Origin: a virus | Lineage: Duplodnaviria > Caudoviricetes | Reading direction: 5' to 3' (one strand) | Virus record (IMG/VR): IMGVR_UViG_3300032135_000005 | Location: 29,764-93,763 of that record | Length of the DNA: 64,000 nucleotides | Part shown: one piece after another, positions 1 through 64,000 of the stretch | How positions within the stretch are numbered: the stretch's first letter is position 1 | Layout: every line of letters starts with the position of its first letter | Program-made: the position numbers and the translations under genes | Notes under the pieces: generated by a model | Told to the model about the DNA's origin: nothing | What the model saw: the letters and a program-made list of their open reading frames with translations, nothing else | Database searches by the model: none

Positions 1-1596
1 AGCATCACCTCTTGGATTAGGTTTAGGTGCAGGAAGTCCTTCAGCTTCAGCTTTTTTCTTTAACTCTTCAAATGAAAGTACTGGTGCTGTAGTTTCTTTT
101 TCATTTCCTTTTGCTGCTGGATCAGTTACATTAGCTTTGTACCATTCTGCTGTCTGAGGTTCTTTCCCGATAGCTTTAATTTTCTTAACATAATCTTCAT
201 AAGTATCCACAGCTTTAAATTCATTAGGTCCATTAACACTATTTTCAAATCCCAGGTAGTCTGGAACATAGAAATCTTTTGTTGCATTTCTAGCACTCTC
301 TTTAGTTACATTTCCATTTTCATCTTGCCATGTTGGATTACCATCAGCTTGAGGTGAACCTTTTTTGTACATTATATCTTTGTCTTCTAGTCTACCTGAA
401 CTTGCACCCACTACAATATCGTAAGGATGATCGCCATATTTTTGGTACTTATCATAGTATTTATCTACATAGTCTAACTGTTCTGATGCAGTCATACCTC
501 TAAGTTCTTTTGTTGTAGTACCTAACTCATTTGCAGTAGCCTCAACAAATTGAATTAATCCAGATGCTGTAGAACCTGATTTTGGGTTTTTAATTGAAGG
601 ATCTAAAGTATTAGAAGTTTCTAAATCGAATACCGCCATTAAATCACTAGGAGAGAACCCATATTTCTCACTCATAGAAATTACTTTATCTTTAACTCCA
701 GGTTGGGCTAAGAACTTATCCCACCTAGCTTTTCTTTTACTAGGAGTTGTAGTCATAACATCTTTAACTCCTTTTGCTGCAACCATCTTTTCTGAATCAG
801 CAGGCAATGCTTGTCTAATAGATTCTATCTTTTTCCAATCCCTAGTTCTTAATGCTTTATCTACAGCTAATCTTTTCTTCCCGGGCATAATAATATCTCC
901 ATCATTAGCTATATAGTCTTCACCCCCTTGAGCGTGAGATTTACCTCCTTTAAAGTCGGCTACCTTTTTATACACTCGTCCTATTTTTCTAAGAACTATC
1001 TCATTCTTTTCTACTTCAAACTGTTTAGTTCCTTGTACATCTTTTCTTCCTTGGGCCGCAGCTTGTGTTTGCTGAGGTTGAGTATCATTATTTGATATGG
1101 CTCCTATTTGAAGTCCCATATCAAATCTATTACGTTGGTTATTGGCATCTGCAAAATCAGGTTGCTTGAATGCATCTAGTCCAGCCATTACTCCACCCCC
1201 AACAGCTCCAACAGCTCCGCCTATAACAGTACCCCAAGGTCCAAAATTAGAACCAAGTTTAGCCCCAGCTGCAGCCATACCTACTATCTTACCTCCTGCA
1301 TTAACTTTATGAGTAGTTGCACCCTTATCGTCCATACGTTCAGTAGTACTTAATCCTATATCTTTAATAGCTGAAGCACCTTGACCTATTAACCCTGCAG
1401 AATCTCCTACAACACTTGCTCCTTTACCTACTTTTCCTGCAGTTTTGCCTATATCAGTGGTCTTCTTACCAAGCATATCATTAGACTTAGCATAATGAGC
1501 TGCAGCTCCCTGCATACCTGACGCTCCCATAACATCAAAAGGCTTGCTAGCATTTCTATCTATTCCTGCGTTGTAATCTATCTCTGGTAGTGGCAT
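1..1596 (-). CDS. Virion ejection/cargo protein with lytic transglycosylase (SLT/lysozyme-like) domain; 3' end runs off the window
   Basis: Not in the ORF track. I translated it from ATG at 1596 (MPLPEIDYNAG...) open to base 1. Gly/Ala-rich hydrophobic segment (GPWGTVIGGAVGAVGGG), GGKSHAQGG motif, and SLT-like motifs LMAVFDLETS...ASGLIQF...EQLDYV. Lies just downstream of the tail muzzle gene, where crAss-like phages keep cargo genes. Confidence 0.8.
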   Translation of the reverse strand, partial: MPLPEIDYNAGIDRNASKPFDVMGASGMQGAAAHYAKSNDMLGKKTTDIGKTAGKVGKGASVVGDSAGLIGQGASAIKDIGLSTTERMDDKGATTHKVNAGGKIVGMAAAGAKLGSNFGPWGTVIGGAVGAVGGGVMAGLDAFKQPDFADANNQRNRFDMGLQIGAISNNDTQPQQTQAAAQGRKDVQGTKQFEVEKNEIVLRKIGRVYKKVADFKGGKSHAQGGEDYIANDGDIIMPGKKRLAVDKALRTRDWKKIESIRQALPADSEKMVAAKGVKDVMTTTPSKRKARWDKFLAQPGVKDKVISMSEKYGFSPSDLMAVFDLETSNTLDPSIKNPKSGSTASGLIQFVEATANELGTTTKELRGMTASEQLDYVDKYYDKYQKYGDHPYDIVVGASSGRLEDKDIMYKKGSPQADGNPTWQDENGNVTKESARNATKDFYVPDYLGFENSVNGPNEFKAVDTYEDYVKKIKAIGKEPQTAEWYKANVTDPAAKGNEKETTAPVLSFEELKKKAEAEGLPAPKPNPRGDA

Positions 1597-1598
1597 AA

Positions 1599-4500
1599 TT
1601 ATCTAATGTTTTTGGATAACCCTACGGTTAAGTCGTAAAAGAACAACGGACCCTGAGTATTATCACTTGTTAATTTAATTTCCATATAGTTTCCTCTCAT
1701 CTTAGGCAACCATTTAGTAAGTTCTGCATCCCCTCTATGTTGTGCATGATTATTTAATGCAAAGATATTAACTTCTGGGTCTAATACAACATCTCTAGGA
1801 GTAGTAATTCTAAAGGTATCTTTAACTTTATCTGTAAGAACCTCCATTGGTACAGCTAGTTGAAATGCATTTGTCTTAGGTGTTATGTTTACAATCCCTG
1901 TGTATCGTTCCTCATTAAATACTTCTACCTGATTCCACGTACTAAAAGGAAGATTTAATCCTTCCTCTGTAGTTCTCTTGGTTAATACCTCAAAATTCCT
2001 AAATAATTTAGATACTGTTTCCTCTCCATTGGCCACTATTGTAATAGATGACTTATGTAGTTTACCATAATACTCACCTGTAACTCCTGCACTGTGTTTA
2101 AATACTCCGGTAGATCCTACGACAGAATTAATTTGATTAGAGTATAAATGTGGACCATGGCTAAAGAACCATCTTGGAACCCAAGTATGTCTGCTAGCAA
2201 ATATTCTACGTTCTAAGTTGTATGACCACATAGTAGAGCCAACCTTAATGAATACTCTTTCTCGAAGAGGTTCTGACCCAACTAGTATATTTCCATAAGT
2301 ATCACTTAATGCTTGAACATCTAATCTAACTGAACCATTTAAGTCTTGAGATATAACTCCAAGAGTCTCCTGCATTAAGAAGAACTTCCCTTGGCGTTTG
2401 TCTACGATGACCCTTCCCCAGACTGTATTAATTGCATGCAACCAGTGAGAAGTTCCAGCATATCCTCCATCTACTGTAGACATAGGAACAGCAGCTCTAT
2501 TAAATGCTCCTCCAGACCCTAGGGTAATCTCTCCTGCACTTGTAGCTTGCGTGGCTAACATATTATAGAACAACTTCCATTGCACTTGTGCTGTGCTCGC
2601 AAAGAGTTCTCTATTAACATATAAATCAGTTAATTCCCCGAACTCTTGAGGAACATCGTAGTAGTTGTTAGGAGCAAAGAGTTGATACGCATCAGACTTC
2701 TCTCCTTGAACAGCTTGAGATGAATATATTATTCTATTAACCAAAGAACCTTTACGCTCTGTATCTTCTAAAGGAGTCACTACAAAGGGTTTAATTGTTG
2801 GTTGGGTAGAGTATTGTGTATTGTACGTTTTACAATATCCTGGATGTAACCAGTTTGGAGACCCCATAGTCAGTAAACCAAAAGGAGTATCTACGTTAGC
2901 TAGTTGTTTGTAGTAAGGGTAGAAAGGTAGTGTGCTGGCAGCTCCAGTTATATTGTCTTCTGTATATGTTGTTGATTCTGTATAATGTCTGTAGTCATAG
3001 TTATTATCTGATTCTAACCAGAAGTATAACATTACATTCATATTGTTAGGTTTAATAAACTCTCTTCGTCTATCTCCTTGGTCGTCATTTTCTTGATATA
3101 CCCACGCAGATTCATCACTTAGTTTTAATCCATATTTAGAAATAAAGGTATCTCCATTGTATACGTTAACCGTTCCATTGAAGCTTTTCCAGTCCACATA
3201 ATCTACAAACATAGAAACCATCTGGTCTAAAGAACCGTATTGTTTAGTATTATGTCTAGTAAGTGTATGTATTACTAAATCACTTCTGAATCCATCTGGT
3301 TCTAAATACTTGCATCTCTCTCTCCATCTGTTAGTTTCTCCTTCATTAAAACACCAGTAGTAATATGGGTTAGCAATCTTTCCTTCAAATTTTATAGGAG
3401 CTGTCGGACTAGCCGTAGAGAACCAAGTAAATCCCTGTGAAGAAGCCATCTGAAGTTCTCGACTCCCTTTTTGAATAATAACATTCCTTTTACCTCCATC
3501 TTTAAATGACATATGAGGAACCCCGAAAGGTCTTATATCTTTTGGATTTGGCTCTAGTAGTACTTCACTATTATCAAAAGATAGGTCACTAATTCCTAGT
3601 ACATTATGGAAAGCCACATTAACCCTAGAAGGATCTTCTGGAGAATCATATATTCTATCATTACTATTTATATAGTAATCAAATTTAGCTGCATAAGGAT
3701 CAGACTTATATACTGAGTGCTGTTTAATATATGTAGCTAAAGCAGATGAGTATACATTATGAATAAGATCAGGTGCTACGAATGTAAAGTCGGTAAGGTC
3801 TGGAACAGAATCTAAACTACTAGTATCAAGATTATCATTTCCTTCTGTACCTACGGCTGTAAATCCATCTGCTAACATTGTAGTTCTTACATTATCAGGT
3901 AAATTATTAGTAGCTAAATCTATATTAGGTCTTACAATACCCTGTGCTAACTGAGTTTCTTGTCCTCTTTTATCAACTCTTCCTATAATGAACCCAGCAA
4001 TTTGTTCTTCGTACTGTACTTCAGAAGGGTCTAATACTATGTTAGTAAACTCTAGTCCTAAAACGCGAATAAAACAATTACCATTTTCAACATTTCCTTC
4101 TATAATAGGTTGCTGTTTAGCACTCGGCATTTTAAATAATCTAAGTCCTGTTCCAATAAGTCCTGTATACCTATCATCAGGATAAAGTTCTTCCGATATG
4201 TATGAACCAAGAACTCCCCCATCATTAGGATCGGTGTCCACCGTGGGAGAACCAGATGCAGGACCAGGTATATGTACCGTTGCACCATACACACCAGATT
4301 TAAACACTGGCGTAAGTGTGAATGTATATACTTCATCTCTTCTATATCCTTTGTAAAGAGCACAAGTAACAGGATCTTTGTAACCCTCGTTTGTAGGGTT
4401 CATACTCTCATCTGAAGTTTCTCTTAATTCAAAGTCACTTTCATCAATAATATTTGTCCTAGTATAAGATTGTCCCTCAAATCTAAGATTTTCTGTAAAA

Positions 4501-5525
4501 GGTATGCGTTTAACAGTATAATTAACTGTAATTCCCTGTGCTACTCTAAACCAATTAATATCAGGTTTCTCTGCTTCTATTGGTGCGCCTAGTAATAAAG
4601 TTCCATCCTTTTGAGCTAAGTATTTAGCAGATGCATAAGCTATTCCTGATGCTATGAACTCTTCTGTAGTAAGGTCTCCATTATCATCTGAAGCTCCTCT
4701 ATATGATGTAAGGACAGTAGACTGTCCATTAATCAATATCCTAGAAGACTTAGTAATTTTTTGTGCATTAGATAGTCCTATATAAGTAAGTACACCTAAT
4801 TCTATGTATTTAAAAGCTGTATCTACATTTTCAATTTTTAGAGTGATAGCTTTAGATGTTATTGTTTGTGTTGGGTCTCCTTTTATCCTATATCTAGAAC
4901 CATTAAGTGAAGCACTTACTATTGGTATAACTCCAGAGACAATGCCAAAAGGTGTAGAAGCTCCTGAATCAGTTACAAGTCTAGCAACAAACTGGTAAAC
5001 TCCTGATAGGAGTTCTCCTGAATTTGTCTCTCCTGTATACCTAACTCTAGGTAAATCATATTCTAAGAATAAAGATGTAACTTTATCAAAGTCTTCGTCA
5101 TCAGTAGGAAGTATTATATCATCTGGAGTTTTCCCAAGATTAATTCTACGAGAACCTGCGGGTGTACTAAAGTAAATTACTCTTTCTCCTGCCCAGTTCT
5201 TCTTACCTTCTACTTGAGTTGGGTCTGTAATACCAAGAACATCAACTCCAGCTCTAACAGGAACTTCTACATTCCATACGCCGTTTATATCTAAAGAACC
5301 TATGATACTTTTACTGTTAATTGTTCCTAATAGAATAGTTTCATCCCCAATAGCGCAAGAACCCCATTCAATAAAGTTAGCCGGTACATTAGTAGGTAAA
5401 TTCCCCTCGTCTGTACGTTTAGCTCTTCCTGCAACCCTCATATTTACTGCATCAGTATAGGCACCTGGTGGAGTATGTATAGGCTTGGTATTAGTAAAAA
5501 GTCCTTTAGTAAAATCCGTTTTCAT
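1599..5525 (-). CDS. Tail stabilization / muzzle protein (P22 gp10-like tail tubular protein B)
   Basis: 1308 aa; N-terminus FTKGL.T...P..PPGAYTDAVNMR and C-terminus KMRGNYMEIKL typical of crAss-like muzzle proteins; follows a ring protein gene. Confidence 0.8.
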   Translation of the reverse strand: MKTDFTKGLFTNTKPIHTPPGAYTDAVNMRVAGRAKRTDEGNLPTNVPANFIEWGSCAIGDETILLGTINSKSIIGSLDINGVWNVEVPVRAGVDVLGITDPTQVEGKKNWAGERVIYFSTPAGSRRINLGKTPDDIILPTDDEDFDKVTSLFLEYDLPRVRYTGETNSGELLSGVYQFVARLVTDSGASTPFGIVSGVIPIVSASLNGSRYRIKGDPTQTITSKAITLKIENVDTAFKYIELGVLTYIGLSNAQKITKSSRILINGQSTVLTSYRGASDDNGDLTTEEFIASGIAYASAKYLAQKDGTLLLGAPIEAEKPDINWFRVAQGITVNYTVKRIPFTENLRFEGQSYTRTNIIDESDFELRETSDESMNPTNEGYKDPVTCALYKGYRRDEVYTFTLTPVFKSGVYGATVHIPGPASGSPTVDTDPNDGGVLGSYISEELYPDDRYTGLIGTGLRLFKMPSAKQQPIIEGNVENGNCFIRVLGLEFTNIVLDPSEVQYEEQIAGFIIGRVDKRGQETQLAQGIVRPNIDLATNNLPDNVRTTMLADGFTAVGTEGNDNLDTSSLDSVPDLTDFTFVAPDLIHNVYSSALATYIKQHSVYKSDPYAAKFDYYINSNDRIYDSPEDPSRVNVAFHNVLGISDLSFDNSEVLLEPNPKDIRPFGVPHMSFKDGGKRNVIIQKGSRELQMASSQGFTWFSTASPTAPIKFEGKIANPYYYWCFNEGETNRWRERCKYLEPDGFRSDLVIHTLTRHNTKQYGSLDQMVSMFVDYVDWKSFNGTVNVYNGDTFISKYGLKLSDESAWVYQENDDQGDRRREFIKPNNMNVMLYFWLESDNNYDYRHYTESTTYTEDNITGAASTLPFYPYYKQLANVDTPFGLLTMGSPNWLHPGYCKTYNTQYSTQPTIKPFVVTPLEDTERKGSLVNRIIYSSQAVQGEKSDAYQLFAPNNYYDVPQEFGELTDLYVNRELFASTAQVQWKLFYNMLATQATSAGEITLGSGGAFNRAAVPMSTVDGGYAGTSHWLHAINTVWGRVIVDKRQGKFFLMQETLGVISQDLNGSVRLDVQALSDTYGNILVGSEPLRERVFIKVGSTMWSYNLERRIFASRHTWVPRWFFSHGPHLYSNQINSVVGSTGVFKHSAGVTGEYYGKLHKSSITIVANGEETVSKLFRNFEVLTKRTTEEGLNLPFSTWNQVEVFNEERYTGIVNITPKTNAFQLAVPMEVLTDKVKDTFRITTPRDVVLDPEVNIFALNNHAQHRGDAELTKWLPKMRGNYMEIKLTSDNTQGPLFFYDLTVGLSKNIR

Positions 5526-5541
5526 CGTGTCTTGAATTAAT

Positions 5542-6147
5542 CTAAGTTCTATCTAACGTGTTTGATTTACCTACTCCTGTGTAGTTGTTCAAATGTACGT
5601 CTTTTAAAGGATTCAGTCTAACAAAATCTTGGTAAGCCTTGTTAGTATCCTGTAGAGACATTACATTTAAGTACCCTCGAGCAGATTTACACCTCCAATG
5701 CCATTCAGCATCTGCGAATTGAAAGTTTACTGACCTTACTTCTCCTTGTAAAACAAGTATCTTTATCATATACCACATGATTGCAGCTCTTACTGGAGCA
5801 CTATCTGGTACTAAAATATACCCTCTGGAGTCAGTAGGCATAGCTTGATAAGCTAATTCTATCTCAGTTCCATCCGGATCATCTACTATAATAAATGGCC
5901 CACGTTCTATGTAAGATTTATTTATAGGAATTAGATGTTTAATGTTTTGTAAATCTTTTGGTAATGGTGCAAGAGAGCCAGTCACTGTAAGAGTTGCAAC
6001 TTGGTCGATATATATCTTTGCAGCTCCTATAAACTTAAGAGCTTCTGCGATATCCTCTACACATTCTTCAATATCATATTGCCATTCCTTTAATTTGAAG
6101 GTTCGTATGAGTTGATCTATAACTACTTCTACTGTATCGTAATTCAT
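5542..6147 (-). CDS. Tail ring / tubular protein (P22 gp4-like)
   Basis: 201 aa; IAEALKFIG...LPKDL...AYQAMPTDSRGYILVPD pattern; synteny with crAss-like tail module. Confidence 0.7.
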   Translation of the reverse strand: MNYDTVEVVIDQLIRTFKLKEWQYDIEECVEDIAEALKFIGAAKIYIDQVATLTVTGSLAPLPKDLQNIKHLIPINKSYIERGPFIIVDDPDGTEIELAYQAMPTDSRGYILVPDSAPVRAAIMWYMIKILVLQGEVRSVNFQFADAEWHWRCKSARGYLNVMSLQDTNKAYQDFVRLNPLKDVHLNNYTGVGKSNTLDRT

Positions 6148-6638
6148 GAGTTTAGTATTTGGTTCTTATAAGCTGCTCTAGCCCTTGATTTTTGGGTAAT
6201 TTGTGCCTTTTTAACATATTGTCTATGTCCACCAGGAGTTCGCATTACCTTCACAATTGCCAAAACTAATCTTCTACTTGGATCAAACTTCCATCCCCTA
6301 GAAGCTATCTTTGTATAATGTCGTGTCCATCCAACTTTAGCTATATAAAATCCTGAATGTACATTAGACTTTCTTATGACTTTACCTGCATCTCTAGATG
6401 CTTTGAAATCTACATAAGAAGTCTGCTTAACTTTTCTAATTCGTAAAGTAGCTAATCCACTATGGAGTTTAACATCTTTACCTGCCTGCAAATACTCTAT
6501 TACTTTTTGTCCCCAAGTATCTAAAATCAGTTTATGCTCCTTGTAACTTACAGGAACAACTTCTCGTTCTTTGCAGCGTTTCTTATAGAACTGATAAACC
6601 TGTAAAAGCGAATACTGACTTTTATCATATTTAGGCAC
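6144..6638 (-). CDS. IHF/HU-like DNA-binding protein of the crAss tail module
   Basis: Basic 164 aa with HU-like IEYLQAGKDVKLHSGLATLRIRK; position matches the conserved crAss IHF-like gene. Confidence 0.6.
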   Translation of the reverse strand: MPKYDKSQYSLLQVYQFYKKRCKEREVVPVSYKEHKLILDTWGQKVIEYLQAGKDVKLHSGLATLRIRKVKQTSYVDFKASRDAGKVIRKSNVHSGFYIAKVGWTRHYTKIASRGWKFDPSRRLVLAIVKVMRTPGGHRQYVKKAQITQKSRARAAYKNQILNS

Positions 6639-6913
6639 TACTTCTTTTTAGGTCGTTTCTTATAATTCTTTACAGAAAACGTATCGGTATTTTCTGTGTA
6701 CCCTCCGCCAGGTCTAAATGCATCTACTACAGCACCTAAATCTTTAGCTTGTTTAGCGTAAGCACTTCCACGTTTAACGGCCATATCGTAACCTGCAGTA
6801 CTTCTAACATGAACCGTATCTTTAGCTGCAATTCTAGGTGTTCCTTTTATTCCACTAGTAGCATTGATGGGATCATCTAGACTACTTCCTTTTTTCTTAA
6901 CTTGTTTTGCCAT
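6638..6913 (-). CDS. Hypothetical basic protein
   Basis: 91-aa ORF coupled in the operon. Confidence 0.55.
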   Translation of the reverse strand: MAKQVKKKGSSLDDPINATSGIKGTPRIAAKDTVHVRSTAGYDMAVKRGSAYAKQAKDLGAVVDAFRPGGGYTENTDTFSVKNYKKRPKKK

Positions 6914-6927
6914 GACTATATAAACTT

Positions 6928-7629
6928 TTATTTAGTAGATTTACCAAGCCCTTGTAGTGTATCTAACAATTGACTTTCATCTTTTTTATTTTTAGTAGCT
7001 TTTTGTAGAGCTTCAACTGCTTCATCTCCCCAACCCATATCGCCGGCCATAGCTATTTTATAAACAGTATCTGCATCCTTCAACGTTAATGGGTACTCCC
7101 AATCGAATGGACTTAAATACTTGTACCTTCCCATAGCCTGTTCAACTCTGTAGGGCTCATCAAATATACCTCTAACTCTTGCTTTTTGTAAGTTTGATAT
7201 TTCAGAATTAATCAGATAAATCTGCCCGTTTAGTAAGAACCATTTAGGAGAACTCGCTGTATACTTTCTATATAAAACTGTACGTAATTGAGAATAGGAT
7301 ATTTCTGTGTAACTCTCTTCTCCATCGGTAGACCCTATTGTAAATATACCTCCTCCTCCAGAGTAGGATATAAAATTAGGTACTTCCAATTTTAAAACTT
7401 TTGAGTTTCCTACTTGCCCAATTTCACTTTTTAAAGCATTAGTAGGTTTCACATCAACCACTTGAGACATCTGGACAATATTAACTTTGGCGTCCATTTT
7501 CTGAGAGGCTAACTTAGCTCGAGCTTCATCTAACATATACATAAGGTGTTGGTCAGTTGCATTCCACAAATAACTATGAGCCTCTTTTAGATTAGTTCGT
7601 AAATTGTATATTAACTCTTTGGCTTTCAT
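6928..7629 (-). CDS. Tail ring / head-tail connector protein
   Basis: 233 aa; KWFLLNGQIYL...RVRGIFDEP...DWEYPL pattern shared by crAss ring proteins; synteny. Confidence 0.65.
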   Translation of the reverse strand: MKAKELIYNLRTNLKEAHSYLWNATDQHLMYMLDEARAKLASQKMDAKVNIVQMSQVVDVKPTNALKSEIGQVGNSKVLKLEVPNFISYSGGGGIFTIGSTDGEESYTEISYSQLRTVLYRKYTASSPKWFLLNGQIYLINSEISNLQKARVRGIFDEPYRVEQAMGRYKYLSPFDWEYPLTLKDADTVYKIAMAGDMGWGDEAVEALQKATKNKKDESQLLDTLQGLGKSTK

Positions 7630-7642
7630 TTCGTAAAGGTAT

Positions 7643-7672
7643 AAAAAAAAGCCTGAACATTTGCTCAGGCTT
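7643..7672 (-). terminator. Intrinsic terminator after auxiliary capsid gene
   Basis: AAGCCTGA...TCAGGCTT stem with a T8 tract on the minus strand; followed by promoter-like TACCTTTA (7634-7641). Confidence 0.8.
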
Positions 7673-7700
7673 CTTATAATTAATTTTAACTAGTTAAATT

Positions 7701-8660
7701 CTAGGTATGTGCAGCTACTACTACAGGAACAATTCCGGCAGTGGCTAAATCAGTTTCAAGCAATGCTTGACCTGCAGCTGAAGTGGCTATAAGAGCTCCA
7801 ATAGGATTGGCTCTTAAACCTTGCATATCTCCTTCAAGCTCAATATCTGCACGAATTACTAATACTTCATAATCCGTAATTCCAGATACAATCTGAGATT
7901 GATATTTCCTAGCACTCCAAGTTCTTCTATCAGAATAACCTAAACGACCCATATGTTGTTCTTCCAACCAAGCTATTTTAGCAACATCTCCTTGACCTGC
8001 TTGAGCTTCAGTAGTAGGGTCTACAATTACATAAGTTCCAGTAGAACCCATAGTTTCTGGTCGAGCTATCTCAAACACAAGTGTTTCCGGTCTATTAATT
8101 CCATTATAATTACTTGCAGTTGTAATTGTAATTCCTGTGAAGGTTACAGTATCTGTTGCTGAAGTAACAGTTACAAATAAGTTATCTCCTGTTTGCAAAT
8201 TAAACTCTGCAGCAATAGCAGCAGCCCAGGCTGTTGGAGTTGCAGTGTTAGCTGCAGTAGCAACAAGACCTATAACAGACTGTTTGATTTGATTAGGTAT
8301 GATACTTAAATTATCATGATAAGCAACTTTAAAAATTGCAGTCTCGTCTACGGCGGGAACAGCAGTTACTTGTAGAGTTGATATCTGATTTACGGGAGCA
8401 GCATAAGGATTGTTATTAACAGTACGAATACCTGCTACAGGTATAGGTCCAGCTAAAATAGGTTCTCCTAAAGTTGCAGTACCTCTCGCAAAACCAATAT
8501 TGGTGGTATCTGCTGTTATAGAGTTGTCTGCTTCATTTGCTACATCAAAGTCGAAAGCAATAATTTGACCATCGGTTAAATCTTCTAGTGCTACAGCAGC
8601 TAGGGTAGTATTTGCAATTCCAGTTCCGACTAGCATTTTTGATACATAATTACGTGACAT
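7701..8660 (-). CDS. Auxiliary capsid / structural protein
   Basis: 319 aa Ala/Thr-rich; in the capsid operon and followed by a strong terminator. Confidence 0.6.
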   Translation of the reverse strand: MSRNYVSKMLVGTGIANTTLAAVALEDLTDGQIIAFDFDVANEADNSITADTTNIGFARGTATLGEPILAGPIPVAGIRTVNNNPYAAPVNQISTLQVTAVPAVDETAIFKVAYHDNLSIIPNQIKQSVIGLVATAANTATPTAWAAAIAAEFNLQTGDNLFVTVTSATDTVTFTGITITTASNYNGINRPETLVFEIARPETMGSTGTYVIVDPTTEAQAGQGDVAKIAWLEEQHMGRLGYSDRRTWSARKYQSQIVSGITDYEVLVIRADIELEGDMQGLRANPIGALIATSAAGQALLETDLATAGIVPVVVAAHT

Positions 8661-8691
8661 AATTTTTACATTTTAAATTAAACATTCATTC

Positions 8692-9303
8692 TTAAGATTT
8701 AGAAACTACAGGTTGTGAGTTAATCCTGCCTGATTCTAAATTTTCTAATATTAGTGTTACCGTTTTATCTTCCAGTTCTGTTAGAAAGGGATAGTCCAAT
8801 ACACTAGCCTCTGTAATTACTACTGGATATTTAAGATAATCATAGCGAGCTTTGGTAACCTTAAAGTCGCTTACCTCAAATTTGACTTCTTTATCTATTA
8901 ACCTATATATAGGAGTATCAGCGTAAGACTTTGTAAATAAATTGTCTTCTCTAGTAGAGTTCTCAGTATTATCCAAGAACCTTGTACCTACCCAATCTGC
9001 CTCCGCACCTATTGTTACATAAGCTTCTAAATCTTTAAATTTAAACACATCAACTGGTAAAGTAAATTTATTATTAGTAACAGTAACATTTTCCGTTACT
9101 CCATATAGATGAGCCAGATACGTCTTAGTAGCGAACTCATCTAATAATCTAGAGTATAATCCAAGATCAAATTCTAGTGTCAGAGCTTTCAATGCATCAT
9201 TAGCGAAAAATATAACTTCCTCGGGTCTAATATCCTCGTAAGAACTAGTTGCGATTCTATTAAGTTTAACCTCTACGTGACTTATGAATTCTGTTCCTGT
9301 CAT
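8692..9303 (-). CDS. Ring / head-completion protein
   Basis: 203 aa; EDIRPEEVIFFANDA and YDYLKYP motifs; crAss synteny. Confidence 0.55.
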   Translation of the reverse strand: MTGTEFISHVEVKLNRIATSSYEDIRPEEVIFFANDALKALTLEFDLGLYSRLLDEFATKTYLAHLYGVTENVTVTNNKFTLPVDVFKFKDLEAYVTIGAEADWVGTRFLDNTENSTREDNLFTKSYADTPIYRLIDKEVKFEVSDFKVTKARYDYLKYPVVITEASVLDYPFLTELEDKTVTLILENLESGRINSQPVVSKS

Positions 9304-10223
9304 TAGTCTTTTGCTTTAACTGGTTTTTTGTCTTCCGTTTTACCATTTTCTGTTTTCATAGCTTCTTTTAAGATAGCCATATCTCCAGACATTTTAGCTT
9401 TGATAATCTTCTGCAATACCTCATTTTTAGCTAAGTTCTCAGCGGCAGATTGTCTATCGTATCCTAAGATAACTTCACCGTGATAGATTGCTCCATCTTC
9501 CATTGTTAATACTGCAGCATCAAGTGCTTTAGATACTAACGATCTTGTAACTAAGAAACCATCATTAGCTCTTATTAAGAACTCTTCAGCATCAGTTTCA
9601 ATTTGCTCATCAATCTTATCAATGATAGAATTTACATTTGAAGCATCAACTAATATTCCGTATGTTGCAAGAATATTAACTTTAGTTTCTATGTCTAACT
9701 CTTCAGCCAAATTATAAGCTTTTTTCAATGATTTTCTTCCTGTTACTCTTCCTGCAGCTTCTTGGTCTTCAGAGAATATTACGTATTCTACTTTAGAATC
9801 TTGAGCTATATTAACTAACCCATCACATACTATTGACTGACCTAGCGCAAACAAGTATTTTAAAAGATCCATATTATCTCTTAAGTTCCAGGTTAATGCT
9901 TCTGAACCAATTCTTAGTTGGAAAGTATTCCAATAAGAAGAATTATTTTTTAAAGTTCCTTCAGTCAAATCAAGAAGTATTTCTAATGCTCTTCTTGTAC
10001 CTTGAACTTTCTTAGGCATCTTACTACCTATTGTTGGTTCTTTATAATCTTCCGTTAATCCGGTTGCTGGAAACCCATTCTTATCTAGACTTGCGCCTAA
10101 CAAAGTATAAGCTTCATCATATTTTTTTAATTTAATTAAAGGATCAGAGTAAATTTGTTTAAAATTAACTACTGCATCTCTGTTGAATCCTTCTAATGTT
10201 GTAATTTTTGTTCGCTTACTCAT
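9303..10223 (-). CDS. Conserved crAss-like protein directly downstream of the MCP gene
   Basis: 306 aa; position next to MCP is conserved in crAss-like phages; function unknown. Confidence 0.55.
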   Translation of the reverse strand: MSKRTKITTLEGFNRDAVVNFKQIYSDPLIKLKKYDEAYTLLGASLDKNGFPATGLTEDYKEPTIGSKMPKKVQGTRRALEILLDLTEGTLKNNSSYWNTFQLRIGSEALTWNLRDNMDLLKYLFALGQSIVCDGLVNIAQDSKVEYVIFSEDQEAAGRVTGRKSLKKAYNLAEELDIETKVNILATYGILVDASNVNSIIDKIDEQIETDAEEFLIRANDGFLVTRSLVSKALDAAVLTMEDGAIYHGEVILGYDRQSAAENLAKNEVLQKIIKAKMSGDMAILKEAMKTENGKTEDKKPVKAKD

Positions 10224-10270
10224 ATATATTTGTCTTTTGTTGTTACTAAAGATTTGAAATTTTTATGAAT

Positions 10271-10306
10271 GTTATAAGAGGGCAGGTTACCCACCCTCTT
10301 AATAAC
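10271..10306 (-). terminator. Stable hairpin after the MCP gene (terminator/processing site)
   Basis: TAAGAGGGCAGG / CCACCCTCTTA inverted repeat; weak U-tract. Confidence 0.55.
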
Positions 10307-10342
10307 AACAAAGGATATTTCAATCCCTGACAAAATTATACA

Positions 10343-11794
10343 TTAATTCAAACGCATAATCATTTCTCCACAGCTAGTTGGGTCTTGTAATTGAATACCA
10401 CACTCAGCTAACATATGTACTTCATACCCATCTAAACCATTTGAACGCATAACTGACATTGAAGTTGCAACATCTCCAAATGGAGTTGTAGAACCGGCAA
10501 CATACCACATTGCATTCTCAGAATTCTTTTTAGATACTTTTCTTACATTCGCTTTACCTTTTACAATTCCGAAGTTTAAGATAGTAAATCTATAAGATTC
10601 GATTGGTTTTTTAGATATTGGGTGCAACTCTCTGTTACGAACTTTATCATCGTAAGGAGAAAATTCTTTAACTGTCAACGATACACCGTTTAAAAATTCA
10701 ACTTTTTTGAAGTGACCTGTCAATGTTAATGAATCTCCTGTACCAGTGATAAAAGTACCAGAGTTAGTTACAGTAATTCCTAATTCTTTTTGTCTATCTA
10801 TAATAGCACGGTTAAACTCTCGAATACCCATTTTACCAGTTAGTGCTACAAAATTGTAATCTCCTCCCCAACGTGATGCATTGTAAGATAAGTCTAACAA
10901 GAACTCATCAATTACATCGTAGGTTAATTTAGAATAGTATAATCTATTTGCAGGAGAGATTTGTTGTCTCACACCAGCACCGTGATAAACAGGACGTTGG
11001 TTTTTTCCTTGCAATCTTACTACACCTTGAGGATCTTTGTTATAGATAGTATAGATAAATGATCTATCAATCTCTTTGTACCATTGTGCCAAAGCAGTCC
11101 ATTCTGCTAATTTTGTCCACAATTTAGTAGACTGACCATCTTCTGCGAATAACTCAATTACCATTACATCAGTAGCTGCTGAACGAGATACTGCGTAGTG
11201 CTTACGTAAAGTTGTAAGTTGGTTTTTAAGAGTCATTGGAGCAACGAAATCAGTTCCACCACCTTTATCAGAGAACTCTTCAACAGTAGAGAAATCTTTC
11301 GACATTCTAGCTGTAGATGAAATTTGGTCTACATTGATAAATTTCTTAGGGTCTGGATCTGTTAAGACAGCAGTATAGATATAATCAATACCGTTAGATA
11401 CTCTATTTGATACTCTCAACATCGTACCATCATCTGATACTAAGTTGTCGGATACTTGGAAGATTCCTTCTTCCATTTTGAACCTGAAAGGAGCTCCATT
11501 CAATCCCGGGTTAGAACCTGGATTAACAGCGCCAGTTATGACAATAGCTCTTTCGGTTTGACCATGCAAATCCCATGTGTATTCGCGATTGGTAATAAAT
11601 CTTGTGTTCCCAATACCTCCTGTCAACATAGACAGTACAGTTTCGTTTTGGGTCCCAAATGCATATGCTAAAACAGAATCCATTCTCTCTGGCTCAGTCA
11701 AATAAGCTTGAGATAAGTGATCTGCTTCGGTCATGCCAGATGGTAATGCACGTAATTTGTGCAATTGTAATGGTGATACATCAGCTTGAAACAT
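10343..11794 (-). CDS. Major capsid protein (HK97 fold, crAss-type)
   Basis: 483 aa; REYTWDL, KNQLTTLRK, GAGVRQQI, VALTGKMG, DGYEVHML.ECGIQL.DP motifs typical of Crassvirales MCP; order portal-scaffold-MCP. Confidence 0.9.
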   Translation of the reverse strand: MFQADVSPLQLHKLRALPSGMTEADHLSQAYLTEPERMDSVLAYAFGTQNETVLSMLTGGIGNTRFITNREYTWDLHGQTERAIVITGAVNPGSNPGLNGAPFRFKMEEGIFQVSDNLVSDDGTMLRVSNRVSNGIDYIYTAVLTDPDPKKFINVDQISSTARMSKDFSTVEEFSDKGGGTDFVAPMTLKNQLTTLRKHYAVSRSAATDVMVIELFAEDGQSTKLWTKLAEWTALAQWYKEIDRSFIYTIYNKDPQGVVRLQGKNQRPVYHGAGVRQQISPANRLYYSKLTYDVIDEFLLDLSYNASRWGGDYNFVALTGKMGIREFNRAIIDRQKELGITVTNSGTFITGTGDSLTLTGHFKKVEFLNGVSLTVKEFSPYDDKVRNRELHPISKKPIESYRFTILNFGIVKGKANVRKVSKKNSENAMWYVAGSTTPFGDVATSMSVMRSNGLDGYEVHMLAECGIQLQDPTSCGEMIMRLN

Positions 11795-11824
11795 AATTAT
11801 TTAATTTTAATTGGACAGTTACAT

Positions 11825-12973
11825 TTAGTCCTCTACTTCCATTGATTGGGCTCCAAAGATAGTTGGGAATACAAGTTTACCTTTCTTGCTGTCACTTTTT
11901 GTAGTAATGCTTTTAGAACTATTACTACTGGTGACCCCTTTATCACTGAACCTACTCAATTTTTTTCTTCTTGTTTTCGTTAGATCTGACGTTATTTCTT
12001 TAGTCAAATCCTCTTTATTATAATTCACGAAATCAAGGAATGCAATGTTCATACGCCTATCTTCGTTGGCCATATTTTCCTGCATCTGTGTTTTTCCTGT
12101 TCTTGGTCTTACTTTAAATAAGTAATCTTTGAACGCTGCTCTTCTTTTGTCGTCTAAATCGAACCCTGCTATAGACTTCGCTGAATCTATAGTAGCTTTG
12201 AGCTCTACAATTTCTTCATTTGCTTTCTTATCTGCAATAGCTCTAGCTTTAGTATCCTTTTCTTCTTTAGCCGCTTTAGCTGCTGTTTGAGATTTTACTA
12301 GTGCTTCTCTTGCGACTTCAGCTTTCTTATCCAGTTTTCCTGTTGTCTTTACATCTTCTATTTCTTCAAGTGCATCTTCTTCGCTCATACCTTGATTTAA
12401 GTAAAACTGCTTTAAGGTTGTTTCCTTACTCGCATCATCATCTAGGTTTACATCGTCCCAGTTGATTGGTGCATTCAACTTAAACTCTTGTGGATCATTA
12501 CCACTCATTACGTGCGCGTAATATTGTTGCACTGATTCAGGAATCGCCGCTAACTCTTCGGCAACGTTTTTACGAACTGCTGCTGCCGTAGCATCTGCTA
12601 ACCCTGATGGTGTAACGTCAAAGTCATCACCTTCTGCAGGTTCTGGTAGAATTCCCTCATCAATTAATAAATTGTAAGCTCGTTCTATCTCTGCTTCACT
12701 ATACTCAATCTTTTCCGGTGCACCCTCCTCCTCCTTTTCTTTAGGATCAGGTTTCCCTTTAGAACTTTCTTCTTTTTCTTGCTCTTCGGTCTCTACTTCT
12801 ACCTCACTAGTTTCAACATCTGCACTAGATGTATCGTCATCGTCGATTTCTGTTTTAACCTTCTCTTTTTTGTCGGGCTCTGCAGGAACTTTAGTTTTTG
12901 CTTCTGAACTTTCGTCTTTAGCAGTTACGTGACCTACATTTATATCTCCCCAAATACTCGGAAATTTTGTCAT
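11825..12973 (-). CDS. Putative scaffolding protein
   Basis: Highly acidic, helical 382 aa between portal and MCP. Confidence 0.65.
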   Translation of the reverse strand: MTKFPSIWGDINVGHVTAKDESSEAKTKVPAEPDKKEKVKTEIDDDDTSSADVETSEVEVETEEQEKEESSKGKPDPKEKEEEGAPEKIEYSEAEIERAYNLLIDEGILPEPAEGDDFDVTPSGLADATAAAVRKNVAEELAAIPESVQQYYAHVMSGNDPQEFKLNAPINWDDVNLDDDASKETTLKQFYLNQGMSEEDALEEIEDVKTTGKLDKKAEVAREALVKSQTAAKAAKEEKDTKARAIADKKANEEIVELKATIDSAKSIAGFDLDDKRRAAFKDYLFKVRPRTGKTQMQENMANEDRRMNIAFLDFVNYNKEDLTKEITSDLTKTRRKKLSRFSDKGVTSSNSSKSITTKSDSKKGKLVFPTIFGAQSMEVED

Positions 12974-12982
12974 AAAAATATG

Positions 12983-13027
12983 TTTGTTGTTATTACAAAT
13001 GTACTACAAAATTATAACTCAAAACAA
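12983..13027 (-). promoter_or_regulatory. Bacteroidota sigmaA-type promoter for capsid operon
   Basis: Minus strand TACATTTG (12996-13003) matches the TAnnTTTG -7 box; TTG upstream; TAACAACAAA leader. Confidence 0.7.
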
Positions 13028-13084
13028 CTTTTGTTATAACTTTTTTATACATAACTCATATAGAGCTATTTAGATATAGATTTT

Positions 13085-13351
13085 CTACTTCTTTTCATTT
13101 TTTTCTTCCTTCTCTTTCTCTATCTTAACGATAGGACCACTCACTAGAATGTCTTTTGGACTAACCTTATCTTGGCTGACTTCCCACATATCTGGCTGTC
13201 GAAGTTCTTTAACTTTTAATTTAACAGTTAATTCTACTACTTCTCCTATAGATACATCTTTAAGAAAAGGAAAATCTTTACTACTTAAGTGAAGGCGGCC
13301 ATAATTTTTTTCCGGCTTAGGCATTGCTGATACTTTTTGTTCTAGTTTCAT
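13085..13351 (-). CDS. Hypothetical protein
   Basis: 88-aa ORF overlapping the portal stop codon. Confidence 0.55.
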   Translation of the reverse strand: MKLEQKVSAMPKPEKNYGRLHLSSKDFPFLKDVSIGEVVELTVKLKVKELRQPDMWEVSQDKVSPKDILVSGPIVKIEKEKEEKNEKK

Positions 13352-15798
13352 TTTGAACTGGTTTTAGGTACTGGTTTATTGGCTACCTTTTCTTTTATAT
13401 CTAGCTCTCTTTGAGCCTCGGCAGCACGATTATCTTCTTTTTCCTCGTCTAAAGTTTGAGCCTTAGCATCTAAGGACACTCCAGCAAATTTAGTAGCGGC
13501 ATCAACTTCACCGTCTCCGGCATCAGTTTGTATTTGAGAACCGATTTCCATTTTCTTAAGAAGAATAGCATTTCTAATTTGATCATCACTAAGTTCTTTC
13601 TCAAGAGAACGGTCAAGTTCTTTATCTTTTCTAGCTACTTCGTCTCTTGCAGCCTGAGCTTCATTGGCAGCTTTACTATCAGCTTGAGCTCTTTCATTAG
13701 CTGTTCTATCTCCTTCTTCCAAAGTAGATATAGTGTAATTCATAGAATCTGATCTCAAAGATTTTGCAACATCTAATAGAGATGCTTTCCCTTGATTCAC
13801 TGCAGCAGTAAGCAAACCTTCCATCTTATCTCGTCTCTCTCTATCTTCATAAGAGTTAGAAACAAAACAACCCATCTGAGAACCATTCAGTTTATCTCCA
13901 TCAATCCTAAGGGTTTCAACTTCAAACTCATCCAGAACTAATTCCATCTCAGCTCCATCTATATATGCAATCTTAGCTAGTTCTAATAATTCATTAAGAA
14001 CTGCTTCCTTACATAAATCATGAAAGTAGAACCAAGGTTTAGTAACATTGGTACTTCTTGAGATAGAAGTCTGAGCTCCCGTGGCTGTTTCAGAAGCTTT
14101 GATATCTCCCATTCTCTGTGGAGATACTCCCATAATATCTTCTACTAAATATTCTAATTTTTCAAGAATCTCCATATATTGCCCAACGACTTGAGATAAT
14201 GTCATATCAATTGATTGGAACTGATTGAACTGTGCCTGTGAACTAGGATCTCCTTTTCTACCTTCCTCCGTAGAATTAATCCACACTACACCTAAGTTAT
14301 CAAAATAGTACATCCATTTATCAACGTCCCACCCCATGCTTGAAGGGAGTTGAGCCATATCCATTATGAACTTTTTACCTTTTGCTTTAGCGAGTTCTTG
14401 CTCTAATCTCCACCACACAACAATGTAAGTATATTGATGAGCTTTCACTAAATCTACCATTGAGGTAGCAATGGAGTTTACGTTATTGTATACATAACCT
14501 ACATAAGGTAAGTTCCCAGTTTGATTATGTTTAGGTCTGACATTTATAAAAATATCTGTTCCGATGAGTGTGCCTTCCCAGATATCGTGGTCCCAGTGCC
14601 AGGATAGTTGTGCACCAAGAGCATCTAACTCATCAGTCATTTTAAAAGAATCGTCTACTTCTACTTCTTCCCACTTACCTGTTCTTTTATCAGGATACCC
14701 TAAGATTCCTACTTTAGCCCAAGACCTCCAAGCACATTGCATTACGTATACGTGAGTACCAACCCCATTTACCCATTGAGATCTTCTTTGGCCACCATCA
14801 TAAGAATATGCAAATCCTTGTTGCATTCCACCTTGCATATAAGAGTGACCGGCTTTTCCTTCAGATATTAATTTAACCTGAGCATCTGTAAGAACATCTC
14901 CATACATAGATATTATCTCTCCAATAGGTAACCAATATTCTTCTCGAACCCAATTCCCTTCGTGGATAAATGTAGTATTAGCTCCTTTATCATAATCTAC
15001 TTGTAGAGGATTTACAGGTCTTACAGAAGGATGTCCCATTATAATTCCTGTGTAATAAATCTCTTCGGCAGATACTAACGCGTGAAACCAACCCAAGTTA
15101 AATTTCAGTGCGAGCTTATCATTCTTCTTAAGATACTTTAATATTTTATTGTTTGTTTGTTCAGTAGGGTCTGTATAGATAGAATTAAACCGCTTCATCT
15201 CAGCCTGAATATCAGGCATATTGTTACGTTGTTCTTGCAACTTCTGCATTTGTTGTTGCATTTGTTGCATTTGCTGTTGATCCTGCATTGTTTGCATTTG
15301 CTCCTGCAGTTGATTCATTTGCTCTTCTAGCTTAGTAACAGCTTCGTCTAATTGAAACTCCATACGAATTTGAGCTTTCATCAAATCCTTCAGCATATCT
15401 TTTCTCTTTTGTTTCTTTGCAGATACAGCTTCACCTGAAATAGCGTACACAAAAAAGTTTAAAGATGCATTCATCTCCTCTCCTCTTAGAGTTTCTAACC
15501 TAGAACGTATAATATTGTAGTTTTGCATTTTGGTAGGAGTTCCACCAAAAGATTTCATATCTAATCCATAAGGATTTAAAACATGCTCGAAGTCATCTTC
15601 TCTATATTTAGAGTTCACCAAGTCGTAGTTCTCTTCTTTGTTTTCTCTAGTTGATCTCCCCATATCATCTATTCCGGAAGACATTCCTTTAATCGCTAAT
15701 ACACAATTACGTCCCCACTTTGGACCCTTCTTAGCTGATTTAATATGCTGAGGTGGCATACTAGAGGGCGTTTGATTTTGTAGAACTACTTCACTCAT
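13348..15798 (-). CDS. Portal protein
   Basis: 816 aa; NYNIIRSRLETLRGEE, GVSPQRMG, ETATGAQ motifs of crAss portals; directly downstream of terminase. Confidence 0.9.
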   Translation of the reverse strand: MSEVVLQNQTPSSMPPQHIKSAKKGPKWGRNCVLAIKGMSSGIDDMGRSTRENKEENYDLVNSKYREDDFEHVLNPYGLDMKSFGGTPTKMQNYNIIRSRLETLRGEEMNASLNFFVYAISGEAVSAKKQKRKDMLKDLMKAQIRMEFQLDEAVTKLEEQMNQLQEQMQTMQDQQQMQQMQQQMQKLQEQRNNMPDIQAEMKRFNSIYTDPTEQTNNKILKYLKKNDKLALKFNLGWFHALVSAEEIYYTGIIMGHPSVRPVNPLQVDYDKGANTTFIHEGNWVREEYWLPIGEIISMYGDVLTDAQVKLISEGKAGHSYMQGGMQQGFAYSYDGGQRRSQWVNGVGTHVYVMQCAWRSWAKVGILGYPDKRTGKWEEVEVDDSFKMTDELDALGAQLSWHWDHDIWEGTLIGTDIFINVRPKHNQTGNLPYVGYVYNNVNSIATSMVDLVKAHQYTYIVVWWRLEQELAKAKGKKFIMDMAQLPSSMGWDVDKWMYYFDNLGVVWINSTEEGRKGDPSSQAQFNQFQSIDMTLSQVVGQYMEILEKLEYLVEDIMGVSPQRMGDIKASETATGAQTSISRSTNVTKPWFYFHDLCKEAVLNELLELAKIAYIDGAEMELVLDEFEVETLRIDGDKLNGSQMGCFVSNSYEDRERRDKMEGLLTAAVNQGKASLLDVAKSLRSDSMNYTISTLEEGDRTANERAQADSKAANEAQAARDEVARKDKELDRSLEKELSDDQIRNAILLKKMEIGSQIQTDAGDGEVDAATKFAGVSLDAKAQTLDEEKEDNRAAEAQRELDIKEKVANKPVPKTSSK

Positions 15799-15812
15799 GA
15801 TACAGGTTTTTA

Positions 15813-18800
15813 CTATCGTTTCATATTTGATGTAAATAACTTACGAGAAAAGAAGTCTTTTCTTGGCGTAGCATCTACGTCTTCATCTTCCTCCTCCTCT
15901 GGTCTACCAGCGTCAATAATTATATTACGCATTTGTATTAATTGGATGATTGCTAACATCAAAGCAATTACCCTATCAAAGTTACCGTCAACATTATACG
16001 AGATTAACTCGTCTAGCAAAGGTATACTTTTTATCGTATGTAATTGTAATTTTCCATCGCCAATTGGTGTAAGTAACCATTCACGTAGATAAATTTCACA
16101 TTCATTCTTAACTTGAGTCGGCATGTGTTGCCCGTAAACTCTAGTTCTAGCAGTCTTAGAAGTTTCATTTGCTTTCAATACTCCAGGAGTATACGCAAGT
16201 AAATCTATAGAATACATTTTCTTAAAGTATTCTTTGATGTGCTGCTTCTCATTTTCATACAAACAACTAGCATCTCCGTACCATCTCAGCATTCTTCTGA
16301 CTTGCTCGTAAAAGTCTGAAGCTAATCCGGGTCTTCCAGTATACTCTGCTACTATTCTATCAAAGCCTCCATTAAGTGGAGTAGCTCTTTTGATAATTAT
16401 TACAGAACCTAAAGATACTGAGTTAGGAGCAATATCAAAATCATAAGGGTCATTTCCTGCTACGTACCATCCATATTCTGCACGCTCGTCAGGTCGTTCC
16501 CAAATAACAACAGCTCCTGTGTTATCATCAGTAATCTTAACAGGATAACTTGCAGGTTTATAATTATCAGGATCTACATTGAAGTAAGGTTTGTAGTCCT
16601 CATCAAGAAGCATCCATCCGTCTAATCCTGTGATAGAAGGGTCATTGCCCATTGCTAACAATTGATCTTTATGTTCCTTCAAGTCAGTGGTAGGAAGAAT
16701 AGAATTGTTTGTAAGTAAGAACACTTCAGAGTGCACAAGAGGTCTTTGTACAATCTCATCCTCGTAAGCTTGTTTCTTTTTAACATTCTTCTTGAGGCGT
16801 TCCCTAGTTTTATGTAAATATTTTAATGCAGCTCTCCAGTTAGTATTACCTAGCTCATCTTTGAACTGATTCAGGGTCATCCACGCAGGTACAAAGAATC
16901 CTATCTTAGTTTGGTAACCTTCAAATTCATCATCGAACTGTAAACAATCGAATGCCGCCGGAGAATAGAATACTTGCTTCACAGCTTCTGTAGCTCCACC
17001 CGTCATATCTCCACCAGTACCGCACATCCAGATAGTACCTTGTTTTACAGTACCATCAGCTGCAGCTTCTTTCATTTGTCCTAGAACTTCTATAAGGTTC
17101 ACCATAAATCCTACTTCATCAATAGTAGCCCAGTTAGGACGCGTACCGTTGGCAGCAACGTGGTTATCATTAAAAGATCTGTGTTGTATAAGAGAAGCAG
17201 AACCTTTACGTTCCCACTGTCCTCCTATCTTGATATCGTATCCTGCAGTAATAGTATTGTGAGTAACCACATAGTCTCCACATAAGAATAATTTTGATTC
17301 ATTGTCTACAGATAAACAATAAGAGTCCTCTATTATAGTAGGTTCTATATTTACAATAGCTACTGAAGTCCTACTAGTTTTACTCGTACTACTTCTAGTA
17401 GGAAGTATTCTACTTTTCTTCCTACTTAATTTGAATACAATTTCTTCTGTATTAATAAATAATCTATAAGATTTACTGTATTTTTTAATCCCTTTATACT
17501 TCCAAGACGTTGTACGTTTCCGTAAATTTACTCTAATGCCTAGAGAGTGACACAAGAGTTCTACCCCCTTAATAAGAGTTTTATTTTTATTAGAAAATTC
17601 TATAGTACCATCAATACCTATAGAACCGTCAGAATCTAGCAGACCTTGCAGTAAATCTTTTCTTTGTTCATAAGACCCATAGAAATATTCCTCTGGTATG
17701 TGTTTATTTTGAATAAGATTAAGCGTTTGAAGTCCTGTTCTAATAGAATTTCCCCTTATTGAACCATCTCCTACAACAAAATAATGAGGACACTTCCCTT
17801 CTATTATCTCCGCTCGAAGAGTTAGATTTTTGTATAAACAAAGTTGTTTTAAATATTCTACAATCTCGGTATCTACAGTAGAAATAGAAGGACCTCTAGA
17901 ACTCCCATCTCCTAACCATAATCCTAAAAAGTAAGGTTCTAATGTAAATTGTTTTGGAGAATACTCTAATGATTTAGTCAAAGGAAGCCTGTACATATAA
18001 TCAGTCCTAGATCCTCTAATATTTACATACTTAGATTTGTAAATATCTATTAAAGACATTACTTTATTTTTACCTGCTTTAATAACCTCCCATTGATGAT
18101 CTGCACCGCAATATACTACTCTACCATCTTGAAGTGTAACTTTATATTGTAATTTATCTGTAAAGGAAAATTTATTGCATACTTTAGTAAGAATACCAGA
18201 ATCATCATAAATTTTATCCCCTATAGAAATATCTTTAATTTCTTTTACACCGTCAACAGTAAAAATCTTAGTATCCCATCTTAAATCTTTACCCGTGTCC
18301 CAAGAACCTGAGTATTTCTTAAAGAATGGAGATGGGTATACGTCATCTCCTATAACCATTTTTCCTGGTAGGTTATTAAAGCCCAGTTTTATTTTTCCTA
18401 TTAAATCGTTAGAGTATTTACTATCAATAGCACCTACTAAAGTTTCGGAAGTCATAGGTTCATCTGCCGCCTTACTTTCTAGATACTCATCATAATCTAA
18501 AGCTCCGTCAAATATGAAATTATGTCCTAGAGTTGCAGCAGCAAAGTAAGACTTTCCACCTCCTCTGGCTTCCATATCAGCCATATTGAAGTTCATATTA
18601 TAGTACATCGCCTTACCCATAGGTTTCTTGAAGTATCTTCTTAAATATTCTCTAGCTGGTACATAAGTTTTAAACGTACCATCTGGTTTAGTTACAGCGT
18701 CCCGTATTAAATCAGGATTGTTGTACTCCATAAGTAAATCCTCAAACTCATCAGGATCTTTATTAGGATCCACTTCATTTAAGATATTATGACAACTAAT

Positions 18801-19163
18801 CTCATCATCCATCTCGAAACCAGAGAAGCCTTTAACTTCAGATGTTAAGGCTGCTTTGATCCATTCGAGGTCTCTTAAAAAAGGTGTTTGTGTTTTCTTG
18901 ATTTTAGTCTTAGCTCCTTTTGGATTAAGTTTAATCTTCCAAAAGTTTACGAACCAATAGAGTGGGCCAGATACCCATTTATAATCTCCATTATGCTGTA
19001 CCCAATACCCGTCAATACATCTACGTTTCTGAATTTTCCACCACCGTTTGTACTCTAACCCGAGAGGGTTCATACGTGGAATATCTAAAGCTACCTGTAC
19101 TTTATCTACGGGTATTCGATTCTTATACAGAATCCACATATTATCATGTACTGGTAGCGCCAT
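15813..19163 (-). CDS. terL: Terminase large subunit containing an intein
   Basis: Walker A ARGGGKS, Walker B TIDEVG, nuclease motifs AGNDPYD and GNFDRVIA; 344-aa insertion with intein blocks. Confidence 0.92.
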   Translation of the reverse strand: MALPVHDNMWILYKNRIPVDKVQVALDIPRMNPLGLEYKRWWKIQKRRCIDGYWVQHNGDYKWVSGPLYWFVNFWKIKLNPKGAKTKIKKTQTPFLRDLEWIKAALTSEVKGFSGFEMDDEISCHNILNEVDPNKDPDEFEDLLMEYNNPDLIRDAVTKPDGTFKTYVPAREYLRRYFKKPMGKAMYYNMNFNMADMEARGGGKSYFAAATLGHNFIFDGALDYDEYLESKAADEPMTSETLVGAIDSKYSNDLIGKIKLGFNNLPGKMVIGDDVYPSPFFKKYSGSWDTGKDLRWDTKIFTVDGVKEIKDISIGDKIYDDSGILTKVCNKFSFTDKLQYKVTLQDGRVVYCGADHQWEVIKAGKNKVMSLIDIYKSKYVNIRGSRTDYMYRLPLTKSLEYSPKQFTLEPYFLGLWLGDGSSRGPSISTVDTEIVEYLKQLCLYKNLTLRAEIIEGKCPHYFVVGDGSIRGNSIRTGLQTLNLIQNKHIPEEYFYGSYEQRKDLLQGLLDSDGSIGIDGTIEFSNKNKTLIKGVELLCHSLGIRVNLRKRTTSWKYKGIKKYSKSYRLFINTEEIVFKLSRKKSRILPTRSSTSKTSRTSVAIVNIEPTIIEDSYCLSVDNESKLFLCGDYVVTHNTITAGYDIKIGGQWERKGSASLIQHRSFNDNHVAANGTRPNWATIDEVGFMVNLIEVLGQMKEAAADGTVKQGTIWMCGTGGDMTGGATEAVKQVFYSPAAFDCLQFDDEFEGYQTKIGFFVPAWMTLNQFKDELGNTNWRAALKYLHKTRERLKKNVKKKQAYEDEIVQRPLVHSEVFLLTNNSILPTTDLKEHKDQLLAMGNDPSITGLDGWMLLDEDYKPYFNVDPDNYKPASYPVKITDDNTGAVVIWERPDERAEYGWYVAGNDPYDFDIAPNSVSLGSVIIIKRATPLNGGFDRIVAEYTGRPGLASDFYEQVRRMLRWYGDASCLYENEKQHIKEYFKKMYSIDLLAYTPGVLKANETSKTARTRVYGQHMPTQVKNECEIYLREWLLTPIGDGKLQLHTIKSIPLLDELISYNVDGNFDRVIALMLAIIQLIQMRNIIIDAGRPEEEEDEDVDATPRKDFFSRKLFTSNMKR
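17256..18287 (-). mobile_element. Intein with LAGLIDADG homing endonuclease (class-3-like, Asp at position 1)
   Basis: Block A DLRWDTKIFTVDG after extein GK; block B CGADHQW; LAGLIDADG motifs LGLWLGDG and LLQGLLDSDG; block F/G YCLSVD...YVVTHN followed by extein Thr. Confidence 0.88.
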
Positions 19164-19166
19164 ATA

Positions 19167-19811
19167 TTAAAACTTTTTGTCTCCGTCTGATAAACTTTCT
19201 TTACCTCCGCCTTTGGCTACACCATGTCCTTCTACAGTTTTCAGATCTTCCATAGCTCTAATAACTAAGGAATTAATCTTCTCTGTATTAGCAAACATTC
19301 TATCTAATTGATCTGCTGTTCCTTTCCTTAGTACATTCTTAGCTCCTGTTACTTCATAATAATCCATTGTGTAATCGGTGGCATTAATGAATGCAGTTCT
19401 CTGTGCAAGTTTCTTTTCAAGGATACGTAATGATAATCCAATTGGCGTATCAATAGTTTTTTCAAACTCTGCAATATACTCAACTAAACCTAAATCAGCA
19501 AACTTTAAAAGACCTGGTTTAGATGTCATATCTTCTAGTAAGTCTGTCATTAAAGAAGCTTGACCGAAGATATTGTCTCCGGCCACTTCCCATTTATCTT
19601 TCTCAGGTTGTGCAAAGAAGGAACTTTTCCTATCATAGCATACAGTCAACAACCACATAAAATTAGAACTCGCTTCAAGATATCTAGGTCCTGCGTTCTT
19701 GTTACACTCCCAGAATACACCGAAGATTCTATTCATCTTATAGTCAGAGAACTCTTCCCAGAAATTAACTTTCTTTTCAAAGCTGTCTATTGGATGTCTT
19801 TGTAATGCCAT
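19167..19811 (-). CDS. Hypothetical protein, possible terminase small subunit
   Basis: 214 aa directly upstream of terL; C-terminal AKGGGKES. Confidence 0.45.
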   Translation of the reverse strand: MALQRHPIDSFEKKVNFWEEFSDYKMNRIFGVFWECNKNAGPRYLEASSNFMWLLTVCYDRKSSFFAQPEKDKWEVAGDNIFGQASLMTDLLEDMTSKPGLLKFADLGLVEYIAEFEKTIDTPIGLSLRILEKKLAQRTAFINATDYTMDYYEVTGAKNVLRKGTADQLDRMFANTEKINSLVIRAMEDLKTVEGHGVAKGGGKESLSDGDKKF

Positions 19812-19813
19812 AT

Positions 19814-20008
19814 TTAATATGTTATTTGATCTGATAATTCAAAATCGTAATGACTAGACTCATCCTCTCCTGAAGATACTTTATATATTACAGGAGAGTC
19901 GGGTCTAAGAAGGTATCCAGTTACAAGTCTTACTTGTTGGTATTGGTCTGTTACTAAGTATACCTTTGCTCCAAACTCAAATTTAACACTTACTTGTACT
20001 ATTGCCAT
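19814..20008 (-). CDS. Small hypothetical beta-barrel-like protein
   Basis: 64 aa, KFEFGAKVYL start resembles an SH3/KOW-like fold. Confidence 0.5.
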   Translation of the reverse strand: MAIVQVSVKFEFGAKVYLVTDQYQQVRLVTGYLLRPDSPVIYKVSSGEDESSHYDFELSDQITY

Positions 20009-20011
20009 ACT

Positions 20012-20335
20012 TTAAATATTTCCTATTCCTCTTTTTCTCAAATCAGCTACGTGATCATCCACAGCTTGTATTGCTGCTCTTCTATTCTGAAGTAATCCTC
20101 CTAGATGTTTCCATACTTCTCCAGTAGCATTTTCGCGAGAAACTTTTTCTCCTATTTCTACATCAAATAAGTCAGGGTTTACTACTCCTGCCATACCAAT
20201 AATCTCATGACCATTGGTAAGTGTCATATGGCAAATCATAATTTTCTTGCCTAGTTTTGTGTAGCTAACTGCTTCAATAGAATTCTCTACATCAACTGGA
20301 GTTACTTTGTCTCCATTAATTGTAATTTCTTCCAT
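20012..20335 (-). CDS. N4 Gp49/Sf6 gp66-family protein (probable Acb4-like nucleotide-signal sponge)
   Basis: ICHMTLTNGHEIIGMAGVVNPDLFDVEIGEKVSRENATGEVWKHLG follows the family pattern C..tL.NG....G....V.P..FD.EIG...A..nA...vW...G; sponge function is recalled, not verified. Confidence 0.7.
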   Translation of the reverse strand: MEEITINGDKVTPVDVENSIEAVSYTKLGKKIMICHMTLTNGHEIIGMAGVVNPDLFDVEIGEKVSRENATGEVWKHLGGLLQNRRAAIQAVDDHVADLRKRGIGNI

Positions 20336-20337
20336 AA

Positions 20338-20745
20338 CTATTTAATATAAGATAACCTCTTTTTCAAGATTATTAAATAACCTTTCATAGCACTGAGTTG
20401 CAATGTAAGAATTTCTACCTCTTTCTTCGGAACTTTTTTATCTTTCAAAGCTTTTGTCAATTTGGTATGCTTCTCCAATAATTCAGAGTACTCTAGCTTA
20501 ACTCTATCTCCGAAAGATTCTGCAATCTTATAAGCTTTAACAAATACCTTTTTAGGGGACCAGGATATGTATCCTTTATGATCTGGATGATTACCATCTC
20601 CACCCTCTACGTATTCTATCAAGAACCCTTCATCTTTTCCGTTCTCATCTTCAGGTAGCTTCCAACCTCTATACTTGTTGTACTCTGCCCTAGTCATAGG
20701 ACTAGCTAAAACTTCTTTTTTGCCAATAAACTTTACTGCTTTCAT
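20338..20745 (-). CDS. Two-domain fusion: SWSP-motif phage domain plus crAss001_48-like helical hairpin; candidate anti-defence protein
   Basis: N-terminal FIGKK.V.A.PMTR.EYN.YRGW.LP.DE...GYISWSPK.VF..AY; C-terminal DRVKLEYSEL..K..KL...L.LQLSAMKGYL.IL.KRL. Confidence 0.65.
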   Translation of the reverse strand: MKAVKFIGKKEVLASPMTRAEYNKYRGWKLPEDENGKDEGFLIEYVEGGDGNHPDHKGYISWSPKKVFVKAYKIAESFGDRVKLEYSELLEKHTKLTKALKDKKVPKKEVEILTLQLSAMKGYLIILKKRLSYIK

Positions 20746-20838
20746 GATATATAAATTTAAAATTAAAACATATTTAATAGGTCACTCCTATCCACTGCTT
20801 CTGCAGGATTAGATGTGAGGTAACCTTTTGATTCTACC

Positions 20839-21663
20839 TTAAGACTGTATATCAGTTCCTCTCTTGTCTCCGGATGCGGGACCCACCAGCTCTTTGAGTT
20901 TACCGTCAGCTTTGAGTACTTCATATAATATCTCTAATAATTTATCGTAATTAGTAACTAGCAACATTGGTATGTCCCACTTACCTTTTTTAGTTCTATA
21001 AGAGTCAGAGTAAGCAGGATGTACTGGAATACTCTTCCTTATTTTCTCCATAATATTAGCTACCTGCTTACGAGGCGCTAATTCAGTTCCATCTTTATCG
21101 TGCAAACTTACGTAATCTTTTAGTAACCTCTGAAGAGAAATAACACGTTCATCGTATTTGTTTTTCACAATATCTACAATAGCTTTACGATCCTTTAAGA
21201 ACTCTATAGTATATTTATCTGTAGCTATCTTAACCTTAGCCTTCTGTTTCTCCCAAAGTTTCTTGGCATCCTCATCATCCTTAGCTACAACTTCGTCCAT
21301 ACCAATAGATTTTAAGTAGGCGCTCATATCTGAAGATTTGTGTGGCCATACTGAAGTTCCGTAGTTAGCCCAGAAGTAAATAGGAGAATTCTTACAGTTG
21401 TGAAGTTCTTTCTTCCAAAACTCTACTTCAGCAAACTCCTTAGAGTAACTCTCTAAATCAATTTCTTTTCCTTTAGTATCCACAACAGCTAATGGTGCTT
21501 CGTGCCCATCAACTCCATATAACTTAGGCTTTACTCCTTCTTTAGAAGAATCCCAAAAGATAACGTTATGCATCTCGTAGATCTTTACTAGGTTGCCGAT
21601 ATCTAATCCTCCAGGTACCGCTTTAACATCGTATACCAATTTCATTCTTTTACTTATACCCAT
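20839..21663 (-). CDS. Hypothetical protein
   Basis: 274-aa ORF in operon. Confidence 0.7.
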   Translation of the reverse strand: MGISKRMKLVYDVKAVPGGLDIGNLVKIYEMHNVIFWDSSKEGVKPKLYGVDGHEAPLAVVDTKGKEIDLESYSKEFAEVEFWKKELHNCKNSPIYFWANYGTSVWPHKSSDMSAYLKSIGMDEVVAKDDEDAKKLWEKQKAKVKIATDKYTIEFLKDRKAIVDIVKNKYDERVISLQRLLKDYVSLHDKDGTELAPRKQVANIMEKIRKSIPVHPAYSDSYRTKKGKWDIPMLLVTNYDKLLEILYEVLKADGKLKELVGPASGDKRGTDIQS

Positions 21664-21672
21664 AATCTCTAA

Positions 21673-21939
21673 TTAGTCGAATCTTAGAGGTTCATCCTCA
21701 GATTCTGTTGTTACTTTTTTGTTTAATTTCTGTGCTTTATGTTGAGCTATCATACGCTCTCGAACCGAACGGCTCATAAAAGTCCCCACTTGCCTCAGGT
21801 AGACTGAAGTGGTTTCTTTATTCTGAATTGCTTTTCTTGCTAACGCAGTCTGACTTGAAACCACTTCGAGAATTTGCTTCTGGGGTGCTCCCAATTCCCG
21901 TGCTACCTCCTGTATAAGTTTCCCTCTATTGTCCATCAA
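21673..21939 (-). CDS. HU/IHF-like protein
   Basis: LIQEVARELG...VVSSQ...SVYLRQVGTF matches the HU/IHF fold. Confidence 0.65.
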   Translation of the reverse strand: MMDNRGKLIQEVARELGAPQKQILEVVSSQTALARKAIQNKETTSVYLRQVGTFMSRSVRERMIAQHKAQKLNKKVTTESEDEPLRFD

Positions 21940-22309
21940 TCTTAAATTTAAAAGTTAACATTGAACTCGGGACAATATTAGGGTTCATTTGGTATTTGCC
22001 ATCATCCTTACCAAGAACATTCTTCTTCATAAGGGCATCAAATGTGTTATTCAAATGTGCAGCTGAAATCTTCAACTCATCACACATCTCTTTACGGGTT
22101 TCCGTACTGAATAGAATAATAGACGCATAAGGTTCTTTAACTCCATCGGTCACATACTCAGCGTACTTACTTACTAAAACCGTAGCAACTTCTAATTGCT
22201 TATCTGCTAATCTTTCATTAGCCAGGAACACGCTTAAAAACGTACTTATAACGTGGGCCGAAGTTCCTGAAATGCTAATAACTAATCTATCTGCACTTAA
22301 TAATTTCAT
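21926..22309 (-). CDS. Winged-helix DNA-binding protein
   Basis: RKEMCDELKISAAHLNNTFDALMKKNVL...YQMNPNIVP HTH-wing pattern. Confidence 0.6.
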   Translation of the reverse strand: MKLLSADRLVISISGTSAHVISTFLSVFLANERLADKQLEVATVLVSKYAEYVTDGVKEPYASIILFSTETRKEMCDELKISAAHLNNTFDALMKKNVLGKDDGKYQMNPNIVPSSMLTFKFKIDGQ

Positions 22310-22320
22310 TTTGTCATTTC

Positions 22321-22364
22321 TTTGTTGTTAAGCAAATGTATAACTATTTTTGTTATCCACCAAA
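22321..22364 (-). promoter_or_regulatory. Bacteroidota sigmaA-type promoter
   Basis: TTTG (22361-22364), 20-nt spacer, TACATTTG (22333-22340), then TAACAACAAA leader. Confidence 0.75.
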
Positions 22365-22371
22365 ACAATTC

Positions 22372-22632
22372 TTATTTTAGCTTGTTTACGAAGTTATCAA
22401 TCTGAGCATCTATATCTTTGAACTGCTCTATATTTTGTTTACGAATATAATACCAACCCTTCTTAGTCAGGGTATAGTGTTTCTCATTTAACGGTTCTAC
22501 GCATCCAGTACTCCTCATTCTTTTCAGCATATTTACAAAGGATTTTCCTACTGGCATAAAGTGAACGTGTGTTGTCTTTTCAAACTCTGACGTTGCCACG
22601 GCCAGAAGAACTTCTAATTTAGTAGCTTCCAT
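22372..22632 (-). CDS. Small winged-helix-like protein
   Basis: LKRMRSTGCVE...YTLTKKG wHTH ending. Confidence 0.5.
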   Translation of the reverse strand: MEATKLEVLLAVATSEFEKTTHVHFMPVGKSFVNMLKRMRSTGCVEPLNEKHYTLTKKGWYYIRKQNIEQFKDIDAQIDNFVNKLK

Positions 22633-23503
22633 TTTGTACTTTTTTAAATTCCATTATTGTGCTTTTGCTCACTCCCAGCGTTGCCGCTGTTCTACCTAGA
22701 GAATCATTAATCTCTTGTAACTCCAGGAACTTCGCGTACTTTTCATATGTCCTATACGATTTGAATGCAGCACCTATATTATGGTCACTGATATTCTTCT
22801 TAGTGGCTTCACTCATATACTTAGTAATAGACCTAATCGACGCTGACCCTTTCTTAGTAACCACCAATTTAGTAGTCTCAATCTTAGAAGTAGTAATCTT
22901 TACTTGCTCAAACTCATCCATCAAATGTTCTACCACAATATGTATAGCTGAAGACATATGCTCATAAATCTTAGTCATTCTAGCCATGGCGTGTACTTCC
23001 TTCTTCATACTAGGAGTGAACATAGATGTATTAGAAAATAAAACATAAACGCCCGTAGTTGGCGTATACGCACCATTTTTAAATAACAAATACATATTCA
23101 AAGCTCCGGAAACCTCCTCGAACTTAAGAACAGGTACAGGAACTAGTCTGTCCATACTAACCTCTGAAGGTTTCATTACCATCGCAGAGAACCTCAACAA
23201 GATAAATTCCACTAACTTCTTTCTTGTAAGTAAATCAGGTGAAGGGTTCAAATACACTAGAGCACGGATAACCTCTTCCAAATAAGGATCAGATGCGCTC
23301 TTAATTCTAGACGCATAGAACTTATTGAATTTAGGTACAGCTAAAGGCTCTTTAAAGATTAGAAAAGGCTCGTTCTTAAACCACTCCATTTGAATAAATC
23401 CAAACTCCTCCATTATATCTAACCTATCTATATCAATATCTTCTGAGCATAGACTAGTTCTTACCTTCCCACTCTTATTGGGTTTAATCGTTATTCCTTT
23501 CAT
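22619..23503 (-). CDS. Hypothetical protein with C-terminal HTH
   Basis: 294 aa; LGRTAATLGVSKSTI HTH at C-terminus. Confidence 0.6.
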   Translation of the reverse strand: MKGITIKPNKSGKVRTSLCSEDIDIDRLDIMEEFGFIQMEWFKNEPFLIFKEPLAVPKFNKFYASRIKSASDPYLEEVIRALVYLNPSPDLLTRKKLVEFILLRFSAMVMKPSEVSMDRLVPVPVLKFEEVSGALNMYLLFKNGAYTPTTGVYVLFSNTSMFTPSMKKEVHAMARMTKIYEHMSSAIHIVVEHLMDEFEQVKITTSKIETTKLVVTKKGSASIRSITKYMSEATKKNISDHNIGAAFKSYRTYEKYAKFLELQEINDSLGRTAATLGVSKSTIMEFKKVQNGSY

Positions 23504-23841
23504 GTTACTCGATCTATAATATTTATATCAAGATAAAAATCAGCAAAAATATGAACTGTATAAACAACTCTACCATTAGGCTTATCCGTATTTGTTTTTG
23601 TTGGAACCCATAAATCTTTATCAGGTTTAGTTAAACAATTCTCCAACGCTTTAACCATTTCAGCAATAGGTGCCGCATCCTCAGTCCAAGGCATTGCCAT
23701 AATATCCATATCGTTTGCTAAACTTCCGTGTAAACCTAAAGCCCATCCTTTATCGAGTGCTGCATTTCTAAAATCTTCCCACATACAAGCATAAAATACT
23801 GCTCTGCCATTTGTAATTACGTGTTCTCTACTTTTAGCCAT
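23500..23841 (-). CDS. Minimal nucleotidyltransferase-fold-like protein
   Basis: LHGSLANDMDIMAMPW has the hGS..DxD signature; third Asp candidate in YLDINI. Confidence 0.5.
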   Translation of the reverse strand: MAKSREHVITNGRAVFYACMWEDFRNAALDKGWALGLHGSLANDMDIMAMPWTEDAAPIAEMVKALENCLTKPDKDLWVPTKTNTDKPNGRVVYTVHIFADFYLDINIIDRVT

Positions 23842-23847
23842 TTATAT

Positions 23848-24231
23848 TTAAAAATTATCTAATTCTACTGTTTGACCTTTCAAATGATGTGTACAATCAC
23901 CTAAATATTGTATCATTCCATCTCTAACAAAAGAGTGACATACTTCATGTAAATCATAAGGTAATTCTTCTCGGGTTGGATTCCGATTATGTTTCTTATA
24001 AAAAGCATCTGCTTTAGCAGCATTCCCAGGAGACGAGTGTTCCCAACTTATTTTAACTGACGGTGTAAATGTCGGCTTTTCTTCATTACCATTAAATCCC
24101 CAAATTGGAACCTTATATGTTAGATGAACTTGTTTAGTGTAAACTAAATGTGCACTATTACATCCCGGGCAATGAAAGTGATAACCTTCATTTCCATTGG
24201 CATCTACATATTTATAAACCTTCTTGCTCAT
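23848..24231 (-). CDS. DUF6527-like Cys/His-rich protein
   Basis: FHCPGC..H...W.FNG..EKPTFTPSV...CHSFVRDG.IQYL.DCTH.L.GQTV.L pattern. Confidence 0.65.
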   Translation of the reverse strand: MSKKVYKYVDANGNEGYHFHCPGCNSAHLVYTKQVHLTYKVPIWGFNGNEEKPTFTPSVKISWEHSSPGNAAKADAFYKKHNRNPTREELPYDLHEVCHSFVRDGMIQYLGDCTHHLKGQTVELDNF

Positions 24232-24237
24232 AATTAA

Positions 24238-24459
24238 TTATTTATAAAAATTAGCAATAATAATGTTCTTTGGTTCTTGCCCTTTCCACCACCATTCTCC
24301 GCCAGTCTTCATATGATGTTCATTAGAGGTTGTAATTAATACCTTTTGTATAACGGATAACTCATAATGGATACCATCATCGAGATAGCAATCTCCAGGT
24401 AGTGGGCAGGATAAAGATGCACAAAATATTCTTCCATCTTTTCTTATTCTAACTGCCAT
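24238..24459 (-). CDS. Hypothetical protein
   Basis: 73-aa ORF in operon. Confidence 0.55.
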   Translation of the reverse strand: MAVRIRKDGRIFCASLSCPLPGDCYLDDGIHYELSVIQKVLITTSNEHHMKTGGEWWWKGQEPKNIIIANFYK

Positions 24460-24553
24460 AATTGTACTCTGTATTATTCATCACCATTCATTAAAACGAA
24501 ATGGCAACAAAGGTTGTAAATAATAAAACCCTTGTCACCTCTCGCTTGACTAT

Positions 24554-24736
24554 TTAACCTAGTACAAATTCATAGATTTTAGCCGCAACCTCAATCACAT
24601 CATCCTGATGTTTAATAACATCACCTATTTTGTTTGGTAGATAAACAGGTTTCCCAACAACTCTTGTTGCGTAATCAATACATTCTAGTCTCATTTGTTG
24701 GTTTCGTTTGTTTTCCAACTCTTTTGAATTACTCAT
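24554..24736 (-). CDS. Hypothetical protein
   Basis: 60-aa ORF with AT-rich leader. Confidence 0.55.
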   Translation of the reverse strand: MSNSKELENKRNQQMRLECIDYATRVVGKPVYLPNKIGDVIKHQDDVIEVAAKIYEFVLG

Positions 24737-24792
24737 AATATATAATTTAATTAACTCAGCGTTTTTCTAACCCCACGCTAAAAAAGGGTTTT

Positions 24793-24918
24793 TCATTCTG
24801 ATTTGGTATTTTCAGGAGCTGCGTAGAGAACTTGCTTGGGCTCATCACATTGTTTATACTCTTCAATACCCATTCTCTGTGCAATACCATTTACTAATAC
24901 GATGTACGTTCTACTCAT
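24793..24918 (-). CDS. Small hypothetical protein (41 aa)
   Basis: Read manually: MSRTYIVLVNGIAQRMG...; fills the gap in the operon. Confidence 0.4.
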   Translation of the reverse strand: MSRTYIVLVNGIAQRMGIEEYKQCDEPKQVLYAAPENTKSE

Positions 24919-25090
24919 TATGTTTTAATTTAGGATATCCTTTTACTTCTAGTTCTGCTTTAAGGGCTTTAACAAGTTCATTCATTTGTTCTCTACTCAT
25001 TATAGGAAACATATCAGGATAGGTCGCAAACCTTCTTTCATCCTTTGGAAGAACCTTCCTAATGGCCGGTGCTTTTTTATATTTTGCCAT
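24911..25090 (-). CDS. Small hypothetical protein (59 aa)
   Basis: Read manually: MAKYKKAPAIRKVLPKD...; overlaps both neighbours. Confidence 0.45.
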   Translation of the reverse strand: MAKYKKAPAIRKVLPKDERRFATYPDMFPIMSREQMNELVKALKAELEVKGYPKLKHNE

Positions 25091-25286
25091 CTCTTATTTT
25101 TCTTGCCGTTATATCCCATTCGTATTCACCATTGGCATCTGGTTTAATATCAAGATTTGCTGTAAGGTACTCTTCAATCATAAGTTTACATTCTGCCTTA
25201 CGTTGTTCAAACTGTTGCTCCATATACTCTCCAATTTTTTCTGCATCAACAAACACCATTCCTAAATTATCAAAGAACTCCTTCAC
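25077..25286 (-). CDS. Hypothetical protein
   Basis: 69-aa ORF in operon orientation. Confidence 0.5.
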   Translation of the reverse strand: MKEFFDNLGMVFVDAEKIGEYMEQQFEQRKAECKLMIEEYLTANLDIKPDANGEYEWDITARKIRDGKI

Positions 25287-25314
25287 TTCTTCTGGGTCAT
25301 TTTCTTATATCTAC

Positions 25315-25593
25315 TCATTTCTTCTGCGGTTTTAATTCAAATAACTTATCTAACTCATTGGCTACAGACTGAACCAATATCTCACTCCTCTTCTCCTCTA
25401 TTGCACCAATCTGAAAAAATATGGCGTGCACTAATTCATGCATAAAGGTATTTCTAGTCATCTCTTTGGACATTCCTAAAGAGAGAATAAGTTCTTGATC
25501 TTCGGGTTCGTGTAGTCCAAAACACTTCTTTAACTTCTTAAACTTTACTTTGTAGGTAATGTTACCTACTTTAATTTTCTTTGGTATATCCAT
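25315..25593 (-). CDS. Zincin-like metallopeptidase (HExxH)
   Basis: TFMHELVHAI...E; likely start MDIPKKIK. Confidence 0.65.
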   Translation of the reverse strand: MDIPKKIKVGNITYKVKFKKLKKCFGLHEPEDQELILSLGMSKEMTRNTFMHELVHAIFFQIGAIEEKRSEILVQSVANELDKLFELKPQKK

Positions 25594-25719
25594 ATTCTTA
25601 GGTTTTATAAGGGTTTGACCAGTACAGAAAGTATACAAAACATGCCCTATTACTATAGGCTATGTATTGTACATAAGTTGTACTACTCTAACCCTTGTCA
25701 TTACTGGGTTCTTCTTCTT

Positions 25720-25920
25720 TTACGCTTCCGTGAGACATAGGGGATGGTCCATTGGATTATAATCTCCTATATAGAGAACAGTAAATCTATAACTTGTATG
25801 AGATTCTTCTTGTACTCTCCATAAAGAACTAGTCCCATTAGGGTACCAAACTACTTTTGCTTTCCCTATTCCGTGAAGAACACGTTCAGCATTATGATCT
25901 CTGGATATATTATTTTTCAT
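25720..25920 (-). CDS. Hypothetical protein, first gene of the leftward arm
   Basis: ATG at 25920 just after promoter-like TACCTTTA (25925-25932). Confidence 0.45.
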   Translation of the reverse strand: MKNNISRDHNAERVLHGIGKAKVVWYPNGTSSLWRVQEESHTSYRFTVLYIGDYNPMDHPLCLTEA

Positions 25921-26075
25921 ACAGTAAAGGTACAACTTTTATTTTAAAATCTGTACTATAATTTTTAAAAAAATATTTTCGTGTGTCATTTCTGGGACCA
26001 CTATGTAACACCACCCCCATCTATAGAATCAGCCTACACGGGTAGGGTAATATTAAACGTTAAACATTTAATCTA

Positions 26076-26507
26076 ATGCAAGAAACAAAAACTAAAAACA
26101 GTACAGATGCACAAATGAAAGCATTTATGAAAGGAGCCGTTTACGTTCCTTCTACATTTACAAGTAATTCAACCTTATGGGTAAGCTTATCCAAATCAAT
26201 AGTCATTGATTGTACAATTCACGCTTCTAAACAGAACCCTGAAAAGTGGTGGGTAACTAACGACTTCGACAATGAAGGCGTCAGCACAGGTGACTGTTAT
26301 GATCGGATCCAAGACCGATTTGATGCAGGGGAACGTTCCATTACCATTAAGATGATACATCAAGAGCCTCGTCCTGAGGCTGATTGTGGACCCACCATAG
26401 AGTACGTATTAGGTCTTGAACGTGGTAAGTCTGTAATCGATAACTATCGATTAGCACTGGATACTCCAGGTGCTGTACGTAATAGTATTGCAATCTTAAT
26501 GGATTAA
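26076..26507 (+). CDS. Hypothetical protein, first gene of the rightward arm
   Basis: 143 aa followed by a terminator. Confidence 0.7.
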   Translation: MQETKTKNSTDAQMKAFMKGAVYVPSTFTSNSTLWVSLSKSIVIDCTIHASKQNPEKWWVTNDFDNEGVSTGDCYDRIQDRFDAGERSITIKMIHQEPRPEADCGPTIEYVLGLERGKSVIDNYRLALDTPGAVRNSIAILMD

Positions 26508-26512
26508 TCAAT

Positions 26513-26542
26513 AAGAGGCGCTGACGCGTCTCTTTTCTTTTT
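26513..26542 (+). terminator. Intrinsic terminator
   Basis: AAGAGGCG/CGTCTCTT stem then TTCTTTTT. Confidence 0.7.
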
Positions 26543-26939
26543 ACTTGGAAAGTGTGAACTACCATTGAATTGGAAAGAACAAACTAAATTACTTTAAGCT
26601 ATTATAGTTAGTGTATTATACCTTAGAGAGTTAGTTGTAAAGAGTTAAAGTACTAATTTAGGTAAGAACTCCTAACTTAACTGTTTATTGAGTGAATAAT
26701 GTGCTTGTAAGCCTTGGTATCAGAGCTCTAAGCCCTTTATTCCACATTGAACATCTTACAACTCATCAATAATCAAACTAACTAATATAACATAAACCTA
26801 ATTAAAACTTTAAATAACTACTTATGAAAACAATACTATCTCGTGATTACAGTATACCTGCTGTATCAACTATCACTAAAACAGCTACACATACAATAAT
26901 AACTTACACTAAGCCTCTCTTGACCTAATGACAGAGACG

Positions 26940-27066
26940 CTATACATTTATGTAAAGTCCTACACTATTGACCAATGTAGGCATTAAACTTTGAGTCAAG
27001 CTCTTATAATACTGAGCAATGTATAGAGAACAAGTCCTAAGCAAGACTTACAGAGTTAAACTGCTT
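26940..27066 (+). ncRNA. Putative structured RNA A plus compact pseudoknot
   Basis: Closing helix CTATACATT (26940-48)/AATGTATAG (27018-26); inner CCTACA/TGTAGG and GCTC/GAGC; then AAGTC/GACTT crossed with AAGCA/TGCTT (27032-27066). Confidence 0.5.
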
Positions 27067-27079
27067 TTAATTAAAACTT

Positions 27080-27290
27080 AACTATTCACCCATAGGAAGG
27101 AATTCAATAGTGCTAGTAGTCAACAGCTCTCCCAATGAACTGCGCAACTGTAGCTCTCACTGAACTGAAACAAGTACACAACCCTTAATGCAAGTGCACA
27201 TTGCAAAAAGCTAGCATAATAGCTAGACACTGAATTATACAATAACATCTGATGTCTATTAGTACTCAGGCCAGTTGTATGTGAATAGTT
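27080..27290 (+). ncRNA. Putative structured RNA B (~210 nt)
   Basis: Perfect 10-bp closing helix AACTATTCAC/GTGAATAGTT; inner TGCAA/TTGCA and CTAGC/GCTAG hairpins; no ORF. Confidence 0.55.
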
Positions 27291-27300
27291 TTTAATCAAT

Positions 27301-27410
27301 AATAATCATTATAGGTGTTACATTCCAGCCCTTAATATAACATAGTACCTGTATAGGTACTAGGCTAATTCTATATGCAGAGACCAACAGTTGTGGAGCT
27401 AATGATTATT
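27301..27410 (+). ncRNA. Putative structured RNA C (~110 nt)
   Basis: 11-bp closing helix AATAATCATTA/TAATGATTATT; inner TAGTACCT-GTAT-AGGTACTA. Confidence 0.55.
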
Positions 27411-27427
27411 TATTAAACAATACTAAT

Positions 27428-27507
27428 CCTATGTGCTAACAGCTTACACGCATCCACAATAAGATGAAGATCTTTAGAGTAATTTGTAAATACTGTTAGC
27501 AAGTAGG
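27428..27507 (+). ncRNA. Putative structured RNA D (~80 nt)
   Basis: Nested CCTA/TAGG, TGCTAACAG/CTGTTAGCA, TTACA/TGTAA. Confidence 0.5.
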
Positions 27508-27532
27508 TATTATTAATTAATAACTTAGTATT

Positions 27533-27685
27533 ATGAAAGACTTAAATAAAGAACTATCAGATATATCTCTTAAAGAGCTATATAAATTCAGAAGTATACT
27601 CAACATTATTATTAACAATAGAATAGAGACTGAAAGATTAGAAGATGATAATGAATGTGATGCAACTGAAGTTGATATTTATTAA
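27533..27685 (+). CDS. Small acidic-tailed hypothetical protein (50 aa)
   Basis: Read manually: MKDLNKELSDISLKELYKF...EDDNECDATEVDIY. Confidence 0.45.
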   Translation: MKDLNKELSDISLKELYKFRSILNIIINNRIETERLEDDNECDATEVDIY

Positions 27686-28265
27686 AAACAATTAAAACCT
27701 TTAAAAATAAAACACAAAAAAGATACTTTTACCGAAGGAACTTATATTATAATAATTACTGTATTGGTAATGATATTTATAAGTATACTCATTAAAATAG
27801 CTCCAATGAGTAACAGTGAAGCAGGAGCTATAATGACTGAACGTGGAGGATATATGTATAACTTAGATGTAGTTTACATTTATATGCCTGAAGAGCCATT
27901 GGAGATAGAACTAGAAGCTGCAACTATATTAGCTAGTAATGCTGATGTTGTTGTTTTATCCTTAATCCAAGAGTAGTATGACCTATAAAAGAGCTAAACT
28001 AGAACTAAAGATATTTAAGATAGTGAAAGCTGTCTTATTTATCATAGTAATATCCTGCTTTGTATGGTTCATAGTGGACTGTTTCACTCAAGGATATGAT
28101 TATAAACTATTACGATAATAGCTAAAAAGAAGAAAGTTCGTCGTACAATAGTACCAATTGAGAACCCTGCTACTAATACTAGCTTGAAACCTAAACTTAA
28201 GAGGTCAATTGAATGGTTCTTAGGAGAATCTGAATCTAAATTTCATAAATAACAACTAAATAATT

Positions 28266-28550
28266 ATGTTAACACTTAAAAAACTTAAAGAAATGACTCC
28301 TGGGAAAGTATTTGCCCAAGGTGTAATTAAAAACTCCCTTGAAGGCATTTATATGACAGATTCAAGGATTGGAGAGAATCTTATGTGGGTAGCTAAACGT
28401 GGAGGTATTTATGATTGGGCTATTTACATACATTGGGAAATCAGTGGATTTAATTACGTACTTACATCAGGAGATAAAGTACAATCTAAAGAATATATTC
28501 AAAAGCTTATACCTTGTGACAAAGAAGCTTTGAAGATGTATAGACATTAA
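28266..28550 (+). CDS. Hypothetical protein
   Basis: 94-aa ORF with AT-rich leader. Confidence 0.65.
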   Translation: MLTLKKLKEMTPGKVFAQGVIKNSLEGIYMTDSRIGENLMWVAKRGGIYDWAIYIHWEISGFNYVLTSGDKVQSKEYIQKLIPCDKEALKMYRH

Positions 28551-28569
28551 CAATTAAAAAGAAATAATT

Positions 28570-28794
28570 ATGCCAAAACATTTTGTAACATTTGGACAAA
28601 TACATATTCATAGAATCAATAATAAAGTAATAGATCGTGATTCTGTAGCTGTATTTAATGCAGATTCTCCTCAAGAAGGAAGAGATAAAGCTTTTGAATT
28701 CTTTGGAAATAAGTTCTTTACTGATTACCATGATAAAGAATGGACAGGAGAAGACTTACATTTCTTCCCAAGAGGATATGTAGAAATAGAATAA
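28570..28794 (+). CDS. Hypothetical protein
   Basis: 74-aa ORF. Confidence 0.6.
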   Translation: MPKHFVTFGQIHIHRINNKVIDRDSVAVFNADSPQEGRDKAFEFFGNKFFTDYHDKEWTGEDLHFFPRGYVEIE

Positions 28795-28805
28795 CAACTA
28801 AACTC

Positions 28806-28836
28806 TTTGATTGTTATAAAACATTTTGTATATTTG
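28806..28836 (+). promoter_or_regulatory. Bacteroidota sigmaA-type promoter of the HNH gene
   Basis: TTTG (28806-09), 19-nt spacer, TATATTTG (28829-36); ATG at 28841 implies an almost leaderless mRNA. Confidence 0.7.
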
Positions 28837-28840
28837 TATT

Positions 28841-29281
28841 ATGAAGAAAATAGATGGAACTTATTCAATTAATACTCAAGGAGTAGTGATGAATATTAAA
28901 ACAAATAAAAAACTATCGCATACTATAAGTAATGGATATGTGGTAGTTTCTCTTTATAGAAAAAGTAAGAAATTACATCAATTATTGGCACAATGTTTTA
29001 TACCTAATCCTAATAATTATAAATATATAAACCATAAAGATGGTAATAAATTAAATAATTCTTTAGATAATTTAGAATGGTGTAATTATAGTATGAATTT
29101 AAAACATGCTTGGGATAATAATTTAAGAGTTTGGAATCCTAAGAGTGCTAGAGTAAGTAGATTTAATGATACTGAAAAAACTGAGATTAAATCTTTAAAA
29201 GTTACTAAAACTAATAAAGAAATAGCTCAATTATATAATTGTCATCCTTCTATTATACAAAGAATAACAAGTAATAAATAA
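28841..29281 (+). CDS. Free-standing HNH homing endonuclease with C-terminal HTH
   Basis: LHQLLAQCFIPNP...INHKDGNKLNN.LDNLEWC...N..HA; NKEIAQLYNCHPSII HTH. Confidence 0.88.
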   Translation: MKKIDGTYSINTQGVVMNIKTNKKLSHTISNGYVVVSLYRKSKKLHQLLAQCFIPNPNNYKYINHKDGNKLNNSLDNLEWCNYSMNLKHAWDNNLRVWNPKSARVSRFNDTEKTEIKSLKVTKTNKEIAQLYNCHPSIIQRITSNK

Positions 29282-29283
29282 TT

Positions 29284-29522
29284 AAACTCTTTGAATTGAA
29301 GATAAACAATAATTAAATGAAAGGATGATTGTCTAGAGGCATATTTAATGCGACAATAGGGTTATGAGGATTTTAATTATAAACTGTATCAGCAGTTGTG
29401 TTCCCGTAAGGGTATTAAATATTGTAGATGTATTATAGATATAAGAGACCTAGTTGAATTAACGACTGCAATGGCACATATCATACATAATATCCCATAA
29501 CTGAACTTTGGGCAAAGAGTTT
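29284..29522 (+). ncRNA. Putative structured RNA E (~240 nt)
   Basis: Closing helix AAACTCTTTG/CAAAGAGTTT plus T-tract; inner TTGTC/GACAA, GTTATG(A)GGAT/ATCCCATAAC, GCAGTTG/CGACTGC, CCC-GTAA-GGG. Confidence 0.6.
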
Positions 29523-29720
29523 TTTAAATTAATAATTAAAATCAATAAGAATAATGGGAAAGAAATATGACCCTAATACACGCGAGCAAATATTTGAGCT
29601 CAAAGGAAATCGAACTGTGTTCAAAACACACAATGGCTTCAAATGCCATCTACAAGATAAAAATGATGTTGTTACACCTATTTCACAAGAATACTACACT
29701 AAAGTAAAACGCAGTAAACT

Positions 29721-29906
29721 ATGAAATATCTTAAATACACAGCATTAGTATTAACCTTTATATTTATGATGATACCAGCATATAATAGCTATGATTTAGT
29801 TGTTACCAATGTACATAACTTTATGGACAATTGGTACTACTATGTATTAGCATTAATATGTTATGTTATCTATGTAGTATTAAAGAACAAAAACATTTTT
29901 AAGTAA
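29721..29906 (+). CDS. Small two-TM membrane protein
   Basis: 61 aa with two hydrophobic segments. Confidence 0.55.
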   Translation: MKYLKYTALVLTFIFMMIPAYNSYDLVVTNVHNFMDNWYYYVLALICYVIYVVLKNKNIFK

Positions 29907-30017
29907 GCAAGCGATTAATTAACACGCTGCTCATTGCTTACGAGCACCTAACCTTTTATTGGATCTACTAACAATAACGTTGTTGGAAATCGAACCGGAC
30001 TAATAAAGTTAGGTGCT
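29903..30017 (+). ncRNA. Two adjacent long hairpins (structured element F)
   Basis: GTAAGCAA/TTGCTTAC (29903-29941); AGCACCTAAC..TTTATT/AATAAAGTTAGGTGCT (29943-30017). Confidence 0.5.
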
Positions 30018-30039
30018 TTAATTAAAATCCATAAAACTT

Positions 30040-30693
30040 ATGAAAGAACTAATAAAAGTACATATGTTACCTGACAGTAAACCTAGAAGTGTACTGTGTA
30101 ATAGTAAAACTAAAGAATATAAGTACTCTAAATTAGGTTCTTTAAGCTTAGGACATTTAGATTTTCAACCACAAAACCTATACTTCACATCAGATGAAAA
30201 GATTAAATCAAATGAAGGTAAGATAATGGGGGACTGGTGTTGGAATAGTATTTATAATAAAATATTCCAAATGAATGGAGATGTAACTGCATATGATTTT
30301 AAAATAGTAGCAACTACTGATAAATCATTAATTATACCTTGTAAATGTGGTAATATAAGTCCTTGTGCTTTATATCCAGAACAAATTTGTAATTTTAAAA
30401 AGTATCCACAAATATCCCAACAATTTCAAGAAGAATATTGTAAAGCTGGAGGTATTGATGAGGTTTATTTAGAATATGAACTAAATCCACATATTTATGA
30501 TAGTTCTAAAGATACTAAAACACTTAAACTAGACTTAAACAATTGTGTTATTACTCATCCTGTTGAACTTAAACTTTATACTAAGGAAGAAGTAAATGCT
30601 AAATGTATTGCTTTTGCTGATTTATGTGTGCATAAAGGAATCTTTAGGGAAAAAATAAGAGGAGAGTTTATCAATTGGATTAAAGAAACTTAA
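30040..30693 (+). CDS. Hypothetical protein
   Basis: 217 aa; PQNLYFTSDEKIK...KIVATTDKSL motif. Confidence 0.75.
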   Translation: MKELIKVHMLPDSKPRSVLCNSKTKEYKYSKLGSLSLGHLDFQPQNLYFTSDEKIKSNEGKIMGDWCWNSIYNKIFQMNGDVTAYDFKIVATTDKSLIIPCKCGNISPCALYPEQICNFKKYPQISQQFQEEYCKAGGIDEVYLEYELNPHIYDSSKDTKTLKLDLNNCVITHPVELKLYTKEEVNAKCIAFADLCVHKGIFREKIRGEFINWIKET

Positions 30694-30788
30694 ACTAATA
30701 GATATTATGTCTAAAATAATTAAAGTAATACTCTTGATTATACTATTTATGATAATTCAAGCTGTATTCTTTAGAATTTCTTAAGGCT

Positions 30789-31123
30789 AAACATTGAACC
30801 TTTGTGAAGAGAAGTGAGTCCTCCAAGTATTGAAAAATAGATGGAATAAAGGTTAGCATAATTCACATAAAGATACTAATCCTGAGCACAGGATATTAAC
30901 AGAGAATAGTAGACTCAAACTCTACTCTGCTTTTAGTAAGAACCATAAAGAATTATTTAGTAGTAAATTGCTATTAAAGAGAATCAATGTAAACCAAACA
31001 ATTAAAAGATATAATAATGGAGTAATCCTAGATGTGTTGTTCTCTTGAGAAAGGAATATTGTAATGACAGAGGTACTGTTACAACACAAATGAGTTCTCA
31101 ACATTAACTTGGGTTCAATGTTT
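30789..31123 (+). ncRNA. Putative large multibranch RNA G (~335 nt)
   Basis: 12-bp closing helix AAACATTGAACC/GGTTCAATGTTT; inner TGTGAA/TTCACA, ATCCTG/CAGGAT, TACTAA/TTAGTA, TGTGTTGT/ACAACACA; no + strand ORF. Confidence 0.6.
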
Positions 31124-31140
31124 TTAATATAGTCCAAAAT

Positions 31141-31655
31141 CCTTATGACTTTAAACTGTAACCTACCAGTAATGGTAACAAAAAATTATCTAAGTTAGTA
31201 GATTTTATATCGAAAAACCCCTTAAACCTCTGTATGTAATGTTTATGTGGTATGAACGATAAAGATTGTAATATAAAAGTTACTTAAGAAAGGTAAGTCA
31301 ATGGTTGTTCCTCAATATTAATATTGAAAACTTCAGAAAGGAAAATGACTTACTTTTATATTACAATTAGGAATAGATGCAACTGTATGAGATATGTTGC
31401 TTAGTGAATTAAAAACTCCCACAGACTAGTGGCTGGAGCACAATATAGAAATATATGAAGACACTTATTCACATTATTGGAAGTTCTCAGCAAGTAGTTA
31501 AGATGGTCAGGAAAATATTACGTAAGTAACTATTGATTACTGGTTAAAAAATAAGTATCCACAATAACTACGTGACCCTACTCTTATGACCAAGTTGAAT
31601 TTATTCAACGGTTATTAAAGAAATGAATTGACATATCCATAAGAAAGAGGGTGCT
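31141..31655 (+). ncRNA. Putative structured RNA block H (~510 nt, one or several RNAs)
   Basis: 16-bp perfect helix ATTGTAATATAAAAGT/ACTTTTATATTACAAT (31265-31367); TACCA-GTAA-TGGTA; GCAAC/GTTGC; GTAGTTA/TAACTAC; ACCCT..TCTTATG/CATAAGA..AGGGT. Confidence 0.55.
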
Positions 31656-31825
31656 AATTTAAAATAACTTAAAACCTTTACAAATGATAACCAAATCAAA
31701 AAGAAGACATTTTACACGTCAATTAATTGACACTAGATTAATGAATCTTTTAACTAAAATCTGTACTAATAAGTTAGAAGTTGAAATAAGATACAGACAA
31801 ATGCGTATTGAACCAACATATATTT

Positions 31826-32170
31826 ATGCAGGCTCAAGAGCGTAGAGAAATAATAGAAGTATTTGAAAAACTAATCAAATATATAGAAGAGAACTTAGAT
31901 AATTGCACATATTTATGTCTAATGAAACAGTATATAGGTTCATTTAGAACCTGTGGCTTTAATAGAATGATTATTCTAGCTCACAATTATCTACAGGCAC
32001 AACGACCTACTTCAACTAAGAATAAAAAGCATTATAACTCTTTATCCTTTAGTAGAAATAAACATGCTGAACCTGCTTGGTGGAACTATCAATTACAACC
32101 TGATAGAGTACCAACAAATATGGAAAAAGTAAGATTTTTAAAGCATTTAATACAGAAACTTAAAAGATAA
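31826..32170 (+). CDS. Hypothetical protein
   Basis: ORF track 31808-32170; first ATG at 31826. Confidence 0.55.
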   Translation: MQAQERREIIEVFEKLIKYIEENLDNCTYLCLMKQYIGSFRTCGFNRMIILAHNYLQAQRPTSTKNKKHYNSLSFSRNKHAEPAWWNYQLQPDRVPTNMEKVRFLKHLIQKLKR

Positions 32171-32174
32171 TTAT

Positions 32175-32273
32175 TATCTTTACAGTCATCCTTGTGAGTG
32201 CATCTGGTTAAACTCTCATCTTTTTCATATGCAATTTTCCTCTCTTTGGGCCATGATCTTAAAGGGAGGTTTT
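32175..32273 (+). ncRNA. Candidate ~90-nt small RNA (promoter-like box to terminator)
   Basis: TATCTTTA at 32175-82; ends in CCTCTCTTT/AAAGGGAGG-TTTT hairpin; no ORF. Confidence 0.4.
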
Positions 32274-32369
32274 AACTAAAATTTAATGAATATAAAACTA
32301 CAATATAAGTAAGGGTCTCCTACGGATAATGCCGGGGAGTTTTTACTTTAATCTTAAAACCATAAAGAA

Positions 32370-34784
32370 ATGAGTAAATTTAAAAAAGGTGACAAAGTAA
32401 TGATACGTCCTGATAGTGAATATTATCGAGGACAGAACTTCCGTAAGGGTGAAGTAATTATGCGTACTATTACAAGTATTGCAGATAATACTGGGTTAAA
32501 TCATCATACTGACCATAATGTTTATAATGAAAAGGATTTAGAGTTCTATCGTGACGATGCTAGCTCTACTCGTAAATTTAAAGTAGGAGATGCAATTATA
32601 GGTAATTCCACAGCAACATATAATGTTACTAAAGAAGGATGGATTGGAGTTGTAACTAAACTTCTAACAGATAATATTATTGAGGCTAGAAATTTTACTC
32701 CTAATGATCCTAAAGACTCAAGTTATACATTAAGAGAAGAAGCATTTGATTTACATACAGTAGCTAAATTTAAAAAAGGAAATATTGTAAGAGCTCTTGT
32801 AGATAGTCCACGTGCACTAGCTGCTTTGTGTTCTAAAGGAGATTTACTTAGAGTAGACGATGTATATGGAACTACCAGTTTCTCTTCAGATATGTGTAGA
32901 GGAGAGGCTCATTATTGGAGTGGAATGCACACGGAAGATTTTGAACTTACAAGTTTAACCTCAACTGAACCTGCAGTTAAAAAGCCTGATATATCTTACA
33001 AGTTTGCAGTAGGAGATACTGTTAAAATTGTAGCAAATGGATGGGGTGTAGGAGAGAGAGCTTTAGGTAAAACTACTACAATAACAGAATTAGGTCTTTA
33101 TTGTGGTCCTGGATATAAATGTAGTCTTGGATTTGGTAATTGCGCACATGGTAGTCATGGATTTGTTGGAGAGAAATCTTTTGAACTAATAAGTCCGGAA
33201 TCTATAAAAGAATCATCTTATAAATTTGATATAGGAGATATAGTAAGAATTATAAGGAGTGGACACGGAATAGCCAACAGTGATGAAGGTCAAGAAGTTA
33301 CTATTATAGAGCAGGGTATGTATCAGAATAAAGAACTTGGATACAGAATAGACCCACCATTTGGTAACTCTAAAGATGGTAAATTTAAGTATATGTGTGG
33401 AGAAACTTCATTTGAGTTAGTAAGTCGACCTATAAAGAGTCCAAGTTTTAAAGCAAGAGACATTCTAGAATTTATTCGTAAAGACCCAATTGGTACTTGT
33501 TTTGAAATTGGCGACCACGTTACTTTCCTTAAGTATGAGGGTGATACGGTAAAAGCTAAAGGTATAATGTCTACTTCAGATTGTATTACAACTCAAAATG
33601 CTCGTATTCATCAATTTAAGTTTGTACGTTCAGCTAAAGATGTACCTAAAGCAATTCTCACATCATTTCCAACTGAAGGTTGGTGTCTTAATGCAAATAT
33701 GTCTCTTGGAATATTTTTAAGAGATAAATTTGAAGTAGGTTCTTCTCCTAAACCTTCAGGTTCTAGTGGATATGCTTGGAATTCCCATAGTTATTGGGCT
33801 ATAGCTACATTTTCAGGTAAACCTAAATATGATTGGGAAGATTTAAAACAATTTGTAAAAGCTGCATCAGAACTTAAAATAATTGCATCTAGTTCTAAAT
33901 CAACGCCACTTAAATATAAATTAGATGATAAATTAGTTATTAAGTATAGATTACACGGAAATATGTTTGAAATAGGAACTGTTGTTCAAGTAGTAGAAAT
34001 TAATGCTAAATATATTAACTGTCCTTATAGAGTAGTTAGTGTTAGTTCAGAAGGTGATAGTGATTGGTGGGTTAATGATGATGAAGTTGATTTTTATGGC
34101 GATAAAGTTCCTGATTATCCTCTTAAATATAGTAAAGGAGACAAAGTTGTTATTACAGGAAATACTAATGACCACGGATTTGGAATTGGTGATGTAGTTA
34201 AGATTACATCAGTACATTTACCTAGCAATAGTTATACAGCTCAGAGTGGAAAAGGTACTCATTGGAGTATTAAAGATGCTGAAGTAGAACCTTATTTACA
34301 ACCGGGAGTAGGAATGAGAGAACAGATTACATCAGGAGGAAGAGGTTATGGTAAAACCGCTAAAGCTGCAACGGATGAATATCTTAGAGAACATCCTAGA
34401 GTATCTTCTGATTGTGAGTCTGATGTAAGTAGTTCAACTATTCAAGGTAAATGGCCTGTAGATCCACCAATATATCTTAAAGGAACAGATCCTTATAGAC
34501 CAATGGGAGTATCGGCAGAAGAAGCAACTCGTAGGTCCTGTATGGAATTTGTAGGAATGGGTCAAAGTGCACATTTAGCTCATATGAGAGAACATCCTAT
34601 GATGCCTTCAGATGTATTTAAGATGCATTTTGGAATGTCAGAACGTAATTCTAAATTAGAAGTAAAAGTTAAAGACGATTCTCTAAAGAGTCGTATTGTT
34701 AAAACAAGTCCACTTATCAAGCGTGTGACTAAACTAAAAGGTTTGATTGTCCCTTTAAAATCAATCAAAAGTCGTATTAAATAA
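32370..34784 (+). CDS. Tandem SH3/KOW-like repeat protein (804 aa)
   Basis: About eight modules beginning KFKKGDKV, KFKVGDAI, KFKKGNIV, KFAVGDTV, KFDIGDIV, SFKARDIL, KYKLDDKL, KYSKGDKV. Confidence 0.75.
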   Translation: MSKFKKGDKVMIRPDSEYYRGQNFRKGEVIMRTITSIADNTGLNHHTDHNVYNEKDLEFYRDDASSTRKFKVGDAIIGNSTATYNVTKEGWIGVVTKLLTDNIIEARNFTPNDPKDSSYTLREEAFDLHTVAKFKKGNIVRALVDSPRALAALCSKGDLLRVDDVYGTTSFSSDMCRGEAHYWSGMHTEDFELTSLTSTEPAVKKPDISYKFAVGDTVKIVANGWGVGERALGKTTTITELGLYCGPGYKCSLGFGNCAHGSHGFVGEKSFELISPESIKESSYKFDIGDIVRIIRSGHGIANSDEGQEVTIIEQGMYQNKELGYRIDPPFGNSKDGKFKYMCGETSFELVSRPIKSPSFKARDILEFIRKDPIGTCFEIGDHVTFLKYEGDTVKAKGIMSTSDCITTQNARIHQFKFVRSAKDVPKAILTSFPTEGWCLNANMSLGIFLRDKFEVGSSPKPSGSSGYAWNSHSYWAIATFSGKPKYDWEDLKQFVKAASELKIIASSSKSTPLKYKLDDKLVIKYRLHGNMFEIGTVVQVVEINAKYINCPYRVVSVSSEGDSDWWVNDDEVDFYGDKVPDYPLKYSKGDKVVITGNTNDHGFGIGDVVKITSVHLPSNSYTAQSGKGTHWSIKDAEVEPYLQPGVGMREQITSGGRGYGKTAKAATDEYLREHPRVSSDCESDVSSSTIQGKWPVDPPIYLKGTDPYRPMGVSAEEATRRSCMEFVGMGQSAHLAHMREHPMMPSDVFKMHFGMSERNSKLEVKVKDDSLKSRIVKTSPLIKRVTKLKGLIVPLKSIKSRIK

Positions 34785-34809
34785 TAATTTAAACAAAAAT
34801 CATTAAAAG

Positions 34810-35289
34810 ATGAGTAACGAAAAAAGTACACCAGTAAAAGCAGTAGAAAAAAGTCAATTTTCAATCGTAAATGAAGTTGCAGTAATGTTAAACTTAGGCG
34901 ATTTCGGTAAAGTAGAAGGTTTTATCAGAAAATGCGCTAAAACATTAGAGCGTGAAATTGAAACAGCTAATCGTAGTATTGTGAATGAAAAACACAATCT
35001 TAAATCAGAACTTAGCAAGTTGAAAGAAAGATTAGAAGATGCTCAACAAAGCGTTCAAGAAACTTATACAAACTTAAACCCGGACAATTTGAAAACTAAT
35101 GATGCTCAACGCTCTCATATGGAGTATTACTTAGGTAATATTGATCTTGCTGAAGGGAGAGTTCAAGGTATTGAAAAAGATATCGAAGAGACTAAAAAAG
35201 AATCTGAAGATGTAATCAAATCTTTGAAAGAAGAAATCTCTGTTCGTGAAGCAAGAGTTTCAAGATTGACAAAAGGAGAAACTAAGTAG
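34810..35289 (+). CDS. Coiled-coil protein
   Basis: 159 aa, heptad-rich. Confidence 0.7.
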   Translation: MSNEKSTPVKAVEKSQFSIVNEVAVMLNLGDFGKVEGFIRKCAKTLEREIETANRSIVNEKHNLKSELSKLKERLEDAQQSVQETYTNLNPDNLKTNDAQRSHMEYYLGNIDLAEGRVQGIEKDIEETKKESEDVIKSLKEEISVREARVSRLTKGETK

Positions 35290-35307
35290 TCTAACAGACT
35301 ATTAGGA

Positions 35308-35357
35308 AATAGGTGGGCTATAGGAGTATAAGGGGTTATGCTCCTCCCGCCTATTTT
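35308..35357 (+). terminator. Long GC-rich hairpin (terminator or processing site)
   Basis: AAATAGGTGGG..GGAGTATAA/TTATGCTCC..CCCGCCTATTT then TT. Confidence 0.6.
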
Positions 35358-35383
35358 ATTATTAATTAAAATCTTAAAGAATT

Positions 35384-35671
35384 ATGAGTTTCGCAGAAGA
35401 ATTTGGACACGATATTCCTAATGATGGCTGGGATGGATTTGGTGGTGATGGTGGAGGAAATGGAAAAAGTAGGTACTATTCAAATAGATCTACACCATCA
35501 ATAATGATTCCTTGTGATATTAGTATTGAACACGAAACAGATAAAGCTTATTTAGTTAAATTTATAGATGATTCTAAATCATGGGTACCTAAATCACAAG
35601 TTGTATTATCTGATGATAAAACTATACTATCAATACCTGAATGGTTATTAGAGAAACTAGACACTATTTAA
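35384..35671 (+). CDS. Hypothetical protein
   Basis: 95 aa; HETDKAYL...WVPKSQ...IPEWL motif common in phage proteins. Confidence 0.65.
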   Translation: MSFAEEFGHDIPNDGWDGFGGDGGGNGKSRYYSNRSTPSIMIPCDISIEHETDKAYLVKFIDDSKSWVPKSQVVLSDDKTILSIPEWLLEKLDTI

Positions 35672-35687
35672 TTAAAGCCGTAAAGAA

Positions 35688-35987
35688 ATGAAAAAATCAG
35701 AAGAATTACATCAGCAAGCAGCTGAAGAAGATAATGACATCAAAGCATTTGGTATTCTATGTAAAGCTCTCAGAGAGAAAAGAAGTGAGAAGTTTTCTGA
35801 ATGGTTACCATTATTAGCTCATAGATATGATGTGCTAGAGAGACCTAATGGAAGTTTTTCTATTAGAACAGAAGAATTTGGTATCTTAGATTACTTTCCC
35901 AAAGCTAATAATTTACTTATTAGAAGAGAAAATACTTGGAAAAAGCCGGGATTACGCTGGATTATTAAAAACTTATTAAAATCTTAA
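35688..35987 (+). CDS. Hypothetical protein
   Basis: 99-aa ORF. Confidence 0.6.
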   Translation: MKKSEELHQQAAEEDNDIKAFGILCKALREKRSEKFSEWLPLLAHRYDVLERPNGSFSIRTEEFGILDYFPKANNLLIRRENTWKKPGLRWIIKNLLKS

Positions 35988-36144
35988 AGAATGACATTAA
36001 TCTTATTAAATAAGATACCACATCCTTGTCCACCTCATAATTCACATTGTCAAGATGCAGTAACTAATCTTTCTATTGACAGTTGGATTGGTTTAATGAT
36101 AATAATTGCAGTTATATATGGCTGCGTAATAATTAAGAAAAATT

Positions 36145-36429
36145 ATGAGTATAATAGACAAACTTAAAGGATGCAACGGCACTACACTTTTTATGTCAAA
36201 GTATGACATAGGAAAACCTGAAAAGAAATCTCATAGAGCTGTAGATCAATTTCTAAACAATATTATTCTAAAATTTGGATTAGAAAAAGGAATTAAATTC
36301 ACTCCTAACAATAGACCTGGGTATAAGGGTTCATTCAATCCTTTAGTAGATAATGGATACGAAGTACAGAAACATTTTGATGAATTTAGAACTTGGATGA
36401 ACACTAACTATACTAAACTTATAAAATAA
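36145..36429 (+). CDS. Hypothetical protein
   Basis: 94-aa ORF. Confidence 0.6.
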   Translation: MSIIDKLKGCNGTTLFMSKYDIGKPEKKSHRAVDQFLNNIILKFGLEKGIKFTPNNRPGYKGSFNPLVDNGYEVQKHFDEFRTWMNTNYTKLIK

Positions 36430-36571
36430 ATGGAATTAAAAAAAATAATATTCCGAAAAGGAAAAGCAACATATTTACGTAAGCCGGTAGTTTTACCTGA
36501 AGGACTATGGGCCCTACTTAAAAGTAAAGGAGAAAAAGGATCTATATCTATTAAAGCAAAAGATTTGAAGT

Positions 36572-36931
36572 ATGAAAACAACACAGAAAATTCTGAATAA
36601 GACGCCACATGCAATATACATCCTTAATGAAGATTTAAGTATTCTTAGGGTTTTCCCAAAGAGTAATGGAATGATTAGAGTGCAAGAACTCGTTACAGAC
36701 ATTGGATTTATTGAAGATATACCTATCAGCTCGACTGAATGGGGAGAGACTTCTGAAGTTCCTGTATTTGTAGATGGCACTTATTACATCGTGAGTCAAT
36801 TAGTAAAGAACGCGTTACCTAAGAGAAAAGACTTATTAGTCCCAAAAGGAGCCATAAGAGACGATAAAGGTAATATTATCGGGTGTACCCGCCTAGATAT
36901 AGGGTATGTAAAGAATAAATTCACACCATAA
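36572..36931 (+). CDS. Conserved viral protein with N.TPH motif
   Basis: ILNKTPHAIYI...YYIVSQLV...RKDLLVP...RDDKGNIIGC; function unknown. Confidence 0.65.
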   Translation: MKTTQKILNKTPHAIYILNEDLSILRVFPKSNGMIRVQELVTDIGFIEDIPISSTEWGETSEVPVFVDGTYYIVSQLVKNALPKRKDLLVPKGAIRDDKGNIIGCTRLDIGYVKNKFTP

Positions 36932-36941
36932 AAACCAAAAG

Positions 36942-37271
36942 ATGAAATTAAAAAAAGATTTACTTAAAGAAAATTCAGCTTTAGTTAAACAAACTAATGC
37001 TGACAAAAAGCTTATAACAAAACTTACTAACGAGCCTAAAGAATCTGTTATAACAGAAACTACGTACAATGCTATGAAGCATGAGTATGATAGACAAGTA
37101 GAAGAACTGAAAAGTGATTTTCATTCTGCCGAGAGAGAGTTAGATAGTAATTTTATGGCTTCTAATGCCTATACAAGAGGTAGAACACTACTTTTAGGTA
37201 TGCCTTGGTATGAAAGAATGTTCTTAACTAAAGTTACACTTGCTAAAATACTTCTTCTTGGAGAACTTTAG
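36942..37271 (+). CDS. Hypothetical coiled-coil protein
   Basis: 109-aa ORF. Confidence 0.6.
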   Translation: MKLKKDLLKENSALVKQTNADKKLITKLTNEPKESVITETTYNAMKHEYDRQVEELKSDFHSAERELDSNFMASNAYTRGRTLLLGMPWYERMFLTKVTLAKILLLGEL

Positions 37272-37833
37272 AATTTTAAAAGAAAACCAAACTGACCTTG
37301 TAAAAGGTAAACTTTGGGATATATTTGAGCTTGATTCATTTAAGTTTGAGGCTGGTATTACTATTGAAATACAACCTAAAGAAATATTTGCTATTGTAGA
37401 TAAATTTGAATTTGTTGTAAAAATATCAGAATCTGATTTAACTAGTGAATTAGCTCATTATATATTCCAAAGTTTAGGTGGAAATAAGAAAACTCCTGTT
37501 CAGGAAGTTCTAGCATTTAGCTACGTATTTTTTACTAGTCCTAATTTAAGACTTCCTGAAATATTTAAGAGTTTTACTCATGCAATTCACTTCAATACTT
37601 GTTTATCTTATTTTAAAGAAAACAGTATTAGTGTTCCAACTCAATATCTTACATCTATTTATGAACTAGTTAAGAGTAAAGTTACTTTTGATGCAGTTCT
37701 ATCTCGTCATATTGATACGGCTATGATAAAAATGGGAGATGATGAGTATACTAAATGGCTCGATGAATTACCCGACAAAGTGGAAGATTACATCAAAGGA
37801 GTCAATGCAACAAAAAATATGTTTAAAGATTAA
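37240..37833 (+). CDS. Hypothetical protein (TTG start, exact start uncertain)
   Basis: Long open frame overlapping the upstream stop. Confidence 0.55.
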   Translation: MLKYFFLENFRILKENQTDLVKGKLWDIFELDSFKFEAGITIEIQPKEIFAIVDKFEFVVKISESDLTSELAHYIFQSLGGNKKTPVQEVLAFSYVFFTSPNLRLPEIFKSFTHAIHFNTCLSYFKENSISVPTQYLTSIYELVKSKVTFDAVLSRHIDTAMIKMGDDEYTKWLDELPDKVEDYIKGVNATKNMFKD

Positions 37834-37881
37834 TATAAACCCGCACTTAAAAATAACCGTGCACAAAACCAATGTAATATT

Positions 37882-38670
37882 ATGACGAAAGTTATGGACT
37901 TATCCTTTTTAAAGGATGTAAAATTAGAAGTTGTTATTAAAGCAACTCCAAAACAAAAAATCTCAACACCTAAATTGCCTACTGAAGCTGATTTAAGAGT
38001 ATTCTCTAATGGTAAAGTGTATCCTTCGGAAGCATTCGCTAAAGAATACGATTTAGAATTCAAACCTAAAGTAACTTTAGCTGAAGTAGCAGCTGAAGGA
38101 GAGGAGCCTACTGTAATTGTAGGAAATGGATTAGATATCTTCACATCTAAAAAGTGGGGAATGATTATGGGTCAATTACCAACTGAATTAGTATTTGTAA
38201 CTGCTGTACCAAAATCTGCTGCTAAAGTAGACTTATGGGCATCAACCAAATATGATGGGGATACAAATACACCAAAAGCTTCAGTGTTCTTACAAGGAGT
38301 ATCAACATTCTCAAGAGAAGTATTAGTACCAATGTTAGCTGATATCTATGAAATAGATTGGGAAACTGCTGAGTATGTAGATTTCAATGTATCAAGAGAA
38401 GATATAGTTGCCTCTGAAAATAGTATTTATCACTTGCCTAAAGTAGTTTCTACTGGCCAGCACAAAGGTGAAGATACTTATGTGAGAAGAGAAAACTTAA
38501 CTATCTGTCCTTTGATTGTAGTTCACACTGAGTTAAAAGCAGTAGTTGAACCTGTTGAAAAAGCTAGTATGGATGAAGCTATGAGCAAATCATCTAAAGC
38601 TAAAGATCCAAAAGATCATGGAGAAACTAAAGCTCCGGTAAAAGACTGGGCAGCCGACCTACAGAAATAA
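37882..38670 (+). CDS. Hypothetical protein upstream of polymerase
   Basis: 262 aa; stop overlaps the polA start. Confidence 0.7.
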   Translation: MTKVMDLSFLKDVKLEVVIKATPKQKISTPKLPTEADLRVFSNGKVYPSEAFAKEYDLEFKPKVTLAEVAAEGEEPTVIVGNGLDIFTSKKWGMIMGQLPTELVFVTAVPKSAAKVDLWASTKYDGDTNTPKASVFLQGVSTFSREVLVPMLADIYEIDWETAEYVDFNVSREDIVASENSIYHLPKVVSTGQHKGEDTYVRRENLTICPLIVVHTELKAVVEPVEKASMDEAMSKSSKAKDPKDHGETKAPVKDWAADLQK

Positions 38671-40949
38671 TGGCAACTTTAATCTTTACAGGAGATGCGA
38701 GTATATCCTCTTATGGATGTACTCCATTTTCTGAAGGATTAACTTGGCTAATAGGTCTTGATATCATAGGATTAGATACTGAGACTAACGTAGTAGAGTC
38801 GATCCTTAATCGACAGCTTAAAGTAGTATCAATTGGTAGTGTAGATGGGTCTAAATTATGGGTAATAGAATGGGATCAATTAACATTTGCTGAAAGTAGT
38901 GCTTTAATGAATGAACTTCAAAGAAAGCTATGTATCATGCATAGTGTATCATTTGATTATACTGTATTCCGAAAATGCACTGGTATTAAATTAGAGAAAG
39001 TATGGGATACTTATTTAGCTGAGCAAGTTCTAACCAATGGACTCTCAAGTGAAAAAGGATTTCACGGATTACAGGGAATAATGAAAAGACGCTTTGATAT
39101 TGATATATCGAAAGAAGAGCAGCTTACATTTGAAGATGGTGGACCTTATACTGATAGACAAATTCAGTATGCTGCCATAGATGTTGTCAAATTGTGTGCA
39201 CTTAGAGAGATTCAAATCTCAGAGATGAAACATTCTGATGATAGAATTAAGCAAGGAAATCATAAAGGTCTTATGAAGACTATGTGGTGGGAGAATGAAT
39301 TTGTGAAGGTAGTTGGTGATATGGAAATGACGGGAGTTCGTATAGATAAGGAAAAGTGGTACGCGATTGAAGATTCCGTACGTCCTGTTTATGAGAGAGA
39401 ACTCGCTGAATTAAACAAGATGGTTGTAGATGATTTCTATGATGTACTTGAAGCTAACAATTGGATATCAGATAAAGATGAGTTTAGAAGTAATATTTGG
39501 GGATCTGCAGTAAAGAAGAAGAAAATCTTAGATAGAATTTATGATTTTGAAGTAGAAAAGACTGCTAAGACAGAACTGAAAAAGTATCTTGAAGAACACG
39601 ATCCTGACTTCCCTCCTGGATTAAAATTATCCGGAAAGGCTTGGCAAGAATCATTTTATCCTACATCTTTTACCAATGAATTTGCTATTTTAAAGCTTAC
39701 GATTCTTAATTCTAAAGATTTTGATGCTACTGACCATCTAAATGGATTCTTGATGACTAATCTGAAGCAATTTTGTATTGAAGAAGATTGGTTACGTCCT
39801 GCAGGTCATTTAGATCTGAATTGGGCATCACCTGCTCAAAGATTATTAGTATTTCAAGCTATAAGCCCTAAAATTCAGAGTACAGGTAAAGATGTAATAA
39901 TAGATTTTGTTCATTTACATCCTATTATACAGCATTTCCTATCTTGGAGTGAGACAGAATATCAATTGAAGAATTTTGGTAAGAAGTTCTATGATAATCA
40001 CGTAGAAATTGATGGTAAACATCGTACAAGGTTTAATCAAATTATGCAAACAGGTAGATTATCATCTGTTAAGCCTAATATGTTGAATATTCCACGTAAG
40101 ATTTCTGCATATCGAGCTGCTATAATCCCTGACCCGGGATTCGAGTTAGTCGATGCTGATTATGATGGACAAGAATTGATAATTACTGCTATTCTTTCGC
40201 AAGAACCTTCCTGGTTAGAGTATATCTCTAAAGGATATGATTTGCACAGTAAGAATGCTGAGCTGATATTCGGAGATGAATGGGTAGAAGCAACTGAAGA
40301 AGGTTGTGCTTATTATGCTCCAGTGGAAAATGGTGAAATAACCGACATATTTGAACATCAATATAAAAAGTGTAAATGTGCTAGCCATATAGAGATGAGA
40401 GATAATTCTAAAGCCGTATCATTTGGTTCTATTTATGGAATTTCGTATTTTAAACTCGCTTTTAACTTGAAAATATCTGAGAAGAGAGCTAAGTTTATCT
40501 TGAAGAGGTTCTTTGAGATAGTTCCAGCAGTAGCTGCAATGATGGTAGACTTTGGTAACTATGCAATACACAATGGACATATTATTGAACCTGTGTTTGG
40601 AAGAATTAGGTTCTTTGACCAATGGAAGTTAAGTGTAGCAGAAGAGCACGGAGCAATTGAAAGAGCAGCGTTTAATACGCCGATTCAATCAAGTGGTTCA
40701 GCTATTTTAAAAATAGCATTTGTTCTTATGCGTAGATGGTTAAATCATAACGACCTGAATGAACACATTCAACTACTATTACCTTATCACGATGAGACGA
40801 TAGCGCAAGCTAGAATTACTGAAGATAGATACTATGTAGATTTATGTAAGAAACAAGTTGAGCATTATATGATGTTAGCTGCGAAGTTAGCAGGATTTAA
40901 TGTGAGTGCCAGTTCTAAATCAGGAGCATCATGGCTGGAAGCACATTAG
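38670..40949 (+). CDS. polA: Family A DNA polymerase with 3'-5' exonuclease
   Basis: ExoI GLDTET, ExoIII YAAID; TGRLSS.KPN, motif A DADYDGQE, motif B R.SKAVSFGSIYG, motif C PYHDE. Confidence 0.93.
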   Translation: MATLIFTGDASISSYGCTPFSEGLTWLIGLDIIGLDTETNVVESILNRQLKVVSIGSVDGSKLWVIEWDQLTFAESSALMNELQRKLCIMHSVSFDYTVFRKCTGIKLEKVWDTYLAEQVLTNGLSSEKGFHGLQGIMKRRFDIDISKEEQLTFEDGGPYTDRQIQYAAIDVVKLCALREIQISEMKHSDDRIKQGNHKGLMKTMWWENEFVKVVGDMEMTGVRIDKEKWYAIEDSVRPVYERELAELNKMVVDDFYDVLEANNWISDKDEFRSNIWGSAVKKKKILDRIYDFEVEKTAKTELKKYLEEHDPDFPPGLKLSGKAWQESFYPTSFTNEFAILKLTILNSKDFDATDHLNGFLMTNLKQFCIEEDWLRPAGHLDLNWASPAQRLLVFQAISPKIQSTGKDVIIDFVHLHPIIQHFLSWSETEYQLKNFGKKFYDNHVEIDGKHRTRFNQIMQTGRLSSVKPNMLNIPRKISAYRAAIIPDPGFELVDADYDGQELIITAILSQEPSWLEYISKGYDLHSKNAELIFGDEWVEATEEGCAYYAPVENGEITDIFEHQYKKCKCASHIEMRDNSKAVSFGSIYGISYFKLAFNLKISEKRAKFILKRFFEIVPAVAAMMVDFGNYAIHNGHIIEPVFGRIRFFDQWKLSVAEEHGAIERAAFNTPIQSSGSAILKIAFVLMRRWLNHNDLNEHIQLLLPYHDETIAQARITEDRYYVDLCKKQVEHYMMLAAKLAGFNVSASSKSGASWLEAH

Positions 40950-41194
40950 TACTTGTAGACAATGTTGTAAAAGAACATGATGGAGATTATATCTTAGGTA
41001 TAAATTTAGGCCGAAAGGTTAAAGTTGCATTTCACGGAAGTGATGTTTTAAATCATTACATCGCAGTTGGTAAAGAGAATGTTAAATTAGTAACTCAAGG
41101 ACATTTGTATGTTCTAAATTATAACGTTAAAACATTTGTTCCTACATACCCTATGACATATGAAGAATTTAAAGCTAACGGAAGTAAATTATGA
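40931..41194 (+). CDS. Hypothetical protein
   Basis: 87-aa coupled ORF. Confidence 0.5.
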   Translation: MAGSTLVLVDNVVKEHDGDYILGINLGRKVKVAFHGSDVLNHYIAVGKENVKLVTQGHLYVLNYNVKTFVPTYPMTYEEFKANGSKL

Positions 41195-41409
41195 AAGAAA
41201 GTGAAATAGAGAGTAAAATACTAACGTGTCACGGAAAAATGATGGCTGTTTCTATCGCTAAATTATTAGATATTAAAGTAGCTCTAGTGTACAGTACATT
41301 TCGTAAATACGACAAACGTGTCAAAGGTCCTTATGACACAGGAGAACTGAAGAAGCGTTCTAAAAGTACTGAACGTATATGCAAACCGTATAAAAGTCAA
41401 TTATGGTAA
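41191..41409 (+). CDS. Small HTH-like protein
   Basis: AVSIAKLLDIKVALVYS. Confidence 0.5.
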   Translation: MKESEIESKILTCHGKMMAVSIAKLLDIKVALVYSTFRKYDKRVKGPYDTGELKKRSKSTERICKPYKSQLW

Positions 41410-41639
41410 CGAAAATCTTTCATAGAGGTAAATTTAAAAATGTAGATCCTGATAAAGCTCCGAAAGATGCTCGGGAACTAGATTCGTTCTTGATTTATAA
41501 TGGTGCAAACAAAGTTTTTATACGACTAGTTGGTGGTTGGTACAAAGTACAGAGAGATGGGAGTTTTACTTTCATTTCTCGTACTTTATATCTTCTATCA
41601 TTTAAAGAATGGCTAGAAATAGCCTTAAACGAAAAATAA
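41403..41639 (+). CDS. Hypothetical protein
   Basis: 78-aa coupled ORF. Confidence 0.5.
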   Translation: MVTKIFHRGKFKNVDPDKAPKDARELDSFLIYNGANKVFIRLVGGWYKVQRDGSFTFISRTLYLLSFKEWLEIALNEK

Positions 41640-41905
41640 TGACAATACTAATGGCAAAACAGCATACAAAACGAGACGTAGATGCTATCAGGAGAAAATT
41701 GGTAAAGCATGGATATGTTTACGATTTTATGAAGTCTTGTTGGGTTAATCCTGATTTAAGTCATTATACATTATTTGAAACGAATACAGTGAACAGAATA
41801 ATGTATTCTGTATTTGTAAGTAAAATAAGCCACCTCTCTGAACCCAGAGTTGTGAGAATTAATTATGAATATTTTTATTTATTAGCTAATGGCAAAACAG
41901 TATAA
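41609..41905 (+). CDS. Hypothetical protein
   Basis: ORF in operon; start may be later (41639). Confidence 0.45.
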   Translation: MARNSLKRKIMTILMAKQHTKRDVDAIRRKLVKHGYVYDFMKSCWVNPDLSHYTLFETNTVNRIMYSVFVSKISHLSEPRVVRINYEYFYLLANGKTV

Positions 41906-42021
41906 ATTTACAGCAAGAGAGCTAGTGGCTTTAATTAAAGCTAATCCTTGTAATAAAATACATACAGATGTAGATAAAGAACTAGCAGTGGAGAAGCGTA
42001 TAACGTTTCTTCAAGACGACC

Positions 42022-43314
42022 ATGAGTGTAGATGTACGTGATAAGTCACAAGCTGATGTAGTAGCATTGTATTTTACAAGAGCTCCTCTTCAGAGTTGCG
42101 GAGTATTATCCACAGGGTATGGAAAAAGTAAGGTAGCTATTAACATAATTAGACACCTACAACCTAGTAAGGTTCTTATATTAGTCAACTCGACTTTGTT
42201 AAGAGATTATAACTGGGAAATAGAGTTTAAGAAGTGGAATTATCTAACTTTCTTTAAAAACAATGTAGAACTCGTTACGTATCAGACTGCATATAAGTGG
42301 AAAAAAGAGACTAAAGACCTCTCGGACTATTTTATACTTGCAGATGAATGTGATTTTGCAGCAGATACAGATGAACTAAGTAAGTTCTTCTATGAATACT
42401 CTGATTGCAGAATATTAGGATTAACTGGATTTATAACTGAAGCAAAAATGCCTTGGTTTGATAAACATTTACCTGTATTCACCAGATTAACTGCAGATGA
42501 GGCTCAGAACTCCGGAATACTAAATAATTTACATTTCGTATTCGTTCAATATGAATTATCTCAAGACCCATCAAGTCATAAGATAACTTATTTTAAACAC
42601 GGACAGAAGAGATCCTTTACACAATCAGAATGTAATGCTTATGATTACATCAATAAGAAATGCCAAATAGAAATAGGCAAATCTGCTGAAGTACACCAAG
42701 ATTTTATGCAAGGTATACTTACTATGGATGAATACAATAAAGCAATAAAGAATGCAGATTATCAGGTACAACGAGTAACAAGAGAACGGTCAGATTTACT
42801 GTTAAATTCAGCATCGGCCAGAACAGTAGCAAGAGGTTTAATTGAGCACGTACAAACTACACAACCAGATAGTAAAACGATTATCTTTTCTAAGAGAACA
42901 GAACAATCAATTTCTATTTGTGGAACTATGAACGTCTATAATGGTAAAATACCTAAGAAACAAAGGGATGAGAATTATCTCAACTTTTTAGAAGGTAAGA
43001 TTAATCTATTAGGAGTTTGTGATAAAGTTGATCGTGGGGCAAATATCGACGGATTAGATGTTGGTATTTTAGAAACATTCTTCGGAAATGATACTAAAGC
43101 TTCTCAACGATTTGGAAGACTTATGCGTCTTAAACCAAATGAAATGGCTACTGTATACGTTCTATTGCCTTATTATATGAGGCGAGAGAAGAACAATTCG
43201 TACACATTGCAAGAAACCCAACAAGTTAAATGGGCTCGTAATATGCTACGAAGTACTAAGATTAAAACAAGTGAAGTGTGGAATTACTGCACTGTAAAAC
43301 CCAAACAAAAATGA
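42022..43314 (+). CDS. Superfamily 2 helicase
   Basis: STGYGKS, ILADECD, LGLTG, RGANI, QRFGRLMR motifs. Confidence 0.88.
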   Translation: MSVDVRDKSQADVVALYFTRAPLQSCGVLSTGYGKSKVAINIIRHLQPSKVLILVNSTLLRDYNWEIEFKKWNYLTFFKNNVELVTYQTAYKWKKETKDLSDYFILADECDFAADTDELSKFFYEYSDCRILGLTGFITEAKMPWFDKHLPVFTRLTADEAQNSGILNNLHFVFVQYELSQDPSSHKITYFKHGQKRSFTQSECNAYDYINKKCQIEIGKSAEVHQDFMQGILTMDEYNKAIKNADYQVQRVTRERSDLLLNSASARTVARGLIEHVQTTQPDSKTIIFSKRTEQSISICGTMNVYNGKIPKKQRDENYLNFLEGKINLLGVCDKVDRGANIDGLDVGILETFFGNDTKASQRFGRLMRLKPNEMATVYVLLPYYMRREKNNSYTLQETQQVKWARNMLRSTKIKTSEVWNYCTVKPKQK

Positions 43315-43844
43315 CGAAAGATGAAATAATAATAAAGTTAGAAAAATTGAACATCATCGCTGTCATCGGAAAAGAATACATGATAACAGAGAAGTATAAA
43401 GAACTTTTATCTACAAGTTTTGCTCCTTTGAAAGATATTCCCTTACCTAAACAGAATTTAGATTATAATTCTTTACTAAATCCATCTACAAATGGAGGTG
43501 ATTGGCCTATACAAATAAAAGAAACATCAGGTCACGCAAGAGCTACAGGCTTTTGTGATTTATGTGAAATTCCTAGATTTGCTAATAAAGGATATCCTTT
43601 ACGTGGTATGGGCAAAGACGCTATCAATATTTTAGGCAATATTATAGCAGATAAAAGTATTTGTCCATCTACATTTATAGATAGTGTAAAAACCTACTAT
43701 AGATATAGTGAAATGCCTAAGGCAATTAAAAATCTTATACTTGAAGGTGTTATACTTGAAGTTTATAGAGAACATATAGAAGGAAAACTAAAATCTTCGC
43801 TAACCGGCGAATCTAAAGGAGAGAACTCTACATGGCAAAATTAA
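43311..43844 (+). CDS. Hypothetical protein upstream of DnaB (possible initiator/loader)
   Basis: ATG at 43311; position only. Confidence 0.5.
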   Translation: MTKDEIIIKLEKLNIIAVIGKEYMITEKYKELLSTSFAPLKDIPLPKQNLDYNSLLNPSTNGGDWPIQIKETSGHARATGFCDLCEIPRFANKGYPLRGMGKDAINILGNIIADKSICPSTFIDSVKTYYRYSEMPKAIKNLILEGVILEVYREHIEGKLKSSLTGESKGENSTWQN

Positions 43845-45058
43845 ATAGTAAATACGAACAGGGATTTCTATCTCAATTAGATGCGTCCCAAAGAGGAGAG
43901 ATTACATATTTACCTAATGCTTTAGAAGGTGTTGGAGATGTATATAATCTTATGCCATCTAGATATACTTTGATATCTGGTGCCACTGGTGCTGGAAAGA
44001 CGAGTTTTGCCGATTTTGAATACGTATTAGCTCCTTGGAGTTATTTAGAGAAACTTGAAGATTCTGAAATCTACTGGGAAGTAAATTACTTTTCATTAGA
44101 GAGAAAGCAAATGTTTAAGCACGCCAAATGGGTATCGTGGATGATTTATAGAGATGACAATGATATGTTGTTATCGCCAGATCAGATTTTAGGTTGGAAG
44201 AATGGCCCGTTAAATACAGCAGGTTATAATCTAGTTAGAAGTTATGATGATGAAATGTCCGGATTGTTAGAACACGTAATGATTAAAGATGGTAAAGTAA
44301 GTCCGAAAGTTCTTAGTAGAATAATTAATACTCGAGCGTTAGCGTTAGGAGATTATTATTATACTGATGATATAGGAGTATATTACCGTGATAATCCTGT
44401 GTATATTAAACGATTTGAAGATGATAATTTTATAGAAGAGTCTAAAACTGGTCCTAGAAAGTTTATGGGTCTATCCCACAATGGAGAAGACTTTAAACTC
44501 TATGAAGATGACTATAGATATTTTATGTATAAGAAGAAATCATTTGTATTCTTTGTAATTGATGGTATTAACTTACTTGGAGACAAAGATGTGATTGATG
44601 AAATCAGTATGGAACTAGCTAATGCTAGAGATAGATTTGGATTTAGTCCAGTAATTGTAACCCAGCAAAATAGAGCGATGGGAGATATTCAAAGAATGAA
44701 GTTACACGGTAATGACCTGTCACCTCAACTAGAAGATATCTTTAAGAGTTCTCAAATGGGTTTTGATGCAGATTTAATTCTAGGTTTATTCGATCCGTAT
44801 AGATATAAAGCTTATGACAAAGAAGGTAAATATGGTGGATACTGTATTAACCCAATAGAAGGTCACGAAGCTTCTATGAGAACACCAGGAGGAATCAATA
44901 GATTCAGAAGTATGCATATTCTAAAGAATTCCTTTGGAGCCGATGGCGGCAAGTTTGGAATGAAGTTCTTAGGAGAATGTAATCACTTTGAAACTTTACC
45001 TCATCCTGATGATATATTGATGCAAAAAATATACGCCCAAGTTCGGTCAGGTGTATAA
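43832..45058 (+). CDS. dnaB: DnaB-like replicative helicase
   Basis: GATGAGKTS, YFSLE, VIDG, VTQQNR, DADLILGLF, ILKN motifs. Confidence 0.85.
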   Translation: MAKLNSKYEQGFLSQLDASQRGEITYLPNALEGVGDVYNLMPSRYTLISGATGAGKTSFADFEYVLAPWSYLEKLEDSEIYWEVNYFSLERKQMFKHAKWVSWMIYRDDNDMLLSPDQILGWKNGPLNTAGYNLVRSYDDEMSGLLEHVMIKDGKVSPKVLSRIINTRALALGDYYYTDDIGVYYRDNPVYIKRFEDDNFIEESKTGPRKFMGLSHNGEDFKLYEDDYRYFMYKKKSFVFFVIDGINLLGDKDVIDEISMELANARDRFGFSPVIVTQQNRAMGDIQRMKLHGNDLSPQLEDIFKSSQMGFDADLILGLFDPYRYKAYDKEGKYGGYCINPIEGHEASMRTPGGINRFRSMHILKNSFGADGGKFGMKFLGECNHFETLPHPDDILMQKIYAQVRSGV

Positions 45059-45119
45059 AATTTTGTATCTTTAGTACCCCGAAAAATAATAATCAAAATT
45101 TTAAAAACCAATAAGTATA

Positions 45120-45815
45120 ATGGCAGAAATTGTAATTTATATGGGAGAAAGTGGTTGTGGTAAATCCACAGCATTAAGAAATCTTGACCCTAAGAAAACT
45201 CTTATTATCAGTCCTAATGGTAAATCATTACCATTTCCAAAAGGCAATGAGTATGAATTAGGTGTAAATCGTATAGCTACGAGTGAACTTGATGATATTC
45301 AACCTACCATAGAACATATCGACAAAGAAATGCCTAATATAAATACTGTAGTAGTAGAGGATTTTACTCACTACTTTACAGCACGTATATTAGACCCTGC
45401 TTTTCTAGTTCGTAACAAAGGAAATGAAGCATTTCAAAGATGGAATGAATTTGGAGCATCTGTATTTCAAACAGTGTTTTCTAAATCTGAACAATGGAGA
45501 GATGATTTAATTATTGTATTAATTCATCACACTGAACTTAAAGAAGGAGGTTCTATCGGATTCAAAACATCAGGTAAGTTACTTGATAGAATCGTTGATC
45601 CACCATCCTATGTGAACTATGTTCTACACGGAGTAGTTGAAGACACTGAAGCAGGAACTCGCTATATGGTACAAACCAATAAAGATAGTGTAAGAGATGC
45701 TAAATCTCCTCCTGGGTGCTTTGCAGAAGGTAGAATCTTTAATGATATGGCTAAAATCCTAGATCGTGTCAGAGAGTACAAAAAAGGTAAAATCAAAGCG
45801 ACATTTATCGAGTAA
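45120..45815 (+). CDS. AAA-family ATPase (Sak4-like)
   Basis: MGESGCGKST, VVEDF, KTSGKLLD, AKSPPG motifs; promoter-like TATCTTTA at 45066. Confidence 0.8.
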   Translation: MAEIVIYMGESGCGKSTALRNLDPKKTLIISPNGKSLPFPKGNEYELGVNRIATSELDDIQPTIEHIDKEMPNINTVVVEDFTHYFTARILDPAFLVRNKGNEAFQRWNEFGASVFQTVFSKSEQWRDDLIIVLIHHTELKEGGSIGFKTSGKLLDRIVDPPSYVNYVLHGVVEDTEAGTRYMVQTNKDSVRDAKSPPGCFAEGRIFNDMAKILDRVREYKKGKIKATFIE

Positions 45816-45847
45816 ATTTAATTTAAACTAAAAAACAAAAGTAAATT

Positions 45848-46651
45848 ATGGCATTAATTCCAGTGGGAATCCACAACAACTTAGTGATTTCAGAGAAATC
45901 AAAAATAAATGACAAAGGATCTTTAGAACTAGTAATCAAATCTGTTGAAAGCCCTGAGGCTATATTGGCAGCATTAGAGAACAATGAAGTGTATCAGGCT
46001 ATGGAGTCTAACTTTAGGTTCTTTACTCCTAGTATTACAGATTATAATAAAATACCTAAATCTGCTGCAGATATTGTAAAAGATTTAACTGTACGTAGAC
46101 ATCAACTATCTGTTTTTGCTGAATTATTCGGCACAAAAGAAGAAGTAGCAAAAGCTATAGGAAATATGGCTATGTTTGAAGGTTTAGGAATTCCTCCAGA
46201 GACCTATGGTAAAGCCATTGGTCAACTTACGGATGAAGACTTCTTGAAAAAAGTAGACATTAATCTTTGTACTAAATTCTTAAACTTCTTGAAAGCTAAA
46301 AATGCTTTTAATAAGAATGATGCAGCATTTAGAGCTAAATGTCCAAGAGGTTCTAAGAATAAAATATTCTCTAGTCTTTCTAAAAGTACTTACGATGTAT
46401 GGTTAGAACCTATGTCTATTCCACAGCTAGCTTCTAAAATAGAATGGAGTGATTATGAAATAGACCAAGGATTGAATCATTCTAATCCTATTGCTTCTGA
46501 TGCAACTCAAGCAGCAGTAACAGATGTAAATAAAGCTAACGCTTTGTTCAAAAAACCTGATGCTCACGCTGAATCAGACACGAAAGAAGTAGATAAAATG
46601 GCTGAAGAAGCTCCGACTAAAAAACCGGATCTATTCAAAGCTAAAAAGTAA
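45848..46651 (+). CDS. Putative single-stranded DNA-binding protein
   Basis: Follows Sak4-like ATPase; flexible C-terminal tail ending PDLF; followed by a terminator. Confidence 0.45.
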   Translation: MALIPVGIHNNLVISEKSKINDKGSLELVIKSVESPEAILAALENNEVYQAMESNFRFFTPSITDYNKIPKSAADIVKDLTVRRHQLSVFAELFGTKEEVAKAIGNMAMFEGLGIPPETYGKAIGQLTDEDFLKKVDINLCTKFLNFLKAKNAFNKNDAAFRAKCPRGSKNKIFSSLSKSTYDVWLEPMSIPQLASKIEWSDYEIDQGLNHSNPIASDATQAAVTDVNKANALFKKPDAHAESDTKEVDKMAEEAPTKKPDLFKAKK

Positions 46652-46661
46652 TCTAAACACT

Positions 46662-46685
46662 AGCCCTGTTTCGGCAGGGCTTTTT
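46662..46685 (+). terminator. Intrinsic terminator
   Basis: AGCCCTGT-TTCG-GCAGGGCT-TTTT. Confidence 0.85.
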
Positions 46686-46689
46686 CATT

Positions 46690-47736
46690 ATGGATTTTTT
46701 AGAGGAATATGTAGATAAAAATCTACTCTCTAAGGCTAATGTATTGAAATATGTAGATGATTATTCTATCTATAGTATATACATAGGAATTGAACTGGAA
46801 CTCTACACAAAATATAGTTCACCCTTAAGAGATGGAGATAACGACCCAAGCTTTTCTTTATATTATAGTAAGTATAACCGAGATGTAATAATGTTTAAAG
46901 ATAATGCTACCGGATTACACGGTAATGTTTTTAAATTCTTACGCTACCTAATGGGTGGAGGAGAACAGTTAATACCTCTTAGAAATGCATTACTTCAAAT
47001 CAATAGTGATTTTCAACTAGGATTAAATAATGAAGATTGTGGCGAATTTATACCTCATTTAGTAAAAAGTAAACCTTTATACAAGGCACCTGTCAAAATC
47101 GAAGTTACAGGCCGCCAGGTAGAATCTAAAGAGTATCTCGATTATTGGGACTTCTTAGAAATTCCACTCAGAACTCGTAGAAAGTATTACTGTAAAGATG
47201 TACTAGTTGTGCATTATATTACAGATACCCATATGAGTATTAATGTTAGATCTATGGCAGTTAGCTATGAAATCGTAGGACATTATAAGGTTTATCAACC
47301 ATTTGAAGAACGTAAGTACAAGTTTAGGAATAACTATCCTTCAGGATTTGTAGAAGGCGCTATTCAATTAGATTTCAAACAAGATTTTTGTATTATCACC
47401 AAGAGCACCAAAGAGATTATGTTCTTAGATGCTCATTTCGGATGGGAAGCCGTCGCTGGTACATCAGAAAATAGTATGGTTAATAAGTATTTTATGGAGA
47501 ATACTTTAAAGTTAAAGTATAAGAAAGTATTCATCTGGTTAGACAACGATAAAGCTGGACGAGTAGCTCAACAAAGATATTTAGATGCGTATCCTTGGCT
47601 AATACCTATCAAGTTTGACGAGTTCTTAGAAGACTCTGACCCGACTGATTTGTTTGGAAGATTAAAGAAAGAGGGTAAAAAACAAAAAGCTTTAGATTAT
47701 CTAAGGTATTTAATAGAAAGTAAATTAAAAACGTAA
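46690..47736 (+). CDS. dnaG: DNA primase (TOPRIM, degenerate zinc finger)
   Basis: SPLRDGDNDPSF...FKD N-terminal domain; IITKSTKE, WLDNDKAG, DPTD motifs as in crAss primases. Confidence 0.85.
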   Translation: MDFLEEYVDKNLLSKANVLKYVDDYSIYSIYIGIELELYTKYSSPLRDGDNDPSFSLYYSKYNRDVIMFKDNATGLHGNVFKFLRYLMGGGEQLIPLRNALLQINSDFQLGLNNEDCGEFIPHLVKSKPLYKAPVKIEVTGRQVESKEYLDYWDFLEIPLRTRRKYYCKDVLVVHYITDTHMSINVRSMAVSYEIVGHYKVYQPFEERKYKFRNNYPSGFVEGAIQLDFKQDFCIITKSTKEIMFLDAHFGWEAVAGTSENSMVNKYFMENTLKLKYKKVFIWLDNDKAGRVAQQRYLDAYPWLIPIKFDEFLEDSDPTDLFGRLKKEGKKQKALDYLRYLIESKLKT

Positions 47737-47742
47737 AAATAA

Positions 47743-50268
47743 GTGGCGGAAATTGACATTATACGGGATGAGAGGCCCGGAATAAAAAAGGAAATAGATG
47801 AGGGAGCTTACGATTTAATATTTCAAGCTGTCCAAGAAGATCAATATTCCTTTCCTATACGTAGTTTTATACGAGAAGGAATAAGCAATGGTTTAGATGC
47901 TATTGTAGAACGTACCGTATATGAAGCAATCACTGCGGGACAACCTGTAGAGAATTATTATCTACAGCGAATGGATACTAAGTTATTAAAAGATTCAGGA
48001 TTTGACGATAGTTATTATAACCCTGCATTCCTTAGTACAAACGATAAAGTAGTAGTTACTTATATCGAGAACTCTCCTAGAGATAGGATTGAAATTACAG
48101 ATAAAGGAGTTGGGCTAAGTGGCTCTAGGTTAAAGGGTTACTTTAAAATAGGATTTTCGTCAAAAAGAAATATGAAGCATGTGATTGGCAAATTTGGAGC
48201 CGGATCTAAAGCAGGTCTTGCAACTGGAGTAGATTACTTCGTGATGGAAACTTGTTACAGCGGATTTAGAACTTCATTTATGATTTTCAAACACGATTAT
48301 GAACCTATTACACCTCAGCATGAAAATGGTAAGCAAGAAATGTGGTCTGTGACCATGGCTAATGATGAAGTAGAAGAGAGACCTGTTTATTGGGAACCTA
48401 CTACTGAATCTAATGGTGTTACCGTAACTTTAGAAGTAAAGAAACATAATAAAGATGCATTCATTAAAGCTGTTAGAGAACAGTTTCAATACTTCAATGG
48501 TAAAGTACGATTAAACCATATGAAAGAAGATGGTTCTATTGTAACTGACAAGTTAAATGAAACCCCTTCTTATGAATCTGATGTATTATTAATTCCAAAA
48601 TATTCTACATATACGTCTCCTCATATTTTAGTGGATGGGATATCCTATGGAGTAATAAGTTGGGAAGAACTTGAGTTGGATAGACGTCAAGGTAGAATTG
48701 CTATTAAAGTAGCAGCTACAGACGTAGATATTACCCAATCAAGAGAGTCATTGAAATGGACAGAGAAAACCAAGAAGACTATTCTATCTGCTGTAGAATC
48801 TGCAAAGGAAGAAGCATCTGATTACATAACTAACCGATTAAAGTTAGTGGATGATCAGGATATTTTTCACTTGAACAGATTGTATAGCACTATGCATACT
48901 CGAGAGTCTGATTCAGTAGACAGTCAATTTAAGAAATTCTTAGATATTTCTGCTATTACTGCAAAGTTTGTTCTGCGTAAACCATTTAAAGATATTACTA
49001 CCAGAATGTCATTTAATTTGTTTGAGTTCTTATTCTATTCTTTCACCGTAAAGAAGGTTAGTACCTATAAAGAAGGAAGTAAGATTAAGATTAGAACTGA
49101 GACTATAGAGTCATTTAGACTTATTGGAGATGCGAAGATTATTTATGCAGCTCAATCATCTTTAGGACCAAGATTAGCCGTACATCTACTTAATAAATAT
49201 GATGTTGGACATTTTGTATACATAAGAAAGAACTCTGCAAAAACTAAATCTATTCTTGAATTTCAAAAGAAAGAATATCCTACTAGTCAAGTTGATGAGT
49301 ACACTATAGATTTATTAGAAAAATATTCTGACCTAAATCTTGATGAGTATGATGTAGTTTATGATGAAACTGAAGATGAACTTGAAGGAGATGTGTCCGA
49401 AGAAGTAAAAGAAACGGGCTTAGCTGCTATGGAGCGTAAGATTAATAAGGAAGTTCTGTATATGCAGTATGAAGACCAAAATTTGAGGTTTAATGGACGG
49501 GATAATTTTAGTTACAATAGGATTAAACATACCATTAAACAAAATCAAATTGAAACTAGGTTTGAGGACTTTCCTGAAGGTATTATTATAGTACCTGCAA
49601 AGTTTACAGTTTTAGGTAAATTAATAGAGGTAGCTTGTTATATGACAACAGGAGAATTCCCTAGAAATGTAATTTATATTTCTCAAGAAGTAGTAAAATA
49701 CTTTTTACCTTATGGAATACTAGTGACAGATTACTTTAGACAATTAAACACACAAACCGGAGAACTCACGATAGGCAAACATATTAGAAATCTAAATACT
49801 TTACGTATCTTTAGAAAACTTTTACATAAATATAATACATATGCAACTAATGATAACATCATAGAATCTTTAACTGATATTAATCATAACATGTATGAAA
49901 CCTTGAGGAGAACCTCAGGAAATACTGACCCAAAATACATATTAGAGAACAAAATAGGTTCTAATTCTGATATGATAGATGAAATTTTTGAATACCTAGA
50001 AGTACTAGAAAAATTTCAACAAACTGTGAAAACAGGAGACAAAGAGTTGATTGCAAAAGAAGCTCTTGCATTGTTTAGTAGTGATGAAATCTACTATTTA
50101 GATGCATACGACGAAGAGTTTATATCCGTAATAGAATCTGAGTTTAAAAGGTTAGAACCTATTGAACCTCTACTTGCTGTTACTGAAGATACAGACTTGA
50201 CAAGATCAAAAGAATTATTCAATTTTATATTAGAAACCAAAAACAAATTAAGAAATGATAGTATATAG
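47743..50268 (+). CDS. rIIA: rIIA-like protein (GHKL ATPase N-terminus)
   Basis: IREGISNGLDA, ITDKGVGLS, GKFGAGSK, DITQSRESL; adjacent to an rIIB-like gene. Confidence 0.82.
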   Translation: MAEIDIIRDERPGIKKEIDEGAYDLIFQAVQEDQYSFPIRSFIREGISNGLDAIVERTVYEAITAGQPVENYYLQRMDTKLLKDSGFDDSYYNPAFLSTNDKVVVTYIENSPRDRIEITDKGVGLSGSRLKGYFKIGFSSKRNMKHVIGKFGAGSKAGLATGVDYFVMETCYSGFRTSFMIFKHDYEPITPQHENGKQEMWSVTMANDEVEERPVYWEPTTESNGVTVTLEVKKHNKDAFIKAVREQFQYFNGKVRLNHMKEDGSIVTDKLNETPSYESDVLLIPKYSTYTSPHILVDGISYGVISWEELELDRRQGRIAIKVAATDVDITQSRESLKWTEKTKKTILSAVESAKEEASDYITNRLKLVDDQDIFHLNRLYSTMHTRESDSVDSQFKKFLDISAITAKFVLRKPFKDITTRMSFNLFEFLFYSFTVKKVSTYKEGSKIKIRTETIESFRLIGDAKIIYAAQSSLGPRLAVHLLNKYDVGHFVYIRKNSAKTKSILEFQKKEYPTSQVDEYTIDLLEKYSDLNLDEYDVVYDETEDELEGDVSEEVKETGLAAMERKINKEVLYMQYEDQNLRFNGRDNFSYNRIKHTIKQNQIETRFEDFPEGIIIVPAKFTVLGKLIEVACYMTTGEFPRNVIYISQEVVKYFLPYGILVTDYFRQLNTQTGELTIGKHIRNLNTLRIFRKLLHKYNTYATNDNIIESLTDINHNMYETLRRTSGNTDPKYILENKIGSNSDMIDEIFEYLEVLEKFQQTVKTGDKELIAKEALALFSSDEIYYLDAYDEEFISVIESEFKRLEPIEPLLAVTEDTDLTRSKELFNFILETKNKLRNDSI

Positions 50269-51388
50269 AAAATTACAAGACACAATTGCAGGAACAGTAG
50301 ATGGTAAACCGTTTAATATGGCTAAAACACCTGAGAATATTACATTCTTAGATAAAGCTAATAAAGATGGAGCTACCGTTGAAGAGGTTCTTGCATACGT
50401 TAAAGCAAGTCGAAGCAATGAGATTGCTATGACAAATAAATATTTAATATTTCGTCCCGCTACGGATGAGTATTTCTTAGCCTTTGATGGCTTCAGAAGT
50501 AAACAACCTATTCCTGCAGTATTGAGAGCTATCATAGAACGCTCTTATGATAAGGATATTGATTTTATGCCGGTTATTAAAACTTGGGCGAGATTACTTG
50601 GTAATCCTCGTTATAGTGAAGATATGGCTCGTTATTTTGAAACCTATTTAGATACTACTTTTGTAGATGAAGATGAAGTTAGACGTTTGATGGATGAAGA
50701 AGATTATACAAGAGAAGCTGCTAAAGCTCTAGCTACTTACCAAGATATCGCAATATCTCAAGAAGGTTTATTAGTTACTTATAAAGTTGCAGAAATTGTA
50801 ACTTGGGAGTATATGATGGAACTTCAAGAAGATGGTACTTATGAAAAAGTTATGAAAGATTCACTAGTAAGAATTCCTGCTGTAATTGATACTGTAACAG
50901 GAGAAGTTCTTGAGGAAGAAAAATTTGAAAAACCTGTTACTAAAGAAGAATTCATATTTACACCGGCTATATATAGAAATGGACATAAATTCTATTCGGG
51001 AGATAAATTAGGTTATATCTATCAAGTTGGTAAAGTTCAATATTTACCTGCTGAAGCACCTAGAAATCTAAACAATTCGTTTGGTGGAGGTGGTCTTTAT
51101 ATTGGAGGCTTAAATTATGTAGAAGGTTACAGAAGTAGTGGTACTCACGTACTTACTTGTTTTGTAAATCCAAGTGATATTATATCTTTCCAAGCAGAAG
51201 GTTCCGCAATTAGAGTTGATGCTTTAATGCCTAACAATGTTTGGGATGAAGCTGCAAAATTAGCAGGAGTATATCATAGCTCTGATTATGGAAAAATGTC
51301 TGGAGCTCGTATCGACGAAATCGTTAAGCTTGCTGTTGAAAATGGAGTAGACATCTTGAAAGAACAGACTGACTCTCCTGATGAGTAA
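50255..51388 (+). CDS. rIIB: rIIB-like protein
   Basis: ISQEGLLVTYK...GGGLYIGGLNYV...CFVNPSDIIS pattern of rIIB. Confidence 0.78.
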   Translation: MIVYRKLQDTIAGTVDGKPFNMAKTPENITFLDKANKDGATVEEVLAYVKASRSNEIAMTNKYLIFRPATDEYFLAFDGFRSKQPIPAVLRAIIERSYDKDIDFMPVIKTWARLLGNPRYSEDMARYFETYLDTTFVDEDEVRRLMDEEDYTREAAKALATYQDIAISQEGLLVTYKVAEIVTWEYMMELQEDGTYEKVMKDSLVRIPAVIDTVTGEVLEEEKFEKPVTKEEFIFTPAIYRNGHKFYSGDKLGYIYQVGKVQYLPAEAPRNLNNSFGGGGLYIGGLNYVEGYRSSGTHVLTCFVNPSDIISFQAEGSAIRVDALMPNNVWDEAAKLAGVYHSSDYGKMSGARIDEIVKLAVENGVDILKEQTDSPDE

Positions 51389-52238
51389 ATTGTTATCAAT
51401 ACTAGATTTGGACAGTATGTTACACATTGTAGCTGCTGTCCAATATGGTGCAGGTAATAGAGATAGACCTGGTATTGTGAAGGGTCACGTACATAGGTTT
51501 ATTTCTACTATTTGTAAGAACTCTGGAAGTGATGATATCCTAATGTTATACCAGAACAAAGGTCATAACAACTTCAGGAATGATATTCTTCCTTCCTATA
51601 AAGGACACAGAGTTCCTTCAGATGCTATATTGTGTTGGAAAGATACAATTATCCAAGCATTTCAAGAAGCTAACGCGTATCCTTTAAATAACATAGAGAC
51701 TGATGATGCTATGAGTATTTTAGCTGAACATATTGGCTATAGAAAAGTACTCTTAATCACTGCAGATAAAGATATGAAACAAGTCCCTACACAATTTTAT
51801 AATCCATTTAAAAAGAATATTACTTGGGAAGATCGTTGGTATAGTGCCACCGAAGCTCAAGCTGAAAGATTCTTATGGGAACAAGTTCTGGCTGGAGACC
51901 CTACTGATATGCCAGGTGAGTTTTGTGGAATTGAAGGTGTTGGTCCAAAAACTGCAATTAAAATGTGTGACTGTGAATTACCCTATGGAGCAATTGTAAA
52001 CAAAGAGTATACGAAGAAGTATGAAGAAGATGGCCTTGCTCGAGCAGCTCTGACTTATAAAATGGTTAGACTACTTAGAATGAGTGACCTAGAAGGTTCT
52101 TACATCAATAAAGATGCAGTTAATGAAATAAAAGATTTGTTAGCTGACCATAGAAACTTCTTTTACCCTATCATAGATACGATAGCTGATTTATTTCAGA
52201 AGAGTACACCAGACCCAACTTCATTATTTAAAAAATAA
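51381..52238 (+). CDS. 5'-3' exonuclease / flap endonuclease
   Basis: ILDLDS, FRNDI.PSYKGHR, ETDD, DKDMKQ, LAGDPTD, GIEGVGPKTA (H3TH). Confidence 0.88.
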   Translation: MSKLLSILDLDSMLHIVAAVQYGAGNRDRPGIVKGHVHRFISTICKNSGSDDILMLYQNKGHNNFRNDILPSYKGHRVPSDAILCWKDTIIQAFQEANAYPLNNIETDDAMSILAEHIGYRKVLLITADKDMKQVPTQFYNPFKKNITWEDRWYSATEAQAERFLWEQVLAGDPTDMPGEFCGIEGVGPKTAIKMCDCELPYGAIVNKEYTKKYEEDGLARAALTYKMVRLLRMSDLEGSYINKDAVNEIKDLLADHRNFFYPIIDTIADLFQKSTPDPTSLFKK

Positions 52239-52243
52239 AAATT

Positions 52244-52762
52244 ATGATTATACCAAAAGATGATTCTTTAGTAACGTATTATGTACTTCCTTTGGTTGGT
52301 GTAAACAAATTAACTTTTGGGAGGTCTTTCAAAGCTTCCTTTCTTTCACAAGATGGGACCAAAGTTTATGTAGAGCTTTCTAAGAATATGCATACCCCTA
52401 ATTACAAAGCTAACTATAACTACGTTGTTGAAATGATGCACGGAGATGTTAAATTTGTGATATTTATCATACCTACAGAATATGCAATTGATATTGAACA
52501 TTTTATAGCAGGTACATATTCTAAATTTCAAAAGAGTACAAAGAAGAAAATTTATCAAACCTCATCCCTACCTTATAATGCAACTATGGGAAGTTTTTCT
52601 GTTTCAAGCCCTATATTACAAGCTTTAGACAAAACAAAAACTCTTCGTAGTCATTTGATAAGCAGTTTAGGTATGAAAGAAAAGGATATTCCTTTTTCTA
52701 GTGAACTAATAGACCCACCTAAAGATAGTTGGTTTATTGAACACCGATTTCAACATGTATAA
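52244..52762 (+). CDS. Hypothetical protein
   Basis: 172 aa; F.AG.YSKF motif. Confidence 0.65.
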   Translation: MIIPKDDSLVTYYVLPLVGVNKLTFGRSFKASFLSQDGTKVYVELSKNMHTPNYKANYNYVVEMMHGDVKFVIFIIPTEYAIDIEHFIAGTYSKFQKSTKKKIYQTSSLPYNATMGSFSVSSPILQALDKTKTLRSHLISSLGMKEKDIPFSSELIDPPKDSWFIEHRFQHV

Positions 52763-52982
52763 TTTAAGTAGAATAAAATTTATAGGATGGATTTGTACAA
52801 GTTGTTTCTTTGAACAAAAAGGAACAATGATTAAAGAAGATTTAATTAAAGGTTCTGAGTTTATAGTGACAGTTCAGAACCTTCTTGACCATACCCAAAA
52901 TATCCCTAGTCGTCTAATTGATGAAGAGGTAGATTCACGATACGTAAGGAATGATCAGTGCATATTATATTATAAACATTAA
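52755..52982 (+). CDS. Hypothetical protein
   Basis: Likely ATG at 52755; CxxC. Confidence 0.45.
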   Translation: MYNLSRIKFIGWICTSCFFEQKGTMIKEDLIKGSEFIVTVQNLLDHTQNIPSRLIDEEVDSRYVRNDQCILYYKH

Positions 52983-52991
52983 ATATTAATT

Positions 52992-53351
52992 ATGAAAATG
53001 ATTTTTATATCTTTATTTATATTATTTAGTATAAATGAGAATACTTCTGTTACAGTGACTGTATATCATGCAGTTCCTGAACAGTGTAATTCAGACCCCG
53101 GACACACAGCTTCAATGTTTAAGCTGAACTTGAGCGACCCTTATAGTCATAAGATTATAGCCGTCTCAAGAGACCTACTAAAGAAGTACCCTTTTGGTTC
53201 TTGTGTAGTAGTTAAAGGAACCGATTATGATGGTACCTACCAAGTACAAGATCTTTTAAATAAGAGATACAAAAAACGAATTGATATTTTAATTAACCTG
53301 GATATGCCCATTGGGAAATGGACAAATGCCACAATAACCGAAACTAAATGA
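52992..53351 (+). CDS. 3D/RlpA-like (double-psi barrel) cell-wall protein with signal anchor
   Basis: N-terminal hydrophobic segment; TVTVY...HTAS...IAVSRDLL...VQD...RIDIL. Confidence 0.7.
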   Translation: MKMIFISLFILFSINENTSVTVTVYHAVPEQCNSDPGHTASMFKLNLSDPYSHKIIAVSRDLLKKYPFGSCVVVKGTDYDGTYQVQDLLNKRYKKRIDILINLDMPIGKWTNATITETK

Positions 53352-54403
53352 AAGAATTTTCACCAATGTTATTACCAAACAATAAAGCAGGAGAAGCTCC
53401 TGATTGGGAAGAACGATTAGATAATGTATCTGATTGGCTTATATCCAATAAAGCAGATGGAGGACGAGTAGAAATATACGGGTCTGGAGATTTAACAGGA
53501 AGAAGTCTTAAAAATTTACCAAGTATGCATATGAATCGTATGGCAGAAGATCTTGCACTACTATTACAATTTGATGGTGTTATAGAAGCTGAATTTTATA
53601 GTCCTAATATGAATTTCTCTGAGATAATGCACTTCTTTAAAACTGAAGATGTAACATCAGACCATACTGTAAGTAAATACGAAAAACTATGGGCTAAATC
53701 AGAAGGTGTAGAAGAAAAGGGTTGGCCTTATCCCGGAAGAGATGTAAAATGGGCAACTACTTGGCATCCTTGCTTAAGGTTCTATGTATTTGACCACTTA
53801 ACTCACAGTAAAGATAGTAGAACTAAGAATGAAAGATATGAAAACCTTGTAAATATTTTTACTGAGTTATCTTATATAGATAAATTAGCTTGCATAATTC
53901 CTCAGTATTCAGTACGTGATATTGATGCAGTATATCAAGCATTCGACCAAGCTATAATAGATGGTTACGAAGGTATTGTACTTATGTATAGATATTCTCG
54001 GTATAAAATGGGAAGACATACTTTAAAATCTAAGCAAGCCTTTAAGATTAAAGATGATATTGCTCCGTTCGATGGCATAATTCTATCCGTAGAAGAAGCT
54101 ACTGAAGCTAGAGAAGGTTCTGAGAGAACTGTCAATGAACTTGGACGTAGTGTTACCTCTAAACTGAAGGAAGACAGAATTCCTAGTGGAATGGCTAAAG
54201 GCTTTAAAGTTTCTATGGATGATGGTAATGAACTTACTGTATCCTTAAATGATTTCAATCACGCTGAGCGTAGAGAACTACTTAAGAATGAGAATTACTG
54301 GATAGGACAAACCATCAGATTTACTGGTGCTCCTCCTGTAAAAGCAGGAGGTTGCCCGCGCCACAGCCACTATAGTCGCGGAAATGTGCGTGATTCTAAA
54401 TAA
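53348..54403 (+). CDS. lig: ATP-dependent DNA ligase
   Basis: KADGGR (motif I), EAE, FYVFD, GYEGIVL, FKIK, C-terminal PRH..R. Confidence 0.85.
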   Translation: MKEFSPMLLPNNKAGEAPDWEERLDNVSDWLISNKADGGRVEIYGSGDLTGRSLKNLPSMHMNRMAEDLALLLQFDGVIEAEFYSPNMNFSEIMHFFKTEDVTSDHTVSKYEKLWAKSEGVEEKGWPYPGRDVKWATTWHPCLRFYVFDHLTHSKDSRTKNERYENLVNIFTELSYIDKLACIIPQYSVRDIDAVYQAFDQAIIDGYEGIVLMYRYSRYKMGRHTLKSKQAFKIKDDIAPFDGIILSVEEATEAREGSERTVNELGRSVTSKLKEDRIPSGMAKGFKVSMDDGNELTVSLNDFNHAERRELLKNENYWIGQTIRFTGAPPVKAGGCPRHSHYSRGNVRDSK

Positions 54404-54448
54404 TTTAAAAAGTATAACAAATTTATTAATGCAGAAAAATTATAAACA

Positions 54449-54736
54449 ATGAAAATAATAGGACAAACACTTAATGGCTACATTATTGAGGCCACTAATA
54501 CTGAAGTAAGAGCAATTTTAGATGCTACTGGCGTTAAAAGTAAAGGAAACAAAGTAGAACCCGTAGTGGGTGATAGACTACCAGCTTTTGATTATGCTGG
54601 TGTAATTGTACAATGCAAAGCATTTAAAACATCATATGATTACACTGAAATTAAACGTAAGATGACTGACTTATCTGACACTTTCTTTAAAATAACAAGT
54701 GCCGTTGATAGTTTAGATTTCAAAGAAGATGTCTAA
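54449..54736 (+). CDS. Hypothetical protein
   Basis: 95-aa ORF. Confidence 0.6.
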   Translation: MKIIGQTLNGYIIEATNTEVRAILDATGVKSKGNKVEPVVGDRLPAFDYAGVIVQCKAFKTSYDYTEIKRKMTDLSDTFFKITSAVDSLDFKEDV

Positions 54737-54899
54737 TTTATTAGAATTAGACGACGACTCCCTAATGCCTTGGGGTAAACACAAAGGCGATAAGATGAAG
54801 AATGTCCCAGATGCATATTTAAAATATATGTATGATTCTGGGAAAGTAGACGCTAGAGTCAAAGCGTATATAGAAGAATATTTAAACTATACAGAATGA
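54729..54899 (+). CDS. DUF3820-like small protein (56 aa)
   Basis: Read manually: MPWGKHKGDKMKNVPDAYLKYM matches the MPFGKHKG...VP..YL.W pattern. Confidence 0.65.
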   Translation: MSNLLELDDDSLMPWGKHKGDKMKNVPDAYLKYMYDSGKVDARVKAYIEEYLNYTE

Positions 54900-55123
54900 A
54901 AAAATTTATAATAGCATTCATCTTTAATCTCATAGTTGCATCAGTAGTCTACCATATTATTATTGTAGGCTTCTTTGTTTCTATATGGGATTTTAGTAGA
55001 ATAACAGAAATGTACACCTCGGAAGGAGCAATAGGAATATTTAGAATAGCAATCTTTATAGTGTTCTTAGCTAGTTTTATGGGGAGATTAAAAATAGACT
55101 TTAAATCTAACGACGATGAATAA
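54896..55123 (+). CDS. Small membrane protein
   Basis: Two hydrophobic segments. Confidence 0.55.
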   Translation: MKKFIIAFIFNLIVASVVYHIIIVGFFVSIWDFSRITEMYTSEGAIGIFRIAIFIVFLASFMGRLKIDFKSNDDE

Positions 55124-55394
55124 AGAAGAACTAATACTTAGAATTTTTGAAATTAATGCTATAACGAGTACTCGTTTACAATCTACAGATGCTTTACGTA
55201 AGTTAAGTACATTAGAACTTACTCTTAAACTTAATGATTTATATACTCCTTACATTCTTAAGTTACATGAATGTTACTATGATAAGAAAATAGGAAAAAA
55301 TATACTTAAAGTCCCTGGAGGATGGCTATACGGAAATTATGATTCCGTAGCAGATAGAGTATACGATGAAATCTTTGTATCTTCAGTAGTATGA
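55116..55394 (+). CDS. Hypothetical protein
   Basis: 92 aa; KVPGGWLY. Confidence 0.55.
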   Translation: MNKEELILRIFEINAITSTRLQSTDALRKLSTLELTLKLNDLYTPYILKLHECYYDKKIGKNILKVPGGWLYGNYDSVADRVYDEIFVSSVV

Positions 55395-55425
55395 ACAGAG
55401 TAAAAACTTATGTAACTTTGATCTT

Positions 55426-55614
55426 ATGATTAAATTACATTACGATCCTATTTTAGGATATACACATAGTTCGATAGAGCCTGAACTAAAAGGCTCTACT
55501 CGAATTTACAATAAGAGTTACTTTTCCAGATTCACCAGTAAAATGGTACCTCGGGTTTCAAGACTCTTTAGAACTCAATATAAACAAACAACTAAAAGAC
55601 ATGATGACAACTAA
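55426..55614 (+). CDS. Hypothetical protein
   Basis: 62 aa; promoter-like TAACTTTG at 55413-55420. Confidence 0.45.
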   Translation: MIKLHYDPILGYTHSSIEPELKGSTRIYNKSYFSRFTSKMVPRVSRLFRTQYKQTTKRHDDN

Positions 55615-55945
55615 AAGATTTCCTGAGTTTGATGCCAGACAGAGTGGTTCTATGGATAGAATAACTGTTCATTTAGAATGCTTCGTTAGAATCAAACGGG
55701 ATAATAGATATTGGAAAGTACTAGTGGCAGATGATTTTACATATATGAATTACATAAAAGAATTTCAGCAGTTTACAATTGATGTACAAAGATTTCACGC
55801 ACACTGTAGAATGACTGAGCTGTTCTTTCAAATGCCCAGTGAAAATATGCTTGAACAATTACTCAGAAGAGGAATTTTTGAAGAGTGCCACTCACATTTA
55901 TCTAATAAAGAAGAAGACCTACTGCGTTATGGAAAAACTATTTAA
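55601..55945 (+). CDS. Hypothetical protein
   Basis: 114-aa coupled ORF. Confidence 0.55.
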   Translation: MMTTKRFPEFDARQSGSMDRITVHLECFVRIKRDNRYWKVLVADDFTYMNYIKEFQQFTIDVQRFHAHCRMTELFFQMPSENMLEQLLRRGIFEECHSHLSNKEEDLLRYGKTI

Positions 55946-56576
55946 TCCAACCCAAGAGGACTTTTTCGATATGTGGGCCCAAGAACTCGTAGATGCAGGA
56001 TACATTGATGAATTAGTATCTCATCCTGATGTACCTACATTTCAATTGTTTGATGGTTTATCTAAGCCATTTGATAAAAAGAAGAATGTAATTCTAAATC
56101 CAGTAGCTTATACTCCAGATAGAATTATTAAATGGAATCCAAAAGCTAAAGGTATTTTCTACACTCCGTTTGAAGCTGAAAATAGTATGTGGAGTGACTG
56201 TTACTTTAATCCTCAGTATAAACATCCAACAGTAATTGAAGAGAGTGAAGGATTCTACTACTCAATAGTAGAAGTGAAAGGACCAACAGGTAACCAAAAA
56301 GCTTATGGTCAAGACTTTAAATTTACTCAGAAGTGGTTATGGGCTAACACACAACAGTTTGTGCAGAAGGTAATGCTATCTCCTATAAAACCTATGAAGT
56401 CAGATCTTAAATACTTGTGGGCAACTACATTTACACCGAAGAGGTTCTTGTATACTGATAAATTATCTACTAACAAGAACAACCCAGTACCCTGGAGGAC
56501 TATTCCTAACAAGAAAGGAGTACCTAATTGGGAAGTAAGAACTTTAGAGGAATTCCTTAAACTAAAAAAATTATGA
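55929..56576 (+). CDS. PD-(D/E)xK nuclease-like protein
   Basis: VAYTPD...IVEVKG...F...KW; likely start MEKLF. Confidence 0.65.
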   Translation: MEKLFNPTQEDFFDMWAQELVDAGYIDELVSHPDVPTFQLFDGLSKPFDKKKNVILNPVAYTPDRIIKWNPKAKGIFYTPFEAENSMWSDCYFNPQYKHPTVIEESEGFYYSIVEVKGPTGNQKAYGQDFKFTQKWLWANTQQFVQKVMLSPIKPMKSDLKYLWATTFTPKRFLYTDKLSTNKNNPVPWRTIPNKKGVPNWEVRTLEEFLKLKKL

Positions 56577-56974
56577 ATAAATTAATTCAAACAAGATTAC
56601 ATAATAGTGAAAAGTCTAATGAAAGAGGTAATTGCTTTCCAACAGTTATAGCCTGTTTAATGGGATATGAAAGCCCTGAAGATGTTATACAAATTCAAGA
56701 GTATTATAAAGGAGTAGAAGAGGAAGAAGACCATAATTGGATAGATGTATTGATGCAGTGGCTAAATGAAAGAAATTATGATTGGTATGGTTTAGAAGGC
56801 CATCAATTTGATGATAGCTTCTATTTAGTAACAGGAAGGACAGAAAGAGGAACTGTACACGTTTGTATTTATAAAAATGGTAAGTTATATCACGATCCCC
56901 ACCCAAGTGGAAAAGGTCTAACTGAAATATTAAATTATGAAATAATTGAACGTATAAAAAACCCTACCGATTAA
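56573..56974 (+). CDS. Papain-like cysteine peptidase-fold protein
   Basis: GNCF...IACL, HVCIY...HDPHPS give a Cys-His-Asp arrangement. Confidence 0.55.
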   Translation: MNKLIQTRLHNSEKSNERGNCFPTVIACLMGYESPEDVIQIQEYYKGVEEEEDHNWIDVLMQWLNERNYDWYGLEGHQFDDSFYLVTGRTERGTVHVCIYKNGKLYHDPHPSGKGLTEILNYEIIERIKNPTD

Positions 56975-57036
56975 GGTAGGGTCAAAAAATAACCAAAAAT
57001 AAAAAAGTATAAATGACTTCATTAAGTTCAAATATA
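56956..57036 (-). ncRNA. Candidate small RNA 1 (~70 nt) with its own promoter and terminator
   Basis: Minus TATATTTG (57029-36); terminator ACCCTACC/GGTAGGGT with a U-tract only on the minus strand. Confidence 0.55.
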
Positions 57037-57083
57037 ATGATTTTCTAAATAATATACTAACTTTACATTTTAAAATATAGATT

Positions 57084-57374
57084 ATGGAAGAATTAACTTT
57101 ATTAGAAACTATTGAATGGGCTCAACACCCATTTGAAATATGTGCAGGTCAGCCTATTATACAAGCAGCTAACTTTGAGTCATTATCAAATGACTTGTCT
57201 TCATTTAAAGAGGTTACACTTACTTCTGCAGAAATACTAGCAGTTCTTATTGAACAATCTAAACGTTTTACGGCGTGTGGTGGTAATAATGCAGAAGTAT
57301 CTCGCTTTGGTGTAGTCAGAAAGATGCCTAAAAGTGGGTGGAAGTACCTTATTGACATATTTGTTGCAAAATAG
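57084..57374 (+). CDS. Hypothetical protein
   Basis: 96 aa; promoter-like TAACTTTA at 57058-65. Confidence 0.6.
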   Translation: MEELTLLETIEWAQHPFEICAGQPIIQAANFESLSNDLSSFKEVTLTSAEILAVLIEQSKRFTACGGNNAEVSRFGVVRKMPKSGWKYLIDIFVAK

Positions 57375-57479
57375 AAAAAGCCTGCGTAAACAGGCTTATT
57401 CTTGAGGATAAATGTAATTTAAAAACGTAATTATGTAACTCTACGTTGCAAATATACAACTATTATTGATACAAACAAA
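57375..57479 (-). ncRNA. Candidate small RNA 2 (~70 nt) with its own promoter and terminator
   Basis: TTTG (57476-79), 19 nt, TATATTTG (57449-56); terminator AAGCCTG/CAGGCTT-TTT on the minus strand. Confidence 0.6.
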
Positions 57480-57561
57480 TAAAAGTTTAATATAATAAAC
57501 TTTGTTATGTAAATAATATTTTCTATTTTTGTACAGAATAACAAAATATATAATCGTAACT

Positions 57562-57837
57562 ATGGACAAAAAAAGTACTGATGGTTCTAAAAAAGAACTA
57601 ACAAAAGAAGAATTTGCAAAACAGTCTCTTGATAACAACAAAGACAAAGAACCTCAATCTAAGGTAGCTGAAAAGCCTATTGCAGAGCAACCTAAGCCAG
57701 AATCATTTAATGTTTCTCTGGAAGGAGTTGATGAGCTAGTGAAAGCTATTAATGAAACAGTTTCTAGCAAGTACGTTAAACAAGTAATATTTACTGTGAT
57801 TAACGAGAATTTTAAACCTATTTTTCCTGAGAAGTAA
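57562..57837 (+). CDS. Hypothetical charged protein
   Basis: ATG at 57562 downstream of TATTTTTG box. Confidence 0.6.
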   Translation: MDKKSTDGSKKELTKEEFAKQSLDNNKDKEPQSKVAEKPIAEQPKPESFNVSLEGVDELVKAINETVSSKYVKQVIFTVINENFKPIFPEK

Positions 57838-57854
57838 GTGAGCTTACCCGACTT

Positions 57855-57890
57855 AAAAGCCCTGCAGTTTAATAAATTGTAGGGTTTTTT
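57855..57890. terminator. Bidirectional terminator at convergence of arms
   Basis: AAAAGCCCTGCAGTTT/AAATTGTAGGGTTTTT. Confidence 0.8.
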
Positions 57891-59034
57891 AATTACAAGG
57901 AGAATCTATCCAACAATTAGCACCCATCCAACCACTTGGAGCTTGATTAATAGCTATGATAAGGTCATTGCTATCTAAAGTAATAGCTTTAGTTACAGTG
58001 AATACGTCAGTTCCATCTAGTGTATACGCAAAAGTTAGCCACCAATACTTACCGGCTCCCGGCGATACTGTTAGTAAATCATCAGCATAAAGTTGAGCTC
58101 CAGTCTGAAGTGTATCAGCTGAATTCATAAATAGTAATTGTGCTGTAGAACTTCCTAGTATAGTGGTTCTATCAATCTCATTACAAGTATCAATAAAACA
58201 ACTAGGTGAAGTTAATCCAAGAATCCTACGGGCTTCTCCTAAATGAGTAGCACCTGGAGTTGGGTCGGTTGAATACTCGGCCAGTGTAAGTGGAATTGTT
58301 TGGTTTATGATAGAACCTTCATTAATTGGTGCAGTAGTATGTGAATATGCTACATCAATAGTTAGATTTGGATCACTCAGTCCTTCTGTGCTGACACTTA
58401 AGTACATTTCACTACTAAGTATGCCAATCCATACATTTGCGTCCAGCTCAGGGTCTAATTGAGGTTCTCTATAATGTGTAATAATTACTGAACCTGCATC
58501 TATTTTAGTTTCATACGTAATAGTCTCTGCTGTATTTACATTAGTGAAGGATAGTAATCCATAAACAGCGTATGGTAATTGATACGTTAGAACTAAGTTT
58601 AGATCAATGATAACGCTCCTTTCAGTTAGTTCAATGTTTCCATTTACTAAGTAAGCTTGAGACGAGAATTTATAAAGTATACTTGATGTTAAGGTTTGTT
58701 GTAATGGGGTAGGATACCCGCGATAATCTATAGTACTAATTGGTTCTTGATTATAAGCCTCCCCATTATAACCATATAACATATCTTTAAAAATGTAAGG
58801 ACTTAAACCTACAAAATCTAATTTCAAATCATCTGCATCGTCTTGATTTTCTGCTGCAAATATACCTCCATTGAACGTCCAAGTGGATACTACAGCTTTG
58901 TTGATACAGCCATCCTCCCAAGAAGAGGTACTAAATAATGCAAATGGTGCTCCCGAGAGTCCAGTATCATTAACTGGAACTCGAGAACCTCCGTGTAGAG
59001 CATTCCATTCAAAATTATCTGAATTGTTTGCCAT
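57889..59034 (-). CDS. Putative structural protein
   Basis: 381 aa, beta-rich, last gene of the lysis/tail-fibre operon. Confidence 0.55.
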   Translation of the reverse strand: MANNSDNFEWNALHGGSRVPVNDTGLSGAPFALFSTSSWEDGCINKAVVSTWTFNGGIFAAENQDDADDLKLDFVGLSPYIFKDMLYGYNGEAYNQEPISTIDYRGYPTPLQQTLTSSILYKFSSQAYLVNGNIELTERSVIIDLNLVLTYQLPYAVYGLLSFTNVNTAETITYETKIDAGSVIITHYREPQLDPELDANVWIGILSSEMYLSVSTEGLSDPNLTIDVAYSHTTAPINEGSIINQTIPLTLAEYSTDPTPGATHLGEARRILGLTSPSCFIDTCNEIDRTTILGSSTAQLLFMNSADTLQTGAQLYADDLLTVSPGAGKYWWLTFAYTLDGTDVFTVTKAITLDSNDLIIAINQAPSGWMGANCWIDSPCN

Positions 59035-59054
59035 TAGTTTCTATTGTTAAGTGT

Positions 59055-59306
59055 TCAGCCATTTGGATTTCCAGATGACACCGATGAGTAAGTAGTTAAG
59101 GATAATAAAGCAGCTATAAGACCTGCTTCTATACCTAAAAGTAAAGCAGCATCAGAGTAAGAAGCGCCCACTTCCCATGCGTATACAGCATAATGCAAAT
59201 TAGCAACTAAATCAACTGAAAATACTAATGCTAGTACTCTACGTATTGAAATTTGTTTATCGTGACCTAACCACATTGGTTCTATATATCTAAAGAATTT
59301 TTTCAT
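59055..59306 (-). CDS. Holin-like two-TM protein
   Basis: SIRRVLALVF and LLLGIEAGLIAALLSL segments; in lysis cluster. Confidence 0.55.
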   Translation of the reverse strand: MKKFFRYIEPMWLGHDKQISIRRVLALVFSVDLVANLHYAVYAWEVGASYSDAALLLGIEAGLIAALLSLTTYSSVSSGNPNG

Positions 59307-59905
59307 AATTTAATTTTCCAGTAAAGTTGTACACCATAATTCATATGTCCATCAAAGTCTGGGCCTGCATACACTCCATATATTTGGTCTCTTTTGGTCT
59401 TTAATAAGAACCCACCGTGTACTTGATCAATTAAGCTGTTTTTATTTCCTTGCAAATGTATTCCTCCATACACTTGTGTTCTATTAGAATAAGTATTAAT
59501 AGTTTTTGTTATAACAGGATAGTCTAATTTATAAGATAATTGTCTGTTTAATATTTCATTCTTATAAACTATTTCATCCACCTGTACATATCCAATACTA
59601 TCAACTTGTATTTTATCTAGATATGAGTTCTTGGTTAAGAACTTATCAGCAAGATCATCATATTGTTTCTTTAATATGTCATAGTTTGGATTAGCGACAT
59701 ACTCAGTATCTTTTACTATTGTGGGTTCAGAATGAATTATTTCAGGTTCAGAGTAAATAAGACTGTCATGAGGTACCCAAACAGTATCAATTTCTATTAC
59801 AATTTCTGGAGGTGTAGGAGGTCTTCTATTACATCTTTGAAAAAATATAATAGCTAATAGTACTACTATTAATAAAGGCAAAAAGTAAGTTTTTATGAAT
59901 CCCAT
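59303..59905 (-). CDS. Spanin-like protein
   Basis: N-terminal TM then QRC; Pro-rich linker; C-terminal amphipathic beta-strands. Confidence 0.5.
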   Translation of the reverse strand: MGFIKTYFLPLLIVVLLAIIFFQRCNRRPPTPPEIVIEIDTVWVPHDSLIYSEPEIIHSEPTIVKDTEYVANPNYDILKKQYDDLADKFLTKNSYLDKIQVDSIGYVQVDEIVYKNEILNRQLSYKLDYPVITKTINTYSNRTQVYGGIHLQGNKNSLIDQVHGGFLLKTKRDQIYGVYAGPDFDGHMNYGVQLYWKIKL

Positions 59906-60327
59906 TATCTTTTGTATTTATTTTTATTACTATTTCTTTTTGTGTTTACTTTATTCTCGCAAGTAATATCACAAGTATTTAGTTTTTCTATTAGAAATTT
60001 ATTCTCTTTATCTAATGCTTTAACCTTAGCTCTATACGAGTCAATTTCATTCATTGCTTTAAATAACTCCTTCTTTAGAACTTTATACGCTTTGTTTGCC
60101 TTGTCTAAACTTGCCTGTGTTTCATCTAGCTGAGTTCTTACTGTAGCTAACATCTTTTGAGATAGATTAAAACTACCTGATAAACTATCTATATCTATGT
60201 TAAAAGTCATACTCTTATCATAAAGATGTTTATCTAATCTAGTTTGTCTTCCTGTGAAATACGCTATTATTCCTCCAGCTAGTAACAAAATTTGTGACCA
60301 GTTCTCCTTTAAAAATTCTGTTATCAT
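59905..60327 (-). CDS. TM plus coiled-coil lysis protein (holin/antiholin/spanin-like)
   Basis: WSQILLLAGGIIAYF then long coiled coil; next to endolysin. Confidence 0.5.
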   Translation of the reverse strand: MITEFLKENWSQILLLAGGIIAYFTGRQTRLDKHLYDKSMTFNIDIDSLSGSFNLSQKMLATVRTQLDETQASLDKANKAYKVLKKELFKAMNEIDSYRAKVKALDKENKFLIEKLNTCDITCENKVNTKRNSNKNKYKR

Positions 60328-60391
60328 AATTATTTACATTTATTTCCTCGACGTAAAATTACTACAATTATTTTAAACTAACTAAAAATGT

Positions 60392-60868
60392 CTACACATT
60401 AAAGAAATAGATCTTAGGGTTCTCCGGATAATCACACGTATCAATATGTAACCAAGTAATAGGAACTCCATCTTTAAGATGTTCTAATCTAATCTTACAA
60501 GGAAATATATCTTGATGTAATATAATCCATTTTCTTGCAAATTCAGCATCCATATCAGTAATTGTAATATCAAAAGCTTTACCAAGTACATGTCCAGATA
60601 AATACATTTTTTTCTCCAGAGTAGCTCCATAAAATATAAACTGAATGTTGTCTCTAAATCCACGTTCATCAAAAGAACTATTCTTGTGCCAATTATTAAT
60701 TAGAAACGGTTTACCTATTCCTTCTCTTAGTAATAGTAAACTATGGAGAGCGCTTGTATCAAATACAAACCAAGATTGATTCTTATGTTTATTGTACACA
60801 TTTAGACCTACGAGTTCTTGTATCTTAAAGTACTTCTTTAAATTCTGTATTATTTCTTTTCTTTCCAT
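60392..60868 (-). CDS. Endolysin, peptidase M15 family
   Basis: RGFR...SGHVLGKAFD...WLHID zinc-binding motifs. Confidence 0.85.
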   Translation of the reverse strand: MERKEIIQNLKKYFKIQELVGLNVYNKHKNQSWFVFDTSALHSLLLLREGIGKPFLINNWHKNSSFDERGFRDNIQFIFYGATLEKKMYLSGHVLGKAFDITITDMDAEFARKWIILHQDIFPCKIRLEHLKDGVPITWLHIDTCDYPENPKIYFFNV

Positions 60869-60883
60869 GATTTTAAATTATTA

Positions 60884-61477
60884 TTATGGATAAACTCTTA
60901 TTTCTACTGCTGTTCTTACTAATAAATCATCTGCCTCCACAAACGACCTATTAAAACTTACTAATTGTACCACATCAGGAGATAACCCACTATTTGCTGT
61001 CACTTGTATAGCACCAGACCTTGTATCAAGATAAGTTTGATTTACAAGCATTACAGTTTTATCTTGTGTAAATTCTCCAGCTAAAGTACATCTATATATA
61101 CCTGTTGATAACCTTGTCCAAGCAGGTGTGCCACTTAATGTACTCTCTAGTACTATTACAGTTGGAGCATCTGTTCCTAGTTGTGTAACTAGAGCTACAT
61201 ATACTTTATAAGGTAAGGTAATACTTGAGGGCGTTTCCCAAGTAAGGCCAGTACTTGCTGCATTATTTACAGTTAATACTTGACCACTTGCACCAAGACT
61301 AAGCAAAGACGGTATTGTACTGTAAGTAATCAATTGACCCTTTGTTATTGGTGTTGGTACATCTGATGAGACAGGTTTCCAAATAGCATTACCATCTACA
61401 TCTACTGCTGTTAATACATAATCAACAACAGCTCCCTCTTTTATCTGTATCTTATCTGTAATATATTTCTTACTCAT
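60884..61477 (-). CDS. Tail fibre-associated protein
   Basis: GQVLTV...GLTWE fibre repeat; YKVYVALVTQ.GT.APT...EIRVYP C-terminal domain. Confidence 0.65.
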   Translation of the reverse strand: MSKKYITDKIQIKEGAVVDYVLTAVDVDGNAIWKPVSSDVPTPITKGQLITYSTIPSLLSLGASGQVLTVNNAASTGLTWETPSSITLPYKVYVALVTQLGTDAPTVIVLESTLSGTPAWTRLSTGIYRCTLAGEFTQDKTVMLVNQTYLDTRSGAIQVTANSGLSPDVVQLVSFNRSFVEADDLLVRTAVEIRVYP

Positions 61478-61483
61478 AATTGT

Positions 61484-63112
61484 TTATTTTACTCCGTTTG
61501 AAATTGCCATATGCTCTTCTGCTGATAAGGCTCTTTTGTATAGTTTTACGTTTGATTCTTTTCCTGAAAATATTCCAGTTGAAGCACCAAGAACTCCAAT
61601 TTTAAAAGGATATGATATATTAGAAAATATAGAGAATCCTGTACCTATATTTGTTTTTGTTGTTATTACCTCTATTCCATTTATATAAATTATCCCCACC
61701 CCATTTAAGTAAGTAAATCCAATAGTATAATCTGTGTTTATAAATATGGCTTCAGTTAGAGATGCGAACGTAGAATAATTTGAGGAAACTCCATAATCAA
61801 ATAATTGAATTGATATTTTATTAGAGCTTATGTATACAAGATACTCTTTATTACTACCGCCTGAATCTGATTTAGATAATGGTACTGAAATAGAGCTTAA
61901 ATCATTAAAATTAACATCAAACACCATACTAAAAGCGTCATTAGGTAAAGTATATCTATCCACATCTGCAAAACTTATATTTGAAGTTGTACCATTAAAA
62001 TAAGAACTTCCTAAATTACTTGCCACAGGTTTTAAAAATGTAGCACCACTTACCGTTGCTGTTAAACTATTTGTTTTATCTTCCCAAGTAGTTGATGACA
62101 TTCCCTCTGCGTTTAGGTCTAAGATGCAACCTGCTTGAACTACTGACACATCATCAATATCTGCTACAAATCCTGTTCCTGTATAAAATGCAAAATCACC
62201 ATTAGCATTTGCAAGAGGTGTTAAATATAGTGTCCTTGCCCCATCTGATGAATATTGTGTTCCCCACGCAGCCCCCCTTGCTGCTACTCTAATATACCCA
62301 CTTGAATAATTACTAATAGTAAATTTTACTATTAATGGATGAAGGGTTGTTATTTTGTTAGTTTCTTTTAATATATCACCACCACCAGAGAAATTAGAAT
62401 GAGCAACATTATCTGCAATTGTAACTCCTGTATTTTTAATCCAATCACTATCTGTTGTGAATGTTCCGTTTGCAATTAGTTCTCCACTTGTCGTTATTCT
62501 ATCCACCCATTCAATAGGATATTCAGGCTTTGAATAGTTTGCTACTTGTAAACTCGTAAGGTTGTAATTGAAAACCCTTAGCATTGAGATTGAGCCTTCT
62601 GGTAAATATCCTGTTTCCCCTGTTTTATTAATAGCAACAGTATAATCATAATTATCTATAACCGTAGTTGTGTCAGCTACTCCATTTATATAAAATGTTC
62701 CTATTGTACCGTTACGAGAATATCCTATTGTACAATCTGTATTAAGAGGCACTACTACTATTGATGTGTTATATCCTATGCCTTGCTTACCTGCTCTTAT
62801 ATTGCCTGTGGGCGTTATATAAATGCTAAAACTATTATTACCCCCATCTAATAAAGTTTTATTATATGATTTTAAATTAACTTTCATCACCACACTAAAA
62901 TCCCCTGTTCCAAACGCTGGAATTGATGGTAAATTAACATAATCATTAACCCCATCAAATGAATATTCTCTCCTACCATTTCCTGATTTGTCAAGTACTG
63001 GATAGACATCTGTATTTACGCCAATAGCGTTGCTTATTTTATCTCTTGTCCCGTTCCATTCATCTAAAGCGCAATCAAATATTAATCCTTTATTTAAACT
63101 TGAATTTATCAT
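61484..63112 (-). CDS. LamG/concanavalin-like domain tail protein
   Basis: Two LamG-like units (YSFDGVNDYV...FYING...RVFNYNLT; YFNGT...IYING...KLYKRALS). Confidence 0.75.
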   Translation of the reverse strand: MINSSLNKGLIFDCALDEWNGTRDKISNAIGVNTDVYPVLDKSGNGRREYSFDGVNDYVNLPSIPAFGTGDFSVVMKVNLKSYNKTLLDGGNNSFSIYITPTGNIRAGKQGIGYNTSIVVVPLNTDCTIGYSRNGTIGTFYINGVADTTTVIDNYDYTVAINKTGETGYLPEGSISMLRVFNYNLTSLQVANYSKPEYPIEWVDRITTSGELIANGTFTTDSDWIKNTGVTIADNVAHSNFSGGGDILKETNKITTLHPLIVKFTISNYSSGYIRVAARGAAWGTQYSSDGARTLYLTPLANANGDFAFYTGTGFVADIDDVSVVQAGCILDLNAEGMSSTTWEDKTNSLTATVSGATFLKPVASNLGSSYFNGTTSNISFADVDRYTLPNDAFSMVFDVNFNDLSSISVPLSKSDSGGSNKEYLVYISSNKISIQLFDYGVSSNYSTFASLTEAIFINTDYTIGFTYLNGVGIIYINGIEVITTKTNIGTGFSIFSNISYPFKIGVLGASTGIFSGKESNVKLYKRALSAEEHMAISNGVK

Positions 63113-63142
63113 AATTTTTCTTTTTTATTTAATTTTTTTTAT

Positions 63143-64000
63143 TTAAAATATATTACTTACTATATTGACCCATCCGTAAACTCCACTTGATGTTGCCATA
63201 ACCATATCAGTATAACTTCCTAATCCATCTTCTCGGTATCTTAAAGCACCTCTATTATCTACTGTTGCACCTGTTGTATCATCACCAACTGTTACACTTC
63301 CGTTTGCTTTTACATTGGTTACTGAAACTCCACCACTACCATCTGCTATACCAGATACTTCTAAAACTCTTGTATTTCCAATAGTAATACCTACACCAAG
63401 AACATCACCACTTACTGCATCTGATGTTACTGGTATATCAACTATATCCATCAATTCTTGATTAGCTACGTGGTATAAAGAACCTATAGCAACTGTGTTA
63501 CCAAATTCTATTAAATTATCTTTAGAGATTTTTAGTAAGTTAGATATATCATTAGCATAGTTCAATCCTTGTAGCCAAGATGTGTTATTAACTCCTAATA
63601 TTATATTTCCATCTACTCTACTACTGCCGTCAATCCAAGAATCTGCTACTTGAGCTATTGCTATTTGGTTCTGAATGTAGTTAGCCGAACCACTTGTAGG
63701 TGCATAGTCTAATCCTGCTAGAGTTTGGTCACCTGTGTTAGTTCCACTTACAGCATTTAAAGCTGTTATATTAGAGTGTATCTGAGCTGAATAATCTGTT
63801 TCTGCTATAAAGTTAGCTAATCTATAATCATTAGCATACAATGAATTGGCTGCATTATTATTTGAATTATCTGTACCTACTGCATCAAAGTCAGTTGTTA
63901 CAACTGGTATATATGGTGTTCCACTTACTTCTCCGTAAGCTACTTGTTTAGAACTAAATACACCTGTAGCTGAATTATAAGCTGTGAAATATTCCTTAGT
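63143..64000 (-). CDS. Tail fibre protein, C-terminal part (start outside window)
   Basis: Frame open to window end; SGTNTGDQ fibre motif; GALRYRED. Confidence 0.65.
   Translation of the reverse strand, partial: TKEYFTAYNSATGVFSSKQVAYGEVSGTPYIPVVTTDFDAVGTDNSNNNAANSLYANDYRLANFIAETDYSAQIHSNITALNAVSGTNTGDQTLAGLDYAPTSGSANYIQNQIAIAQVADSWIDGSSRVDGNIILGVNNTSWLQGLNYANDISNLLKISKDNLIEFGNTVAIGSLYHVANQELMDIVDIPVTSDAVSGDVLGVGITIGNTRVLEVSGIADGSGGVSVTNVKANGSVTVGDDTTGATVDNRGALRYREDGLGSYTDMVMATSSGVYGWVNIVSNIF

What the first reader, a model, noticed from the sequence alone, without database searches (positions are those of the whole stretch)
26900..31660. Array of distinct helix-closed structured RNAs at the start of the rightward transcription arm
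Seen: in a genome that is otherwise densely coding, about 2 kb here has no credible ORF and splits into consecutive blocks. Each block is bracketed by its own perfect 9-16 bp inverted repeat (26940/27026, 27080/27290, 27301/27410, 27434/27501, 29284/29522, 29943/30017, 30789/31123, 31265/31367) and filled with nested hairpins, several with GNRA-type loops (GAAA, GTAA). Blocks abut with short A/U spacers and share no obvious sequence, so this is not a CRISPR or tandem repeat. I see no tRNA, tmRNA or hammerhead core. Inference: a polycistronic cassette of different ncRNAs, expressed early and released by cleavage of the closing helices (RNase III-like). Possible roles are decoys of host RNA-binding or defence proteins (RNA anti-CRISPR, antitoxin mimics) or scaffold RNAs. 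This is the best candidate for an undescribed system in the window.
Basis: partly seen in the sequence, partly recalled or inferred. Interest (0 to 1): 0.85.

Follow-up and report, generated by a model that had tools for sequence, protein, structure and literature searches.

The report
Two phage RNA genes, endonuclease-invaded
The gene-free stretches at the head of this brine crAss-like phage's early arm hold two real folded RNA genes from phage-only families that no catalogue lists, both invaded by selfish HNH endonuclease cassettes; the other proposed RNA blocks are unproven and the RNAs' job is unknown.

Summary
All eight inverted repeats sit at the stated coordinates, and 2,273 nt are ORF-free under every stop-codon reassignment tried. 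The "eight distinct RNAs" reading holds only in part.

- **Block 5 (29282-29528)** belongs to a ~160-290-nt helix-closed RNA family, "F2", found in 91 IMG/VR contigs.
- **Blocks 7 and 8 plus 31482-31658** are not separate RNAs. They are one gene of a second family, "F1", a pseudoknotted ~250-450-nt RNA found in about 100 contigs.
- **Covariation and catalogues.** Both families show strong covariation, are absent from Rfam 15, and are almost absent from 185,579 prokaryote genomes.
- **Context.** Both lie on the same strand as phage tRNA and tmRNA genes. F1 matches a non-coding stretch of Cellulophaga phage phi14:2 that is probably its abundant unexplained early transcript.
- **F1 is interrupted.** After its pseudoknot strand comes a ~381-nt ORF-less remnant of an HNH homing-endonuclease cassette that carries a covarying spare copy of the F1 core.
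- **F2 has an intact HNH gene** with its own promoter directly upstream.
- **Blocks 1-4 and 6** have no homologues. Their abutting tiling exceeds chance, but their folding energy does not.

Function is unknown. This scan has already met both families in other genomes.

The parts
26513..26534 (+). Terminator-like hairpin with a T-run that ends the preceding gene (26076-26507). The orphan non-coding stretch starts after it.
26940..27026 (+). Block 1: orphan three-way junction closed by a 9-bp helix. Unverified as an RNA.
   Evidence: Inverted repeat. Fold z = -2.1. No homologues.
27080..27290 (+). Block 2: orphan 211-nt block closed by a 10-bp helix and followed by a U-run, as in F2. Unverified.
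   Evidence: Inverted repeat. z = -1.2. Tiling statistic. No homologues.
27301..27410 (+). Block 3: orphan 110-nt block closed by an 11-bp helix. Unverified.
   Evidence: Inverted repeat. z = -0.7. Tiling statistic.
27426..27510 (+). Block 4: orphan long hairpin with a 9-bp perfect core at 27434-27501. Unverified.
   Evidence: Inverted repeat. z = -3.7.
28799..28836 (+). Upstream copy of the 12-nt start of F2 (28799-28810), which supplies the TTTG of a Bacteroidota-type promoter (TTTG, 19 nt, TATATTTG) for the HNH gene.
   Evidence: It is the only + strand TAnnTTTG between 25860 and 33220.
28826..29281 (+). HNH homing endonuclease gene, probable ATG at 28841, inserted directly upstream of the F2 RNA gene.
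   Evidence: phrog_59 at 7.5e-37. DNA hits to HNH genes of crAss-like and Staphylococcus phages. A 55%-identical HNH sits in the same position before F2 in L178.
29282..29528 (+). Closing helix 29284-29293 / 29513-29522 followed by a U-run, conserved 5' motif, and conserved central hairpin at about 29382-29402. It carries a window-specific 17-nt insert that includes a small GUAA-capped hairpin.
   Evidence: Alignments A3 and A5. The closing helix has 6-15 double compensatory changes in 30 sequences. nhmmer 1.2e-21.
29943..30017 (+). Block 6: orphan 75-nt near-perfect long hairpin between small ORFs and the 217-aa gene. Could be a terminator, a processing site or a small RNA. Unverified.
   Evidence: z = -5.6. 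No homologues.
30040..30693 (+). Context gene: homologue of phi14:2 gp006, which also lies directly upstream of F1 in that phage.
   Evidence: phrog_15656. tblastn 33% identity to L001 2284-2676. Layout.
30785..31128 (+).
- Invariant 5' motif at 30789-30798.
- Helices H1-H3.
- Hairpin whose loop (31046-31051) pairs with 31095-31100 to form the pseudoknot.
- Closed by a 12-bp helix (30789-30800 / 31112-31123) followed by a U-run.
   Evidence: Collinear with phi14:2 and about 60 other copies. nhmmer 9e-08 and 2e-13. Structure test. The same closure is seen in L139.
31101..31481 (+). Intervening sequence that splits the F1 consensus between its pseudoknot strand and the following conserved GCAAG. 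It is flanked by the 8-nt repeat AGTTCTCA (31093-31100 and 31482-31489). It is an ORF-less derivative of an HNH cassette.
   Evidence: The same site is occupied by HNH-bearing or HNH-decayed cassettes in L004, L008, L064, L101, L089, L043, L080/L036, L044 and L048. Contigs of run X3 diverge from the window after 31173 and resume before 31372, running into a TATATTTG motif on one side and an HNH-type 3' end on the other.
31265..31367 (+). It is an expanded version of the cassette's copy of F1 hairpin H2.
   Evidence: Position compared with L008 and L004 cassettes. A related contig has a short hairpin here.
31372..31489 (+). Cassette-borne spare F1 core.
- Helix H3': 31372-31376 / 31474-31478.
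- Hairpin 31379-31400 with the conserved 12-nt loop.
- A closed variable arm.
- The second pseudoknot strand, 31484-31489.
   Evidence: The loop motif is shared with 10 other cassettes, and the stems differ compensatorily among them.
31490..31658 (+). F1 3' domain. Two helices with variable tips flank the 16-mer at 31571-31586 that is shared with 109 IMG/VR contigs. The 3' end lies at about 31658.
   Evidence: nhmmer 4.9e-21. Structure test.

Best explanation
The ORF-free stretches are a mosaic, not eight unrelated RNAs.

**Shown**
- Two are genes for conserved, phage-restricted structured RNAs. F2 lies at 29282-29528 and is closed by a helix. F1 lies at 30785-31658 and is a multi-helix RNA with a hairpin-loop pseudoknot.
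- Both families lie on the same strand as phage tRNA and tmRNA genes in other phages, and often start directly after them.
- Both genes here have been hit by HNH homing-endonuclease cassettes. An intact, self-promoted HNH gene sits at the 5' edge of F2. A decayed, ORF-less cassette sits inside F1 at a site occupied by such cassettes in at least ten other phage contigs.
- That cassette carries a terminator-like hairpin and a covarying spare copy of the F1 core (hairpin H2, helix H3, pseudoknot hairpin).

**Inferred**
- The locus now makes a helix-closed 5'-domain RNA (F1-A) and a second RNA (F1-B) in which the spare core is joined to the original 3' domain.
- The RNAs are made early from the rightward arm by the phage's own polymerase and accumulate as stable RNAs, as in phi14:2.
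- They act in trans through invariant unpaired or loop nucleotides on a conserved host component. My guess is the translation or tRNA machinery (about 30%).

**Unverified**
- Blocks 1-4 and the 29943-30017 hairpin are lineage-specific candidates only.
For: **F1**
- The window is collinear with one contiguous ~450-nt non-coding stretch of phi14:2.
- A 16-mer is shared with 109 IMG/VR contigs, nearly all with the conserved flanks.
- There are 62 distinct full-length copies.
- On alignment A4, 53 pairs are 94% paired against 34-47% when slid, and 19 pairs show double changes; 0 of 500 shuffles reach the observed values. The pseudoknot is 100% paired, with one compensatory change and three wobble changes.

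**F2**
- 91 contigs carry it.
- Several different closing-helix sequences each have their exact complement downstream.

**Restriction to phages**
- Only 2 true hits were found in 185,579 prokaryote genomes.
- Rfam 15 has no match for the window, phi14:2 or five other loci.

**Context**
- Every tRNA or tmRNA within 3 kb of F1 is on the same strand: 31 loci with tRNAs and 12 with tmRNAs.
- Several F1 and F2 copies start 1-8 nt after a tRNA 3' end.
- F1 and F2 are never on opposite strands.

**Expression**
- Two long phi14:2 intergenic regions are reported as transcribed rightward above most genes, early and persistently.

**Cassettes**
-.

**Phage identity**
- The major capsid protein matches only crAss-like phages, at 38% identity.
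Against: - No RNA data exist for this phage, so transcription, RNA ends and any splicing are unseen.
- Assigning F1 to the phi14:2 'g004-g005' transcript rests on my reading of the gene numbering. The supplement was not available.
- The window's F1 might simply be a disrupted pseudogene.
- The function is pure inference. The 5' invariant motif has no identified partner, and no protein gene is consistently linked.
- Blocks 1-4 fold no better than shuffled sequence overall.
Confidence: 0.6

Rival explanations
1. Eight or so different ncRNAs are transcribed as one early polycistron, each cut out at its closing helix by an RNase III-like enzyme, and they act as decoys of host defence or RNA-binding proteins.
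For: - The helix-closed architecture is real for F2, where the closing helix covaries, and for F1-A.
- The tiling of abutting closed blocks at 26799-27501 exceeds chance.
- No host-type promoter motif occurs on the + strand across 25860-33220 except at the HNH gene. This fits a long early transcript.
Against: - Three 'blocks' are parts of one family.
- The blocks are interrupted by ORFs and by a self-promoted HNH gene.
- Closing helices of 9-12 bp are short for RNase III (my knowledge).
- In other phages the RNAs abut tRNA 3' ends, which points to RNase P or RNase Z type processing.
- Nothing links them to any defence system.
Confidence: 0.15
2. The 381-nt interruption of F1, and its HNH-bearing relatives, is a self-splicing intron that has lost its endonuclease gene here. 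The mature F1 would then be one contiguous canonical RNA, and the F1-like hairpins inside the insert would serve the intron.
For: - Insertion at one precise site in the most conserved segment of a structural RNA gene, with an HNH ORF in relatives, is the classic picture of a mobile intron.
- A boundary after a U and ending in a G that restores the consensus, or the consensus with one substitution, can be drawn in the window, L004 and L008 (read).
Against: - There is no group I or group II intron match in the window or in five cassette-bearing loci, even at E<=1 to E<=10.
- The 5' hairpin of the insert does not include the exon end, so no P1-like helix forms. Instead it looks like a terminator.
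- The target sequence is duplicated at both edges.
- The insert's 3' part reproduces F1's own H2, H3 and pseudoknot hairpin, with covariation.
- In L048 and L089 no upstream 5' domain remains at all.
Confidence: 0.15
3. The orphan 26560-27530 stretch (blocks 1-4) is not a set of RNA genes. It would be regulatory DNA at the junction of the two transcription arms, such as a replication origin, early promoters or protein-binding inverted repeats.
For: - The cumulative GC skew reaches its minimum at 26-27 kb, where gene orientation flips.
- The whole stretch folds no better than shuffles, z = -0.9.
- Both strands fold about equally well.
- No homologue was found in 1.65 Mb of related RNA-island loci, in INPHARED, or through neighbouring proteins.
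Against: - A chain of four abutting helix-closed blocks was never seen in shuffles or coding controls.
- Block 2 ends in a helix plus U-run, exactly like F2 and F1-A.
- No iterons or long direct repeats are present.
Confidence: 0.3
4. F1 and F2 are self-assembling RNA-only scaffolds or cages of the GOLLD/ROOL kind, not binders of a host factor.
For: - They share the genomic habit reported for GOLLD and ROOL: phage or prophage, beside tRNAs, probably co-transcribed (PMC5737381).
- Those RNAs form multimeric RNA-only assemblies (bioRxiv 10.1101/2024.12.08.627333).
- F1 is reported as very abundant in phi14:2.
- The invariant 5' motif pairs with a complementary closure in two variants, so it is available for RNA-RNA pairing.
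Against: - There is no match to either Rfam model.
- F1 and F2 are two to four times smaller.
- I found no self-complementary conserved loop.
Confidence: 0.12

Closest known systems
Abundant intergenic 'long non-coding RNAs' of Cellulophaga crAss-like phage phi14:2 (Drobysheva et al., bioRxiv 10.1101/2020.03.07.982082)
   Same: - The window's F1 is collinear with KC821624 2913-3361 and sits directly after the homologous upstream gene.
- phi14:2 also has an F2 at about 1285-1572.
- The reported transcripts run rightward, appear early, persist, and exceed most mRNAs.
   Different: - The phi14:2 F1 is uninterrupted and is followed by a tmRNA gene. The window has no tmRNA and its F1 is split by a cassette remnant.
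- The paper gives no family, structure or function.
- Mapping its 'g004-g005' region onto F1 is my inference.
GOLLD and ROOL large ornate RNAs (Weinberg et al. 2017, PMC5737381; cryo-EM, bioRxiv 10.1101/2024.12.08.627333)
   Same: They are complex-folded, pseudoknotted orphan RNAs found in phages or prophages next to tRNA genes, and were for long of unknown function.
   Different: - There is no sequence or structure match to either model.
- F1 (250-450 nt) and F2 (160-290 nt) are much smaller.
- F1 and F2 occur in phages whose promoter motifs and nearest cultured relatives point to Bacteroidota hosts, and are nearly absent from cellular genomes.
Small stable RNAs C and D (rnaC, rnaD) in the tRNA gene cluster of phage T4 (my own knowledge; not retrieved)
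   Same: They are phage-encoded stable structured RNAs embedded among tRNA genes and co-processed with them, and their function is still unknown.
   Different: The sequences are unrelated, the T4 RNAs are smaller, and the hosts are enterobacteria.
Homing-endonuclease invasion of conserved genes: group I introns with HNH ORFs, and free-standing endonuclease genes that split a gene into two working pieces, such as mobE in nrdA of phage Aeh1 (my own knowledge)
   Same: - An HNH gene with its own promoter is inserted at one fixed site in the most conserved part of a target gene.
- ORF-less, decayed copies occur in other genomes.
   Different: - The target is a non-coding RNA gene.
- The cassette carries a covarying replacement copy of part of its target rather than a recognisable ribozyme.

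Membership tests
F1: uncatalogued phage RNA family (phi14:2 type) | Ordered conserved motifs: 5' AAACAUUGA, hairpin with loop CUUGAGAAA, GAGUUCUCAGCAAGU, the 16-mer around GUGACCCUAC, and 3' AGAGGGUGCUAA | tested here: met
   All are present in order at 30785-31100 and 31482-31658. nhmmer gives 9e-08, 2e-13 and 5e-21.
F1: uncatalogued phage RNA family (phi14:2 type) | Seven helices including the loop-to-strand pseudoknot, supported by covariation | tested here: met
   The window keeps H1 with a compensatory change, and keeps H3, the pseudoknot and both 3' helices.
F1: uncatalogued phage RNA family (phi14:2 type) | One contiguous RNA | tested here: not met
   A 381-nt cassette remnant separates the pseudoknot strand from the 3' domain.
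F2: uncatalogued helix-closed phage RNA family | A covarying 8-10-bp closing helix followed by a U-run, the 5' motif UUGAAGAUAAAC, and a central hairpin with the conserved 21-mer | tested here: met
   nhmmer 1.2e-21.
Any Rfam 15 family (including GOLLD, ROOL, group I and II introns, RNase P, 6S, SRP, HEARO, ribozymes) | Covariance-model score at or near the gathering threshold | tested here: not met
   The window has no match at gathering score, and nothing meaningful at E<=10. The F1 and F2 loci of phi14:2 and five other contigs also have none.
tRNA / tmRNA | Cloverleaf, or tRNA-like domain plus tag reading frame | tested here: not met
   ARAGORN finds none in the window. It does find the phi14:2 tmRNA, which serves as a positive control.
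Group I intron (for the insert in F1) | P1 helix containing the 5' exon end; conserved P3-P9 core; 5' exon ending in U and intron ending in G | tested here: inconclusive
   No model match and no P1 can be drawn. U and G boundaries can be drawn, but only because the target is duplicated at both edges.
HNH homing endonuclease (ORF 28826-29281) | HNH nuclease domain in a small free-standing ORF with its own promoter, with sporadic distribution at a fixed site | tested here: met
   phrog_59 at 7.5e-37. Promoter. Same position before F2 in L178. Related HNH genes lie inside F1 in other contigs.
CRISPR array or tandem repeat | Regularly spaced direct repeats | tested here: not met
   Only scattered two-copy direct repeats of 10-22 nt.
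RNase III-processed polycistronic RNA | Cleavage within the closing duplexes | not testable with these tools
   No RNA data set holds this phage.

The most novel reading that the evidence does not exclude
F1 and F2, and perhaps the orphan helix-closed blocks, form an early-expressed kit of trans-acting RNAs with which crAss-like and other phages of probable Bacteroidota hosts act on a conserved host machine, either as binders of the translation or tRNA apparatus or as a new ribozyme class. In addition, the HNH cassettes represent an undescribed homing strategy. The selfish element carries a working spare part of the RNA gene it disrupts, so the target stays functional without any splicing.
Probability: 0.2. 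Interest if true: 0.85.

Novelty: new variant of a known kind. Interest (0 to 1): 0.62.

Why it matters
- **Scale.** Two structured RNA families are spread over roughly a hundred uncultured phage contigs each. One is probably among the most abundant transcripts of the only well-studied non-gut crAss-like phage. Both are missing from RNA catalogues and have no known function.
- **Conservation.** Long invariant unpaired stretches, a pseudoknot, and repeated targeting by homing endonucleases all suggest an important, sequence-constrained role.
- **Tractability.** phi14:2 and its Cellulophaga host are culturable, so the function can be tested directly.
- **Homing.** A cassette that carries a replacement core of its target RNA, if confirmed, would be a new way for a selfish element to avoid harming its host gene.

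Tried and rejected
- **Rfam and ARAGORN.** Rfam at gathering and permissive thresholds on the window, phi14:2 and five loci gave nothing for these RNAs, and ARAGORN found nothing in the window.
- **Alternative genetic codes.** No hidden ORFs appear.
- **Closer relatives of this phage.** Searches through neighbouring proteins found none: 26076-26507 in IMG/VR and JGI metagenomes, and 32370-34784 in IMG/VR.
- **Homologues of blocks 1-4, block 6 and the first part of the insert.** BLAST and nhmmer against 1.65 Mb of F1/F2 loci gave only chance-level hits. Extra F1 or F2 copies elsewhere in the 93.8-kb record: none.
- **Sequencing runs.** No RNA holder is listed. Only brine DNA metagenomes hold the phage. 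Laying four of them gave near-identical strains plus fragments of relatives, with no variation in blocks 1-4 usable for covariation.
- **Linked protein partner.** The gp006-like gene is near F1 or F2 in only about 10 of 189 loci.
- **Partner for the invariant 5' motif.** Its complement is not enriched near F1. It closes the RNA in cis only in the window and in L139.
- **Host-type promoters in front of the RNAs.** None on the + strand across 25860-33220 except the HNH promoter. The sigma-70 scan is at chance level.
- **Literature.** I found no paper describing these families. The UG/Abi reverse-transcriptase paper was irrelevant. The phi14:2 supplement is not held. A search for the T4 stable RNAs returned nothing.

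Full report
**Setting.** The window is the right-hand 64 kb of a 93.8-kb IMG/VR virus record. The same DNA is held by brine metagenomes. Its major capsid protein matches only crAss-like phages, at 38% identity. Portal, terminase and capsid genes lie on the minus strand to the left, and replication genes on the plus strand to the right. Gene orientation and GC skew flip near 26 kb.

**Check of the observation.**
- Four stretches totalling 2,273 nt have no ORF. None appears when TAG, TGA or TAA is read as sense.
- ARAGORN finds no tRNA or tmRNA, and Rfam 15 has no match even at E<=10.
- Perfect repeats of 9 nt or more are 2.8-fold denser here than across the window.
- GNRA-capped hairpins are 3.6-fold denser.
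- In 26560-27530 a chain of four abutting helix-closed blocks occurs. Neither 500 dinucleotide shuffles nor 112 coding windows ever exceed two.
- Folding energies are weak evidence. Block z-scores run from -0.7 to -3.7, only the 29943-30017 hairpin reaches -5.6, and the whole first stretch scores -0.9. The two RNAs proved real below score only -1.6 to -2.9, so this measure discriminates poorly here.

**Family F1.**
- *Homology.* A BLAST hit led to Cellulophaga phage phi14:2. Its non-coding stretch 2913-3361 is collinear with window 30785-31100 plus 31482-31658.
- *Distribution.* A 16-mer from the 3' part occurs in 109 IMG/VR contigs, nearly all with the same conserved flanks around variable hairpins. 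I recovered 62 distinct full-length copies, mostly 250-450 nt.
- *Structure.* On a 16-sequence alignment, a seven-helix model is 94% paired against 34-47% when partners are slid. Nineteen pairs have changes on both sides, and no shuffle reaches the observed values.
- *Pseudoknot.* The invariant hairpin loop UGAGAA pairs with UUCUCA just after helix H3. One sequence has the compensatory UGAAAA / UUUUCA, and three have U-G.
- *Unexplained element.* The 5' AAACAUUGA is invariant and has no partner in canonical members.

**Family F2.**
- Block 5 aligns with stretches that lie upstream of F1 in several loci and with phi14:2 at about 1285-1572.
- A degenerate 21-mer from its central hairpin occurs in 91 IMG/VR contigs.
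- The 8-10-bp closing helix exists in several sequence versions, each with its exact complement 160-350 nt downstream. Five of its pairs show 6-15 double changes among 30 sequences.
- F1 and F2 share the 5' words UUAAAC and UUGAAGAUA.

**Context of both families.**
- Every tRNA or tmRNA within 3 kb of F1 is on the same strand: 31 loci with tRNAs and 12 with tmRNAs.
- Several copies start 1-8 nt after a tRNA 3' end, and some F2 copies have their own Bacteroidota-type promoter.
- F1 and F2 are never on opposite strands, and F2 usually lies 0-800 nt upstream of F1.
- In 185,579 prokaryote genomes the F1 16-mer has 14 hits. Only two have F1 flanks, both on MAG contigs labelled Clostridium.
- Rfam finds nothing at F1 or F2 in phi14:2 or five other loci, while it does find their tRNAs and tmRNAs.
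- Drobysheva et al. report that two long phi14:2 intergenic regions are transcribed rightward above most genes from the earliest time point and do not decline, with function unknown. From the gene layout I infer that these are the F1 region and the tmRNA region. I could not check the numbering.

**The interruption of F1.**
- *Site.* In the window the consensus breaks right after the pseudoknot strand and resumes 381 nt later, with AGTTCTCA repeated at both edges.
- *Relatives.* The same site holds an HNH gene in L004, L008, L089 and L043. L064 and L101 carry the same cassette slightly upstream, just after hairpin H2. L080/L036, L044 and L048 hold internally deleted remnants at the site.
- *Cassette parts.* These cassettes begin with a hairpin plus U-run. 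They then carry a TTTG...TAnnTTTG promoter and the HNH ORF. They end with a miniature F1 core that runs into the target sequence. That core comprises a hairpin with the AGUAAU loop, a 5-bp helix, and a hairpin with a conserved 12-nt loop containing UGAGAU.
- *Covariation.* Among cassettes the two stems covary, with six versions of the hairpin stem and five of the helix. The window is one of these versions: 31379-31383 / 31396-31400 and 31372-31376 / 31474-31478.
- *Mobility.* The flanking 3' domains differ between carriers while the cassette core is nearly identical. So the core travels with the cassette.
- *Redundancy.* In L064 and L101 the upstream F1 part is cut back to the first two helices. 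In L048 and L089 it is gone. This is what one expects if the spare core makes it redundant.
- *A relative in the same habitat.* Contigs of brine run X3 leave the window after 31173 and rejoin it before 31372. Their unmatched ends carry a TATATTTG motif and an HNH-type 3' end followed by a short AGUAAU hairpin. I read this as a relative with an HNH gene there, so block 8 would be an expanded version of that hairpin.
- *Closure.* The first half (block 7) is closed by the 5' invariant motif pairing with a sequence just inside the insert, followed by a U-run. L139 has the same closure around a shorter 5' module.

I therefore read the locus as two RNAs. F1-A is the 5' domain. F1-B is the spare core plus the original 3' domain. 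A self-splicing intron remains a rival. Against it:
- no intron model matches;
- no P1 helix can be drawn;
- the target sequence is duplicated at both edges;
- an intron has no evident need to mimic its exon.

**The HNH gene at F2.** ORF 28826-29281 is an HNH endonuclease. It carries the only + strand Bacteroidota-type promoter motif in 25860-33220. The promoter's -33 element comes from a 12-nt duplicate of the F2 start. L178 has a 55%-identical HNH in the same place before its F2.

**What remains open.** Blocks 1-4 and the 29943-30017 hairpin have no homologues in any collection I could reach. They may be lineage-specific RNAs, which the tiling and the helix-plus-U-run ending of block 2 favour. 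They may instead be regulatory or origin DNA at the arm junction. No RNA data exist for this phage.

**Mechanism.**
- *Shown:* two conserved, structured, phage-restricted RNA genes; their link to tRNA and tmRNA islands; the HNH cassettes.
- *Inferred:* early transcription by the virion polymerase, stability, tRNA-type processing, and action in trans on a conserved host target. The translation or tRNA machinery is my best guess at about 30%. A GOLLD/ROOL-like self-assembly, a defence decoy and a ribozyme follow as less likely.

**Earlier work in this scan.** Follow-up agents described the same two families on other genomes as tandem uncatalogued phage RNA genes. What this window adds:
- the cassette with its spare core;
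- the split F1;
- the recurrent HNH-F2 pairing;
- the cis closure of the 5' motif.

Noticed in passing
L001 (KC821624) 1321-1434, 1470-1619, 3106-3431, 4213-4519: Small hypothetical ORFs annotated in the phi14:2 GenBank record overlap the F2 RNA, the F1 RNA and the tmRNA gene, several on the opposite strand. They are probably spurious calls. RefSeq has already removed some of them.
   Followed up: partly
L001 4031-4500: phi14:2 carries a tmRNA gene (tag peptide GSSVQKLAMVA) about 670 nt downstream of F1. In L082, L003, L106, L103 and L101 a tmRNA starts within about 100 nt of the F1 3' end.
   Followed up: partly
window 25860-33220: On the + strand, the Bacteroidota -7 promoter motif TAnnTTTG is absent from this 7.4-kb early region except at the HNH gene (one more lies on the minus strand at 31876), while it is common elsewhere in the window. 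This fits transcription of the early arm by a non-host polymerase.
   Followed up: partly
window 32160-32370: Another 210-nt gene-free gap holds two terminator-like hairpins (32239-32269 and about 32315-32345) and a GGTTAAAC word like the one that starts F1.
   Followed up: no
window 15813-19163 (minus strand): The large terminase ORF is 1,116 aa. It has about 280 extra N-terminal residues, and a middle part also matches P-loop helicase-loader and primase profiles. This could be a fusion or an inserted element.
   Followed up: no
L080 6783-6869: A sub-threshold match to the type-P1 twister ribozyme (36.9 bits, gathering score 67.2, E = 2e-4) lies in a phage contig that also carries F1 and F2.
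   Followed up: no
L101 1990-2100: A tRNA model match spans 111 nt directly after a tmRNA gene. It may be an intron-containing or long-arm tRNA.
   Followed up: no
L139 minus strand, about 2226-2435 of the reverse complement: A short helix-closed RNA made only of the F1 5' motif plus the first two helices lies directly in front of an F2 gene. A further F1-like start lies about 270 nt downstream. The 5' module of F1 can therefore exist on its own.
   Followed up: partly
window 29415-29615 and 30018-30218: In four brine metagenomes a much more abundant relative (contig depth 900-1,770, against 3-60 for this phage) joins an F2-like 3' end directly to a gp006-like gene. Its early region appears to be organised differently.
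   Followed up: no

Follow-up and report, generated by a model that had tools for sequence, protein, structure and literature searches.

Two short stretches at the end of the replication genes of an uncultured phage carry a minus-strand promoter box and a terminator with no open reading frame between them. The question that they raise is whether they are small RNA (sRNA) genes and on what their RNAs would act. The window, which is the whole stretch of DNA analysed (64,000 nucleotides), comprises bases 29764-93763 of a 93.7-kb IMG/VR contig and has a G+C content of 34%. The phage, which comes from brine, is assigned to the crAss-like phages; gut members of this group have major head proteins 38% identical to its own, and Flavobacterium and Cellulophaga phages are among its relatives. 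Minus-strand genes up to about 24 kb are structural, plus-strand genes from about 25 to 57.8 kb serve replication (DNA polymerase, helicases, ligase), and gene direction returns to the minus strand from 57.9 kb. Both units are on the minus strand, right where the plus-strand replication block ends. The crAss-like phages rank with the most abundant phages of Bacteroidota. Very little is known of how their genes are regulated once the early phase is over, and a 2023 review of Crassvirales did not mention small or antisense RNAs. A conserved phage sRNA with a concrete phage target would, if true, be a testable case of riboregulation in these phages, in a phylum that has no Hfq and rarely uses Shine-Dalgarno (SD) sequences.

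Architecture and rarity of the two modules

The first-pass annotation of this DNA had described a layout of terminator, short ORF-free minus-strand unit, divergent promoters and gene, repeated twice in a row, and both modules were found where it had placed them. Each covers about 70 nt from a minus-strand -7 box, TATATTTG, to a strong intrinsic terminator, contains no ORF and stands back-to-back with a plus-strand promoter. The transcripts, here RNA1 (module 1) and RNA2 (module 2), and their ends are predicted. The parts are as follows.

57029-57036, minus strand: -7 box TATATTTG of RNA1 (57036..57029), with no -33 box
56954-57024, minus strand: predicted RNA1 transcript, U-rich, about 66-70 nt, running to its terminator
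56960-56983, minus strand: RNA1 terminator, a 9-bp stem (56983..56960) followed by TTTTTT, 46 nt downstream of the box
57058-57065, plus strand: probable -7 box TAACTTTA, near-consensus, upstream of the 96-aa gene (ATG at 57084)
57449-57479, minus strand: RNA2 promoter, -33 box TTTG (57479..57476), 19-nt spacer and -7 box TATATTTG (57456..57449), the full Bacteroidota sigma-A consensus
57370-57444 (approximate), minus strand: predicted whole RNA2, about 72 nt
57398-57444, minus strand: RNA2 body, about 45 nt, predicted to be single-stranded, the proposed pairing region
57366-57397, minus strand: RNA2 intrinsic terminator, a stem (57397..57378) followed by TTTTTCTATTTT, 51 nt downstream of the box
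57501-57531, plus strand: promoter of the 91-aa gene, TTTG (57501), 19 nt and TATTTTTG (57524-57531), ahead of the ATG at 57562

The promoter consensus is that quoted in PMC7366714, and transcription of RNA2 would start at about 57444-57442. Both terminators reach into the genes that face them. The loop of the RNA1 terminator contains the stop codon of the plus-strand gene 56573-56974, and the loop of the RNA2 terminator contains that of the plus-strand gene 57084-57374, for which the same hairpin doubles as the terminator. The hairpin of module 2 is bidirectional in that the plus strand has a T-rich tail too, which corrects the first-pass description; the module 1 hairpin has no plus-strand U-tract in the window.

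The bare box, TAnnTTTG, occurs at chance density (49 times on the plus and 40 times on the minus strand of the 64 kb), so the motif alone proves nothing. The contig was scanned for a same-strand box 20-130 nt upstream of a strong perfect-stem terminator. A perfect 7-8-bp terminator with a U-tract and an upstream TAnnTTTG on the same strand was present only at these two loci in the whole contig, at the box-to-stem gaps given above, and the same layout was found at no other locus of the 93.7 kb. Full two-box sites (TTTG-N18-20-TAnnTTTG) numbered 8 compared with 2.7 +/- 1.4 in shuffled sequence, and five of the eight were intergenic; the RNA2 promoter is one of two intergenic sites without a same-strand gene within 2 kb downstream. 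The layout is thus rare in the contig, full sites are in excess, and the layout is kept in six to seven diverged lineages (see below), so the combination of boxes and terminators is not due to chance. A chance origin, with promoter-like words lying beside ordinary terminators in AT-rich intergenic DNA, can appeal to the density of the bare box, but it is barely credible in view of the uniqueness of the layout in the contig, the retention of boxes, spacing and terminators among six or seven lineages and the strong purifying selection on the RNA2 body.

Conservation of the modules among relatives

Near-identical DNA was found in several brine metagenomes, and no RNA library was listed with the sequence of 54000-60000. 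Contigs of four brine DNA runs were near-identical to 56400-58000 with three single-nucleotide differences, all in coding DNA, and they are therefore uninformative on constraint. Blastn with the region and tblastn with a 542-aa protein gave no match among cultured phages, relatives reached through a 133-aa protein did not share the downstream context, the contig of the ligase relative stopped too early for comparison, and a 381-aa protein and the 96-aa protein had no relatives in IMG/VR. Syntenic contigs from Antarctic lake, brine and other metagenomes were reached through homologues of the 96-aa protein (56-66% identity). An 18-mer scan of metagenome contigs gave 16 loci, five of which were true homologues and 11 chance matches (L023-L026, L028, L031-L033, and L035-L037).

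Module 1 was found in seven lineages with its promoter and terminator kept. The -7 box (TA.ATTTG) was invariant in all seven, as judged in an alignment with a mean column identity of 56%. Changes in the terminator stem were compensatory (CCCTAC/GTAGGG versus CTCCTAC/GTAGGAG), and the minus-strand U-tract was good in every lineage, while the plus-strand tail ranged from none to good. Between box and stem, RNA1 consists of U-rich sequence that cannot be aligned, and the gap itself, 46 nt in the window, reaches roughly 80 nt in L038 and L039. The CAU on which the first-pass annotation had laid stress is not conserved among the seven lineages, nor is the RNA1 body as a whole. Because promoter and terminator are conserved and the body is free to change, RNA1 is more likely a cis-acting unit or an insulator of the divergent promoter pair. 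The box assigned to the divergent 96-aa gene is present as TAACTTTG in L038 and L039 and as TAACTTTA in L017; as it is absent from L018 and L012, the assignment is probable rather than certain.

Module 2 was present in six lineages (the window, L017, L018, L014, L039, and L038) and showed a different distribution of constraint. The -33 TTTG of RNA2 was invariant in all six, and the -7 box matched the consensus TAnnTTTG in five, with TATATTTA in L039. The 19-nt promoter spacer was 74-95% identical across four relatives, and the 4 nt after the -7 box were 25-100% identical. The RNA2 body of about 45 nt was 95-98% identical, compared with 64-69% for the DNA of the adjacent gene. The terminator stem covaried (GCCTG/CAGGC, GTCTG/CAGAC, GCCCGG/CTGGGC), with double changes in three of its nine pairs, and the U-tract was kept in all six lineages. 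Both boxes of the 91-aa gene promoter, which is back-to-back with that of RNA2, were invariant in all lineages. In L014 an extra gene lies between the 96-aa gene and module 2, so module 2 travels with its downstream promoter and not with the upstream gene. Weak RNA2-like matches (19 bits) were also detected in L013 and L016.

Single-sequence and consensus folds agreed in all lineages on an open 5' stretch of about 42 nt followed by the terminator hairpin. The first-pass annotation had proposed an additional hairpin, AACGUA/UACGUU, that presents ACAU in its loop. The lineages do not retain this hairpin. Variation in its 5' arm in four of them (CAACGUA, CACUGUA, CCCUGUA, CACCGUA or UAGUGUA) is not compensated in the 3' arm, which is constant, and the 5' arm probably falls at the transcription start or ahead of it. 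In its 3' part the RNA2 body reads AUCCUC, or AUCCUCC in L039 and L038, which looks like an anti-SD sequence. Peptides were considered for the RNA2 interval and rejected; the minus strand has no ATG and carries single-base indels between lineages, and the plus strand across RNA2 has only two ATG-TAA start-stop pairs.

Judged from sequence, conservation of this kind is typical of a promoter joined to a functional RNA, and we regard RNA2 as quite probably a functional RNA gene. A reading of the units as small RNAs made by the host RNA polymerase fits the comparative data. Both units might instead work in cis, with the RNA sequence irrelevant, through coupling of divergent promoters, polymerase collision or antisense RNA of the kind made by lambda OOP; their minus-strand terminators would then be fail-safes against antisense transcription into the replication genes, including read-through from the late block at 57889. 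In keeping with such a role, RNA1 retains promoter and terminator without its body, both terminators overlap stop codons of plus-strand genes, the converging late-block terminator (57858-57890) has an A-C mismatch and a poor minus-strand U-tract, and plus-strand read-through is likely at module 1, where the hairpin has no plus-strand U-tract. A cis role for both units is nevertheless unlikely, as it leaves unexplained a near-invariant RNA2 body beside a drifting promoter spacer, and little sense RNA is expected over that body, which lies between the bidirectional hairpin that terminates plus-strand transcription and the plus-strand promoter.

Pairing of RNA2 and its candidate target

Start regions of the phage were A-rich at -14 to -11 and at -3 (101 genes), and SD-like words were depleted in them (4 of 101 genes compared with 11% of background windows); translation initiation, as read from these regions, is of the Bacteroidota style. 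The first-pass annotation had read both RNAs as antisense to translation starts in general. A generic affinity of this sort did not emerge, as neither RNA2 nor RNA1 preferred start regions when compared with shuffled RNAs. The mean duplex energy of RNA2 over the 101 start regions (-30 to +20) was -9.12 kcal/mol compared with -9.03 kcal/mol for shuffled RNAs, and over all 50-nt windows of the contig it was -9.37 kcal/mol. For RNA1, 7% of shuffles had a mean energy over start regions as low, and its best target among them, at -18.4 kcal/mol, was equalled by 42% of shuffles; its mean energy over start regions did not differ from that over non-start windows either. The part of the antisense proposal that stood is one concrete candidate for RNA2, the start region of the late gene 7701..8660.

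7701-8660, minus strand: late gene for a 319-aa protein homologous to a phicrAss001 icosahedral capsid chain other than the major capsid protein
8640-8697, minus strand: candidate RNA2 target, mRNA positions -38 to +21 of gene 7701..8660, beginning with the stop codon of the preceding cistron and ending with codon 7

This site ranked first of the 101 start regions for RNA2 (-22.7 kcal/mol; 2 of 100 shuffles were as good), and three further, independent searches led to it. The only match of at least 13 nt to the complement of RNA2 in the contig, ACGTAATTATGTA, lies at mRNA positions +6 to +18, and beside it is a collinear 10-mer, TAATTTAAAA, at -20 to -11. A covariance model built from the six RNA2 sequences had its best non-self match at the antisense of this start region, and its best match in the distant relative L045 fell again on the homologous start region. 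Local gapped alignment of the RNA2 body with both strands of the contig also gave its best non-self score there, with 34 of 40 positions matched. The score was 38 compared with 32.9 +/- 2.4 for dinucleotide shuffles, 4.7% of which equalled it; this corresponds to a genome-wide p of about 0.05 in which the location is not counted. Start regions in pairing orientation make up less than 3% of the search space, and we therefore estimate, rather than compute, a joint chance of about 1 in 1000 for a match at such a location. The matched interval begins at the upstream cistron's stop codon and includes the start codon. With the extended target, the predicted duplex reaches -27.6 kcal/mol over mRNA positions -38 to +21, and an alternative register that pairs the AUG itself reaches -23.0 kcal/mol. 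About nine other non-self windows of the contig gave RNA2 duplexes of -23 to -25 kcal/mol.

Cognate RNA2-target pairs were formed by shared sample only: L017 with L047, from one sequencing run, and the L014-type RNA2 with L042, L043, and L048, from the same samples. Their energies were -21 to -23 kcal/mol compared with about -9 +/- 2.7 kcal/mol for shuffles, so the energy is kept in two other lineages; the cross-lineage energy matrix was not cognate-specific. No compensatory change between RNA2 and target was found in these pairs. The L017 RNA2 has an extra A that is absent from the L047 target, and the target of the L014/L042 pair carries C for T at two positions of the 13-mer, which removes 2 of 13 perfect pairs, with RNA2 unchanged. 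One change was neutral for pairing (a target C to U opposite an RNA2 G), which is weak evidence as the transition is a common one. Conservation of the target start region extends to more distant relatives as well. With no covariation, rival windows of -23 to -25 kcal/mol and conservation in distant relatives, the site is rated a candidate, and our confidence in it as the RNA2 target stops a little short of an even chance.

The missing covariation bears on a further explanation, in which RNA2 is a real sRNA directed at host mRNAs or a conserved host RNA and the phage match is a relic or a coincidence. A slowly evolving host target would suit a body that is 95-98% conserved beside a gene that has drifted to 64-69%, and the anti-SD-like AUCCUC (AUCCUCC in L039 and L038) is not fully used in the proposed phage pairing. 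This explanation also appears unlikely to us, because the phage match extends over about 45 nt, is collinear and falls exactly on a start region; a relic origin, moreover, is hard to square with the phage match given the purifying selection on RNA2.

The occurrence of related sequence at a second locus could also mean that the 45 conserved bp of module 2 are a DNA operator or protein-binding site that controls the divergent promoters and recurs inverted ahead of gene 7701..8660. Repeated YGTAAY words and an imperfect palindrome, ACGTAATTATGT, in module 2 agree with such a site. Spacing of the shared blocks differs between the loci, however, by indels of 2, 1, and 3 nt (15 nt in the other register), and RNA pairing tolerates differences of this kind better than a DNA-binding protein does. 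The conserved stretch is also downstream of the minus-strand start and some 60-100 bp from the plus-strand promoter, and an operator would leave both the conserved minus-strand promoter and the terminator U-tract unexplained. A DNA site is accordingly an improbable explanation.

Gene 7701..8660 lies between the gene for the major head protein and those for the tail ring proteins. Its product matched no Pfam or PHROG family. The AlphaFold model of the 319-aa protein (pLDDT 85.8) matched chain a of 7QOF in Foldseek (E 5.6e-11, TM 0.69), which we take to be the auxiliary capsid protein of phicrAss001, and the model thus suggests a capsid-auxiliary-like protein. The runner-up start region for RNA2 was that of gene 59905..60327 (-20.5 kcal/mol), which pairs through the CCUC end of RNA2; this match refers to the window alone, as the contigs of the relatives end before the gene. 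The start region of the divergent neighbour gene was rejected as a target, since RNA2 paired with it no better than shuffles did in all six lineages.

Proposed action and comparison with known systems

From the observed sequence architecture, conservation pattern and complementarity, we propose that RNA2 is a trans-pairing sRNA that acts on the mRNA of gene 7701..8660 and that RNA1 is a cis-acting or insulating unit. This account is a prediction from sequence and comparison, and as a whole it is about evenly balanced between right and wrong. Both modules would be short transcription units of the host RNA polymerase on the minus strand. The consensus Bacteroidota promoter would drive an RNA2 made of an unstructured, conserved 5' stretch of about 45 nt and an intrinsic terminator. 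By analogy with the crAss-like phage phi14:2, whose middle and late genes are transcribed by the host RNA polymerase from primary-sigma-type promoters (10.1101/2020.03.07.982082), the host polymerase should transcribe RNA2 once the middle phase begins. Most likely RNA2 would act in trans, by base pairing with a late polycistronic mRNA encoded 49 kb away, and the duplex would extend from the intercistronic region over the start codon into the first codons of gene 7701..8660. Binding of the 30S subunit would then be blocked, and translation of this one cistron would be lowered or delayed relative to the co-transcribed head genes. RNA2 thus probably throttles translation of gene 7701..8660, with pairing in vivo predicted from complementarity and repression by occlusion of the start region suggested by the GibS and FopS RNAs discussed below. 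More tentatively, RNA2 may have arisen as an inverted copy of the late intercistronic region and may set the timing or amount of one capsid component. RNA1, as a second unit of the same layout, would act in cis or insulate the divergent plus-strand promoter; in cis it could be antisense to read-through RNA of the plus strand or act by polymerase collision, in the manner of lambda OOP. If the more tentative reading of RNA2 is true, RNA2 and gene 7701..8660 would stand as the first pair of an sRNA and its target to be defined in Crassvirales, and would show an sRNA controlling virion stoichiometry in a virulent phage.

The nearest likeness in build is to host RNAs of Bacteroidota. GibS and FopS of Bacteroides thetaiotaomicron repress by pairing at start regions; members of the FopS family are 65-70 nt long and GibS is somewhat longer, and these RNAs are built from a 5' seed that is left open and a terminator, under canonical promoters (PMC7366714; PMC11697453). 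RNA2 is of similar length (about 72 nt) and likewise combines an open 5' region with a terminator. FopS has a canonical sigma-ABfr promoter; RNA2 has the full, conserved consensus and RNA1 a conserved -7 box only. An intrinsic 3' terminator and the lack of an ORF are common to both modules. A conserved single-stranded seed is found in RNA2 and not in RNA1, the body of which varies. GibS and FopS repress by extended pairing across initiation regions, in a phylum that has no Hfq and seldom relies on SD sequences, and the candidate pairing of RNA2 would be a counterpart. The modules and these RNAs have no sequence relationship, and neither module matched any Rfam 15 family when 54000-60000 was searched at E <= 10. 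GibS and FopS are also host-encoded, whereas RNA2 is phage-encoded in a single copy, and the candidate target of RNA2 is a late structural cistron of the phage. RNA2 is thus best described, on these comparisons, as a putative sRNA of the GibS/FopS type in build and probable action, and not as a family member by sequence.

Among phage RNAs, lambda OOP and P22 sar are about 70-77 nt long, start at promoters that oppose the adjacent genes, run to a terminator placed over the 3' end or an intercistronic region of those genes, and act on the overlapping sense RNA. Both modules resemble them in length, in the opposing promoter and in the placement of the terminator over the end of an opposing gene. 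The substantial overlap of the OOP/sar type was not found at either module, where it amounts to the hairpin and the stop codon (about 15-25 nt), and neither RNA1 nor RNA2 overlaps the start codon of a neighbouring gene. RNA2 shares only its terminator hairpin with the opposing gene, and the match to its conserved body lies 49 kb away; RNA1 may be of the OOP/sar type.

Action in trans has its own phage example in the c4 antisense RNA of phages P1 and P7, which blocks translation of a phage mRNA by pairing with its ribosome-binding region. The c4 RNA is processed from a longer transcript and belongs to an immunity system of temperate phages. RNA2 would share with c4 the pairing of a phage RNA in trans with a phage mRNA, as predicted here, and differs in having its own promoter and terminator and in occurring in a crAss-like phage of the virulent type.

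Non-coding transcripts have a precedent in a crAss-like phage of marine Flavobacteriia. Phage phi14:2 makes long early non-coding RNAs of unknown function, which map to the early region and appear together with the early genes transcribed by the virion RNA polymerase (10.1101/2020.03.07.982082). RNA1 and RNA2 differ from these in that they are short, have promoters of the host type and are located at the far end of the replication block.

Start regions and partners of RNA2

Across the whole contig, A was enriched at positions -14 to -11 and at -3 of the phage gene starts, and T at -2 and -1. Words resembling the Shine-Dalgarno sequence were depleted in the start regions: 4 of 101 genes carried one, compared with 11% of background windows. 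The candidate target of RNA2, the predicted minus-strand small RNA of about 72 nt, is the minus-strand gene at 7701-8660. Its 319-aa product has no Pfam or PHROG family, and its modelled fold is that of a chain of 333 residues in the icosahedral capsid of phicrAss001 (structure comparison with 7QOF_a, E 5.6e-11, TM 0.69). The second-best start-region partner was the minus-strand gene at 59905-60327; a duplex of -20.5 kcal/mol is predicted between its upstream region (60334-60352) and the CCUC end of RNA2. The sequence GAGGAAATAAATGTAAAT upstream of this gene is similar to GAGGATAAATGTAATT, the plus-strand sequence at the RNA2 locus.

Two weak matches resembling RNA2 were found on metagenome contigs of relatives:

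L013, 5561-5624, minus strand: weak RNA2-like match, 19 bits
L016, 4099-4162, minus strand: weak RNA2-like match, 19 bits

Both lie beyond a 70-aa gene that is inserted in the L012-L016 lineage, and they may represent a diverged second copy.

An inserted gene and the terminator between converging blocks

56573-56974: 133-aa gene, phrog_5845
57858-57890: terminator separating the converging gene blocks

The 133-aa gene is an insertion upstream of the old terminator. It was missing from the same position in all syntenic relatives, and it runs into KNPT, the last codons of the former end of the preceding gene. Position 56573 was G rather than A in all four brine runs compared over the region, which changes the start codon of the gene from ATG to GTG.

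The plus strand of the terminator at 57858-57890 has good pairing, with one G-U pair, followed by TTTTTT. Read-through from the late block into the replication block is plausible because, on the minus strand, the pairing contains an A-C mismatch and the U-tract is poor.

A possible third antisense unit

One intergenic gap of the late block (22321-22364) contains two overlapping, full-consensus Bacteroidota promoters on opposite strands. No plus-strand gene occurs in the 2.7 kb that follow the plus-strand promoter, which faces one feature:

22456-22473: weak hairpin

Together, this promoter and the hairpin may constitute a third antisense unit, in addition to RNA1 and RNA2, directed against the 3' end of the minus-strand gene at 22372..22632.
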